64,000 nucleotides of DNA. Origin: Girardia tigrina (Eukaryota). Every line of letters starts with the position of its first letter. Positions within the stretch are counted from its first letter, which is position 1. The stretch is from assembly GCA_001938485.1 (NCBI GenBank), contig MQRK01218924.1:1-64000 (forward strand), read 5' to 3'. The position numbers and the translations under genes were made by a program. This document shows, piece after piece, positions 1 through 64,000 of the stretch. Under the pieces are notes generated by a model. That model was not told where the DNA came from and did not search any database. It worked only from the letters and a program-made list of their open reading frames with translations.

Positions 1-53
1 TATTAAATTGTGTTTCTATCATTCAAATCGCAGAAATAGATAGTAAAATCGTT

Positions 54-642
54 GTGGTGGAGTCGATGCCAGATTTATTGCGGTATCTAATGGTCAATAC
101 GGATGTTATAGATGATTTATTTGCGTTTATGAAAGTCGGTGATTCCCGAGTCAAATCTGTTGTGATCGTTTTTTTGTTTCAAATTTTTGATGCTCAAGGA
201 TTGCATGGATTGAAGGATCAATCATCTTTGACGCCAAAAATGGTTATGTTAATGGCCAGCTTATTGATTGAGTTTTCCAGAGTCTTAATCAGTTTTGAAT
301 GCGATTTGATAACAACAATGGATTCCGGTTGTGTTTTCAATTTCGAGGCTTTCGAGAGAGAGTGTTTTGCATTGTTTGCATTGTTGATGAGCGCCAACAA
401 TGACAATGGTTTGTCCTTATTTAATTTTTTCCAAAAAGTTGAAGGACTCTTGCAATGGATGCAAAATGATAATAATCGTAAATGTTCAAATGATGTTTAT
501 TGGTCCATGATTAGCAGTTATTGTGAATTGATGACCAATATTAAAGTGAAAACAAATAAAGATTTGAAATTCCTTTTTGATATAATTTTGAAATCTTTTG
601 ATCACATTTCTCAAAATATACAATTTAAAAAATTAAGAACCT
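54..642 (+). CDS. Unidentified helical (HEAT/ARM-like?) coding fragment, cut at its 3' side by an inverted Gypsy fragment
   Basis: About 200 open codons in AT-rich DNA with a protein-like, Leu/Phe-rich composition; no motif recognised; the sequence switches to Gypsy at ~643. Confidence 0.35.
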
Positions 643-1800
643 CTACGGAGATACAACACCGAAGAGTCGTCTGACTGGTTGACTTTGTGGTAGACCGAAT
701 AAATGGATTCTGTGAACGACCGAGTCCGTGTTTCGAGAGTTCACAAACGATGAATCCTGTTGCTGTCTAAGCTCAATATTGTTCAAGCGAATTTCTTTTG
801 TCGTAATCGATAATGAACATAAAATGAAATAAAAAATCATCACCCAAAATAGGTGATTGACGTCGCAGACATGGAAAATCCATCGGTATTTAGTATTGTT
901 GATGTTGACTGTGAGCTCAAGATCTCCTCGGCATTTGATTGTGGAATCGTTAGCAGCATGCAATGTCAACCCAAAAGGACGTGTGGGCCGGAATTTGAAT
1001 ATTGGAAGACAGGAAACCGATGCGCCCGTATCTATCAGAAACTGAACGCCGTTGCTCGAGATAGTTAGTAAATTAATGCATCGCTACCGCGATGCCTATG
1101 TTCGGGATACCGTTTTGTTTCTGTGAACTCGAAATGTACAAGGAGACCCGTCATCTAACGCCTTTCATTTGCGGGCTTTGGTATTGTATTGTCTATGATA
1201 ATAACACAAAGTCCGATTTCGGATTTTGTGTTCGAGATCCGTTTGAGTTCGTTTGTCGGGCGGGCCGGTTGACGATATGATTGAAATATCTGGCAGTGCT
1301 TGATCGAATATTATATCTGCTAATTCGGCCAACTCGTCGATGTCTTTGTCCATGTGGTCAATTATGTGATAGCGAATTGGAGTCGGAAGTACCTACAGGA
1401 ATTTGAGTTTAATTATTTCCTGACAGTCAATACTGGAGTCACTGAACGCTTGACGAAGCCGCTGAAGTAGTACTGACAGTTTTTCGAGTCCGTTTGTTAG
1501 AGTCGACAGTGTTGACTCCATTCGCGCATATTTTGATTTTTGGCGTTGCTTGACGATGAACGACTTCAATTTTTCGTAATTCTGGCTTAAGGCGGTTTCA
1601 TGGGAGACAACGGTTACAATGTCTTCGGGCAGTCCTGACCACGCGTGGTGAAATTTGGTGACCGTGTTCACTATTTTGGCTAGAGCAAACTGAGATTCCA
1701 TTTGGTCCAACTAGATGGTGCAGTTATTATAATAGAACTGCGGAATCTTGATTTCAATTCTTCGAATTTTTGCATGGTCGCCATTGTTGTGATTCTCCGT
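643..1800 (-). mobile_element. Degenerate Gypsy/Ty3 gag-protease fragment (DUF7041/CsRn1-like gag), truncated before RT
   Basis: ORFs 1393-1710 (QMESQFALAKI...TKFHH), 1165-1353 (DELAELAD...LCYYHRQY) and 643-969 (LHAANDSTIKCRG...YRWIFHVCDV...VVHRIHL...PVRRL) resemble gag, the knuckle and the protease-to-RT linker. Confidence 0.75.
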
Positions 1801-4260
1801 ACTCATAAACTGAAGAAGACAAATTAAACGAATTCAAAATTGTATTTTTATTAAAAACGGTTTATTTAAACAAGAAATAATTAATTTCTTTTAATTTTTT
1901 TAAATGTATAATTTAATTTTGTGAAATTAAATTATATCATTACAGATGTAATCAAACACACATTGTATGTTCTTGTCATCTTTACCAGCACAGAACTGTT
2001 GTGATCCTATACTTCTGATTCATTTCATAAAATCAGAGCGGTACCTTACTTCATTGATGCTCCTCTCGTTGATAATCGGTATTTCAAGCACCATCTTGAA
2101 AAAATATTTACATAAGGGCTATTTCACAAAATTTTGTGCTGATTCTTTGTTATAAATGATAGATAAATTGTATATTCGTTAGACGAATGGTACAGTTTTT
2201 TTACACGGTTTATAAGTTTATTATGCTAGGAGCCGCATTTCTCGTCCAATCATATTTGACCCTCACGAGGGTGTTTCTCGTTCTCTTTCATTTTACTCTG
2301 GGAATAGTTGTTCATTTTGCATATATATAGGCGCATATCGAATGACAACATCGCTTTTATTGTAATAGATCGAGTTTGTTTATCATTTATTATCGATCGT
2401 TCATACGAAAGATATATACTTCACAAATTCCTTCGGCCATATTCTTCAAATCATTGTTATCGTGAATCGGAGTGATATTGAAATCTTTTGATAATTTCGA
2501 CATTATCAAATTACAAAGAAACAAAAATAATTTTCATTTAAAAAATTGTGTTGGGATTCCGCATTTTAACATATCATTAAAACAACAAACAAAATGTTAG
2601 AAAAATCTATCGCAGCAAGTTAATAACAAATTAACGAATTTAAAAATTAATTTATTTTAACCTTAATGTGCCTCAAGTTCGATTAACCATCACAAATTTC
2701 CGCACCAATGCTCCTTACAAATAGCCAACAGGAACTTTATGTGATCCACTAAATACTAATCCACAAAGAATAAATTTTAATACTGTGAAGAGAAATATCC
2801 TAGATTCATTCCATCTACTTTCAATATGTAAATTATTACTCTCATTTCGATAAACAATATAAGCTCGAATAGCTATCTGCAACGTTTTATATCTCGGCTT
2901 TGTTTAGGCTTTGAACACTTTCTTATTCTAACTTATAACAGACTTATAGCAGACGAATTTATACTCACACACAGTGCTTTTTTTCTTGTAAAAAAGGTTT
3001 GCGAACTCATTTTGTATCTGTTTTTACCTTATGTAAGAAAGTACTATAATTGAATTTTCCCACTAAACACAAATTTATTTTACAGGAAATTTAAAGACAA
3101 ACGTTTTTATAAGAAAATTATAGACTCAAAGAGTTTATTTATAATAAAAACCGACCTGACTAAAGTTTATGTGGAAAAATCAAAAATGTATTCTACTGTA
3201 CCGTGATACTGTACCGTATTAGGCTTTAAAACAACTTCCAGAGTTTTCTCTTGTTTTCATCAGACAAATCATCTCGATTTCTTTTCTTACTTTGTGAGTT
3301 TAGAGCTGAATGTTGCCTCGAAGGAGCCAAGAGTCTACGTACTTTGTAGGATCAAATATGTTAGTGGAGGGCTGACCATTCTGATGAATAAAAGTGCCGA
3401 GACTGTTTTTGTCATAAGCAAAGCTCTCGTTGGAGTGATTATCAAATTCATTTGTGAGAATCCCCTTTCACACTCGCTGGAAGAAATGGAAATTGTATTA
3501 AGAGCATGTATCAGAGGAAGAATTCTTTCAGAATATGTTCTTTCCGTAAGATAATACGAATCCATGAATGATTTCTCTTGCGTTAAGTTACAGCCTGCTA
3601 CACAATTTCTCAATTTACGCTTCTCCAAATGTCAACTTGTTGTTCATGTTATCTGTTCAATGGCTCTGATCTAGCATGCTAGTTCATTGAGCTAGTTCAA
3701 CATCATAATTAGACAGTAATCTTTTCGCAATTGATTCGCTAAGTTTCTCATAAAAGACATTTGCATCAATAGGAGGGTCATTTTTGCAGTTTCTGTTGTG
3801 TAGTACAATTTCATTAAATATTAGATGCTCAGCAGCTGCTGTTGCACTCCTGTAGTATGGGCCTGGATTTTCCCTTCGTTCCACAAACACCTGTACGAGT
3901 GATTTTATTTTTTGAATCGCTTTGTAAAGATTCATGTTTCGCTGCTGTAGGTCCAAGCTCAATTCAGATAACTCTTGAAGAGCATTACACATCAGACCAA
4001 GATCCATCACAAATTCAGTTGATGCTATTTTCTTCTTCAACACTTCATATGTACATTTCTCATTGTTACTTCTTATGGGATCAGTCATTGCTTCTTCAAA
4101 ATGATTTATCAGAGCTGCATAATTATTCCACACTGCAAACACTGCACGGAAACTTGACGAAATCCATCGCGTACTTAAAACCCGTCCAATTTTTAATAAC
4201 TCTACTTCAAGTAATTTAGCACATGAATGCAGTTCTCTACTATTTCTTCGAGAAGCATGG

Positions 4261-6120
4261 TGTAATACTCTACTTCCTCGTGGTTGGTGTGTGTATGTGG
4301 TTTTTCTTTCATTTGTCTCTGTACTTGACCTTGATTGATTTGAGTGTTCGCTGTACTTAGGCATGTCTTGAGCGTGTTGTATGCTGTGTTTGCTTACGAT
4401 CCCATCGGANNNNNNNNNNNNNNNNNNNNNNNNNNNNNNNNNNNNNNNNNNNNNNNNNNNNNNNNNNNNNNNNNNNNNNNNNNNNNNNNNNNNNNNNNNN
4501 NNNNNNNNNNNNTGAAACTTCAAAAGTCCATAGTCACTACTTTAAAATTTCTAATAAACCTATCGAAATATCTGGCCAGAAAAGACAATTTAGTCAATGC
4601 CTAAATTCAAATCTCTCAGTTATGCCAAATGTCTTACATGAAAAANNNNNNNNNNNNNNNNNNNNNNNNNNNNNNNNNNNNNNNNNNNNNNNNNNNNNNN
4701 NNNNNNNNNNNNNNNNNNNNNNNNNNNNNNNNNNNNNNNNNNNNNNNNNNNNNNNNNNNNNNNNNNNNNNNNNNNNNNNNNNNNNNNNNNNNNNNNNNNN
4801 NNNNNNNNNNNNNNNNNNNNNNNNNNNNNNNNNNNNNNNNNNNNNNNNNNNNNNNNNNNNNNNNNNNNNNNNNNNNNNNNNNNNNNNNNNNNNNNNNNNN
4901 NNNNNNNNNNNNNNNNNNNNNNNNNNNNNNNNNNNNNNNGAATATAATTAACTGTAATTGCTTGCCGTTAGGTTTTAAATGACGTTCATGAATATTCCTG
5001 GATTTTTGTTATCCTAATAAATTTATTATTATGCAAGGTGAATTATTTTGTTTTTTTTTGGCTTGGGTTTTTTTATATTAAACTTTTATTTGTGGTTTAA
5101 CGTTATTTTGTTTATTTATTTTTTATTTATTCGCAAGTAAGATTTGCTATTTCGAAATTGTCGAAATAGTAAATTTTACAGTGGTGTCAGAAGTGGGATA
5201 TTACAATAGTACCCCGCCAAGAAGAGCGGAGCTATGGTGTTTTTTTAAATTATTCTTTGATTATGTAAAATTTACTTTTGATAGTTTTACATGTGGAGTC
5301 ATTAATCAAACTAACATTCAATTCATCGAATCGTTTCGTTGAACAAAATCTTAGCCTCTTTTGATTAACAATGTTGTGTATTCCATTCATATCCAGTGTG
5401 AAAGAATGTTTCATTTGATTTATAATTTTGTATGGTCCTTCCAATGTATTGGTGATGTTATTTCTTACCATTGCCGATAAGTCTGTGAATGTGCCATCAA
5501 TAGGATTGGTAAATATGTCGAGAGGTTCCATAGATTTCTTGCATTCGTTATTGTTTTCTGTGGCGAATAACGTTGATTGTTTTTTGTTATTGTCGAAATT
5601 TATTGGGTTGTAGTTTTCAGGTTTGACTTCTGAATTTATTGAATTTGTTGTGGTTTGTACGAATTTGTTTAGTGTTGTATATTCTGTCTGCATTGATTGG
5701 TTATATGTTCTCAAAAGATTTGTCGAGGTTTCACGATCTAAACTTGTTGTATCGTTTGATTGTGTGTAGTTATCTACTAATTTTTTTATTAGTGTGTGTT
5801 CGGTTTGTGACTGTACGTTTTTATTCGCTAATTTCTTACAAAGATCAAACTGATTTTTTGATTGTAAAAGGTTTTCTTTTGTTTTTGTAGATTTGATTGT
5901 AGAGAGTGTTTTTTTTGTACGAGATTCGCGGTCTGTGGATTCTGATAAAGTACTTTCTATATATAAATATTTGTGATTATTATGGTAGTTTTTTGTGTTT
6001 TCTAATATTTAAAATGGTTTTGTAAAATTTCTGTTGTATTCTTTTGAATTTGTTGCATTTGTTTTTATAAAAATGTAATTGTTTGCCTTTTTCTTCAATT
6101 TTGAATTGTAAAATGTTCGT
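4261..6120. mobile_element. Rearranged Gypsy insert: LTR(+) and PBS joined to the inverted integrase C-terminus/PPT
   Basis: Starts TGTAAT (4261); LTR-like end TTACA (5180); PBS 5182-5199; minus-strand ORF 5250-5714 with a GPY/F-type motif (EGPYKII...NIVNQKRLR); flanked by a 39-bp direct repeat 4223-4261 / 6121-6159. Contains two N gaps. Confidence 0.7.
5182..5199 (+). promoter_or_regulatory. Retrotransposon primer-binding site complementary to the tRNA-Leu 3' end
   Basis: TGGTGTCAGAAGTGGGAT, 1 nt after the LTR-like ...TTACA; reverse complement of ATCCCACTTCTGACACCA. Confidence 0.85.
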
Positions 6121-8429
6121 ATGAATGCAGTTCTCTACTATTTCTTCGAGAAGCATGGTATATTACGTATAGCTTATCAAGGAATGATTTAAACCTATTG
6201 ACTCCTGAAACGTCCTTTACGGTATCTACTACTGATAGTTCAAGTCTGTGATTAGCACAGTTCCAGAATATCACCAATGGAAATTTATCAGTAAGTAGCT
6301 TCTTTACTCCACTTCTGCATCCCAACATGACTGATGCAGCATCACACGTAACAGAAACTAAATAGTTCTTTAAGTATTCTTCACCCATCCCGTAATATTT
6401 AAGACAGTCTAGTAATGCAGTAAAGATTCAGTTGGCTGTGACACTTTGAAGTTCGACTAAGTCCAGAAATAAATTTACTGGTTTTTGCATTTCAGTACCT
6501 TCTATACAACTTCACAAGTACACTATAAGGGTTTATTTTTCACTCAATGTCGTAGTCTCATCGATCATTAGTGACATTTTACTTTTGGAGTTAACCACTT
6601 CTTTGATCAGCTTCTGTCTCATTTCAGTGCTAATATGGTTCACAATATTAATGCATGCATTTGTCGAATGTAGAATGCGACCCATGTCTATTCCCTTCAT
6701 TTCTTGTAAATCAATTTCCATTTCAAAGTTATTAAATGACTGATTTCGTTTTGCAACTTTGTATGCAGTGCGAAAAATTTTAGCCGTTACTGTTTTCTCA
6801 CGTGTCAGTGACTTTAAAACTACGTTTTCAAGCTTTTCCTTTTCTACTTCTGTTAATATCTTTACATCAGTTTGATGTCCAACAGATTCCTTGTGAAGCA
6901 AAATTTTCTTTCGGAGTGAATTCTGCTGTGTCCTTTTTTCATCTCCGTAACAAGATACTTCGCCATCAGTACATTCTTTCGATATTTTCATGCCAATTTT
7001 TGCTTCTATGCCAAGTGTTCCAACCTTTCGGCAGACTGTACAGTCGAGCTTTTTTCTTCTAACGCACAGCCACTTATATCTTCCGCAGAAGTCTAATTTT
7101 TGCTCCGATGTCAAACAATTTGACTGATCATTGTCCAAGTCTATGTCTACATCGCCTACATACGTTTGTTCTGAGATTATCGTTTGAATATCATTGCCTT
7201 CCGCAAGTTCTTGTTTCAATTGTTTGCTTACCGGAGCAGCAGCTGGGAAAAAACTTGAGATTTTCTTCATTTCAAGGCTTTTTTGTTTGTTTAATTATTA
7301 TTAATTTTAAGACTGTAAAATATAAAATGACATCAAATAATTATTTACCAAATAATTTAATCAATATGGCCACGCCCTCTGAAAAGGCTATACCATAGAT
7401 ATCATATCAAATATTAGAGAATAACAGCATTTGCTACTTGGTACATTTATATAGCTTATTGTTTATTTGTAAACCGTAATTTATGTCGTTCCCGTGAGTC
7501 CCCGCTGTAAAAAGGACTGACAGTAAGTAAAACGCCGATAATTTTATATAAATATAAACGAATCTGTCAAAAAAGGTATGGGAACTGAGTTCCCATGAGT
7601 TCCTACTGAAAAAAAGCACTGCTCACACATCATTCTTTGGTTAACCTTCAGGATTCTGTATGATACATAAGCACGTCAACCTTCATTGGGTTTTAGTTGC
7701 ATCTATTTCATAGTTCGTGGAATGAATTCCTGTTTATTTACTTAAAACTGATTATTTCTTTTAAGAACAAGATTTTTATTATATTTATTATAAGTTACAA
7801 TGTGACCCATTCAAAATAAGCTTTTGATATATTTTATTATTGGTTGGAAGAGGATTAAATTGAGTAATTATATTTAACGATTCTTTGTATTTGTAGTTTT
7901 CTATTCTTATATTCTATTCTAAATTTAAAAACAAAAAATGTCTATCATCAGCATCTACTCCCGCGTGGAAGGTATTAAATTTTTGAATGGAAATGGGCAA
8001 TGCTCAGAGCTGCAGTAAGAAACATGACGAAAATGACACTTTAAGTGTTAAGCAAATTCTATCAAAATTTTTAAATTTTTTTCTTTCGTATGCATTTACT
8101 TTTCGTAAGTCTATTTCATTTTTTGAAATTTATTACCCTCCAGTTTTCACTGCTTTTCCATCCAGCGTTACGTTCGCTATCTACATTGAGCCACAACAAT
8201 AATAAATGATACACAGCTATTATGTACAAACAACTTTTTAGCATTCGTATTAAACATTTCTTTGAGTTAACATTATAACTTATGTCGCGAAATCGCCAGA
8301 TCACTTCTAATATCGCAATGGATTGCGTGAGGCATAATTCACAAGTATTGGACTATAGGATAAGCATTGACAAGACGAAGTGTGGTTGACATATTATTTT
8401 TTTAGCATCTTGTATTTTACACCTGCACA

Positions 8430-8700
8430 ATCTTAGATTTGAAGCGTCAGCAGTGGGTTTGAACACTAAATGACGTACTTTTCTACATTTTCGACAAAAA
8501 ACATATTGACCTTTACAATTATTTGACCTTAACGAAAGACAGAAACGCAGAAGATTTTAGTTGGGATACCACTAAATGGTGTGGTGTAATCTTCAGCAAT
8601 GAAACAGCATTATCTCTACTTGAACTTCATAGTTTTTATGTGATTCGCAGCCGGGGAGACTCTATAAGGCCGGATGCCTTTGTCTCACGACATCAATGTA
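8430..8700 (+). mobile_element. Tc1-like transposase remnant
   Basis: Degenerate W..VIFS(D)E motif (TKWCGVIFSNET) in ORF 8523-9113. Confidence 0.4.
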
Positions 8701-9380
8701 ACTATATATATTATATAACTACAATAATAAACTTCTTTCATTTATCTATTTTCATAACTGGGACAGCATTTACCTTCTTGGTCTATTTTGGCTTCACCTC
8801 CTTACGTTCAATCAATAATGGAACATTTCAAGGAGTGAAATATTCAAGAAGTTCCAAGGACATAAATCGCCAAAACTTATATCGTTTCAAAAGAACTCAC
8901 ACATTTATTAAAAAAAATATTGGCAACAAAATTTGGATCTTCTTTGGGACAATCCTAGGTAGACCTTTCATTGATATAAGTCACTTGAAGATATTAGTAC
9001 TAAATTCAAATTATCTGACTCAGAATTTGACACTAAAATGTTCTCTCTCTCTCTATATATATATAGGTATGTATGTGTGTGTTTGGTTCTTCACACATCG
9101 CCAGTTCTGCTAACCAAAAATGGCCCACTAGGCATTTGTATTCGATGTACACCTCCAACAAAAATATTAAAGAGAGGCGCACTTCGAACTCATTTAAAGT
9201 TTGAGAATAAGTCAAGAACATTTCACCCCCAATACTTCTAATCATTCGCTTTACCAGGTTCAACGATGGAAACATGGTTATACATTTTCTGTCAATTTTC
9301 TCTTAATATGAGCACATTTTTGAGCATTTCATATTTTACGACATTTTGCAAAAATTTCTGACTGGGCAATGAAGAACAAT

Positions 9381-9446
<66 letters not shown>

Positions 9447-10050
9447 TANNNNNNNNNNNNNNNNNNNNNNNNNNNNNNNNNNNNNNNNNNNNNNNNNNNN
9501 NNNNNNNNNNNNNNNNNNNNNNNNNNNNNNNNNNNNNNNNNNNNNNNNNNNNNNNNNNNNNNNNNNNNNNNNNNNNNNNNNNNNNNNNNNNNNNNNNNNN
9601 NNNNNNNNNNNNNNNNNNNNNNNNNNNNNNNNNNNNNNNNNNNNNNNNNNNNNNNNNNNNNNNNNNNNNNNNNNNNNNNNNNNNNNNNNNNNNNNNNNNN
9701 NNNNNNNNNNNNNNNNNNNNNNNNNNNNNNNNNNNNNNNNNNNNNNNNNNNNNNNNNNNNNNNNNNNNNNNNNNNNNNNNNNNNNNNNNNNNNNNNNNNN
9801 NNNNNNNNNNNNNNNNNNNNNNNNNNNNNNNNNNNNNNNNNNNNNNNNNNNNNNNNNNNNNNNNNNNNNNNNNNNNNNNNNNNNNNNNNNNNNNNNNNNN
9901 NNNNNNNNNNNNNNNNNNNNNNNNNNNNNNNNNNNNNNNNNNNNNNNNNNNNNNNNNNNNNNNNNNNNNNNNNNNNNNNNNNNNNNNNNNNNNNNNNNNN
10001 NNNNNNNNNNNNNNNNNNNNNNNNNNNNNNNNNNNNNNNNNNNNNNNNNN

Positions 10051-10086
<36 letters not shown>
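9381..10086. repeat. (CA)n/(TA)n microsatellites flanking an assembly gap
   Basis: CA run then TA run before the N block (9449-10050); TA run after it. Confidence 0.9.
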
Positions 10087-10088
<2 letters not shown>

Positions 10089-10199
10089 CTTTTTATAATT
10101 TTGGTGCTTGCTTTTTAAAAGATTTGGATATGTTTACTTTAATTTATACTATATATGATTATTAACATTGAAAAGTATTCAACTTTGTTACGATTTTAG

Positions 10200-11251
10200 G
10201 TTACCTACCCATGCTGTAATGAAACTTATCCTGATATTACCTTTACCATTTTAATGAGAAGACGTACTTTATATTACCTTTTCAACATAATTCTTCCATG
10301 TCTTTGGTTAACGGTGCTCAGTCTTTTAAGCTTTTGGCTTCCTCCAGATTCGGGAGAAAAAATCACTCTTGGAATTACAGTGTTGCTGGCATTTTCCGTG
10401 TTTATGTTGCTCATCGCGGAAAAAATGCCGGCAACAAGTGAATTTGTGCCACTTATAGGTACAAACTAATATGTAATAAATTGTTATTATTAATTTTCGT
10501 AGGTATATATCTGACTGTCATAATGGCAACAACGTCTCTATCAATCGTGCTAACAGTTCTGGTTTTACATATCCATCATATTGGCCCGAATCACAAATCT
10601 ATACCTCCGAAAATAAGACATTTATTTTTTGATAATTTAGCTCCAATGTTAGGTATGACAACAGTTCGTCGGTATAAAATAAGGAAACGTAATAACGAAA
10701 GCATAAACCGTGGACAATTTTCCATGTCATATGCAGATAAGTTTTCATCAAAAGAATTTCTGCCAAATGAGAGGCATCACCATCACGGCAATAAATCTAA
10801 TTCAGCTTCAACGTCAGCTCCCCATATGTTATGTGACAAAAACGACTTTAATGTTTCTAAAATAACAATGTTTGACTGTGTCAATTCGAACTCAGATAAT
10901 AGTACTGATCACTTAGTCGTTGAAAATAAAAGTGCAGACTATTCGAATACTTTTTCGTGTTCAAGTACTCCTCCTATGAAAGAAGAAGGAATTCGTACGA
11001 CCTCCTTGGGAGAAAATATTATTTCTGATCGTAATGTTTTGTGTCAAAATACCATCAATCAGTATTCAGAAATCGTTCGGCATTTGCATCATTTGATAGA
11101 AAAACATCAGGAAGACGAACAGGATCAGGAAATGATGATTGAATGGAAAGTGATGGCATATGTTTTAGATCGATGTTTGTTTTGGATATTCGCTACGGTA
11201 GCCGGGCTAGCTACCATCATAATTTTGTTAATAATGCCATTATTTAAATAA
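10200..11251 (+). CDS. Nicotinic acetylcholine receptor alpha-type subunit, last two exons (10200-10458, 10503-11251): loop C and TM1-TM4
   Basis: Exon reads [15 protein letters not shown] (vicinal Cys, alpha type), [32 protein letters not shown], then [11 protein letters not shown] before TM4. The 44-bp GT-AG intron 10459-10502 keeps frame; stop at 11249-11251. Upstream exons not seen. Confidence 0.93.
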
Positions 11252-11589
11252 AATAATACTGATGTCACTAAATATTTAAAATGAATATGATTTTATCTAT
11301 GGTTATACATTTTCTGTAAAGAAAGTAAAATGAGAAGTTAATGTAGAACGTTATTTGTCATTTATTTTTAGTAAATAAAGAAGAAATATGATTTTCTTTT
11401 TTTTCATATTAAGTTTAATATTTTCATAATTCTAATATTTACTAAATGAATATCTTAGTTCATTGTTCTTTCCATAAACTTCTGAAAAAAATTCTTTCAT
11501 TTTTTTGTTTCAGTTGAAAGTCAATGTAGAGGAACAATTATGGATTATTATAGTATTAATTATGTGCTACACTCTGTAGTATACACTTT

Positions 11590-12508
11590 CGCCTTTAGAG
11601 TGCCCCAAAAGTTCTCAATGGGGCGGCAGTGTGGGACGTTAGGAGGATTACACTCCTTATCAACAAAGGAGATGTTGAGATGATGGAGAAGTTTGAGAAT
11701 GCTGTTGGCTTAATGTGCAGAAGCCAGGTCCGGCCAGAAGAGAATTTCGTCAGACCTTGTCTGATGCACTGCTCTTGATAGAAATCAGCATGTACATTGT
11801 TTGACCGCAGCAAAAATATAGGATCACTGATCTGGTCTGCGGAGACACAAACCAAAACCATCAGCTAAACAGGGAACTTTCTTTCTGTTCTATATTTGAC
11901 GTGTTCAGGAGCAGATTGAGGACTCGAAGAAAAGCAGTGATCATTTCCTGGTAGATAATCACATTTCAACTTGAAGTAGTTCTCATCTGTGTACTGAGGA
12001 GCCTTCTTTCTCTTTCGGTATTTTAGACCGCCTTCCTTGATAATATTCCTCATCGTCGTGGCACAGACACCATACTTACTGGCTTCACGTCTGAAAGATA
12101 CACCACGATTTGTTTGAATCCATCCCTGAATACTTGCGCGCTGTTGATTTGTTAACTTTTTAGTGTGGCCTCACTTCCTGGCTTCCTGTGCACATTTAAA
12201 CTCTTGGAAAGGTTTGAGAGAAGCGTATAGATAGTCGACCGTGCACAACCTTCATTCACAAAGTGGTTTACAGTGAAGGCTTTTCCTTTTAAAAAGTTCA
12301 GCTGCCAAAAGTTGCGAACTCTCTCACGGAGCTGTTGCTCTGTCATGTCTTTTCTGAGAAAATGAATGCCGAGAGGATGACGAAATATTATGCAAGAAAC
12401 CCCCTACCCAATGTGATTCGTGCTGCAATTTGATTGGATGTTCCATTTATTTTTAATTTACTGATAGTATGTATTTTTCATAGGTCCAGATTTTGCCTGC
12501 GCACCCGT
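11590..12508 (-). mobile_element. Truncated Tc1/IS630-superfamily transposon
   Basis: HTH-type N-terminus (MTEQQLRERV...RSTIY...RKPGS), KYRKRKKAP, and DDE-region remnants; one terminal sequence near 12480-12510. Confidence 0.6.
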
Positions 12509-12513
12509 TAATA

Positions 12514-13707
12514 CAGGTTTATTCATAATTACATACCCATTTTTAAGTGTAACTTTATCCATTTTAATTTAATCTTTTTAACATGATACGGAAGCAAAGA
12601 AAATTCATAACGAAAGACATACACGATTTAATAATTTCAATAATCTCCTCTTAAAATTGTTCAATAAAATCGATCACTGAAATTTTGAAATTAAATAGAA
12701 AAACGGTCAGTCTGCATATAAAGATCCATGAAAGAGGCAAGTAATTTTAACCGGCAAATTTAAAACAAAAAGAAACCTGCAGACAGAGAAACGTTGTTTT
12801 CTCTGATGCAAATCAGATTATTTTTAACTCTATTTCGTGTAATAATTCGCCAAATCAAAAAGAATTAATTAAAATTCTAGAAAATCAAACGAATACCACA
12901 CTCTCGCCGACAATAATCTCACGAGAAATAAGAAAAATGAATCTTACAAGAAAAGGATTATCAATAATACCGAACGAACGAAATACACCCGAAAATTACA
13001 TTTAGGAGCGATCTATGAGGCGGAATTTTCGAGAATATCGGACGAAAACTTAATTTTCTTGGACGAGAAAAAGTTTAATATCCATACAACACACTTGTGG
13101 TTATTTCCTGGTAAATACCGAAGCCTACACGAGTGTTCCCGCAAGCAAAGAAACAAATAAAAGCTTAATTTGTGCAATTAATGTTCACGGACTTTTATTT
13201 TTTAAATACAATAACGGAGCTTTCAATTCTCAGACATTTTTACAATTTTTAATGAAGGACTTGTTGACTACTTGAACGCCAATCAGAGCGCAATTCGTGA
13301 TATGGATAATGCTCCGATTCACAAATCGCTCAATGTAAAACCATTTTTACTTTCAAGAAATATTTTTTTATAATTTTTTAGGGCCTTATACTCCAGAACT
13401 AAATCCTATCGAAGATTTTTGTTTCGAATATAAAGCCCAGATTCTATTCATGCAGAAATTTAAATCCTAACTGCTCGATTGAAAACTCCCTGAATACTAT
13501 TTTAGGAAGTGAAAATATTTTTTCTGAAGAATGTGTTGGCTTCTTTCGTAACATGCGAACCTGGATTGAAAAAGCCAAAAGAAGAGAACAATTTATTTGA
13601 TTATAAATAATCTGGTAAATAATTGAAAATAAACTTTTTATGCTATTTTTTCAATATGAGGATTTAAGCTTATTAAATAAATGGGTATATAATTAAGAAT
13701 AACCCTG
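12514..13707 (+). mobile_element. Degenerate IS630/Tc1-like (DD..E) DNA transposon
   Basis: Imperfect TIRs CAGGTTTATTCATAATTACATACCCAT / ATGGGTATATAATTAAGAATAACCCTG with TA flanks; motifs IFLDE, MDNAPIHK, PYTPELNPIE. Confidence 0.8.
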
Positions 13708-13850
13708 TAATTATTAAAAAATTTAGATAAGTACTCAATGTGATGTGTGACATTTTGTTTTCTGTAGAGCAGTTTTTTTATCGCGAATTGCGTATTATAC
13801 TGCAAATAATACTTAATGTTGTGAATAATATATAATACTTCGATTGATAT

Positions 13851-14654
13851 CAGTGCTCGAAGTGGGAAAAAATAAGTGCCGGTATGCGGAAACCGGCCAT
13901 ACAGTGATTTTGCTCCTCCGCTGCCCAACGCCAACACCCTGACGTCAACTCCCACGCCCCCTCCCCGATTTTTTAATATATTTAAAAAAACAGTGGTTTC
14001 TTTTCATTTCCGCTCACCCAAAATTGTATACAACCCCCACACATTAACGAACCCTGAGGGAAACCAAAAACCATTCTCCGTTTAAATCTTATTGACCACA
14101 CAATAAAGATATTCACCAGCGTGGGTAATGGTAACTATAGTAACTACAGATCTCACTAAGTGTCCAGTAAACAATAAACTGTCTAGAGCTTACATATTTT
14201 GTAAATGCAATCGATACCAACGTCGGCATCCTTTGCACTACCCTGATGTATCTACTACTCTATCTACAGCGCACACACTCGTGTGTGAGGTTTGTGTATA
14301 TGTGAGAGAGATAGCGGTGGCAGGGGGCGATAGAAAGAGAGAGTAAGACATTATGGTTAGTCGTTAGTGGTAGTGACACTCCTGCTTACATTATGCTGTG
14401 CTTGTGTGTGCGTTTGTTTGTGTGAGGCAGCATATACAGCAGTTGAGGTGAGACGGAAGCGTAGCCATATAATTCATTCCTTAATAAATGCTTTCCAATT
14501 TTTAAGCCTTAGGAAAAACAAGTGCCGGTATGAGCCGGTATTCCCCTTAAAAATCATACTGCCTTAAAATCAAATAAGTGCCGGTATATCATACCGCCTC
14601 GAAAACAAGTGGCGGTATGGCATACCGGCACATCCCGACTCACTTCGAGCCCTG
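13851..14654. mobile_element. Non-autonomous hAT element (MITE)
   Basis: TIRs CAGTGCTCGAAGTG / CACTTCGAGCCCTG; 8-bp TSD ATTGATAT (13843-13850 / 14655-14662); subterminal AAGTGCCGGTAT repeats. Confidence 0.9.
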
Positions 14655-15430
14655 ATTGATATACAGTATCACCTCTAACTTCGACCAGTCACCCATTTCA
14701 GCAAATGTCCCAATTTAAAAAAAAATATCTGAATGAAATTCACTGGCACAGATATTATAAGCAAGACATTTAAAAAGATGATAAAATGAATATATTGATG
14801 ATTGAATCATTAAAAAATATTTTTTATTAAACATATGCATGTATTGCCTTATATTCTTATGTCTTTTGCTTCCTTTGTCGTTGTTTAGTATAATTATTTT
14901 TCTGATATGTTAACAGAACATCGACTAACCTACAGACCAAACCGTTGAAACCATTGAGAAAAGGGTTTAAATTTAATATCGATTCTAAGTTTAATGTAAA
15001 GTCGGAAAAGACTGCATTTGAATGAGTACTCCATCTTTGACCAAATTATAGAGATTTGGCAAGTTTTTTGGCATTCTCCAATTGTGGCAAAATTTAGAGG
15101 TTGTGCCGAGATTTGTTTATTAAATGGAAGTTATTATTATGAAAACATTAGTACTTTACAATGATTTAAGTAAAAAATTAAAATAAAAATTCTTTAAAAT
15201 GATTTATTAGTTTTCATCAAAAAAAGTTTTCTTTGGAAAGATTTATTTTTTTATTAATTTGCATTTTATCTAGTTTTAAATAAAGAAAATCGCGATACAA
15301 TCGGACTTGATGGCACTTATAGCAGCCATTCCACTTCTAGATTTTTGACCGAAATTCTAATTTAAGTCCTCTTTTGTTTAGAATTTTGATATTTCTCCGG
15401 GTGGCAGTTACTGAAACTTATACAAATATA

Positions 15431-16364
15431 CAGTGCGGTTCATAAGTAAGTTCGCACCCTAACAATTTCAATATATCTCAATAAAACGATGAAAAAGTCT
15501 ATTATTTTAATTGCATTGTTTAAAATGATTAAAATTGATCATAATCTTGTATTTAATTTAAATATTTATAGTTTAATTTCATATTTGATGTTTTGTTGGT
15601 ATTTTAGATTAAAATGGTTTATGCTAGAATATCCATCGAAAACAGGATAATCATTGTGTCGCTTAAGAGACAAGGACGGTCTGTAGCTGAANNNNNNNNN
15701 NNNNNNNNNNNNNNNNNNNNNNNNNNNNNNNNNNNNNNNNNNNNAAGTTGTTAAAAAAATATGCTGTTACTGGAAGTTACGAAGACATTCAACGAAGTGG
15801 CAGACCTCATAAATTGTCGGAACGTTCAAAACGTTTAATACGACGCACCTCTTTATCTTGTTTGTCGAAATTTGGCGTTGGAGTACTGAAAAGAATAAAT
15901 GGCAACCTAAACGTAGAGAAATATCAAAAGGAAGTAATAATAAATGAAATAAAAAAAACGTTTTGAACGTTCCGACAATTTATGAGGTCTGCCACTTCGT
16001 TGAATGTCTTCGTAACTTCCAGTAACAGCATATTTTTTTAACAACTTTTGAATTCCACGCTTGGAGATAGTTGTGTGATATAAACTCTCCATAATATTCT
16101 TAATTTCAGCTACAGACCATCCTTGTCTCTTAAGCGACACAATGATTATCCTGTTTTCGATGGATATTCTAGCATAAACAATTTTAATCTAAAATACCAC
16201 AAAACATCAAATATAAAATTAATCTATAAATATTTAAATTAAATACAAGATTATTATCTATTTTAATCATTTTAGACAATGCAATTAAAATAATAAAGAC
16301 TTTCATCGTTTTATTGAGATATATTGAAATTGTTAGAGTGCGAACTTACTTATGAACCGCACTG
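15431..16364. mobile_element. Fold-back Tc1 derivative built from two inverted 5' ends
   Basis: TA-flanked ends CAGTGCGGTTCATAAG...; ~405-bp inverted arms (15431-15836 / 15956-16364), each encoding the Tc1 N-terminal HTH (RSGRPHKLSERSKR). Confidence 0.88.
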
Positions 16365-17997
16365 TATATTTTATAGGGTTTTAGAAGCATCCGGTATCCG
16401 CAATTTATTTATATAAACATCTAGATACATATAAATACATATACGGACATCGAATACAAAAACACCTAGAATCGACTAATGTCAGGATTTGGAGAAACTC
16501 CTTTTAAAAAACAGCATAAAGTACAAAATTAATTAATTAATTCTCATAATATATTAATTCTGAAATTAAAAAGTTTTATTTCTCGCAAGACAAGAAAATA
16601 TCTCTATGTTCATCTAAATCCGTATAAATTCACATAAATTTGAGAAAAAAATTTTTATTATTTTTTTGCGATAAAATGGTAATTAAATTCTGAATAATTA
16701 AAAAACATTTTGATATTTCCCTTAATTATTTTTTTTTAATTTAAGTTAAAATAAAAATTTCGGTAAATAAATCTCGTCGTGGTGTTTTTGGTGAACAGTA
16801 AACTAGATAGAAATGAATATTTATCGTTGTAAATATAAAATTATTTACGTTTTTAAATTACTATTAAATTAGAGAATTCAATTTTAAAATGATAATTCTA
16901 AAAATTCCCAGATGAAATATTTGCTTGAAAATGACAATCTTTTAATTAAATGAAGTTTATCTTGAACATTATTTTGTTTTAATCTCGATTGAAGTAAAAT
17001 GATTTGACTTAGACTTTGTTGGTGTAGAGTTAACGCAACGTTGGAGCAATCCTCAAAGGCAATAAATACTTTCATAAAATTATTTGTTAAGAGTCATTTT
17101 TAGAATTAAATTATGTAGAAGATGTACATATAGAGTACAAATGAAAATATTGTAGTCTTATGATAGAATAAAGGACTAGAAAACCAAGAACGTGCTTAAA
17201 GGAATAGGTTTAGAATGTATAAATAACTTGGATAAGCATGGAATGCGAAATGAATTGGCGTTGCTAGTCACTTTTAACTATACAACGATTGAAATGTTTT
17301 TACAAGAAGCCTGGTGTAGGGATCCCTTTAAAAACCTAAAAAGAAGTAAATAAAGAGACTGTATTTGTTTGTCAAAGTTAGAAAAGTTGTTGGAAATAAT
17401 AAATTGTTAACAAAAGGAAAATTTATGAAGCACTTTTTGTTTTCGGAGTGGTTCAATCATTGTCTAAAATCGGCAATTTTATCTCATGTTCGCTAATTTA
17501 AAGCCATTGCGAATGAACATTGATTAGCCGTGGTATTTGCGTTGATGCGTTAATCAAATAGTTCTGATTCGATCCGTTCACAACCGCGATCGAAGAGGGA
17601 TGAAAAGTGCTCGTATAAGTACTGCTGTTGATTAGAGAACTTTCCGACGAGAAATTTATCAAAGTATTCCCGATATTTTGACGGATATTCGAGTTCCTTA
17701 TTTCATTAGATGAATAAATTCCACTCATTAAATTAAACATTAAAATCCCCCAACATTTACGCGATTCAAAGCATATTTGAAAATTTCACAAAACAAAATT
17801 TAGTTAAACAAATCGCAATTCTCGATAAATATCACAATTAATTTTTTTATCAAAAATTAATTTTATCATTGTTATAAATAAGAATATGTGATTTTAATCC
17901 ATAATTATCTTTTTTAATATAATTATAATTTAATTTTTTGGTCACTCAACATGTATTTTTTTACTCAATTATGCAGAGAAATAAATGTTATTAGATT

Positions 17998-18389
17998 TAT
18001 GAGGAATATTTTTGAAAGATGTTTATAGTATGTTGTTTTAGGATGGTGTTTCTCCCACCCAGATGGAAGATTGATATTTTAAATGTTTTAAAACGTCGGA
18101 TTATTTGAACAATTTAAAAATGTAAATAACAGCTTTCAAATAAAATTAATATATCATAAATAATATGTTTCAAATATTTTTTAAATAATTAAAATTATTT
18201 TTTCATCGATATTGTAAATTAAATTGTAATTTAAATTTGTTTGAATAATACGACGTTTAAAAACAGAATTAAAAAATTTATCAATGAAGAACGATAATTT
18301 GCTACAAAGGTTTTGTGGAGAATCGTCCTAATGGCAATCCAAGTTGTGATATCAATAAGTGTATTGATAATCCAATTAGTGTTCTAATA
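17998..18389 (+). mobile_element. Solo LTR, family A
   Basis: TATGAGGAAT...GTGTTCTAATA with 5-bp TSD AGATT; homologous to copies at 35257, 49439 and 52309. Confidence 0.75.
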
Positions 18390-19098
18390 AGATTTAAGAA
18401 AATAAGATAAAGACTTGTCAAAATTACCAATCAACAAAATCAACTGTAATAATTTCACAAAATATATATATATAAATATATATATATATAAAACACAATA
18501 AAACATTAAAAATGGATTATTTAAAATTTGTAATCCGAAAGAAAAATTTTCTTTAAAAATAAATTTCATCAATCAAGTATCCTGTTCTTACAAAAACACG
18601 CTAACTTCAGTGTTTCAAATGATCATTCTAATATTTACAATGGTTATCTACATAGTGGAAGAAAATTATTTTCTCGGATGAATCTTGTTTTGAAGTAAGA
18701 CTACCATTGTTTCAGTATGTCCATCGAATGCATGACGAGCTGTCTTAACGTTATCACTTCAACGAATGAAGTGATTACCTTTTGAAGGTAATGTTTGAAG
18801 GTTGCACATTGTGGATGGAACATTACATAGTGATAAGTGTTCGCGCTGTGATTGTCTTTGGCCCTTACTTGAGCCCAATTTAAATTAAAATATTAAATGA
18901 ATTAAAATTAAATAAAGTAAAAAATTTTAAATAAATATAAAATAAGTAATTAAATTAAAAATAAATAAGTAATTCAAATAAATAAATTAAATATATATAT
19001 GTTTATATCTAAAAATATTGTTATAAGACCATCATGTTCACATGGTTTTGTGATGGCATAGTTTTGACGTTTGGTTTGTTGTTTGCCGGACTTTTAAA

Positions 19099-19440
19099 AT
19101 GAAATTTAATGAACGAGTTTCCGATATCAAACCGGCTATTTATTACGCTACATTAGCTCTCACAGAAATCAGAAACAGTAGCAATTTTGTGAAATTATTA
19201 CAGTTGATTTTGTTGATTGGTAATTTTATGAATAGTTCCTCAAAATCCTTTCAAACAGTCAGTTTTCAGATAAATTCTCTCTCAAAACTTTCTGACACAA
19301 AAGACAACCAAAATGAAAACACTCTAATGGAGTTTTTTAGTCTATCAAATAAAAAATCATTTTCCGTCTTTGATTAATTTTATTTCTGAGTTATCATATT
19401 TGGATAAAGCATCGAAAATTTCTTCTGAATCTATCAGTTC
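19099..19440 (+). pseudogene. Formin FH2 domain (diaphanous/DAAM-like) fragment, frameshifted
   Basis: LLQLILLIGNFMN...FQINSLSKLSDTKD matches the conserved FH2 GN(Y/F)MN and lasso-post region; frame breaks near 19340; no flanking exons found. Confidence 0.7.
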
Positions 19441-21660
19441 CCAACGACTAAAGAAATAATAAAAAAGTTCTTAGGTCTGTCAAACAATCTCCGAATCACA
19501 TCGAATTGTTTCGATTATCAATGAATATGCACCATCATTTAATGGAAAAGTCTCATAATTCGTCTGAGACGTCAGATATAATCTCTGCCTATTATCTCGT
19601 TCACTCTAGCGTTATTCTCAATATGATTCTAAGATCGGTAATTGACGAAAGTCTTTTCTCTTTAGTACCCGTTTTAAAATTCGATTTGAAAGGGAAAACA
19701 GTAAAAAGATTTGCACATAAATTTCTCAAAACCATCACAGGTAAATAGAAGGATTATTCTGAAACCGAAAGTGTCAATGGGGAAATTGTTCCCGGGAAAT
19801 CAAAATTCAATAAATTTTCTTTTAATCAAATCAATCTCTTTTCGATTAATCAATTCAATCCGATTAATTGGTGTAGTAATTCTTGCAGTACGAGTGCGTT
19901 GAAGAAACAGATTGTGACGAAGCACAGCGACCATTCCTTGAACAATGTTGCCTTGACCTGTGGGACGGTTGAGACTGGTCCTTTTTTGAGAAAGAAACTG
20001 AACTTTAATATGAAATCGAATAAACACAAAATGAAGAAATATATCTCATCTTCCTCTGAGATACAACAATAAGTACATCTTCATTTTGAAGGAGTGCTTT
20101 TTACTTATGGCGCAGGAATGGTTTAGGCAATCGATATGGTATGTACATCAAGATAGTGCTCGCTTTCCTACCATCAAACACACTATTAAGTAGCTAGAGC
20201 GAAACAACTTCGAAGTGCTTTCTAAGCCTAGTTGTAACCTTGGTGATAATTGCATCGAAAACCTCTGAAACATTTTAAAGAAGGAGATCTAAGACACTCC
20301 TAGATTGAGTAAGATTTATCTCCTTGAGAAAACTAAAATTACTTCGAACAGTGACAAAGTGCAAAGTATTTAAGCCAAACTTGTTTTATTCATGACCTCA
20401 TGTGTTAGTTTTATTAATGTTATTAAATCTATTCATACTTCCTATAGATTAAAGGCGAATAAAACATGCTCTTGGAATTTTTTTCTCTATATCAATTTTT
20501 CAAGATGGAAACGTTAGTTTGAACAACGTTTTAATAACTCGTTTCGTTGTAAAGATGATCTTTAAAATGCTTATTTATCATCTATATTTATCATCAACTT
20601 ATTTATTATCAATAAAGAATTAACTTTATAATGAGGCCTCTTAGATAAATCCGGTCTTTTATTCTACAATGTATGGAAAAAAAGGAAGAAAAGTAGAACC
20701 GGATTTTTATTTTATGCGGGCATTTGGCATGGTTTTAAACGCTTTATTAATAATGCTTTAATAACTATCCTCTAATAATGTGTCAAATGTTTCTTCAATA
20801 CTGAAAATTCAGTTTCATAGATACCTTTATATATAAAATTGATAACATATATTTATGAATCAACAGTAATGGTCATATCACTGAATAATTTTTTGATTAA
20901 CATTTAGGATGTAAAAGATTTTATTAAATCACATTAATCGAAAATTCTCAATAAGTTGATTTATACATTAGAAGGAAATTATAAAAAATTGGAAACATTT
21001 TAATCCAAATTCCTACATGTTTTATCCAAAGTATTTATGCCTATGTACATTCTTGTAGTTTCAAATAATTAATTTATACATTCGCCAGCATTGAACTGCA
21101 ATTTATATGAAGAAATGTAGAAAAAATAATATAATTAAGTCATCCGAAATGTAAGATGTCAGTGCTTATTCCAAGCCAGATGTTCCATTTTTCTGCTACA
21201 TTTGAAAACGCAAAAATGTGTTTCATTTAGAAATAATTATTTAAAATTTCTAAAAATGACTTGTACTTTTTTGAGACATCAGGAATCCATGTTTTTCTAA
21301 TTAGTATCCATATTAAAATGTTTTAAAAATTCGATAATTAATTTTGTCTTGTTTTCTTTTAAAACATAACTTTAACTTAATTGTAGTAATATGCATTTTA
21401 GTATGACTTAATTTTCTTATACAAATAATTACCGTAAACGATAATAACATTTATTTATTATACTAGGTTGTTGCAACCAAACGCAACGATTTTAAAAATT
21501 AACTAGTAAATCAAAAAAAAATTATATCCATTCTTTATCAGGACAGAACTCTACTTAGTCAAAAGAATTTTTTAATTTTTTATTGTTTGTTTTGAAATGT
21601 ATTTTTTATTTTATTTATTTGCGTAATATAATCTACTTAAAATGTATAAGTAGATCATTT

Positions 21661-21840
21661 TCTACTAATATTGTTAAGGAACTCCGATTTTGCCGTTTTT
21701 CCCAAATTCTAAGACATTAAAAAAAATTCACATTATCATTTATTGTCATCGAAAATGAGTAAGCGTGCAAGGTTTGGTGAAAATTGATTGAATAAAAAGC
21801 CTTCAAAAATAGGTTTCTAAATTTCATGGATATATAATAA
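21661..21840 (+). repeat. Short interspersed element (Helitron/MITE-like), copy 1
   Basis: Homologous to 43671-43870 (GGAACTCCGA...GAGTAAG...CCTTCAAAAATAGGTTTCTAAATT.CATGGATATATA). Confidence 0.6.
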
Positions 21841-22656
21841 TCTATATAATAATAATATATATTATAATAATCTCATCATCAGGCCACAAAATGCACTAAG
21901 CAAGTACACTATATTGAAACTTGCCAAAAATAAATAAAATTTATTCAATAAATTAGTGGATAAAAATAATTTTATTTCACTTTTCCTTAAAATTAACAAA
22001 AATGCACTAAATGCAATTAATCTCATTCTCGCAAACCAACCATTGGCAGCTATCAATTGCCATTTGAGAAAACGATGTGTTTATCGTTGTTTAATAGCAA
22101 ATATTAATTCAATAATTTTTCAGAGACTACAGTTTAATTTTTCGATTTTGCACTTTGTATATTGTGAGGATTTTTCGACAAACTCACAAATCTTAAAAAA
22201 TTTTAAAATTTTAAACTGTAAAATATTTTAAACATAATGTTTCATAATAAATTCTGAACGTCAGCGTTTATAAAAAGTAAACTTGAGTTTGCTAAGGTTC
22301 ATCGTTTTGGATTTCGGTATGAAGTTGATGTGTTTTTTGAAAAGAAAAAAAAATTATACCATGTAAGAGTTGATTTATTTTTTTAAGAAAAAGTTTTTAT
22401 TTATTTTGGAATTAAATAAGTGAATGTTTTTAAAAAAGAAAGAAAAAAATTTATTTATGTAAAGAAAAAAAATAAAAAAATATTTTTATTAAAAATTATG
22501 TTAAAAGGAAAAATTATTATGAATGATTGTTTGTAAAATGTTTTTAATTAAATTTAAGTGTTTAATTGGATTTTCTATAAATGTGTAAAGAAATGAAACT
22601 GAATAATTTTGATTTAAAAATAAAAATTTGGTGGCTCCTTTGTTGTTTTCAAAAAC

Positions 22657-22982
22657 ATGAGAGAAATTGTTCATTTACGAGCTAGTCAACATGGAGATCA
22701 AATTGGATCAAAATTTTTGGAAGTGATGTTCGACAAACATGGAATCGATCCAACTGGCACGTATCACGGAGAACTCGATCTGCAATTGGAGAGAATCAAT
22801 TTTTACTGCAATGAAACTACTGGTGTGTTCCACGAGCAGTATTAGTGGATTGAGAGCCGGGCACGATGGATTCCGTTCGAGCGGGACCATTTTGATAGAT
22901 ATTTTGACCAAACATTTTCATTTTCGAAAAAAGTAGAGCAGGAAACAATTGAGCGAAGGGTCGCTACAATGAGGGCGCCGAC
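22657..22982 (+). pseudogene. TUBB: Beta-tubulin pseudogene, 5' ~110 codons
   Basis: MREIVHL...[22 protein letters not shown], then after a deletion [21 protein letters not shown]...AGNN*AKGRYNEGA; several stops; truncated. Confidence 0.92.
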
Positions 22983-23249
22983 GAAGATCGAGTGTCGTGG
23001 GAGTTACCTTGAGTGAGCTAAAAGTGATCAATATTGTTTGTGAGCTAAATATATTGTTTGAGCTAAAGTGATCAATAGAAGACAGATTGATGAACATTGC
23101 AAATATGGAGATATGCGCGATGGATCCCTATATAAGTAAAAATCAATATACCGAAAAAAAAGGCTACAAAATGCGAAATGTAAGTTAAAACTACAAACTG
23201 GTACAAAGTTGTACGATTGCGTAAATAAATTCAGAAATATTTTCTTGGC

Positions 23250-24650
23250 TTGTAAGAGGAAAAACGACTTTAGTTGAACACGAAATAAAAACCGCAGGGG
23301 AACCAATTCTACAAAAACCTCGTCGACAACCGGCCAATTTGGAAATGCATATTGATGAAGCTATAATGAATTTAGAGAATCATGTGATTATAGAGAAATG
23401 TTCATCACCGTGGAATACGCCGATGGTTTGCGTATGGAAAAAAGAAAAGAGAGAAATTCGGCTTTGTCTGGATTTTCGACTATTAAATCAGGTTACGGAA
23501 AGACCAGCTTTTCCTATACCAAACATCGAGGAAATGTTAGAATCTCTAAATAGAATGAAATGGTTTAGCACTATAGATTTAGGCAATGTACATTATCAGG
23601 TAGAGTTGGAAGAAAGATCGAAATTAAAAACGGCATTTTCGACTAAGACAGGACAATATTGTTTTACTAGGATGTCGTTTGGTATAACGGCTGCACCAGC
23701 AACGTTTCAAAAATTAATGACAGATGTTTTAAAAGAGATGCTGTGGAAGGAAGCCCTGGTATATTTAGACAACATCTTAATATTTTCTGAAACAAAAGCA
23801 CAACATTTTGAGAGGCTCGAAAGGTTGTTTTCGAGAATTCATACAGTAGGACTACGAATAAACACATACAAAATGTAGATTTTTTCAAAAAGAGCTAAAG
23901 TTTCTGGGTTAAAACAATTCAAGATTTCGAGAGGCCGAAATGCATAAAAAAAACTACGTAGTTTTTTTTAGGATTGCGCAACTATTATAGAAAATTTATT
24001 AAGGACTATTCAAAATTGTCAAAACCATTAGAAGAGTTGTGTGGAAGTACAAATAACTTTCTGTATTGGTAAGAATTTTCTACCGAATCCTTTAATAAGT
24101 TGAAGGAAGTGCTGTCCACTACACTAGCATTATATTATCAGGATTTCAAGAAAGAATTCATATTAGATACCGATGCTTCATTTGACACAATAGGTGCTGT
24201 ATTGACACAGCTAAATGACGATGGAAATGAACAAGTAATTGCGTATGGATCAAATACGATGTCAAAACATGAGATTGGTTATTGTATTACGAGGAAAGAG
24301 CTACTAGCCATTTTTCACTTTACCCAACATTTGAAACACTATTTATATGGTGCCCGATTTAAATTGAGAATAGACCACAAGGCAATAGAATTTATGATGA
24401 CCACAAAGAAAGCAATAACGTCCCAATTTCAGAATTATATGAATTATTTAAGTAGTTTAGATATGAAGTTAAAATACCGGAAAGGAACACTACATCAGAA
24501 TGCAGATGCGTTGTCACAGAAAGATTGTATGACATGTGCACAGTGTCCTTTGATACACAAACAGGCGAAATCAAATAGACCACGAAAGAGAATGCTAGCA
24601 TTAAATGAGTACATGTCACCAATTCCGTGGAAAACTAATATTGAAGTGAG
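23250..24650 (+). mobile_element. Degenerate Gypsy pol (RT and RNase H)
   Basis: SSPWNTP, RLCLDFRLLN, KTAFST, YLDN (decayed YLDD), FILDTDAS, ITRKELLA, HQNADALS. Confidence 0.93.
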
Positions 24651-26834
24651 AAGTGACTCTGTGCACTTTTGTTAACGGGTTGCCGGACGAAGGGAAGAAG
24701 CAATTGCGGGAGACGATTTCAATAGCAATGTTGGAGCTACCTCAAGTGGTAGAAAAGGCCAGATTGTTGGTGGGATCAGGTGAAACGTGCTTTATTGGGT
24801 TGAAAACCTTAGCTATGGGGCAGAACATGTGTTTCAAGTGTTTTTTCAAGCCCGAAACTGCTCAAAGGACGCTGATATTAATTGTAATATTATAGGTCAT
24901 ATATTCCGAAATTGGAAAAAGTCAAAAAACGAGCAAGGAGAAGTACGCAACTCTGCGCCAGTGACTTCTCCAGATTTTGGGCGCAACAGTTACCAGTCTT
25001 ATATGTAATTTTCACTTGTCAGAAAGCGATAATTCTCTTAGACACCGGATGCTTCCGATCGATAGTAGTGACTGGGAAGGAGCAGAGGGTTGAGGAAGAG
25101 ATAATAATTATGTTATCTGGAGCGGAAATGGAGTGTTTTCGATCGAGTCGAATGAGTGTGGAGGTAATTGGTAAGAGATTGGACAAAGATTGTTTGTGGC
25201 GAACGTTGTTCCGGGGATCGATATATTATTAGGTATGGATGCTTTGGATCAATTGGGTAGTATAAAAATGGGTGCTAACGGTCGAGTTATGAGTTGCAGC
25301 GACGTTAAATTCGGTGGTATGTTGACGATATCAGCAACGGAGTTGGAGATCAAGGACATGGATTTCGATACTGTGTTTGCAGATGGAATTTGGACGGTAA
25401 ATTGGAAATGACTCGATGACTCCCCGGTGTTGCGGAATCACGTCACATGGTATAACGTTCCCGCGGAACACAAGGAAGAGTTCACTAACAAAATTGAAGA
25501 ATGGATATCTTCCGGATGGTTGTCAAAGTACGACGGTCCGAATGATGGAATAATACCATTTATGGCGGTTATACAACGAAACAAGTCAAAGGTGCGACCT
25601 GTAATGGATTACCGAGAACTGAAAGAGTATACATCGAACCATACTTCTCAAGGAAATATTTGCGGCAGCAAATTTCGTTTGTGGCGTCAGATGGGAGATG
25701 ACTTGGCTATCGTGGATCTTCTAAAGACATATCTCCAAATCAAAGTAGATCCATAATTGTGGAAACATCAAGTGATGGAGAACAACGAACAAAAGTATTG
25801 TCTAACTCGTCTCGGATTTGGCCTCAACGTCGCACCTAAAATCATTACTGCCATACTGAATAAGGTTTTATCGATGAATTCCAGCATACGGGCCGGTACT
25901 GATTCTTACACTGATGACATCGTTGTGAACACAAAAATAATTTCTTGTGACACTATTATTAATTATTTAAACGTTTAGGGTTAGAAGCAAAAGAGCTGGA
26001 GAGTGCGGAGGGTGGTTGGATATTGGAATTGCGTTTGGAAAGGCAGAGCGGGGAGTTGATTTGGAAACTGGACAATATAGTAGATCCAACGGAAGGTATC
26101 CAACTCGGAGACAATTATTCGCTTGGTGTGGTCAGATGATTGGTCATTTTACAGTAGCGGGATGGTTGCGCCACGCGTGCAGTTATATTAAAAGGATGGC
26201 GAACTAGGTAGACTAGGATGGAAAAATCACTTATCATGTCTCATCCATGATCTACAGTTTACAAAAGCGAATTCTTATGGAAGGTGATCCAGTAGGGGGC
26301 GTATGGAAGGGTTCATCAAATTGAGTCACAAAGATATGGTGTAATGCAAGTAGTATTGCTAGTGGGATTTGTTTAGAAGTGGACGGTCGTATAGTAGAAG
26401 ATGGGTCATGGTTAAGGAAGGTCGACGATGGGGCTCATATCAACCTGGCCGAATTGGATGCAGTGATTTGTGGAATAAATCTGGTAATTTCATAGAAGTT
26501 GAAGACCATAGAAGTGTTAACAGACTCATCAATGGTGCACGGATGGTTACAGTCATTAATTTCAGGGGATAAACCTATCCGTGTCAAATGCTTTGGTGAA
26601 GTACTGAGAAGGCGCAGGTTGGCAATTATCGAAGATCTGATGATGGAAAATGAGTTGGTAGTACCCGTTGATCTGGTAAAGTCTGGGGAAAACAAAGCAG
26701 ACACACTGACTCGAGTGCCGCGGTCATGGTTAGTTAAGGCTATTGTGTTGGTCGCCATAGATGAACGGAAAATGTTGCAAGAACTCCACGATGTTCACCA
26801 TTTTCGAAAAGACAAAATAAATTGTTTTAGTTGA
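24650..26834 (+). mobile_element. Second, distinct degenerate Gypsy element (gag end, zinc knuckle, protease, RT, RNase H)
   Basis: LLDTGC protease motif, KVRPVMDYREL, RLGFGLNVAP, SYTDDI, HINLAELDA, NKADTLTRVP; many stops and frameshifts. Confidence 0.9.
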
Positions 26835-27109
26835 TTGTCTCTTGTGAGGAAATATTAAAGGTTTCAAAATATTTAATCTCCTGCGACATTACATTATATC
26901 AAATATTTCTCTTTCGAGATTGATACAGGTGACGATCCTCAAGAGAGGAAGATTTACTGAACCTCAAGCGAGGAATAATTGTTTAAATTATACACATAGT
27001 GGGAAGAACCTTCGGAACTCAAAGTCAGATTAAGTGTCGATATTATAAAACTCAAGAGAGTTAAAAGCTTAATTTTATCAAATACCCAACAATTGTATTA
27101 AATAAAATC

Positions 27110-28454
27110 TTGTTCCAAAAATTATTTTAAAATAATTCATTCTCAAATCATAACAATTTAGCTTGATGTCAACTGATGAAGGTTTGTTGAAAGTTGTCCT
27201 AAAAACATTTCGGATTGTGATAATATTAAACATTTTGAAAACAATATTAATGTTTTTCATATTTGTAAAAATTCAATCTTCATATTTTCTAGGGAATCAT
27301 AGTAACACAGAATTTATAAAAACTATGTGAGATCCAAACAAGATTGAAAAGAACACAATTTGGAACTTCAATTATTTAACTTGAAAATTTTAAATGAAAT
27401 AAGTTATAATAAAATTATTTGTAATTGTTGTGAATTTAAATGTTGTTTGATATCATTCATTTCTCGTATTATTAAATTTCATGTGTTTTGAATTTACTTA
27501 CATTATTTTAATTTAATTAATTTATGTATTTTAGTGGAATAAAGTTTTGATTCGGCATACAACAGCAATATTTACATGAATTAAATTTATTAATAGAGAT
27601 TTAAGTTTTTTAAATTGTTTATTAGACTTACAATATCTTCTGAGTCCCACATTTTGTCAATTTTAATATTTTTAGTATTTCTATGTCGGATAATATCTCC
27701 TACATCAGGAATCATGTTTATATTTTTCTCTGGTAATCTGAAATTTTTAAAATTTTGAAAAAAGTCATTATGAATTTTCTCAAATATTGTCTGTAATTTT
27801 AATAAATAGTCATCGTCATCATTCTTGAATTTCATATTGTACGAAAAATATCTTTTTACCGATTCTATGTCAAACAAATCCGATTCGTTATATAAAAAAT
27901 CTATAAAGGAATCTACATTTCTCAAATAGGTGTACGGTTGGATTTTCAAAACAAAGGGGCTTCCCTCCCAAACATCAGATCGATCATCAACACCAATTAT
28001 TATCTTATCACATTTCGGAAACATATTTCTTGTTTTTTGAGCTTTATTATATCCTTCTGGTAGATTTTCTCTAGTTGTAATCCTGTGTCCAAAATATTTA
28101 TGTGTTGGATCAATGATTTGAAGACATTGCTCCACATATATTTTAGTTCCCATTGACATAAGATGTAATTCAAACATTTTACTCATTTGAAAAAGAAAGC
28201 TGTCCAGGTATGATTTTCATTGGATTAAATTTGATTTAATATATTCTTAATTTTACACAGATTATTAATAATTTTGTACAACTGATAATTCAAGTCTAAG
28301 AGTTGTCGTATATGTGATGGCGAGTGGATTTAATTGCGAAAATTTTTTTAAAAACACTAATCGTTTTAAGAGTATATATTTTCCGTGTGATTAGTCTTTT
28401 TTATTGAAGCATTCAACGAACAAGCTATCGCGGCAGATCATGTCAGTGAAGCTG
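27110..28454 (-). repeat. Left arm of a large inverted duplication; counterpart 28681-30244, continuing to ~30947
   Basis: Near-identical reverse complement of the right arm, except a 284-bp deletion (equivalent to 28925-29208) and a few SNPs. Confidence 0.92.
27590..28212 (-). pseudogene. 5'-deleted copy of the FCP1-like phosphatase, lacking the start codon and DxDxT motif
   Basis: ORF 27590-28186 has the same protein sequence as the right-arm gene from MSKMFELH onward (allowing for the right-arm T-run frameshift); the N-terminus is removed by the deletion. Confidence 0.85.
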
Positions 28455-28680
28455 GGAGACATAATCGGGCCATATGCCAGAACCCAGGATTTTTCAGAGT
28501 GGATCGCCAATTTCGAGTTAGTGGCACGGCTCCAGAAACTGGAAGGCTTAGAAGCTTTAATGCCGCTGTTTTCGTCGAAAGGAGCTTTCATTATATACGA
28601 CGGATTTGCGGACGACGAGAAACTGGAATACGGGAAATTGAAGAATGCAATGCAGAGGGCATTCCGTATCGACCGCGTAA
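28440..28680 (+). mobile_element. Gypsy gag N-terminal fragment forming the palindrome spacer
   Basis: MSVKLGDIIGPY...DFSEWIANFELVARLQKL...LKNAMQRAF resembles a retrotransposon gag start. Confidence 0.65.
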
Positions 28681-29013
28681 CAGCTTCACTGACATGATCT
28701 GCCGCGATAGCTTGTTCGTTGAATGCTTCAATAAAAAAGACTAATCACACGGAAAATATATACTCTTAAAACGATTAGTGTTTTTGAAAAAATTTTCGCA
28801 ATTAAATCCACTCGCCATCACATATACGACAACTCTTAGACTTGAATTATCAGTTGTACAAAATTATTAATAATCTGTGTAAAATTAAGAATATATTAAA
28901 TCAAATTTAATCCAATGAAAATCAAAAGAAATATAATTTTTAATTTTTGAATTGTTATATTAAGAGTTTGTTAGAATATTTATATCAATAAATCTTAAAT
29001 ATATAAACAACGA

Positions 29014-29829
29014 ATGAATTTTGATTTAGATCATTGTTTTAACCTTCTTTCTGAAAGAAAATTAATTCTTATTTGTGACATGGATGAAACGTTATTGAGT
29101 ACGGTAATGTTCGATAACATGAAAATTAAATTTGAATATGAAGGTCATATCTTTTCACATTTTATTGAAGACAATGATTGTCATACTTTGTGTTTAAAAA
29201 AACGACCATACTTGGACAGCTTTCTTTTTCAAATGAGTAAAATGTTTGAATTACATCTTATGTCAATGGGAACTAAAATATATGTGGAGCAATGTCTTCA
29301 AATCATTGATCCAACACATAAATATTTTGGACACAGGATTACAACTAGAGAAAATCTACCAGAAGGATATAATAAAGCTCAAAAAACAAGAAATATGTTT
29401 CCGAAATGTGATAAGATAATAATTGGTGTTGATGATCGATCTGATGTTTGGGAGGGAAGCCCCTTTGTTTTGAAAATCCAACCGTACACCTATTTGAGAA
29501 ATGTAGATTCCTTTATAGATTTTTTATATAACGAATCGGATTTGTTTGACATAGAATCGGTAAAAAGATATTTTTCGTACAATATGAAATTCAAGAATGA
29601 CGACGATGACTATTTATTAAAATTACAGACAATATTTGAGAAAATTCATAATGACTTTTTCAAAATTTTAAAAATTTCAGATTACCAGAGAAAAATATAA
29701 ACATGATTCCTGATGTAGGAGATATTATCCGACATAGAAATACTAAAAATATTAAAATTGACAAAATGTGGGACTCAGAAGATATTGTAAGTCTAATAAA
29801 CAATTTAAAAAACTTAAATCTCTATTAAT
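29014..29829 (+). CDS. FCP1/CTDP1-like HAD phosphatase (FCPH domain only, no BRCT), intronless; 1-nt frameshift in a T-run at ~29656
   Basis: RKLILICDMDETLL (DxDxT), KKRPYLDSFL, FELHL...IIDP..KYFGHRITTR, IIGVDDRSDVW, KIQPY are FCP1 signatures. The left-arm copy has T6 and reads on to ...NLNLY stop. Confidence 0.85.
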
Positions 29830-30294
29830 AAATTTAATTCATGTAAATATTGCTGTTGTATGCCGAATCAAAACTTTATTCCACTAAAATACATAAATTA
29901 ATTAAATTAAAATAATGTAAGTAAATTCAAAACACATGAAATTTAATAATACGAGAAATGAATGATATCAAACAACATTTAAATTCACAACAATTACAAA
30001 TAATTTTATTATAACTTATTTCATTTAAAATTTTCAAGTTAAATAATTGAAGTTCCAAATTGTGTTCTTTTCAATCTTGTTTGGATCTCACATAGTTTTT
30101 ATAAATTCTGTGTTACTATGATTCCCTAGAAAATATGAAGATTGAATTTTTACAAATATGAAAAACATTAATATTGTTTTCAAAATGTTTAATATTATCA
30201 CAATCCGAAATGTTTTTAGGACAACTTTCAACAAACCTTCATCANNNNNNNNNNNNNNNNNNNNNNNNNNNNNNNNNNNNNNNNNNNNNNNNNN

Positions 30295-30947
30295 TTTTTC
30301 AAAATTTTAAAAATTTCAGATTACCAGAGAAAAATATAAACATGATTCCTGATGTAGGAGATATTATCCGACATAGAAATACTAAAAATATTAAAATTGA
30401 CAAAATGTGGGACTCAGAAGATATTGTAAGTCTAATAAACAATTTAAAAAACTTAAATCTCTATTAATAAATTTAATTCATGTAAATATTGCTGTTGTAT
30501 GCCGAATCAAAACTTTATTCCACTAAAATACATAAATTAATTAAATTAAAATAATGTAAGTAAATTCAAAACACNTGAAATTTAATAATACGAGAAATGA
30601 ATGATATCAAACAACATTTAAATTCACAACAATTACAAATAATTTTATTATAACTTATTTCATTTAAAATTTTCAAGTTAAATAATTGAAGTTCCAAATT
30701 GTGTTCTTTTCAATCTTGTTTGGATCTCACATAGTTTTTATAAATTCTGTGTTACTATGATTCCCTAGAAAATATGAAGATTGAATTTTTACAAATATGA
30801 AAAACATTAATATTGTTTTCAAAATGTTTAATATTATCACAATCCGAAATGTTTTTAGGACAACTTTCAACAAACCTTCATCAATTGACATCAAGCTAAA
30901 TTGTTATGATTTGAGAATGAATTATTTTTAAATAATTTTTCGAACAA
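30295..30947 (+). repeat. Tandem re-copy of the FCP1-like 3' end across a gap (probable assembly duplication)
   Basis: Repeats ~29656-30244 and starts right at the variable T-run, immediately after a 50-N gap. Confidence 0.7.
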
Positions 30948-30954
30948 AGATATT

Positions 30955-31105
30955 TTAAATAAAATAGTTTTCTTCAAGTTAGTTCAGATTGGAATGAGGA
31001 GTATTAAATTTTATAGATTTAAGTGCAAGCGATACTATTGATCATGATAAAGATGATCAAAAATGTGAATGTAATATATGTTCCGTCAATGTGTTCTCTT
31101 GTCAT
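30955..31105 (+). mobile_element. Partial LTR, family B (3' part)
   Basis: Similar to 62040-62186 (TTAGTTCAGATT...ATACTATTGATCAT.ATAAAGATGAT...ATGTGAATGTAATA). Confidence 0.6.
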
Positions 31106-31324
31106 GATAGTTCTCTTAGCACTATCAACCTGTAAACGTGAACATAAGCGGCGATTTCATCGAATTCACAATTACTTCTCTTCGATTTGAATAATTTGAC
31201 AGTGAATTTCTCCACAATTCCACTGCTAACATTTAATCTCGTTGCCCCATCTAAAGACATTTACAAGAAAACTTTTATCAATTCGTAATTTTATCATTCT
31301 ATTTCGTGTATCACAGTTTACAAT

Positions 31325-32020
31325 ATGGCCTCTAGAGGCTATTCAACTAGTTCAACCTGGTTTTGTTACATTTGCTGCAGTTATACCGTGAAGAAACAGA
31401 GACAGAATATTACTACCTTTTTAAAGCTTTTGTACCATTTTGGTGATAAAATGGGCGATCAGGACAAAGCATGGGCTACTCATCATGTATATGGTACTTT
31501 TGTGGAAGCTTTAAGATTGGGGAGAACAGGAAAGCTGCCTTACCATTTGAGATACCAATAGTAATGCACGAACCTAAAATCCTACTGAAGATTATTACTT
31601 CTGTTCTTGCAATTTACTGGGTATAAAAGCAAAAAAAGGATTCTGACATACCCGGACCTTCCTATTACTATTGTGTCATGAACCAGATGTATCCGTTCTT
31701 CTTCTAACTGAGTCTCTTGACATGATATCATCAGAGGTTAGTGTCACCTCTAGATCGGAACATGAAATAAATTCCTATCACTATAATCATATTAGAGATG
31801 AACCACAGTTATTTTCACAGACTGAATTCAATAATTTGGTAAGCGGACCTTGGTCTGACAAAAGACTTGGCTCAGCTTTTTGGATCAAAGTTGAGGCAGA
31901 AGAATTTTTTGGGTCCCACGACATCATATTCGTGGTACAGACACCATCACAAAGAATTTGTACTTATTTTTCACAGAATGACAGCCTCTTTTATTGTAAT
32001 AATATTCTACACTGTAGAAT
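31325..32020 (+). mobile_element. Chapaev3-like (CMC superfamily) transposase 5' remnant
   Basis: MASRG...FCYICC...GDQDKAWATH...PQLFSQTEFNNLV resembles the Chapaev3 N-terminus. Confidence 0.7.
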
Positions 32021-32582
32021 AATTGTGTTTCGGTTGATCAGACAACACCTTTTAAGGTGAGTTCGACTAATATCTGATCCAAATTTTGGCAAACAAATTT
32101 AGGTTCTATAAATTTTAAATTCATAACTCCAGTTGATTTTCAAAAAAACTGATAACAAAACTTACTTCATTGTCAACCCCAGTTATGGTGTGGATAGAAC
32201 CTGTTGATCAAGAGAGAGCTATTATATAAAAAACCGTTTCAAGTTGGTATACTGAATCCAATTTCCATCTCCTATTATAATTCTGTTAAGAAAGGGGTTA
32301 TTTCTAAATCTAATTAGTAAAGACTTTAAAAGTTTTCATCTTTGTTTCCTATCTACATCCGATAATATATGTTGAATCCATACACATTTTCTATACACCT
32401 TTCCGATCTAATGAAAATATTTACTTGCTGTTAATGTAGGATCAGATTCTACTGTATCTTTAAAATCTTCAGATCGAACTTATGTTGTTTTCCACTTATC
32501 TTTTAAATCAAAATCACCTATACCAACTTTTCTAAATCAAGATATCGTCATATGTATCACAATTTCTTTTAGTTGTGGGAGC

Positions 32583-32873
32583 CAGTTGTAGATTAAGCCG
32601 GTTCGCACCAGTTCTTAAATTTTTTTTGAGTTCGGCGAACCGGTTACTAAGAAGTTAAAATTTAAAACTAACCGACAAACATAACTTATTGAAAACAAAA
32701 ATTATGCATTTTTTAATTAATTAATGTACTGAACTATTATAAGTAATGTAACGAAAAGGTCTGATCTGATATTATTGTTCTTTGTTACGTAAATGTAGGT
32801 AATTTAGATTTATCTTTGATTTTTTTAGTCATCATACCGAACCGGTTCTTAAATTATTTGAATCCCACCACAG
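32583..32873. mobile_element. hAT MITE
   Basis: 8-bp TSD GTGGGAGC (32575-32582 / 32874-32881); degenerate CAGTGGTGGGATT-type TIRs; internal GAACCGGTT repeats. Confidence 0.85.
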
Positions 32874-35256
32874 GTGGGAGCTGCATCGAACCGCGATCGA
32901 AATGAAATAACATATGTTCTTCAGTCGGTTAATAGTGCCACAATTTCTCTCCAAGGTAATGTTTTCAAATTGTTGACCTTTGAACAGAAAAATGACTTCA
33001 AAATATAGCAAATAAATTCAAATTATTAAATAGATATTATATTTGTCTGTTTATGTCAACATAAAAACGATTTATTACTTTTTTGTACCGATTGTATTTA
33101 TAATTGTAAAAAATAATACTTCATTAACTATGCAGAGGAAGTTAGAGTCGGTTTTCAGATCTTATGAAGAAATTCCCAATGCATATATGGAGTTTGAAAA
33201 GAATTTATTGTATTCTGAGTATAGCTGACGTTATTTGCTAAATTGGAGAAGTGTCTGATTATTAATTTATTAGAGCCCTATTTTATGAACACGATGGCCA
33301 GAGTCAATGGAAAATAGTGCGAATTTCAATCTGTTGTGTTTTGACCTCGAAGAATGTCGATGGAGAACACCATCATCACATGTTGAAAGAAATGGAAGTG
33401 TGGCCGCTAGATAATCACCAGTCACACCTCTTCAATCGCATTTTCGTCCTCATCACAAGAAGTATAACTAATATTACAACTAACAGACAAAACAAAATCC
33501 GCGTTCCTGGTGATCATCTCTCAGCTCATCTAGTTATAGAATGGCTTACACGTGATGGAAGACAAATATGTCAGCCCGATCGAAAACCCCTACTGAGAGC
33601 AAAAATGAATGGAATGTGATACCTTTAGGGAAGATAAAAAATGGGCAGACTGACTTGGAGAAAGATGTTTACTCTGCTGTTTGAGTACTGCTAATTTTTC
33701 ATTTCATTTTCTCGGATTATTGCACGCGCGACCCAGAAGAATTACATTCCACAATCAGGTAACTCGTCCTGATCATGAGCAAAATATACAAGCATATCAT
33801 AATTATAACCAAAATACACTTTGAATTCTCAAAAATTTACGATGTCATTGATAAATTCCGACCCTCTCAAGCAGATATCATGTTTTGTAACAGCCCATAA
33901 ACCTATCAACATAACTATACATAATGTTACATCTCGAATATAATTATCGATCACTTACACTGTAAGTCTTACAGTAATGTTGAATTAATGATCTGACAGG
34001 GCCTGTGAATCATCCAGACAAAAACATCCATTGAGACTGAATAGACTTTGTATAAAGGAGAAGATTCGCAAGAAACACTAGAGCGAATGTAACCTGTGAA
34101 TTTCGTGTGGCAATGTGAAACATTCCTTAGAGATTGAGCAACTTTTACATTAGCTACCAGTTATTATGTGCCGACGAGTTAAATAACTCGTGCTACGCTC
34201 TGAGCAAACCGACTAACGATTTTATAATTCGTAGACGCTTTCAGAAATGAAACGAAAGATGTAAACGATTCACTTATTGAAATCTACCACTCAAATAAGT
34301 GTTACTAATTATTCATCAAAGCATCTTGAAAATCGAGAAAAATATCGACATTGTTTAATTTCGGATTTAAACTATCGCTATAAAACTCTCATCTCCCACT
34401 GAGAAAATGATAGAGTCTATGAATACTTTATTTAATACTTATGGCAATATTTTTTATTAATATTTTAATCGTTAACAACGGGGAACTATTCTGGCAATAT
34501 GTTTTAACAAATCTATAACAATAAGGTTTTGTTGGGTATTAAAATCTTTAATCTTAAATATTTACTTTTTAAAACACAAATATTTAATCGTTAATCTGAC
34601 TCCAACTAATCAGTAAGGACTTCCAACATAAATATATAAATAATGAACACAAATTCTATTATGAAACTTTATTTCAAATAACAAAAATTAACACGTCAAA
34701 AATAATAATAATAATTCAATTCTTGATGACAAAACACAAACACAAAATAATATTTCGTACGAGTTAACAGATTACAGTAAAAACTGTGAATCTCCAAAAC
34801 GAACGATAGTTTTAGTTTTTAAATAAAACCTTTTTCTCCCGTATGGGATACTTTTGGTTTTTAAAAAAAATGTTTTAAGTTTTTTAAATAAAAAATACTT
34901 TTTATAATAAATTTAATTTACTTCTTTGTTTTGGTTTACTTGTTAAGAGAAATTTTTGGGCAAACTAAACTAAATTTGCTGCAGTTTATAAAGTGGTTTT
35001 CATCAGCCTTGAAAATTGATCAAATAAAACAAAGACTAAAATATTTTAATTTTCAATTCCAAATTTTGTTAAACTAAATATTATTTTGTTTGAAATAAAT
35101 AATTTTACCAAAAAGATTATTTTAAATTTTTTCTACATAAAATTTTATCAAAAGTGTTCATATGCCTTTTTCGAAACCCTAACAGTTTTAAACTTTATAT
35201 TGTTTTTATATTATATTGTATATCGAAGCATTTTAAGATAAATGACAAATCAAACT

Positions 35257-35511
35257 TATGAGGAATAATTTTGAATGGTTTTATTGTATGTTTTTAGGAT
35301 TGTGTTTTAAATTGTAAATTATTTTGTAATTGATATTGTAAATTAAATGGTAATTTAAATTTGTTTGAATAATTAGACGTTAGAAATAGAAATAAAATTT
35401 ATCAATCAAGAACGATGATTAGCTACAAAAGTTTTGTAGAGTATTGTCCTAATGATAAGTCGAGTTGTGATATCAATAAATGTATTGGAAATCCAATTAG
35501 TGTTTTTAATA
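35257..35511 (+). mobile_element. Solo LTR, family A (internally deleted)
   Basis: TATGAGGAAT...GTGTTTTTAATA with 5-bp TSD AAACT. Confidence 0.75.
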
Positions 35512-37065
35512 AAACTAAAGACATAAAATCAATTTTTCAAAACGCACAAATTTCTGTATTTTTAAAACAAACATAATTCATAATTAAAATTGTCAATTTA
35601 ATAATTAAGTAAAATGTTCGTCCAATTATTTAGATCACTAGTTACGAGGAAACAACAAAAATGCGGATCGTAGAATGATAAAATAAAATGGGATCCAAAC
35701 GTGTGAAAATGAGGTTTCAAATTCCGATGCAAAAAAAAATTAATCAAATATCACACCTTACGCATGAAAATTGAAAAAAAAGAAAATTCAGATTAGAATA
35801 TCCCAACTCCAAGTTAGTCTTCCTTTCTAAATCCATTCGAAATCCTTTCAGTAGTAACTCATACAAATCTTAATGATAGACTTTGGACCTATTCGTTCTG
35901 TACCAACAATAAACTACATAAAAGTATTTCTTGGTCATTTCATTTTTAAAATATTTATTTCGTTTTTAAAAAAAATTACAACTCTTTTTAGTATGTAGAC
36001 AGGTTTAATTAAGAAAATTGAGATGAATTATCAGAGGGTTCGAGAATGACGAATTAACCCATTAATTAAAATAATCAATTAACTAATTGTTAGAGATAAA
36101 AAGAATAAATGATAAAATTTTGTGAATTTTGGTAAAAAGTTGTCGGAAAGTATTCTCGGAAAACTTTATTTTAGATAAAATAGAAATTCATTTGCCTTCT
36201 TTATAAAAATATCATATTTAACAATAATAAAAATTAAGAGTGAAAAAAATAACTGAAAGAAAATTTGTTAATTAATACAATTCTCGAAAGTAGAATAAAT
36301 CATATTATATGAGAATATTATTATTATTATCCAAATACGATTACTCGCGAGCTCGGAAGTCATTTCGTTCGGACATAGAGACTAAATCATACCACAATTT
36401 TGCATAGATACTATTTTCTATTAGTACTTAATACTATACCGAATACGATATTTACGTCTTTCGACAGTTTATTGTTTATATTTTAATATAAATTATGTAA
36501 TTCTATTTGATATTTTTTTATTAGAACTGGCTTGTAAGATTATCAAATAATTACATTAAGTAACGATATTTGTGAATTATTATTAACTTAATTACAGTTT
36601 GAATTTAAAGGAACATATTTAAGAATTTAATTAACTGAATTGTACTTTTGAAAAATTCGGTAAAAAATAATTTTAATATTTTAAAAAAATATTTGTAAAT
36701 ATTTCATAAAGGTTTTAAATTCTATTAGCGCCATTTTATGGACATTCATATCAGTATGACAGTTTTTGTCAATGTGTTCACAACTTTCCTTGTTTTTTGT
36801 TGTACGAGAGAAACTCGAACGATTATATTTACAGAAATATGTGAAAATTATTCGTAAATGTGGTCTCATCTTAAATAAATACAAACTTATTTTCAAAAAA
36901 ATATTTTTTGTTTTTAATAAATATAATCAATTTGTTACTATATATATATATTAAAATAATCAATAACATCATTCAAAAAACTAGATTTTATGTTCGCAAT
37001 ATATTTCAGAGGATTTCCCACCATCTTCAGGCTTAATTAACAACAATTTTGCAGTCATATATATA

Positions 37066-38245
37066 TTAGGTTGTTCGATATGAAACGGGTCAAAATTAAA
37101 GTAAAATGTAAATCGATTTTTTTTAAATAATAACATTTTATTTTTAATCAAAATATCCCCCAATGTTGTCAACACACTGTTGCCATTTCAATGGTAACAC
37201 ATTTAACCCTTTAGTATAAAACACTGATTCACAAGAGTCAATGAATTCTTGAAAGGCCGTTTTCACAGCCCCAGAAGAAGTGAAATTTTTCCCCGACAAG
37301 AAGTTGTCCAAGCTTTGGAAAAAGTGGTAGTCCGTGGGTGCGAGATCCGGTGNNNNNNNNNNNNNNNNNNNNNNNNNNNNNNNNNNNNNNNNNNNNNNNN
37401 NNNNNNNNNNNNNNNNNNNNNNNNNNNNNNNNNNNNNNNNNNNNNNNNNNNNNNNNNNNNNNNNNNNNNNNNNNNNNNNNNNNNNNNNNNNNNNNNNNNN
37501 NNNNNNNNNNNNNNNNNNNNNNNNNNNNNNNNNNNNNNNNNNNNNNNNNNNNNNNNNNNNNNNNNNNNNNNNNNNNNNNNNNNNNNNNNNNNNNNNNNNN
37601 NNNNNNNNNNNNNNNNNNNNNNNNNNNNNNNNNNNNNNNNNNNNNNNNNNNNNNNNNNNNNNNNNNNNNNNNNNNNNNNNNNNNNNNNNNNNNNNNNNNN
37701 NNNNNNNNNNNNNNNNNNNNNNNNNNNNNNNNNNNNNNNNNNNNNNNNNNNNNNNNNNNNNNNNNNNNNNNNNNNNNNNNNNNNNNNNNNNNNNNNNNNN
37801 NNNNNNNNNNNNNNNNNNNNNNNNNNNNNNNNNNNNNNNNNNNNNNNNNNNNNNNNNNNNNNNNNNNNNNNNNNNNNNNNNNNNNNNNNNNNNNNNNNNN
37901 NNNNNNNNNNNNNNNNNNNNNNNNNNNNNNNNNNNNNNNNNNNNNNNNNNNNNNNNNNNNNNNNNNNNNNNNNNNNNNNNNNNNNNNNNNNNNNNNNTTG
38001 TGGCTCCACGGTGGAACTCATATTTCATTAAAATTCTGATTTCACTGATTTCCATTGCGCTGTTTGATTGTTTGTTGACAAGAAACTATTCAATATATTT
38101 GAAATTATATAATTGATTTTTAAAGAGGAATAATATATCTGTCAAGAAATACCTTATTTATTTTCATACGATAGTTCAAAGTTAAGTTATACGCGATTGA
38201 AATGTAAGGTGTGAAGTTTGACCCGTTTCATATCGAACAACCTAA
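37066..38245 (-). mobile_element. Mariner transposon; transposase 38055-37144, centre in an N gap
   Basis: Perfect TIRs TTAGGTTGTTCGATATGAAACGGGTCAAA with TA flanks; MEISEIRILMKYEF... and PDLAPTDYHFF...GGYFD. Confidence 0.93.
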
Positions 38246-38529
38246 TATATATTAAATTGATGGTTGTGTAATTAATTACCTTGCGTAATAATTAATTAAA
38301 TATTTTCAACAGAGGAATAGAGACTTGTTTGGACATTAATTGATGGATTTGGTGATGTATTCAACAATGCCTCACAAGTGATTTTCCCCATAATTTTTTT
38401 AAATTTCTGCACAATAATTTTAAATCAGTTGTTTTCACTAACGATCTGCAAACTTTCATATGTCTCTAGCAGTATTACCTCCATTACCCAATCGTCCATG
38501 TTCCTAAATCCCCTAACACTCTGTCGAAA

Positions 38530-39617
38530 ATGTTTAATCATTTATTATGCAAGGTGATTATATATGGAATCTGCGCCAACGGTAAGACTCCTCTCGTTTT
38601 CTTCGAACAGGGGGTCAAAATCAACCAAGAACTTTACCGACGTTACATTCTCAAAGTAGCCATACTTCCGTGGGCACAACGGCATTTTGGCAATGCGGAA
38701 TGGACGTTACAACAGGATTCCGCCCCGGCCCACAAAGCGAAAACACATCAAGATTGGTGCCGGGCCCATTTTCCAAATTTCATTTCGTAAGCAGAATGGC
38801 CGCCCTACTCACCAATCTGATCTCAATCTGATAGACTACAGTGTCTGGTCAATATTGGAGGCCACGGCATATGATACACGTCGCAACAGACTGGAGTCGT
38901 TGAAGCAGTCGCTGCGTCAAGAGTAGAACCGATTGTCGCCAGAAGATCTGCGGCCCATGGCCGAAAATTTTGAATCACGTTTGGAGCTCTGCATCGCCTC
39001 CGGAGGGGGCCACTTCGAAACTGACTGAGTATATTATTTTTAATGGTTTATGTTATTGTTTTGAATCGTTCTTCTTTCTTTCTTTTGGACCTTAGCCGTT
39101 GGACAGTGGATGCACCCAATTATGTACAATCCTTCTCCACATTTCTCTATTTGTAGCTTCTCTTCTCAGACATCCCATGGTCAATCTACTCCATTCTTTT
39201 AAGTCATCTGTTCATTGTCTCTTTGGTCTTCCTCTTGGTCTTTCTCCTTCCACTCTTTCTTCAATAATAACATTTTCTAGTGCTTGTTTTCTTATTTGAT
39301 GTCCGTAGAATTTCAGCTTCCTTCTCTTGATAGTCTTTCTATTGATTCCGGTTTTTTACCTAGTATATCTGTCAAACTCTCATCCAGACAAATTCGTTGG
39401 TTTTCTTTTCTTTCCATGTGATCTTCAGCATTCTCCTGTAGCACTTCATTTCTAAAGCTTTAATTCTATCCATGCTCTTTTGATTTATTGTCCAACTCTA
39501 GCATCCATAGAAAAGTGTTGCCGAGACAATAGCCTAGCATCGTTTTATTTCTTAAATTTCTTTTCTTTAATATAGTTAAGCATAAAAATATGAGTAACAT
39601 TTTGTTTACCGCACCTG
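38530..39617 (+). mobile_element. 3' half of a Tc1/maT (DD37D-like) element, interrupted by a LINE
   Basis: GKTPLVF, QQDSAPAHKAK, WPPYS.DLN.DYSVW, GGHFE; terminal ...TTACCGCACCTG followed by TA. Confidence 0.8.
39071..39538 (-). mobile_element. 5'-truncated RTE-like non-LTR retrotransposon, 3' end
   Basis: Minus strand encodes LFYGC.SW...EMKCYRRMLKITW...KRRKLKFYGH...RPRGRPKR; GA-rich tail; candidate TSD ATCGTT (39065-39070 / 39539-39544). Confidence 0.8.
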
Positions 39618-40719
39618 TAAATACTGTCGAACATATGATTTGCTTGTATTTTAATATTATTTTCTTAAGTATCTTCCCACAGGGAAGGTGTTTGATTTGA
39701 AAATGATGAAGAATTTTGCTAAAAGCTTAGAAGTAGTGTAATAGTTACTGAAACAACTTAGTTTAATCTTGTTTTGTAATTTTAAAAAGTGTGGTATGTC
39801 AATAATACTTACTCTTCCGTTTGGATTAATATAGATAAATTTTGTTGAATGAAGCAGCGCTTGACTGTTTTAGATGTTGACACTATACTTTCATTTTGTT
39901 AGCATTTTATTGTTTCTATATCAAAATAGAATGTTCATTTTGAAATCAGTAGATGCTTGTCCTAGCAATCCGATAAATCTTTAAAGTATACACAATACGC
40001 TTCACTGACATAATCATGTTAACATTTTGAAGAATGAATTAATTAATTTTCAGTAAATTATTTATTAACATTTTGTTAATAATTTTTCCACCATTTTATT
40101 AGTTCTAAAAATTATGATTTATTTAATAAATAAATTTTATTATACTTAAGAATAGGGATGGAAGAATACATCAAAATACATTCAAATTAATTTTGGATTA
40201 ACAGATTAAAGGTCTTTACAATTTATCACACATTAAGAAATCTTGTGTTTTCAACATAAAATAAATCAGTCAACTGAATTTTTAACATAAGATTTATATT
40301 TCTCAATAAATTCAAATAAAATATCAATGGTTTTCAAGAGGTAATACTTCTAATTTACCAAAATATTATTTCAGAAAAATCTTAAAATTAAGTTCCTAAG
40401 TATAAATTATGATTTCAAATGAAACAAAGAAAAATTTAAGAATTAACCAATAATAGCAAACACAAAACGCTATTGGTGTTGCTAACACTATCACGTCAAT
40501 CACAACATTGATTATCGTCAATTTGATTTGTTAATTCAAAACCATACACACACATACAGGCATACTCATTTTGAGTGGTAATCATCAAGACAATTTCAAA
40601 TGTCTTAAAACAAATACGTTCAATTAATAATATTTTCCATCAAATATACATTAATTGATTTTTTTAAATTCAAATTTTAATCAATATATTACAAAAAGGA
40701 AAAAAACGTTTATTTAAAA

Positions 40720-41186
40720 ATGGTAAGACATTTTTATTTTCGCTTTTGTTTTGTTTTTTGAAAAAGTAATGCTTATAAAAAATTGTCTTCTTGTTTCAGT
40801 CAGATGATTTGAAATCATCAGAAATCGCTAAAGTTCCGTTGCAAACGGTTTTTATTAACGGTAATAAAATCAGTACATTAATCCCCAATCGAATATTTGT
40901 TGGAGGATTTCCCCAGAATGTAATGATTATTTTTTGTTGTTGTATGTGGGGTCATGCTTATCGGTCACTTTTGTCACTTTAAGACTTCTGAAGAAGATTT
41001 GAAAAATTTCTTTTTCAAATATGGAGAAATAAAAGATGTGAAAATCATTCCCGATAAGGCCGGACAAGCTAAAGGGTGATTTTGATCGATTGATGATGAC
41101 TTGTGTTGTGATTGTGTGGGTTTAGGAGTTACGGATTTGTGACATTTGAGAGTCAAGAAGTCGCCGAGAAGATCATCACCGAACAA
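40720..41186 (+). CDS. boule: Boule/DAZ-family RNA-binding protein, exons 1-4 (40720-40722, 40800-40919, 40984-41075, 41126-41186)
   Basis: Spliced M-SDD...IPNRIFVGGF (RNP2)...TSEEDLKNFF.KYG.IKDVKII.DKAGQAKG(S)YGFVTFE (RNP1). GT-AG introns of 77, 64 and 50 bp all keep frame. Confidence 0.88.
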
Positions 41187-42529
41187 GTAAAATTGATTTA
41201 ATTTAATCAAGTTTATTTTCGGTTTTTTTTTCTTTTGGGATTTTCGTTTTATTTTTTAATTTGGTGAAACTCGTTTTATAATAAAAGCAAAATCGTGTAA
41301 ATGGGGATAATTCGATATCGACGAAATATTTGTAGTAAGAAGTATTGATTTAACGACAAAAGGTGTTAATGCTCGTTTTTGTAATTCGTGTTTCAAAAAA
41401 AGATTGTCTTGAAAAGTTATTTTAATTTTTTTAGAACATTTTTCTCCAGAGGTAAGGAAAGTGCTGGAATGTTTCATTTGTATTTATATTTTGAGTTGCT
41501 TTTCAGTTAATTCGATAAACATTCGTTTCTTTGGGTTTTTTTTTAAAAAACGAAAAAATAGTAAATTATTAATATATAAAAACGAAAACAGATTTGAAAA
41601 CATGATAATTTTGTTTGTGTAATTAACAGAAAATAATTCGTGTTTTCTATTACCAAGAAAAAATTGTTTTTTTTTCAAAGGTTTTTTATATTAATATTTT
41701 TAAATGATTTTGTGAGGAATGATTGATGTTTTTTCGCTTGAATGTTGTGTGTTAATTTGCTATTGTCTCTTCTACCCAGATGGATGAATAATATTTTGAT
41801 TCTTATGATCTGTACGTTGAGTTAGTTGAAATTTATCGATTCGCCGAACAGTTTATAGATTTTGTTTAATTTAAAATTTCAACAAAATTAAAGAAACCGC
41901 AAACATAAAAAATACACAAATTTTTTTTTAAAAAGTTAAATGATTTATTTATAAAAATCCAACAAAAACTAAATAATTATAAATCAAAAAAGTTTAGATT
42001 AATTAAAAATCAATACATATGTATGTATATAATTTATGTATATTAAATAGGAAAATAATCCGTAAATTTTTTAAAATAATAATTTTTAAATAAATAATAA
42101 ACAGGTTAAATTTATAACTATTTTGAGAGATTTGAAAGTTAAATTAAATATTTTCACGAAATAATTTTGAAAGAAATTAAAGTTTAAAATAAATTTAATT
42201 TAATAATTTTATAATTTATTAATTAAATTTAAAGAAAATATAATAAATTGATTTTGTAGAAACGATTAAATTAACGAAAAAATTGTTTAAATATGTGTAT
42301 AATTTTTATTAATAAATTTTTGTGTTAAAGATGAATTTATAATAATATTGACAGACATTTTTAATGTTTATTCAATGCAGGGGCGGATTTAACAAATGTC
42401 AATCCTGGCGGTAGCCAGGGGTCCCGAGATTGTTGAAGAATAAAAATTTTCTATTAATAATATTGATTTAAATAATATAAATTAATATAATTGATATTAA
42501 AGTCATCAATTGCTAATGAAGGCAAAAAA

Positions 42530-43325
42530 TGAGGGACCATATGTTTAATTCTCTGGTTAACCATGCCTAGATTTACCAAGATAAAAAATATTGGCAGCAT
42601 TCTTTGTCCATTTTAAACTGAAATTATGAATAACAGAAAATATTTTTAGGACAACAAAAATGTCTCATCATAACAGATATAATCCAAATGTGGGAGACTA
42701 TCAATCATTTCGGTTGAAAAGAAAATGATTCTAATGACTCCATCGGCATTATATATTAGTCCCTTTTAATTTTTGTTAAGTACTGAATTTTCTGTGATAA
42801 ACTCAACATAATTAGACACATCTTCAGGGATGTTACGGTAACGAAGATGATTTCTTTTAGTCATTCCTCAAGCAACGATTGGCAAAGAAATTTTCGACCC
42901 AATTTCATCTGAATGCATCCGACAAACATTATCAAAAATATGTCTCGAACTTTCTGATGTTGTTTCAGATTTATCTTTTAGCTCTTTTCTCAGTACTCTA
43001 TAATTGGTTCTTCATGTAGTTCAGGTTCGTAATTATGACAGTTTTCAATAATAATAATATCATTAGCATCAACGATAATAGATGCTTTACCATTGCATCA
43101 TGTAGTGGGATACATCTGATACCGTAATTGATTTTATTTTTGTCTACTTTATTTTGATAATACAAAAAAGAATTTCCCGATACAGTTTTGAAGTCTTTCT
43201 CAAACCCTCTACAATTTCATATTCTATCGAATTACCCTCTATATTTGAAGATATTTTTGATCTATGACAAATTCTTTACAATATTAATTATTGTAAAATA
43301 GAATTACCATCATTATTGGAAGATG
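42530..43325 (-). mobile_element. Degenerate MULE-like transposase remnant (intronic)
   Basis: Minus strand gives IIFFSTEMIDSL...YDETFFVV (decayed DGTF motif) and an upstream Cys/His finger-like segment. Confidence 0.45.
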
Positions 43326-43352
43326 ACGTTTGGCTCTATTTTTAGTTTACAG

Positions 43353-43400
<48 letters not shown>

Positions 43401-43633
43401 AATATTCTCATTGNNNNNNNNNNNNNNNNNNNNNNNNNNNNNNNNNNNNNNNNNNNNNNNNNNTGTGTACCCCATACAATCTCACAAGAACGAGTATCGT
43501 CTAAATGATAATTGCTGAATTAAAATATATCGTATATGTTTTATGTTTACACATTTTAATGTATACTTTATTAGTTTTATATAATTATTGTTATTAATAT
43601 TATAAAATAATAATTATATTTTAAATTTATTTA

Positions 43634-43670
<37 letters not shown>

Positions 43671-43674
<4 letters not shown>

Positions 43675-43870
43675 TGCAATTAATATTGTTCGGGAACTCC
43701 GAATTTTCCGTTTTTTTCCATTTTGGGATCTTAAAAAGCTTTTTTCGATGAAATTTTCCATTAATCATTTATCGTTATCGAGAATGAGTAAGTGTGCAAA
43801 GTTTGAAGAAAATCGATTGAGTAAAAGGCCTTCAAAAATAGGTTTCTAAATTCCATGGATATATATATAT
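43671..43870 (+). repeat. Short interspersed element (Helitron/MITE-like), copy 2
   Basis: Homologous to 21661-21840; embedded between (TA)n tracts. Confidence 0.6.
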
Positions 43871-44611
43871 ATATAAAGTAATATAATAAAAGAATGGAAT
43901 AAATTTATAATAAGTTGTTATAATTGATGATTGAACTAACACTAAAATAATCACGAACAACAACATTTTAAATGAAATATATTCCTCTGATCAGTTGAGG
44001 CAAGGTTTTTTTTATTTTTTGAGACAGCAATAAAGTTTATACACGTACGATAGCCCGGGTAGAACTGGACATCGATTATTGAGGATAGATGAGCAATAGT
44101 TCAATTCTATGATCACGAACTCTTGAATGGTTGATAAAAGAAGAGTTAGAATAAAAATTTTCATCTTGACTTGAATATCTACAATATGAAAGCTGGAACT
44201 GGATTTTCTGAAGAGGCAAAATAAAAACAATAGATTTCAAAACTAAATTGTTCCGCAAATTCTTGATGATGAATTATGTGATTCACCACGACAAAGAAAA
44301 AATACAGCGGTAATTTTTTTATCGGAGTTGTCGTATAACAACTACAATTATCGCTAAAAAATATTGTTTTAATTAATTTAAATATTTAATTGTATGTAAT
44401 AGCCAATAGCAATATCGATAAATCGTTATTGCTATAGTTAATTAAAATTTTAATTATTTATAAAAAAATGTATCAATAATTTGATATAAATAAGAAATAA
44501 TAATCCCAATAATTTTTTCAATTCAACCTACAACCCACAGGTGGTGGTCGCTTGAAGCTAAACCTCCCTGTGGGCACTGAGAAACAAAAAAGATACGGAA
44601 TAATGTAAATA

Positions 44612-45861
44612 TTAGGTTGGGGAAAAAGAAATCCATTATTTTGGCGTGAAATTCAAAACTTTATTTAACATGTTTCGGATTGTCCTCTTGGAGTCAAATA
44701 TGCACCGTTTTGTTGTATAATTAGTTGCCATTTTGAATGTAGCTTCATAATGCCTCTCTCGTAGAAGTCTTGGTCCTTATTGGTGAAAAACTGTAGTAAT
44801 CGATTTTTACAATGTTCTATTGATCTCAATGTCTTATCACTCAGGAAATTTTGCAATGCGAGAAAAAGGTGGTAATCGTTTGGTGCCAGGTCCGAACTAT
44901 ATGGTGGATGCATTAAAACTTCCCAACCAAGCTCCCTGAGTTTCTGGTGAGTCACTACAGACGTAAGTGGTCTGGCATTGTCGTGATGGAACACAACACC
45001 TCTTCTGTTGGCCAATTATGGTTGTTTCTCATCAATTGCTATCTTCAAACGGTCCAGTTGTTGACAGTACAGATCTGAATTTTGTGTTTGGTCATACGGA
45101 AGCAACTCATAATAAATGATTCCTTTCCAGTCCCACACAGTAGAACCTTCCTGGCCGTTAGTCCTGGTTTGGCGACCGTTTGAGGTGCTTCACTGTGCTT
45201 TGACCACGATCGTTTTCGTACAATATTATCGTATGTAACCCATTTCTGATCCCCAGTAACCATCCGTTTAAGAAATGGGTCGATTTCATTTCGTTTGGCC
45301 AAGGCTTCGCAGATGGAAATTCGATCCATCATATTTTTTGGTGTTAATTGGTGTGGAACCCAAACATCAAGTTTCTTTTTGAATCCTGCTGTGCCCAAAT
45401 GGTTTAAAACCGTTTTGTGGTCGATCTTCAGCTCCTTTGCGATGCTACGACTACTAACATGCCGGTCAACTTCGATCATTGCCGAGATTTTATTGACATT
45501 TTCAACGATAGGCCTGCCTGTGCGAGGTGCATCTTTAACATCAAAAATACCTCCACGAAATCGACAAAACCAAAATTGCGTGTCATTAGCTGTTACAGTA
45601 TTGGCATCATAAACACCATTCATAATAACAGCCGCCTGGCTTGCATTTTCACCTTTATCGAATAAAAACTGTAAAATTTACCGAATTTTTTCTTTGGTGA
45701 CTTCCATTTTTAACACCCTATAACTCGAACTGAATAAAAAAAGCAAAAAATTTTTTTGTGAAATTACTGTGAAATGTTACCTTGACAAAGAGCATAAATT
45801 TGAAATTGTTTGATCGATAAATAATGAATTAAAATAATGGATTACTTTTTCCCCAACCTAA
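44612..45861 (-). mobile_element. Full-length degenerate mariner
   Basis: TIRs TTAGGTTGGGGAAAAAG.AATCCATTATTTT with TA flanks; WVPHQL, VTGDQKW, HDNARP, HPPYSSDLAP; frameshifted. Confidence 0.95.
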
Positions 45862-46099
45862 TATTTAATTATATATAAAAGCCAAAGGAATTTATTATTT
45901 GTTATCTTCCAACATTCCAACCAAATAAATCTCGCTTGCTTCCTGAGTAGAAGAGATTGCAAATGAATGAAATAATAAGTCAGTCTTTATGTTCTGTGGA
46001 ATTTCTCTCACAGATCTCTGGAAGGGTAGTTTGCGGAAGCATAATGGTGCTAGTTAGCTGATACACTGGTGTTGTTTCCAAGTCACGCAAGTTAATGTA

Positions 46100-47060
46100 T
46101 TAGGTGTATAACTTAGTTTTTTGGATTTTTTTTTGCAGAACAGACAAGTTTATTTATATGACATAATAAGTCTTATTCTAATCAAAATATTTTCCATCGT
46201 TAATTATGATTTTCGACCATCTTTCAGGCAAATTATGAATTCCATCGAAAAAAAGTTTTGGTCTTTTGATGCGATCCATTGTTCCAGCCATTTTTTTATA
46301 TGTTCCTGGTTTCTGAAGTGCTGGTCCCGAAGACCGCTGTGCATTGATCGGAACAGATGATATTCTGATGGGGCACAATCTGGTGAATAGGCAGCATGCG
46401 GTAGAATTTCCCATTTAAGTGCTTCCAATGTGTTTTTTACTTGTTTTGCGACATGTGGCCGAGCATTGTCATGGAGCAAAATNNNNNNNNNNNNNNNNNN
46501 NNNNNNNNNNNNNNNNNNNNNNNNNNNNNNNNCCATTTAAGTGCTTCCAATGTGTTTTTTACTTGTTTTGCGACATGTGGCCGAGCATTGTCATGGAGCA
46601 AAATCACTGTGCGCTGTTTGTTGGCTGGAATAGGACGTTTTTCCTTCAATCTTCCTTTAGTAATGATTCCAAATCTTCATCTTTGAATCTTTTTGGTTGA
46701 CCGGAACGCTCTTTGTCACTTACGTCGAAATCTTCACTTTTGAAACGTTTATACCAGTTCTCGCAAGTCTGTTGAGTNNNNNNNNNNNNNNNNNNNNNNN
46801 NNNNNNNNNNNNNNNNNNNNNNNNNNNNNNNNNNNNNNNNNNNNNNNNNNNNNNNNNNNNNNNNNNNNNNNNNNNNNNNNNNNNNNNNNNNNNNNNNNNN
46901 NNNNNNNNNNNNNNNNNNNNNNNNNNNNNNNNNNNNNNNNNNNNTTTTAATGCCTCGATTTCAGCACTTTAAAAATCTGTACGTACGACTGTAAAATAAT
47001 GCTTATTACAAATGTTACACCATCTCTTAGAAAATCCAAAAAACTAAGTTATACACCTAA
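46100..47060 (-). mobile_element. Internally deleted, gapped mariner
   Basis: TIRs TTAGGTGTATAACTTAGTTTTTTGGATTT with TA flanks; [22 protein letters not shown]. Confidence 0.92.
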
Positions 47061-47079
47061 TATTACATGAAGTCCAACG

Positions 47080-47300
47080 CATCTCAATGTACATATCTAA
47101 ATCCAGTTGCTGAAACACAACTTTAATGTGACGCACATGCATTTAACAATGCTATCTTTCATAAAGCGAGCTACACGATGATTTGGTTCAAGGAGCACAA
47201 TGTAAATGTTAAAGATTGGCCCCCACAATCACGAAATTATAAATAAATCTAAAAATTTTTGGTCTCAGTTGAAACATATATAAAACCATTAAACTATGCA
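47080..47300 (+). mobile_element. Tc1 catalytic-domain remnant
   Basis: WFKEHNVNVKDWPPQS motif. Confidence 0.5.
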
Positions 47301-48900
47301 TTCTTAGATAATATTTATATTGAGTGAAAGTAGTTTATTTTGGTTACTTGTGTACTCAAAATGTTTTACTATGTTTCGTGTTACCTTGATCTCAAAGTAC
47401 CAGTAAAATTGACTCCTACATCACCAATAACTCCGTAAAAAAACTGCCAACTTGTACTTTAAAGCTCTGTTTATCGGTTATTGTTTTGTTTGATTATAGA
47501 TGTTGATTTTTTGAAGTTAATTACACTAATCAATTTAAAACCTTATCAATGATGCTTTCGTTTTTATATTTTTTTTGTGATTTTCTTTGTCGCACCTGTC
47601 TTGTAAAATTTGTTGTTTACTTTTTTTAATTGTTAAAGAGTTTGATTTTTATTCATGTATAGTATTTATTTCTTGGTTTTACTAATGGAGATCATAAAGT
47701 AATAGTTAAAGTTTGAAGAATAAATAAATTATGTCGAAAAATATTTTCTAAGCATTATATTGTCAATGTTTTCACTTTTTTGTTAAAGATTTAAATTCAA
47801 TTCTTGGAATCCATAATAGTTAATTTGAAATTTACAGTTACTGATAGACTTATTAGTACCTTTGTTGTTTCATCTATTTCAGAGTAATACTTAAAAAAAA
47901 TAATAATAAAAAATATATTAGTTTTATATATTATTCATAAATATTTAAAAAATGACGATAAATTATTTTTAAAAATCAAAAAACTTTCATTAAAATTTAT
48001 TGTGATCAATTTCGATGGATCAACCGTTATCATCAGACTAAAATTAACAATGATATACTTGAAATTGATCACAATAAATTTTGACGAACGTTTTTTGATT
48101 TTTATGTATTATATCAAATATATTATGAATTATGTGATTCACCAACGACAAAGAAAAAATATAGCGGTAATTTTTTTATCGGAGTTATAATTCTTTATAC
48201 CAAGAAAATTTTTGCAGTTTATTGTTTGATTTAAAAATAAAATATACCCTATTTTCACGTGTTTAAAACATCAGAATGTATATGAATACCTATAATTTCT
48301 TTCCAAATTCGAAAAACTAATACTACTAGTAGTACTTTTCTTAAACTGCAAGTAAAAGAAACCCATACGAATTTGAAAAAGTACAACATACACCCAAAAT
48401 ATATACAACAGGGTGCCCAGTAGAAACTAAAGTGATAAAGGCTTGCTGTTCAGAATTGTGCAAAATGCCCTCCGTAATGTTGCAACACTTTCAAAGACGT
48501 AGAATTCAGGAACTGTGGCCTTGAGAAATACTTACATGTTGATGTTCTACCATGTGAGTAATAAATCGCTTTTAAGTTCATCAATCGTTCTAATATCGCT
48601 GTCTACTCCTTGCAAATGTTGGAGAACAATTTCCCAGATCCTATAATCCATAAAATTCAGATCTGGACTTTTCGATGGCCACTCAGAAGGCCTGATATAC
48701 TTTTTTTTCTTCTCTAACCAGTTAACTGCAGCCGTGGCAGTATGAGGTTTTGTCCCGTCTTGTTGCCAAATCCATTCTTCAGCGCCCATTACATTACTGA
48801 TATCCCTAAACATCAAGGGACACATTTCATCACGATATACAGTCTGGTTTGATGGCTTTCTTCTTTCTTTGTGAAGGAACCACATTTTCTTGACCTTCAG

Positions 48901-49930
48901 CGAATGGATTTAACTCAATTGGTCTAAAACAAATTGGTTTAAACAATTGGTGTTAAAACAAATTGGTCTAAAAATAAATTGATCTAAACAAATAAATTAA
49001 CCTAACAAGAAATTTGTCTAAATTTAAAGTCGATTAAAAGTAATCCGTTTAAAGTGAATTTGTTTAAAACAACATTTTAACAAGGAAAACACTCAAAAAT
49101 GGAATTATACTTTATAACTAATAAAAAAGGAAAAAAGAAACTACTACTTGCAAATTATTTGTACTGGAAGAATAATGAAGCTAAAGATCAAACATACTGG
49201 AAGTGTGAAAAATATCATTCGAAGTGCTATGCTCGAGTAATAACGGAAAATGATATACAATCTCCGGAGTTTCTGGACAACATAAACATCTGTAAATGTT
49301 GCACATGTAGAGGCTGATCAAATCATGGATCTCATCAAAGCAGCCTGCATAAAAACAAGGGAAGCACCAACCTCCATATTATCAATTTCATGTGGTGCGG
49401 ATATTGAGTCAGTAAGAGGCAGATTACCGGATGTCTCGTGTGAGGAATATTTTTGAATGGTGATTATTGTATGTTGTTTGGTATGTTGTTTTAGTATTTT
49501 GTTTCTCCCACTCAGATGGAAGATTGATATTTTAAAACGTCGGATTGTTTAATAAATTATTAAAATTTTAATAATCAACTTTAAAATTAAATTAATATTT
49601 CATAAATAATATTTTAATAATGTTTTTCTTAAAATAAATAAAACATTTTTTTTAATTTAAAGTATAAATTATTTTTGTAATCAAATTGTAAATGAAATTT
49701 ATTTGAATAATGAGACTTTAATGAATATTATTTAAAAACTTATCAATCAAGAACGATGACGAGCTACGCAAGTTTTATAGAGAATTGTCCAAGTGGCAAT
49801 TCAAATTGTGATACAAATAAATGTAGTGAAAACTCAATTAGTGTTCTCTATATGTCGAACATCAAAAGAACGATACAGCGAGTTCGAGTTTTAGAAGAGG
49901 AAACATAACTCAGTTTACCCATACCAAGAT
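48901..49930 (+). mobile_element. MULE 5' end with a FLYWCH domain
   Basis: Subterminal AATTGGTCTAAA repeats; MELYFITNKKGKKKLL..YLY...YWKCEKY..KC.ARVIT; the coding sequence resumes (NIKRTIQRVR) after the solo LTR. Confidence 0.75.
49439..49852 (+). mobile_element. Solo LTR, family A, inserted in the MULE
   Basis: TGTGAGGAAT...GTGTTCTCTATA; near-perfect TSD TCTCG / TGTCG. Confidence 0.72.
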
Positions 49931-50842
49931 ACACTTGCATAGGCCATTATTGAGGTTTTTTATTTATCAACTCCCATCACAAGCTCAAGTTTTAAGTTTT
50001 AAATCTAAGTTTTAAATTCGACTGCTCAACAGAGGCGTTCATTTTGTTTTAGAACCATACAGTTTTCCACTTTTCATCTACTCCATATCAATTAATGAGT
50101 TCTGTTGATTTTGAAACCTGGTTTTGTTTATGATTGACCGTCAGTTTATGACATTTGATTCTGTAATAACATTTCAAGCGACTTTCCTTAAAAATATTGA
50201 ACACTGATCCCTTTGAAATATGCAATGCAGATGCAATTTATCGTTGACTGCAGTGCCGAAGGCGTGAACTATTCTCTGGAGTGGCTGCCATTCTGAGCAC
50301 GGATTGTTTAACTGGAGAGTGAAGTTATCCTTTTTTACCTGTTCATTTCTTATGCATTTGGGCAGCGGCCACGTCGATATTCTTCAGTTTATTACACACA
50401 GCATAAAACTGATTTTCACTAATATCAGCGAAAAACTGTGGAAGAACTTCGGTGCACTTTAACAAGTCCCAATTATGGTGTTCCTTCTTATAAAAGAGAA
50501 ATAACACTGCGTTGAAAATCAGTCAGTTGTGCGGCCATTTTCTAAAGAGAAAATAAATAAGGAAATGTGGCATGTTCTATATAATTATAAGACAGAAATA
50601 TCAAGCAATCAAATACAGTCAATCACGCCTTTGTCATGTGTTTAATTAAAAGTACTGTGGTAACATAAAATCCTTTGGTTTTCTACTGACCACCCTGTAC
50701 TTTGTAAAAGTGTTTTTAAACAATATAATTACGATAAAACTTATGATCTCCCTATAAAAACATCGATATATTAATATTATGAAAATAAATTATAATAAAC
50801 ATTTCTTCATGTTTAATAAAATCTATATTAATAAAAAATCTA

Positions 50843-52104
50843 TAAGGTTGTTTGGATAATTCGTAGCATTTTTAATGGAAGTTTAGAGGTTTTTAAAAGT
50901 TTGCATAGGAGTATTTATTTAATATAATATTCTCCGTTACTCCCTGCCGCCTTTCTTCATTTCATTATGCCTCATCATCTCAAGATTCATTGTGAATCTC
51001 GGAAAAGCTTTGATTTTTGCTCGCAAAAAAATTCATCCGGGTACTTTTTGCAACCTTTTGAATTTTCAAATTTCTTTCCAGTAAGGGAGTTTTGAAGGGA
51101 CCTGAAAAAGTCATAATCTGAAGGAGCGAGATCCGGAGAATAAGGAGGATGCAATTGAATATCCCATCCAAGCTCCAATAATTTTTTTCGAGTCTGCAAA
51201 AATGTGTGCGGCCTTGAGTTGTTATAATGGCAGATAACACCTTTTCCTTTGGTCAAATCTGGGCATTTCAGCTTTCTTACTGCATCCAATTTTGATAATT
51301 GTTGACAATATTTGTCAGAATTAATTGTTTCTTTGTTGAGAAGTAATGTGAAAAAAGTGATTCCTTTCCAATCCCACCATACACTGAGAAAAGCCTTTTT
51401 TGGATGAAGATCGGGTTTTGCTGATGTAAGTGGCTTCGTGCTGCTGTCTCCCCAAGATCTTTCTCGTTGTACATTATTGTACATTATCTACTTTTCATCA
51501 CCAGTTATCAGTTGCTTGAAAAAGGGCTCGATTTTATTTTTTTATCAATGCATTGCATGCGAAGGCACGCTCTAAGAGCACTTTTTCTGATAATTGGTGC
51601 GGTATCCATATATCGAGTCTTGAAACAAAATCAAGATTGTTAGGGTGTTTTGAGCGCTGCTATTAGATATACCAAGTGTGTTAGTCAATTCTCTTGTTGT
51701 AATTCTTGGGTTATCGGCTATTATCTACGGATTTCGTCATCGTTCATACTTGATGGGCGGCCAGATCTTTCTCCCTCATTGGTGTAGAATTTTCCTTTTT
51801 TAAAGTTTGCACACCATTTACGAGCTGTAACCTCTCCAACAGCATCATCACCATAAACTTAACAGATTTTCTTCCTGGTTTCTGAAGCATTTTTTTCTTA
51901 TTAAAATAAAATAGCATAAAATATCTTGACTGGTTTATTTTCTTCCATTATAAATTTATAATCTATATAAAAAATTATTTTTAAAATCTAATATACATAT
52001 ATTTATTTAAAAAAGATAAACCAGTTTAATTTTCAGGGAAAATTAATAAATTTCATCTTTAAAATTTGTATTACAAAACGCTACGAACTTTTCGAACAAC
52101 ATAA
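50843..52104 (-). mobile_element. Full-length degenerate mariner
   Basis: Imperfect TIRs; WIPHQL, ITGDEK, SVWWDWKG, HPPYSPDLAPSDY. Confidence 0.92.
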
Positions 52105-52308
52105 TAGAATTGTAAAATAGTTATAATAATCTGAGAACATATCTTCGGGTTTTTAGATATAAATCACCCGTAGTTTCAAATCTTATTAATTTTGAAATCA
52201 TATAATAATTCCTTTTGTCAATTCCAGATTCTTCCTTTTTATCTTCTCTTTTGTTCATAGTATTTTGCTAATATCACGCTTTTTAAATGATTTGGTTATT
52301 ATAGAAAC

Positions 52309-52769
52309 TATGATGAATGTTTGATGTGTTTAAATGTTGTATGTTGAATTTGTGTCAGAATTTGTGACTTGAACATTTAAAAAATACATCTTCTATCCAG
52401 ATGACTGATTAATATTTTAATTCTTAATATCTGAAACTAAATGAATTTAATTTTAAGTTTAACGTTTAAATGTATTTTAAATTTTAAAATACCTGCCAAA
52501 TTTTATATGGTTTGAATAATTTATTTAAAATTTAAAAATAAATTAATCAATTATTTTTTTTAATAATTAAAATTCATTTTACTTTTAACCAATAAAATTT
52601 ATTTGATATGTATTTTTTAAATGTTCAAGTCACAAATTCTGATAATTTTAAATTAGAAATATTAATCAATTGAATGATGCAAACCTACGAAAGTTTTGGT
52701 AATAATTGTCTTAAGAACAAATCAATATGTTGTAATAATAAGTGTCCAAAATCATAAGTGTTCTTAATT
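52309..52769 (+). mobile_element. Diverged solo LTR, family A-related
   Basis: TATGATGAAT...GTGTTCTTAATT; TSD GAAAC / GAAGC; shares the CCAGATG and CTAC.AAAGTTTTG blocks with other copies. Confidence 0.6.
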
Positions 52770-52779
52770 GAAGCGTCTT

Positions 52780-53420
52780 CATCATCCAAAGATCTAATAG
52801 CTTGGTTTCATATTTCGGTAATAAAAAGTATTTTCTTTAAATGTTCACTACGATTCCGAGCAGAATTTCATCATTTGGCAAAGTTTTCCGTTTAAATATA
52901 AAATATAGATATAAATTTAAATATGTGGTAATTTAGTTCCGTATGTACAGCGAAATAAGACAAAAGTGTATTGCTTTTTTCTTTTTGTTTAATTTTAATA
53001 AATATTGTCTTTGTACTTTCATAATCCATAGTTCTGTTGGAGGGTACATCGAATGAAATAGGCACTTTATTCATGTTTCCCATTCATGTTCTCGATCAAG
53101 CTTAAACCAAAATGTCTATGGTAACTTTAATATATTAGAATTAAAAGAAGTCTTTTATCTTTATATTCTTTTGACATTATTTGCAGCAAATAGGTTCTAG
53201 TCCTCATCGAAATACTTTTCCTTTCCACTAAGTAAAAACACCATCCTCGCTTAACTATTAAATTAGTAACTTTGTTTACGGAGTTCATTTCGGCACTTTC
53301 ATACATTTCCTTTTCTATCTACCTAACATGAACATGGATTTGTATTTTTTTTAATTTGTAACTTTCCGTTTGAGATGTTCTCTTGAATTTATAGGTACCT
53401 CCTTCCAGTTTCAGTATTTG
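52780..53420 (-). mobile_element. pogo/Tigger-like transposase remnant
   Basis: MGNMNKVPISFDVPSNRT (decayed GN.DETP..FD.P) and an upstream S.GWC..F CENP-B-like segment. Confidence 0.6.
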
Positions 53421-56129
53421 TTTTGGAAAGTGGAGGAGAAAGTTTTTATTAGACCATGTAATATAAACTTTTAAATTTATATTTGTATAAAAAATACAAT
53501 AATTTATAAAATCATCAAATTAAATTATCAATATCAATTATTGGATTGTTTATATATATATAAAGATTAATTTACACAATGACTACGGATTTGAGTTAAG
53601 GAAAACCGAGTTCAGATGAATCTAATTCCCTGTCTATCTCAAACAACACTAAAAGTCAAACAAATTCGCCCAAATCGTTTTCATCATTGTTAGATGTTTT
53701 TGGAACATCTTCCACGCTATCGATATTATAAGCTGACATCACATTTTCAAATTTTATTTCTCTACCAAAAAAAAATGTCTAATACATTTTATTTAAATAA
53801 ATTTAATCGAAATTAAATTCATTTATTTTTTTTTACTTTTGAGGAACTATTTACTCCATAAATCTCAAACCGGTATAATAAAAATAAATATAGTATAATA
53901 ATCCATTTGACTTTTTTTTACTTTCTGACAATTAAATAATTTTTGATTTTATAATGAGACTTTGAATTCAATTATTATTTCAAAAATTTTAAAAAAACAT
54001 TTCATAAAAAGTTCCTAACAATCATCATTAAGTTTCACGAGTGCCAGATTTCGAATGGTTGTGAATTCAATGTTTCATTGAAGACAATCTTCCTCACGAC
54101 CAGTACTCATATTGGGATATAATCATGCCATTTCAGACTATTGCTTCTGGAGGTATTACCAAAGAAAGACTCATTTTATTCATATCAAGTAGGAATAAAT
54201 TCCGTATGGAATATTTCAGAAAAAAACTTATCATTGATAAAAAAATGTTACTCAATCGAGTGTAATTCATAGTCCAAGGTTGCTTATCAAGTTTACATGT
54301 CTAAATAAATTATGGAAGTCTCAAGTATCGATAGAGGAAGTGGTTTGCTAGATTCCCACATTTATTAGGAACGAAATGATTAAGGTACCAATCGGGGAAG
54401 TTAAACAAGAACAACAGCTATTTGAACGTAATATTCTATCAAATATAAATAAACTTTTAAAAGAATATTATTTAATTGATGATTGTTATCCTCACAATTT
54501 GCTGTCAGAAACAATTAAATATCTGGTTGAAAACCCCGAAACATTATCGTAAAGTGTTCTCTGTTGTTTCGAAACCATCTAGGAGATCTGTACTATTTGT
54601 GGTAATGGATTTCATTCAAAAACGGACTTGGACAGTCATTTAGAAACGTAAAATTGTAAAGCTAATACAATTCAATTCATAGATGTCAATGTACCAAAAC
54701 ATTTGACATGCATTTTAAATGAACGAATCACTGGTTAATGTGTGATGTGCCATATGGGGTTATAGCTTGCCATATTTGGAGAAACACTGCTTGGGTACAT
54801 TTTAATCATACCTTTCACCGTTGTGATGGATGTCAGATATTTTTCTTTGGCTCTTTACAATTGTGGAATCCTATTTGTTACTGTCCTTTTCCCGGGTTTT
54901 TTACTTGCCAACTTTCAATTGTGTGTTGATAATATGAAAACGAAATTGTATTATGAAAGCAGTTTTCAAGAATTAATGAAGACCCTTATAGTGATAAAAT
55001 ATGTATAAAATTATTACAAGAATTGTCGAAAATGATCGATTGGCGTTTGCTTATCAACAAATGGGTGGTAGCATTCTCATGTGCCCGAATGCTGATAGCT
55101 GCCCCATTTGGGAAAAGAAATTTCAGAATTTTTAAATGGCAATTGTTTTATAAAAATTAAAAGACGCCATTTTAAAATAAATTTTTTATTAACGCAATAT
55201 ATTTAGACGGAATATCTGTCATCATCAGGCGATTCTGATTCTAGCTATTAAGCTTATATATGTAAGAATGATGATTACTTAATCAATTATGTAATAACCG
55301 CTTCACGCAATTATAAATGTTTGCAATTAATTGAAACAATTGCAATAATTGATTGTTTGCCTCCAATTAATTGCAATTAATTTTTCCCAGCCTTGGGTGT
55401 AAGTGTATGTTAGAGTTCGTATGGGCACTCACTCACACATCTGAACTGCACTATTTGACTGATTAGACTCCTCCATTATCGTTCTTGGTTTGACTGTGAT
55501 AATTTCTTCTCACGCCAATCTGCGTCCGCATTCACATACACCTGATATTTATGTCTGATGGTTGTGCCGCTTCCTACCACATGAATGAACACTATGTAGT
55601 CTTTGCTTCATTGAAATTTGTTATTATAAACAAATGAATGGATAAATCTTGGTTGCATGAAACAATGACTTGTTCCACCAAATACCAGATTTTTCTATCG
55701 ATTGGGACCCTGACAGCATAATCATAACTTTAATGCTTCTCAAAAGTCGCTCTCACATACTGCCGCATGTTACCGACCAACTTGACTCCTCCGCCCCATA
55801 TTTTAAGCTGTACCGAGACTCACAAAAACCATGCTTTATTTGCACACGCACACAAGGATTATTTGGCGTTTGGGTACCAAATTCAGCAAACCCTATGCAC
55901 ATTAGCACTTATAATCTTTCTACCTAACGTTTGTGTATACATCTTTCTCATTGAAGTGAATTTCATTATATTTTTCTAAGTGAAATGATGACCTCTGAAA
56001 TTTCATTATTCTCAGTGCTGATTGTGCCTTTTAACTTTTTTTGCTATCCATGAGGTCCAAGTTCTTTTCATTGTACTGATTCTGTGTATCATTCAATCTA
56101 TTGTAACTATCGTCTTGGATTTTATCAAC

Positions 56130-57870
56130 ATGAAATTACTACTTCGACTAAAAAGTGAAAAGGCCAAAAGGAAAATTCATGCTACAGAATCTGAAATCAT
56201 TATTTCCGACTGCTGTGATTCAAGTGAAGCTAAAAGTCAATGTGAAAGTGAAGGTGAAGTTGAAGTGAACAAACATCGTGAGTGATAGCACAGATGAAGA
56301 AAATAGTGATACGGAAGAACTAACTCATCCAGGACAATATCGTTGTGGAAAGCATGCACTTCCATAATCTGTGGACGTGTTTCATTCACTAAACAATAGT
56401 CAAGTATTTTTAGAAAATGACGCAAATGAGCCTATCCATTATTTTCGCATTTTTCGACGATTCCGTGATTGACCAAATCTCTATGCATTCTAAGTATATG
56501 TTCTCTTGAGCAGTTCATATAGAAGGACGTTATCGAGAAGTTTTTAGGTGCAACAATGCTTATGCGCATCTATCACATTCTTCGAACAAGAATGTTTGGG
56601 AAAGACCCGATGAAAGATTCAATGATATGTGCAAATACACCACTATCTACTTGTTTAAAATAAACTTTCTATTTTTTAAATTCGAATTTGTGTATAAATA
56701 CCTTCATTTCAATGATAGTAATATGATATCATCAAGAGATTGCCAGGAATGCAATAAGCTATATAAAATAAGACCACTACTACAGATGATTGTGTCAAAG
56801 TTCGGAGTCCTACCTTTAGAAGAGTGTTATAGTATCGATGAGCAGATACCTTTAATCCAGAGAAGATCACCAATTGAACAGTACAGGCCAAATCGACCCC
56901 ATAAATAGGGGGTCCAAAATTGGTTCTTACAGTGCCAAAGGTGAGTATATACTTGGCGACAATGTTGTTCTAAATCTCCAGGAAGGGATAGTACCAAAAG
57001 GAAAACACCATAAAATTTCATTCGATAATTATTTCACTGGGTTACCATTGCTAGAGAAGATGCATTTACTTGGTTAGAATGATCTAGGCACCCTTAGATC
57101 AAATCGACTAAAGGGTACCAACAATACTCTGAAACCGAAAAGCAAGTTGATAAAAAAGGAATAGGCTCCTCTCACTTGGTATGCAGCATTCAACTCACAT
57201 TAAATTATATCGACGGCGAGTTTGATATACCGGTTTCATGGTACTGTCACAAAACGCGCTTAGAAGCTATTATCGTGTATGAACGAAAACACGAAAATGG
57301 TACCGTTATATTTTTTTTCAATCTTGTCAATCACGCTATTTTCAACAGTTGGCTGCTATACCATCAGGACGGGCACATCCAAAAGCTACCAGAACGACAA
57401 ATATTGGATTCTTGCTCACAAGACATTATAACAAACACCAAAATTTATTTCTACAACAATTCGAATTTTTTAAACAAATATTTTCATAATTTCATAACAT
57501 TCAAAAATTTTATTTATGAACGTTCCCAACAACAACAATTAACTATTTTGCGTTTTCAAGCATCATACTCTAACTCTTTGTTATTTCAAAACAAACCCAC
57601 ACCAGCAACGATGACGAAGAAACGTGTACAACCATCTCATTCATCTTCTTCAACATGCCCAACAGTCAAAGTTGGTAGAAAAGCTGTAACTACTAATCCA
57701 GAGAAGGCGGTTAGATCACATCTGGTTGATCACTACTCAATTTTCCTATAAAAACATCAGCGCTGTCGTCTGTTTGCAACGCCATGAACGTGGTGAAACT
57801 TACTTTTTGTACTCAAATGTAAAATACATCTATGTCTACATCGTACATGCAACTGCTTCTATGATTGGCA
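56130..57870 (+). mobile_element. Degenerate piggyBac (PGBD3-like) transposase
   Basis: Acidic N-terminus, KLYKIRPLL, YSIDEQI, PNRPHK.G.K, FDNYFTGLPLL, NSWLLY and a C-terminal Cys-rich remnant. Confidence 0.85.
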
Positions 57871-58435
57871 TCACTGAATATGGAAATTTTCAGTAGACAT
57901 TCGCATTGTTTTGTACTTTCCATAGAGTGAAAAAAGTTCTGATTGTGATTTGTCTTTGTTGAAAGACAAATTAAAATTTTTGTTAATAATGTCAATAAAA
58001 ATTACTTTTTAAATTAAAAATGAATTATTAAATAAATTAATCAGAATTATACAATTAAATAAATTACTAATTTAGTTAAATTAGATTATTATGTTATTAA
58101 AAACATTTGAAAATTATAACAAACTAAAATAAAATTTAGATAATTTAATGTTTTATTTTGAAAAATATGTGTTAAGTTTTAAAATATTTGTTAAGTTTTT
58201 ATTTTATTTTACTATAAATTTTATTTTTTAGTACTAAAATGTTTTTGCTTTTGAAAAAATTCATGCTTACACTTACTTTTAGATCAAAACTTATGATTAT
58301 AACTAATTTTATTTCTTGTGTTTTAAAATTTATTTTTCATTTGAAGTTAAGCAAGAAAAAATAATAAGTTCTAAGAAATAAATAATTAAGTACATTATTA
58401 ACTTTTTGTTTTGAGTTTTTATATTTTGTAAACAG

Positions 58436-59213
58436 GCGGAAACATTAGTGTTCAGAGATCGAAAACTAAACATTGGTAGAGCTGTTAAAAAACAAGTATG
58501 CTTTATTATATCATTTTAAAATTCTAACATGTTGTCAAGCCTTTAACTGGCAAAGCTGAAATGCAAAATACAGTAATCTTGAATACATTACCTTTACCAT
58601 ATGGAGCAGTATATCCTTACCAGGATTATTCTTACCTGTTCAATCAGGTGAAATATTTAATGATAAATTTATAATATATAAACATATTTAGGATCTGACT
58701 TCGTTTTATCAAAATTATTCCAACCAGTTGTCTCAAATGTCCATGTTACCTGCGTACACATCTTCCTTGCTATCTCCATTTATCGCAACTAATGAAACTC
58801 TGGGTCTTTCTCTAAATCCATATCAACAATTACAGTCATTAATTCCGTTATCCGTTGCTACGCCCTCTCAAAATAATTCTTCCTTCCTTGTAGACGCTAC
58901 CACTTATTTAACAGAACAATTATCCAGTAATCCAATCGTATCAACCGATACGTCTAGTTCCTCTGATTCGAGTAAAACTACAGATACAGTAACAATTTCA
59001 AGCAGTTACAAAAGTTATGACACGAATTTACAGCCGAAATCACAAAATAAAACTCCATTCAATGCAATTACCAATCAAGTACTTAATAATAAAAATTCCG
59101 CAAGCAAGTTTGTTAAAGATGATTATGAGTTACCGAAAAAGAAAATAAAACATGAAGAAACAAACAGCGTCACGAAGTTTAGTGAACCAATACATTACCT
59201 ATTTCCTAAGTGA
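58436..59213 (+). CDS. boule: Boule/DAZ-family protein, exons 5-7 (58436-58495, 58540-58647, 58692-59213)
   Basis: Exon 5 AETLVFRDRKLNIGRAVKKQ completes the Boule RRM in phase 0 with exon 4; two 44-bp GT-AG introns; Pro/Tyr/Gln- then Ser/Thr-rich tail; predicted protein ~321 aa. Confidence 0.85.
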
Positions 59214-59358
59214 TAAATTATTTTATAATAGAATGCAAAATGTTCTTTTGTGTTTGTCATGTTTATTATAATAAAATGTTTGTACTTTTCGAAGTTCTTT
59301 GTTTTATTGATTTAAATTTATATTTTTAATTCAAGAGTTATTATGGACTCCTCATACA

Positions 59359-59376
59359 TGGCGACCACGCCAGGAC
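59359..59376 (+). promoter_or_regulatory. Probable retrotransposon PBS (tRNA-Arg-like), followed by gapped gag-like remnants to ~60360
   Basis: ...CTCCTCATACA then TGGCGACCACGCCAGGAC, whose complement GTCCTGGCGTGGTCGCCA looks like a tRNA 3' end. Confidence 0.5.
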
Positions 59377-60639
59377 CATGTATGACATTCCATAATAACT
59401 GGAGCGGAGAATTGCTAATTTGACCGAACATTTATTTTGCCAGTTCAGGAATTTATAAATAAAATATATAAATAAATTAAATAATTAATTAAATTAAAAG
59501 AATTAAAATAATTAAANNNNNNNNNNNNNNNNNNNNNNNNNNNNNNNNNNNNNNNNNNNNNNNNNNNNNNNNNNNNNNNNNNNNNNNNNNNNNNNNNNNN
59601 NNNNNNNNNNNNNNNNNNNNNNNNNNNNNNNNNNNNNNNNNNNNNNNNNNNNNNNNNNNNNNNNNNNNNNNNNNNNNNNNNNNNNNNNNNNNNNNNNNNN
59701 NNNNNNNNNNNNNNNNNNNNNNNNNNNNNNNNNNNNNNNNNNNNNNNNNNNNNNNNNNNNNNNNNNNNNNNNNNNNNNNNNNNNNNNNNNNNNNNNNNNN
59801 NNNNNNNNNNNNNNNNNNNNNNNNNNNNNNNNNNNNNNNNNNNNNNNNNNNNNNNNNNNNNNNNNNNNNNNNNNNNNNNNNNNNNNNNATAAATCAACAG
59901 ATAAATGAGGAACTGCTAACTTTTAATAATACTGAAAACAATTCAATAAAGCGATCTGAAACCCACTTTAACATAGCTAATAAAGTTGTTATAGAAAATT
60001 TACAAAGTGATTTGATCAATTATCAGGAACGAATTAATGAGTTGACAAGTGAGAACAATATTTTAAAACAGCNNNNNNNNNNNNNNNNNNNNNNNNNNNN
60101 NNNNNNNNNNNNNNNNNNNNNNNNNNNNNNNNNNNNNNNNNNNNNNNNNNNNNNNNNNNNNNNNNNNNNNNNNNNNNNNNNNNNNNNNNNNNNNNNNNNN
60201 NNNNNNNNNNNNNNNNNNAAAAATTTAACACTAAATCTTCGTCAAACCGAATATGCTGAAGGAGACGCGCTGGATGCGCTGAATTTAATGATGATATTGT
60301 TGAAAAACAGTTCTCTCTACAAAATAACAACGTGGAGACACGGAATCCCGTCCAATAACTAACTAATTAAAGAAATACAAATTAGAAAAATATATATTTG
60401 TGATTTAAAAAATACACGTGTTGTCCATATTATTTAAACAAATTCAGGATATTAATTAGAATATTTTTGATCCGTTATTGTAATATATTTAGTATAATAA
60501 AGATAATATAAAAAGCATATAATTATTTATCCTCGCAATAATATAATTTATTGTTAAGGGACTTCAAAATAATTTTGGGGTACACTGATTAGATGATTCT
60601 CAATTTTTATTTGGAATTTATTATTAAATGACAGCGACA

Positions 60640-61441
60640 GTATTATTGGACTATCGTTGTTTTTGGTAAGAGATCGTTGATAAATGGGTTCCACATGATT
60701 TGAATGAAAATCAAAAGAACCGACGCTATGAAATTTGTTCTGCCAATCATCTTCGCAATAAAAACGATCCATTTCTTGATCGTATTGTTACCGGGGATGA
60801 GAAATGGATCCTGTATGATAACCAACGTCAATCTGCACAGTGGTTGGACAAAGATGAAGTACCGAAACACTTTCCAAAACCGAAACTAACACCCCGTAAG
60901 GTTATGGTGACAGTTTGGTGGTGTGATGCTGGAATCATCCACTATAGTTTCTTGAATCAAGGTGAAACAATCACAGCGGAGAGGTACTGTCATGAAATTG
61001 ATGAAATGCATAAAAAATTGAAAACCCTTTGTCCGGGATTGGACAATCGAAAAAGTCCCATCTTTCTTCGTGATAACGCTAGACCTTTATTTCAAAAGTG
61101 ACTCTTCAAAAGCTTAATGAGTTGGGCTATGAAACCCTGCCTCATCCACCATATTCACCAGACCTCTCGCCAACGAACTTCTACTTTTTCAGGCATTTGT
61201 ACAACTTCGTACGTGAAAAAATTTTCAAAAACCAAAATGATGCTCAAAATGCCTTCCAAGAATTTGTCGCTTCGAGAACCGACGCATTTTATGCTGATGA
61301 AATAAAACAACTTGTTTCTCGTTGGCAAAAAGGTATTGATGCCAACGGTTCATACTTTGATTAATAAACTTTTGTTTCTGTGAATTTGCACGTCTTTGAA
61401 GTTTGTGTCGCAAAACCGTCATTATTTTTCGACCAACCTAA
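60640..61441 (+). mobile_element. 5'-truncated mariner
   Basis: WVPHDL, IVTGDEKWILY, DNARP, HPPYSPDLSP, GSYFD; 3' TIR ...CGACCAACCTAA followed by TA. Confidence 0.93.
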
Positions 61442-61743
61442 TAAATAAATATATTTATAATAAAACAACTTATTTTAATTTCTTTTTTAATAAATTTATT
61501 TATTCACGCCAATTTCCCAACACTAATAGACAAGAATTTTTATTATTATTAGAGGATTTGGACACTTGGAATGCAAACCAATAATATACCGTGCAGCTGA
61601 AATGAACGGATTTTTTACATGACCGGGCCAGCCATCTATATAAGGCTAATATTCGAAAGAAAGTTATAATAAAAAGGATTGTTAAGAATAATTTAATTTA
61701 ATGAAAGCCATTGCTGAAAAAACTCATTTATTTTCAACGAGGT

Positions 61744-62186
61744 TGTGAGAAATATTTGATGAGTGGATGTTTTTGTGTAGTGTTTGTACATTTAAATGTT
61801 GTAGTTTGATTTGGGATGGATTATCAATATTTAATTTCTTATAATCTGAAACTAATTTATTTAAATTTAGATTTAATATTCAAATTTTTAATTTTTAATA
61901 TTGCAACTTTTAAATAAGTTTATTGATTTTTTTTTGTAAATTTTTAAATAATTAAAATCAAATTAATATTTAAAAATGACTATAAAAATATTTTATTTCA
62001 GCCGATAAAATTTATAGTAAATATTTTTAAATAAAATAATCTTCGCAAGTTTAGTTCAGATTATGATGGGAGATATTGCAAATTGATTGATGAGTCTAAG
62101 TGAAAGCAATACTATTGATCATCATAAAGATGATAATAAATGTGAATGTAATAAATGTTCTGTCAAATGTGTGAGTTCTTTTAACA
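61744..62186 (+). mobile_element. Solo LTR, family B
   Basis: TGTGAGAAAT...TTCTTTTAACA (canonical TG..CA) with 5-bp TSD GAGGT. Confidence 0.8.
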
Positions 62187-63011
62187 GAGGTGATGTCGGT
62201 AGTTTATGAATGCAAATTGAACTCTAAACCCTAATTAATTACTGAAAGGTAACATGTTTTTACATGCTTCTCTATTCATTTTGCATTTATTGTGTTTCTA
62301 AGAAAACTTAGAAAAATAAGTAAATTTTGATAATTTGAAAATTGAAATTTTAACCTCTTGAAAAAACTAATAAAAAACAATGACAAATTTTTAAACAGAA
62401 ATTAAATAATGTTCAAAGTGAAAAAACAACTAAAAAAATTTTTTTCAATCCTTTTTCTGAATTTATATTAAATTTTTAATCGTAAAGTCATCTCATTTAT
62501 TAGATTTAGAATTCTTTTACTTCTCCTAAAAATCAGATAAATTTTAATATTTTTTTCCAGAAAATATTTTAAACTCTATTAATATTAAATAGTGTCCAAT
62601 AAACCATTGAAAAATCATTCATAAATTTTAAATTTAAAAATACTGTAACTTTTAAAATTCAATTTTCACAAACACCTCATTTCTATAAAACAATCAAAAT
62701 TGATTTTTCGAAAAAAAACAACATTTTTTAATTTAAAAAAATCTTGATGATTAAATTTTTCCATCTCACTTAAAAACATTTTCGAAAAAAATTTACTAAA
62801 TCGCAAAAAAACCGACTTTGTTTATTTATATAAAGATCGATTTCCCACAAATTTAAATATATTGACAAACAACTCCATTAGTTTCAATCAAAAGAAAAAG
62901 GAGAAAATTCATTTTATTAATATTCTATTTAAAAATTGTTTTTCTAATTTGTTATGATACAAATATCGAACTATCTATTCTAAAACTTATTCAATATCGA
63001 AATTGGAAATT

Positions 63012-63690
63012 ATGGATTTCAATGAACCGAACATCGATCCAGATGTTATCGAATTCTATCGATCGAAACCCAAGCAATCTAGTCAGCCACAGACACAGAC
63101 TCGCTCGTCGATCCCCGTCAGTCAGCAGCAGCAGCACCAGCAGATCCTCTACCACCAGCACATGCAGCAGATCCAGCAGAACCAACAGCAAATCCTCAAG
63201 CGCCCGTCTCAAGCGCAGATGTACTATCAGAAGCAGTCCGCGTCTGCAGCGACCGCGAGCCAGCAACAGCAGCAGCAGCACCAGATCCAGCAGCAGCTGC
63301 AGCAGGCCGGCAAGCCCGTCAAGGTCTACCACCAGCACCAGCAGCTCATCCAGCAGCATCCCCAGCAGCCGATGGCGGCCGTTAGCGCGTCCCACTCTAG
63401 CAGCAACTCGGGCAGCAACACGAACACCGGCAGCGGCACCAGTCTCAAGGCCAAGGACCTCGTGCAGCTGCTCAAACACGGCATCGCGCTTCTGCCCGGC
63501 GGTAGAGACAAGCNNNNNNNNNNNNNNNNNNNNNNNNNNNNNNNNNNNNNNNNNCGACATCGAGGATTTGTATGTGCTGGTGAGATATTTGACGTTTCTA
63601 CCCGACGAGAACGTGAAGAAGTTGAAGTTTTCCGTGGTGATTGATATGCGGGCGGGCACGACCTGGCACAGCGTCAAGCCGATTTTGAAG
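63012..63690 (+). CDS. First coding exon of a Trio/Kalirin-like (SEC14/CRAL-TRIO domain) protein with a poly-Q N-terminal extension
   Basis: LKAKDLVQLLKHGIALLPGGRDK...EDLYVLVRYLTFLPDE...FSVVIDMR..TWHSVKPILK matches the Trio/Kalirin/SESTD1 SEC14 start; GT donor at 63691; the frame change coincides with an N gap. Confidence 0.82.
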
Positions 63691-64000
63691 GTTTAATTCA
63701 TTTGATTTTATTTTACATAATTACTTGTATCGCTTATTGAGAGTTTAATCCCTCATCCTTTTCTAAATAAAATAATATATTAATATAACATGTTATCGAA
63801 TGGAGACACAATAGCGCGTACACAGAGGATTAGAGGGATAAATTGCCCCCGAAAAATTTAAATTTCGACATCAATTATCTTTAGAAGTTGTTTAACTGCA
63901 TATAAATAAATAATAAATGTTTAAGTTTAAAATACGAATTCTCCAAAATAATTTATATTATGCAAATTTAATAAAACCAACCAAACATTTTTTTAATTAT

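Follow-up and report, generated by a model that had tools for sequence, protein, structure and literature searches.

A 1.9-kb insert with an inverted internal piece in a Girardia tigrina hAT transposon, a possible relic of aberrant Ty3/gypsy retrotransposition

A decayed hAT DNA transposon of Girardia tigrina contains an insert of ~1.9 kb in which a putative LTR and an 18-nt PBS for tRNA-Leu(CAA) are fused to an inverted piece with an LTR start, a PPT-like tract, and the tail of a Ty3/gypsy pol-like frame, and which is flanked by a 39-bp duplication of host sequence. We attribute it, with a probability of roughly 45%, to one aberrant retrotransposition of a tRNA-Leu-primed Ty3/gypsy element that combined mis-primed strong-stop DNA with one-ended integration. 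The first step, in which the strong-stop DNA would have missed second strand transfer and been mis-primed at the start of U3, is likely, and given this step, it is somewhat probable that integrase joined the U3 end and host repair joined the other end. The anatomy of the insert, the duplication, the identity of the PBS, and the microhomology at the inversion were observed directly.

The window, which is the whole stretch of 64,000 nucleotides that we analyzed, is draft sequence that is rich in AT and interrupted by 13 gaps. It also contains an exon of a ligand-gated ion channel and remnants of mariner, hAT, and gypsy elements. No link to the insert was found for a gag-protease remnant (643–1790) or an RT remnant (23225–24675), and no second copy of the LTR or of the internal piece was found in the window by blastn. 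ARAGORN detected no tRNA genes across the window, and the PBS 18-mer is accordingly not the remnant of an ARAGORN-detectable tRNA gene. Searching 4200–6200 against Rfam yielded just three matches, each far under the gathering score.

The host element (2972–7621, minus strand) has perfect 14-bp TIRs, an 8-bp TSD (2964–2971, 8/8 identical to the right copy at 7622–7629), and transposase homology, as is typical of hAT transposons. Its KIAA1586-like transposase frame runs from 7270 to 3229, is broken by the insert, and contains seven stops in 617 codons. Among 1922 candidates, 31 transposase homologs were found at E ≤ 1e-20, of which the best was an intact hAT relative of 716 aa (P0004) with 89% identity. 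Residues 1–383 of P0004 aligned to 7270–6122 at 90% without gaps (tblastn), and the alignment picked up again in the left 39-bp copy, so that the two blocks overlapped by 13 duplicated codons.

The left (4223–4261) and right (6121–6159) copies of the 39-bp sequence, both on the plus strand, are identical at 39/39 nt. Because P0004 aligns across the duplication with nothing lost, the repeat is a true target duplication with normal TSD polarity and without host loss. The TIRs, the TSD, and the P0004 alignment thus agree with the original prediction of an insert in hAT sequence flanked by a 39-bp duplication. Of the three exact non-simple repeats of at least 30 nt in the window, only the 39-bp repeat does not adjoin an N gap, and the other two are gap-edge overlaps. 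The two 39-bp copies carry the same single amino-acid difference from P0004. Their identity is only suggestive of an insertion probably later than the decay of the hAT element, since 39/39 matches would be improbable (P about 0.03) if the duplication were as old as that decay.

The two ends of the insert are unlike. The left end is flush at TG (4261), with the final base of the left 39-bp copy doubling as the T, and the right end (6120) is cut within pol sequence and has no TG/CA or att motif. Canonical Ty3/gypsy insertions consist of two direct LTRs or a solo LTR, with TG...CA at both host junctions and target duplications of 4–6 bp, whereas here TG was found at 4261 only and the duplication is 39 bp. 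Break capture by end joining would be expected to leave 0–4 nt of microhomology at each host join. The exact overlap at the left host junction is only 1 nt, and 6/8 bases of the host continuation agree with the start of the LTR (P about 0.01–0.02). At the right junction, no microhomology was visible in the insert and host sequence as they stand in the window, and no templated filler was found, with 0 shared 9-mers with nearby host sequence.

On the plus strand, the putative LTR (4261–5180) starts with a U3 segment (4261–4409) whose flush TGTAATA equals, in its 7 nt, the PPT-adjacent start on the minus-strand piece. Its 3' part (R/U5, 4940–5180) has AATAAA at 5016, a T-rich tract, a hairpin, and the TTACA end; a GT-rich stretch after AATAAA has been listed among LTR motifs (PMC3601003). 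The intervening positions 4410–4939 comprise two assembly gaps (103 N and 294 N, together 397 N within the putative LTR) around an unplaced 133-bp contig (4513–4645), whose skew is opposite to that of the rest of the insert. The 19-bp hairpin (5137–5179) had a folding energy of −25.7 kcal/mol (z −6.5) as plus RNA and −13.4 kcal/mol (z −4.6) as minus RNA.

One spacer base separates TTACA from the PBS (5182–5199, plus strand), and a tRNA PBS right after the LTR end is a trait of Ty3/gypsy elements. At 18/18 positions, the PBS agreed with nt 1–18 of a tRNA-Leu(CAA) 3'-end probe described in the literature, and the match ended at nt 18 (PMC7997516). The chance expectation of this 18-mer in the window is 5e-7. 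Leu PBSs have been found in the Mag and Mdg3 lineages (PMC3286476); the insert is without RT sequence. Synthesis of the plus strand begins at the PPT and halts when it reaches methyl-A58 of the primer tRNA (PMC3185662), so its product is the LTR plus 18 nt. The insert covers this extent, from the first base of U3 to tRNA nt 18, which supports the proposal that the LTR, if continuous across its gaps, and the PBS correspond to plus-strand strong-stop DNA, and 5199 is its presumed 3' end. All noted positions were verified, namely the 39-bp repeat, TGTAATA at 4261, TTACA at 5180, the PBS at 5182–5199, and the inverted TGTAATA at 5199–5205.

The minus-strand part begins at the end of the PBS. The inverted TGTAATA matches at 7/7 positions, and a PPT-like G-tract, a 6-nt spacer, and the first 6–7 nt of a 3' LTR were recognized from the sequence at 5200–5218, with a similar arrangement in a control element (L003). 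Behind them lies the 3' end of a Ty3/gypsy pol-like frame (5265–6120, minus strand) with a low-complexity linker, a GPY/F module (5498–5265), and one internal stop. A GPY/F integrase tail upstream of the PPT is another Ty3/gypsy trait that the insert shows. The frame had no Pfam match above the cut-off, and a word-index protein search matched 0/1175 candidates. Three weak protein matches were found among 1.84 billion, one of them to a gypsy Pol (P0003) that carries RNase H, H2C2, rve, and two GPY/F modules. The insert aligns to the second module (40% over 78 aa), so that its tie to P0003 is a single weak module, and the same region was matched by 6/29 related Pols at E ≤ 0.01. The earlier description of this part as a PPT-like tract and a GPY tail holds with two qualifications: the 7-nt G-tract (5212–5218) with its spacer is not a pure purine run, and the tail was recognized from the three weak protein matches and not by Pfam.

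The inversion junction (5190–5205) matches the reverse complement of LTR nt 1–16 at 13/16 positions, and all three mismatches retain the PBS-type base. The last 10 bases of the PBS form seven Watson-Crick and two G:T/U pairs with LTR nt 7–16, which is the top pair count among 1306 known plus-sense positions at 10 nt, a length picked post hoc after the homology had been noticed. At other lengths, the pairing at LTR 7–16 was equalled at 26/1310 positions (8 nt) and 9/1302 positions (12 nt). By duplex energy, the site was beaten by 6–12 sites with DNA parameters and by 1–2 sites with RNA parameters, neither of which is a true hybrid set. The 6/9 matches between the PBS end and the LTR had a P of about 0.009 by composition, and the identical pairing test on two control LTR starts gave five and six pairs. 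The microhomology between the PBS and the LTR start is real but modest.

Scanning a genome collection for the TTACA-N-PBS motif identified three loci, all of them gypsy elements unrelated to the insert, which served solely as controls. The PBS is followed by a 5' UTR and a gag-like ORF at all three loci, unlike the insert, where inverted TGTAAT follows, in agreement with the claim that the insert lacks 5' internal sequence after the PBS. L003 is an intact gypsy element primed by tRNA-Leu(CAA); its TSD is 4 bp long, and a G-tract and a spacer precede the TGTAAT of its 3' LTR. It resembles the insert in its TGTAAT...TTACA LTR, the single spacer base, the identical 18-nt PBS, the G-tract and spacer, and the GPY/F tail, but differs in its pair of direct LTRs, in the gag that follows its PBS, and in the 4-bp TSD. 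No similarity was detected between L003 and the window DNA (blastn, E 1e-3).

The LTR with its PBS and the minus-strand piece are likely from one family. The 7/7 and 13/16 matches favor a single family, while the gaps, the skew, and the Pol clade oppose it. The AT skew was −0.53/−0.31 in the LTR pieces versus −0.32 on the reverse strand of the ORF, and the GC skew was +0.17/+0.29 versus +0.27. Control LTRs exceeded their ORFs in T-richness (3/3), which eases the skew objection, but LTR and ORF agreed in the sign of the GC skew in the same controls (3/3), which does not ease it. Among 16 selected rows, P0003 grouped apart from two Leu-primed control Pols, together with proteins that we take, from motifs, to be CsRn1-like. 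CsRn1 elements have been reported as tRNA-Trp primed (PMC2582038), whereas the PBS of the insert is Leu.

We infer the order of events and the enzymes involved from these features. Plus-strand strong-stop DNA (U3-R-U5 and 18 nt of PBS) would fail second strand transfer, and its free PBS end would pair imperfectly with LTR nt 7–16 on a plus-sense strand. The template could be the second packaged RNA, which would account for the G:U pairs, or an upstream plus-strand fragment reaching the PPT/U3 boundary, which would account for the landing at the LTR start. The PBS end would be extended back through the PPT and ~0.9 kb of pol with its mismatches untrimmed, and the retained mismatches suggest a non-proofreading polymerase, either RT or Pol theta. 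A role of alt-EJ in normal second strand transfer is described in a review (PMC12786077). Fill-in would yield a duplex in which one end is a proper U3 end and the other is not an LTR end; integrase would join the U3 end at 4261 and host repair the other end 39 bp away, thereby duplicating the target. Consistent with this course, the inversion falls precisely at PBS nt 18, where plus-strand synthesis stops, and the insert has the pattern of one-ended integration, with one normal end, one aberrant end, and a long host duplication.

The original prediction had invoked an aberrant cDNA captured during break repair without integrase. Its first half fits the junction microhomology, which is as expected for failed second strand transfer. 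The exclusion of integrase, however, is unsupported, given the flush TG at 4261, the absence of an LTR end at 6120, and the long duplication of normal polarity; one-ended integrations also duplicate host DNA (PMC5041404). Two points are less favorable to integrase: the flush TG could equally have been set by RNase H, which defines where strong-stop DNA begins at its 5' end, and one-ended HIV duplications were usually hundreds to thousands of bp (PMC5041404), compared to 39 bp here.

The main rival is capture of the aberrant cDNA with no part played by integrase, either at a staggered break or by two host 3' ends that were each extended on the tRNA-linked minus strand before annealing to each other. 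The geometry of copying from two host ends resembles L1 twin priming. We consider this capture unlikely, as it requires a 39-nt stagger of unexplained source and the chance survival of a flush TG. The left junction speaks both ways, since its 6/8 match suits repair capture but its exact overlap is only 1 nt. Precedents exist in yeast, where Ty1 cDNA intermediates have been caught at breaks (PMC11372161) and where inserts made of two inverted pieces from one locus occur whose microhomology is longer at the point of inversion than where they meet the break, in a count that excluded Ty (PMC11724301). Those yeast inserts, however, are mostly 50–300 bp (PMC11724301).

We regard as quite unlikely that the inversion predates the insertion, with a minus-strand LTR (5205–4261) and a relic antisense PBS in a 5'-truncated copy, or that it joins two co-packaged families. 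In favor of this reading are the uniform strand skew across the insert and the Pol clade at odds with a Leu PBS, and TGTAAT is a common start, as in L003; the terminal inverted bases also match better for 5205–4261 (7/7) than for 4261–5180 (6/7). A relic PBS, however, is unlikely to remain 18/18 for long, and the U5 hairpin favors the plus strand as RNA. The T-richer control LTRs (3/3) and the 13/16 match, which links 4261 to the junction, also count against this reading.

A later rearrangement of a normal element is very unlikely. It would have involved template switching, with fold-back and return to an empty homologue, or abortive gap repair after hAT excision. The flush TG would then be explained at no cost, the hAT element retains perfect TIRs and TSD, and fold-back inversions in yeast employ imperfect 10-bp microhomology (PMC11724301). 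It would nevertheless take a random switch that hit PBS nt 18 exactly and came down no more than 16 nt from where the LTR starts, and a polymerase with proofreading would be expected to have removed the mismatched end. An assembly or library chimera is less probable still. The window is a draft scaffold, with two of its 13 gaps inside the LTR and two further exact duplications that are gap-edge overlaps, and the left and right junctions sit on different contigs, so inverted chimeric reads or two alleles merged across gaps were considered. But the three junctions all lie within contigs, at least 149 bp from any gap, both contigs carry the identical hAT TSD, and two chimeric jumps plus an empty allele would be required. 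Autointegration was rejected because the central join uses no LTR end. RNA-templated twin priming of the L1 type was also rejected, since the L1 model yields diverging sense pieces and those of the insert converge.

If mis-priming followed by one-ended integration is the correct reading, the insert is a rare case in which a reverse-transcription accident of a known type has been preserved in nature. What is known of second strand transfer and one-ended integration comes mostly from retroviral vectors, yeast, and fly reporters, and a fixed natural copy with both strong-stop ends would show that such failures can reach the germline. The insert has no evident function; being a single copy within a dead transposon, it is of no evident consequence for the host and is not a working system. 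Its combination of LTR, 18-nt PBS, inverted PPT, and long duplication provides a searchable signature that annotation pipelines would record as separate, unrelated fragments. If the type recurs, the pattern of ends would distinguish integrase from break repair. It is doubtful that, owing to the complementarity between the PBS and the U3 start, the locus represents a recurrent side path of reverse transcription in this family, in which the PBS overhang primes at the PPT/U3 boundary on a plus-strand flap or RNA. Were this true, the side path would produce cDNAs whose LTR is inverted and whose TG...CA pair is new (as at 5205–4261). These would be integrated through one end, with long target duplications left behind genome-wide, and could give rise to inverted-LTR variants; the locus would then record, in nature, the failure of second strand transfer in an animal germline.

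Each ingredient of the insert is known, and their combination as a fixed natural insertion joined at PBS nt 18 is new as far as our searches reach. No natural case of this kind was found described in the literature searched, an absence that is weak because most subscription and older work lay outside its reach. Capture of Ty1 cDNA at double-strand breaks was reportedly described by Moore and Haber in 1996. Like the insert, captured Ty1 DNA shows that reverse-transcription intermediates with cDNA-only features enter chromosomes, but it involves induced breaks, NHEJ, and short pieces, and neither a long target duplication nor a PBS-to-PPT inversion is seen in the available text (PMC11372161). 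Distant inverted insertions in yeast also consist of two inverted pieces of one locus, and their microhomology at the inversion likewise exceeds in length that at the joins to the host; they differ in their genomic donors, their 50–150 bp pieces, their occurrence mostly in replication mutants, and their ends, which are not tRNA/PPT-defined (PMC11724301). In the second strand transfer of mdg4 and IAP by alt-EJ, the PBS end is likewise annealed by microhomology and a mismatch-tolerant polymerase is used, but the transfer there is correct, from PBS to PBS, whereas in the insert the PBS end met the U3 start on the wrong strand (PMC12786077).

The HIV-1 and ASLV one-ended proviruses share with the insert a normal LTR end, a truncated end, and a duplication longer than the normal TSD (PMC5041404). 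In these proviruses, viral DNA may be appended in either orientation via short homology, the free end is extended by host polymerases with either strand of viral or host DNA as template, and the most frequent outcome for the host sequence is duplication (PMC5041404). The described cases were drug- or mutant-induced in cultured cells and mostly near full length (PMC5041404), whereas the insert is a natural, fixed, 1.9-kb Ty3/gypsy product with its join at PBS nt 18 and a 39-bp duplication.

The minus-strand piece of the insert matches the gypsy Pol protein P0003 at window positions 5265-5498. P0003 is a gypsy integrase with two GPY/F modules (C-terminal integrase modules) separated by a low-complexity linker, and the linker in the GPY/F-type frame of the window is more than 200 amino acids long. 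Within the putative LTR, a 19-bp hairpin (5137-5179) extends to the final bases of the LTR and adjoins the PBS, with a z-score of -6.5 as RNA, and it could have a role in polymerase stalling or positioning. The small contig at 4513-4645, also within the LTR, showed a skew reversed relative to its neighbours, and this contig may be flipped or wrongly placed.

Two other gypsy remnants were found in the window. A decayed gag-protease remnant on the minus strand (643-1790) had a Pfam protease match (E = 0.0036) and 30-45% identity to the Pol proteins compared; a search for its LTR and PBS found neither, and no DNA link between this remnant and the insert was found. The second, on the plus strand (23225-24675), encodes RT and RNase H and belongs to a different family, since it shares about 30% identity with P0003.

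Other coding sequences included a Mos1-type mariner transposase fragment (45045-45677, minus strand) and a neurotransmitter-gated ion channel transmembrane region in a single open frame (10442-11251, plus strand). Exact duplications at 46411-46482 and 29656-30244 end at 50-N gaps, as is typical of scaffold overlaps. Two mutually inverted NIF-type phosphatase ORFs (27590-28216, minus strand; 28999-29700, plus strand) adjoin a gap-edge duplication, possibly reflecting a local inverted duplication or an assembly effect.

The control loci L001, L002, and L003 are eukaryote-type gypsy elements with a tRNA-Leu(CAA) PBS located within bacterial MAG contigs, where they are likely contamination. The L003 element is intact (4977-10736). 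In L001 and L002, a PPT or pol is present upstream of the LTR-PBS, an arrangement that resembles tandem or circular forms.

Follow-up and report, generated by a model that had tools for sequence, protein, structure and literature searches.

The window, i.e., the whole 64,000-nt stretch of Girardia tigrina DNA analyzed here, contains an intact boule2 gene. Its intron 4 was probably enlarged by repeated, nearly neutral insertion of transposable elements (TEs) and is probably spliced out as a single unit through exon definition (rough probability 0.8 for this reading as a whole). The intron is real but ordinary, and boule2 is a known flatworm fertility gene.

Joined in silico, the seven exons (Table 1) form an intact reading frame of 966 nt (321 amino acids and a stop codon) that lacks internal stops. 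All six introns are of the GT-AG type, with lengths of 77, 64, 50, 17,249, 44, and 44 nt. Together with the continuity of the product with the Schmidtea mediterranea protein, these features bear out the proposal of an earlier, sequence-only reading that exons 1–4 and 5–7 join in frame. Its statement that intron 4 is more than 200 times longer than the other five also holds (224–392 times as computed). However, intron 4 does not lie in the middle of the RRM, as had been proposed, but in its last part, where 58 of the 70 positions of the Pfam model precede it; it is one of three RRM introns. Translation running from exon 4 into intron 4 meets a stop after four codons. At the acceptor of intron 3, a tandem TAG/GAG allows an alternative exon 4 start at 41129, and use of the first AG (intron of 50 nt) agrees with the Schmidtea protein. 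Exon 1 has no match in the S. mediterranea Boule2 entry, whose N-terminus differs and is longer (86 extra residues relative to the window protein). An AATAAA motif lies about 57 nt 3' of the exon 7 stop. Seven in-frame pseudo-exons within intron 4 were considered and rejected; five are inside mariners and none is Boule-like. Separately, the region 58436–59300 is partly present in 15 sequencing runs from seven studies, with no RNA run among those listed; the share covered in the best run is 0.75, for a spliced-transcript ceiling of 0.79–0.82, and these values are silent on splicing and expression.

Table 1. Exons of boule2, its fourth intron, and the repeats and relics located within that intron.
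Feature	Position	Strand	Evidence or remark
boule2 exon 1, putative coding part (ATG only)	40720..40722	+	GTAAG donor, strong acceptor, upstream in-frame stop
boule2 exon 2	40800..40919	+	Terminates in RNP2 (PNRIFVGG); 33/40 identical to S. mediterranea Boule2
boule2 exon 3, RRM core	40984..41075	+	RRM_1 E=1.2e-5; 27/31 identical to S. mediterranea Boule2
boule2 exon 4, RNP1 (KG|SYGFVTF)	41126..41186	+	18/20 identical; S. mediterranea Boule2 has KGSYGFV
boule2 intron 4	41187..58435	+	Phase 0, GT-AG, nominal 17,249 nt, three N gaps
boule2 exon 5, RRM end (AETLVFRDRKLNIGRAVKKQ)	58436..58495	+	20/20 identical to S. mediterranea Boule2
boule2 exon 6	58540..58647	+	31/36 identical to S. mediterranea Boule2
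boule2 exon 7, low-complexity C-terminus and stop	58692..59213	+	108/173 identical to S. mediterranea Boule2
Dispersed repeat	43614..43885	.	Recurs beyond boule2 at 21604-21859 (75% over 276 nt by blastn)
Full-length mariner relic 1 with a broken transposase	44606..45867	-	37-nt TIRs 97%; HTH_48, Transposase_1
Fragment of a histone H3 pseudogene, located between mariner relics 1 and 2	45898..46053	-	Pfam Histone E=1.7e-8; H3 E=1.6e-14
Mariner relic 2, across gaps 2 and 3	46098..47062	-	32-nt TIRs 100%; ordered transposase pieces
maT/Tc1-like relic interrupted by MULE	48409..50697	-	DDE_3 E=9.8e-5 at 48550-48909; matching terminal repeats
MULE-type FLYWCH fragment	49081..49314	+	FLYWCH E=1.4e-13
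Repeat downstream of FLYWCH fragment	49441-49847		Also at 18000-18385 and 35305-35504 (blastn)
Mariner relic 3, decayed TIRs	50843..52103	-	Transposase_1 E=1.2e-20, HTH_48; termini
MITE-like element	52355..52642	.	67-nt inverted arms, 78%
piggyBac-type transposase fragment; element longer, ends undefined	56510..56905	+	DDE_Tnp_1_7 E=1.1e-6

On sequence comparison, the gene is a planarian boule2 orthologue. The window protein is identical to S. mediterranea Boule2 (UniRef A0A172RVR3, ANE21797.1) at 237 of 321 positions (74%), and the two proteins share RNP2, the KGSYGFV form of RNP1, and the sequence across the intron-4 junction, over which the Schmidtea protein is continuous (ITEQ|AETL). The comparison is with another species, and identity falls to 62% in exon 7; a search with exon 7 returned S. 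mediterranea Boule2 as the sole match (E=2e-54). Full-length similarity to Boule2 that includes the fast-evolving C-terminus suggests boule2 rather than boule1. In addition, the primer reported for Smed-boule (PMC4858218) encodes IIPDKAGQ, which both proteins contain.

Boule proteins of the DAZ family are described as having the RNP2 signature PNRI(V)FVGG, a single N-terminal RRM, and a size of about 30 kDa (PMC2904765). Exon 2 has PNRIFVGG, as do 49 of 53 aligned rows. The RNP1 signature DRAGV(I)SKGYGFV(I) corresponds to DKAGQAKG-S-YGFV in the window protein, which differs from the metazoan Boule/DAZL genes of that report by one extra residue at the intron-3 junction. This residue also occurs in S. 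mediterranea Boule2, and among the 53 rows it is present in 21, absent in 26, and unclassified in six. The RRM is spread over exons 2–5 with three internal junctions, as in those metazoan genes (PMC2904765), a similarity at the level of exon layout. With its 321 amino acids, the window protein agrees with the size and single-RRM description, and S. mediterranea Boule2 has one RRM_1. Exon 6 is rich in Y, P, and Q, and no Pfam match beyond the RRM was found in either planarian protein when a C-terminal DAZ repeat was sought. Searches of the PDB with the Schmidtea protein recovered DAZL (2xs2, E=1e-16 to 1e-17) and cannot decide the family because multi-RRM proteins outrank it by summed score. 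Exon 2 alone retrieved only unrelated leucine-rich-repeat chains from the PDB.

The Schmidtea orthologue is reported to be germline-restricted and, in both sexes, to function in germline stem cells and spermatogonia (PMC4858218). By analogy, the Girardia protein is likely an mRNA-binding translational regulator that maintains male and female germ cells. The word "meiotic" in the earlier description of Boule is therefore too narrow.

The recognizable content of intron 4 is TE debris. Six relics have transposase evidence, namely three mariners, one maT/Tc1-like element, one MULE, and one piggyBac, and Pfam domains, TIRs, and terminal repeats confirm these families as first proposed. With about five further non-coding repeats or TIR pairs, several of them MITE-like, the earlier count of at least ten relics is also supported, but its pogo and solo LTR assignments are not confirmed: Pfam scans found no pogo domain, and read-through of 52600–56101 in 12 frames matched no TE family. 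The relics are nested and differ in apparent age, with TIRs ranging from 100% identity to decayed. They account for 8,143 of 16,982 nt (about 48%), and both ends of the intron are AT-rich without recognized TE domains. GC is 0.299 in intron 4, against a comparison value of 0.313, and no tandem array exceeds 80 nt (the longest is 77 nt). The histone H3 fragment has stops at either side.

The length of 17,249 nt is nominal and includes 267 N in three gaps. The first gap (43414–43463) adjoins TA microsatellites, and no element was seen to span it; a partner terminal repeat across it was not found. The gap at 46483–46532 is bordered by an exact 72-nt overlap, a false duplication, so the corrected length is about 17,127 nt.

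These patterns suggest the following history. One insertion would first have moved intron 4 out of the 50-nt class, after which it would have been by far the largest safe target in boule2 (about 17 kb, compared with 279 nt for the other five introns together). Because of this, later insertions would have hit intron 4, often inside older ones. Insertions into the introns of 44–77 nt would be rare and would break splice signals.

Alternatively, transcription of boule2 in germline stem cells may yield more heritable insertions, making intron 4 a true TE sink, as the sequence-only reading proposed for germline-open chromatin. The germline restriction of the orthologue (PMC4858218) and the higher insertion rate reported near Drosophila germline genes (PMC2098804) favor this hypothesis, although compactness selection is said to offset the latter effect partly (PMC2098804). 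In the window, TE-domain loci number five in 15,969 nt of the intron and seven in 43,094 nt of flank, such that 5 of 12 loci fall on 27% of the scanned bases. This nominal excess of about 2-fold (0.31 versus 0.16 per kb) is non-significant in a test of low power (p=0.20; with mariner 2 added, 6 of 13 and p=0.11). Moreover, the flanks are also TE-rich, and repeat families of intron 4 recur outside boule2. The neighboring nicotinic-receptor gene, which is neural, has a 44-nt intron and likely a 10-kb-class intron beside it, a layout that would match that of boule2. No ligand-binding-domain match was found in 9,200 non-N bases upstream of this neighbor, where 999 N could hide its missing exons. 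A formin-like ORF at 19054 was rejected as a long-intron control gene, being a broken fragment with no homologue. These observations do not establish a TE sink, and germline-biased insertion is an unlikely explanation. Slightly less likely still is a broader version, in which intron 4 is long in all planarian lineages and refilled each time with different TEs, because germline transcription attracts heritable insertions while boule2 is timed in germ cells by the length of the intron or by an embedded enhancer. If true, planarian germline master genes would be systematic transposon traps.

It is improbable that the length itself is functional, with a long intron 4 retained for enhancers or transcript delay in germ cells. 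About half of the intron lies outside assigned relics, its ends are AT-rich, and 49% of putative planarian enhancers are reported to be intronic (PMC11410931); the content that can be recognized is nevertheless of TE origin.

For the splicing of intron 4, both exon definition and recursive splicing had been put forward. The former is plausible and fits the unusually U-rich acceptor, whose tract is 61% T, the highest among seven introns examined; 9 of 685 AGs within intron 4 reach this level. The flanking 60-nt exons are likely held by the tiny neighboring introns and this strong acceptor. Stepwise removal is very doubtful. Recursive-splice sites (YAG|GT[AG]) number three in sense and two in antisense, compared with 5.3 expected from shuffles, and none in the intron has a pyrimidine tract of at least 67%. 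The sole candidate, an AGAG|GTAAGG that follows a pyrimidine tract 263 nt into the intron, would excise less than 2% of it. Finally, an assembly artefact, in which a gap joins halves that belong to different loci or haplotypes and makes the length wrong, is the least probable alternative despite the three gaps, the unbridged TA-flanked one and the false duplication, as the halves are consecutive, on the same strand, in phase, and match one orthologue, the 64-kb window holds no second copy of any boule2 exon, gaps 2 and 3 are within one mariner with perfect TIRs, and the gap-free part from 46945 to exon 5 alone spans 11.5 kb.

Intron 4 is most likely a large example of the common long planarian introns rather than a special germline feature. 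Introns of S. mediterranea are reported to be bimodal in a fragmented assembly, at 57 bp and 1–10 kb (PMC4978528), and this second mode contradicts the earlier view of a spliceosome used to tiny introns. Planarian introns are also reported to expand through TE insertion, with Schmidtea genes of up to 380–513 kb (PMC11410931), and large introns of Dugesia are described as longer still (bioRxiv 10.64898/2025.12.11.693146). As in these long-mode flatworm introns (also PMC6530080), boule2 has tiny introns beside a kilobase-scale, TE-expanded one, although a length of about 17 kb puts the latter in the upper tail, beyond the 1–10 kb mode quoted for S. mediterranea. Our literature search found no report on boule2 intron 4 or on recursive splicing in planarians. 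ORF-based annotation overlooks this germline master regulator and fragmented assemblies would split it, so the locus is useful in giving its correct gene model, as well as a clear example of planarian introns leaving the 50-nt class and then snowballing. It would carry more weight only if such introns concentrate in germline genes genome-wide or if intron 4 stays long across species. The Y-linked fertility genes of Drosophila, with their gigantic introns (PMC6508621), are similar in that genes of the germline carry introns of outsized length full of repeats, but those introns are megabase-sized and satellite-filled, whereas boule2 intron 4 is about 17 kb and contains dispersed DNA-transposon relics.

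The seven boule2 exons join in frame as the sequence-only reading proposed, giving 321 stop-free aa across introns of 77, 64, 50, 17,249, 44, and 44 nt, all GT-AG. Its identification of the gene as Boule was also upheld. Among 1,137 candidates, the sole exon 7 match was Schmidtea mediterranea Boule2 (E = 2e-54), and 237 of the 321 residues are identical (exons 2–7: 33/40, 27/31, 18/20, 20/20, 31/36, and 108/173), which suggests a planarian related to Schmidtea as the source. The gene is a further member of a known family. The Schmidtea gene, equated with boule2 through a primer encoding IIPDKAGQ, is restricted to the germline (germline stem cells and spermatogonia), and its RNAi abolishes sperm and oocytes (PMC4858218). 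At the intron 4 junction, ITEQ|AETL is uninterrupted in Schmidtea Boule2; unspliced, exon 4 would reach a stop four codons inside the intron. No duplicate of any boule2 exon was found within the window. A mis-join of the gene halves is unlikely, because they are consecutive, in phase, and unique within the window.

Features of boule2, its fourth intron, and a neighboring gene
Feature	Position	Strand	Remarks
boule2 exons 1–7	40720-40722, 40800-40919, 40984-41075, 41126-41186, 58436-58495, 58540-58647, 58692-59213	+	predicted; in-frame join
Intron 3 tandem acceptor TAG/GAG	41123-41128	+	first AG gives KGSYGFV (as Schmidtea), second AG classic KGYGFV
Non-coding repeat	43614-43885		further copy outside boule2
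Repeat pair	44266-44329, 48122-48186		non-coding
Mariner 1	44606-45867		TIRs 97%; transposase evidence
Histone H3 pseudogene fragment	45898-46053	-	wedged between mariners 1 and 2
Mariner 2	46098-47062		TIRs 100%; covers gaps 2 and 3, transposase pieces correctly ordered
Inverted-arm elements	47970-48104, 52355-52642		non-coding
maT/Tc1-like element	48409-50697		split by FLYWCH-bearing MULE
Non-coding repeat	49441-49847		further copies outside boule2
Mariner 3	about 50843-52103		decayed ends; transposase evidence
piggyBac-type fragment	intron 4		transposase evidence
Nicotinic acetylcholine receptor alpha, 3' exons	10200-10458, 10503-11251	+	44-nt intron 10459-10502

Intron 4 contains 267 N in three gaps. 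Its length of 17,249 nt is nominal: an exact 72-nt overlap flanks the second gap, which brings the intron closer to 17,127 nt, with the sizes of the first and third gaps being estimates. No element was found bridging the first gap. Within the 70-position RRM model, intron 4 comes after position 58, late in the domain rather than in its middle as had been claimed.

Its size most likely places intron 4 in the upper tail of the long introns already known from planarian genomes. Published work describes sharply bimodal intron sizes in S. mediterranea (57 bp vs. 1–10 kb; PMC4978528), Schmidtea intron growth at least partly from transposon insertion, with 396 of 840 Mb within genes and largest genes of 380–513 kb (PMC11410931), even longer large introns in Dugesia (bioRxiv 10.64898/2025.12.11.693146), and clustered micro-introns alongside a 3-kb peak in flukes (PMC6530080). 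A first insertion would have lifted intron 4 from the short class, and the enlarged intron would then have provided nearly all of the safe insertion target in boule2. Such snowballing is suggested by the nested elements and varied TIR decay.

Between exon definition and recursive splicing, both proposed earlier, single-step removal through exon definition is likely, because the acceptor tract is so T-rich (61% T, more than in any other of the seven introns compared) and rarely equaled internally (9 of 685 AGs). Intron 4 has three ratchet-like sites vs. 5.3 in shuffles, none with a strong tract.

The tabulated relics, repeats, and H3 fragment cover 8,143 of the 16,982 non-N bases of intron 4, with element ends partly placed by eye. 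The three mariners, maT/Tc1-like element, MULE, and piggyBac of the earlier census were recovered, but solo LTRs and pogo were unconfirmed, with no pogo domain in Pfam scans of the intron. Where they go further than the Pfam names, the subfamily labels (maT, MULE, and MITE) are presumptive readings of motifs. A degraded Cys/His-rich frame at 54400-55050 (+), with a weak C2H2 match (E = 0.012) and no family assigned by the Pfam scan, is possibly one more transposon relic.

Stop-to-stop fragments of at least 40 aa and at least 27% GC were scanned against Pfam. For intron 4, 96 short fragments and the longer ORFs covered 15,969 bases. For the flanking sequence, 148 of 156 longer fragments (six within a palindrome and two with N were dropped) and 170 short fragments, excluding the second palindrome arm, covered 43,094 bases. 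By point estimate, distinct TE loci are about 2-fold denser in intron 4 (five vs. seven in the flanks), but the test is weak and the enrichment not significant (binomial p = 0.20; 6 of 13 loci, p = 0.11, with mariner 2 counted). The proposed TE sink in germline-open chromatin was therefore not demonstrated. In addition, tblastn found two flank relics (37156-37350 and 38686-38857). Raised insertion near germline genes, partially offset by selection for compactness, is already known from Drosophila (PMC2098804).

RNP2 agrees with the Boule signature given in PMC2904765. RNP1 carries one additional residue, which falls precisely where intron 3 has its tandem acceptor. In an alignment of 53 Boule-like rows (the window protein and 52 single-RRM matches hand-picked from 150), this residue is present in 21, absent in 26, and unclassified in six; the insertion may have originated by acceptor shift.

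The 9,200 non-N bases upstream of the nicotinic receptor 3' exons hold gypsy and hAT relics and gave no match to the ligand-binding exons (fluke homolog residues 1–234). Their apparent absence from the upstream 10 kb points to another long TE-filled intron, likely of the 10-kb class, unless the exons sit in 999 N. Elsewhere, a 3.9-kb near-perfect palindrome (27088-30969; arms 98–100%) carries two opposed intronless NIF/FCP1-like phosphatase domains (Pfam E = 1e-13 and 6.5e-21); its 589-nt duplication adjoining a 50-N gap is likely an assembly artifact. GC-rich and CAG/Gln-rich open frames without a Pfam match lie at the window end (62866-63696). Long inverted arms at 15419-16375 (273 nt at 95% and 92 nt at 100%) are foldback- or MITE-like. 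A broken formin FH2 fragment occupies 19054-19456 (+), with a 44-nt piece repeated inverted at 18420-18463, and two broken LTR-retrotransposon relics with RT, RNase H, and DUF7047 lie side by side at 22900-27000 (+).
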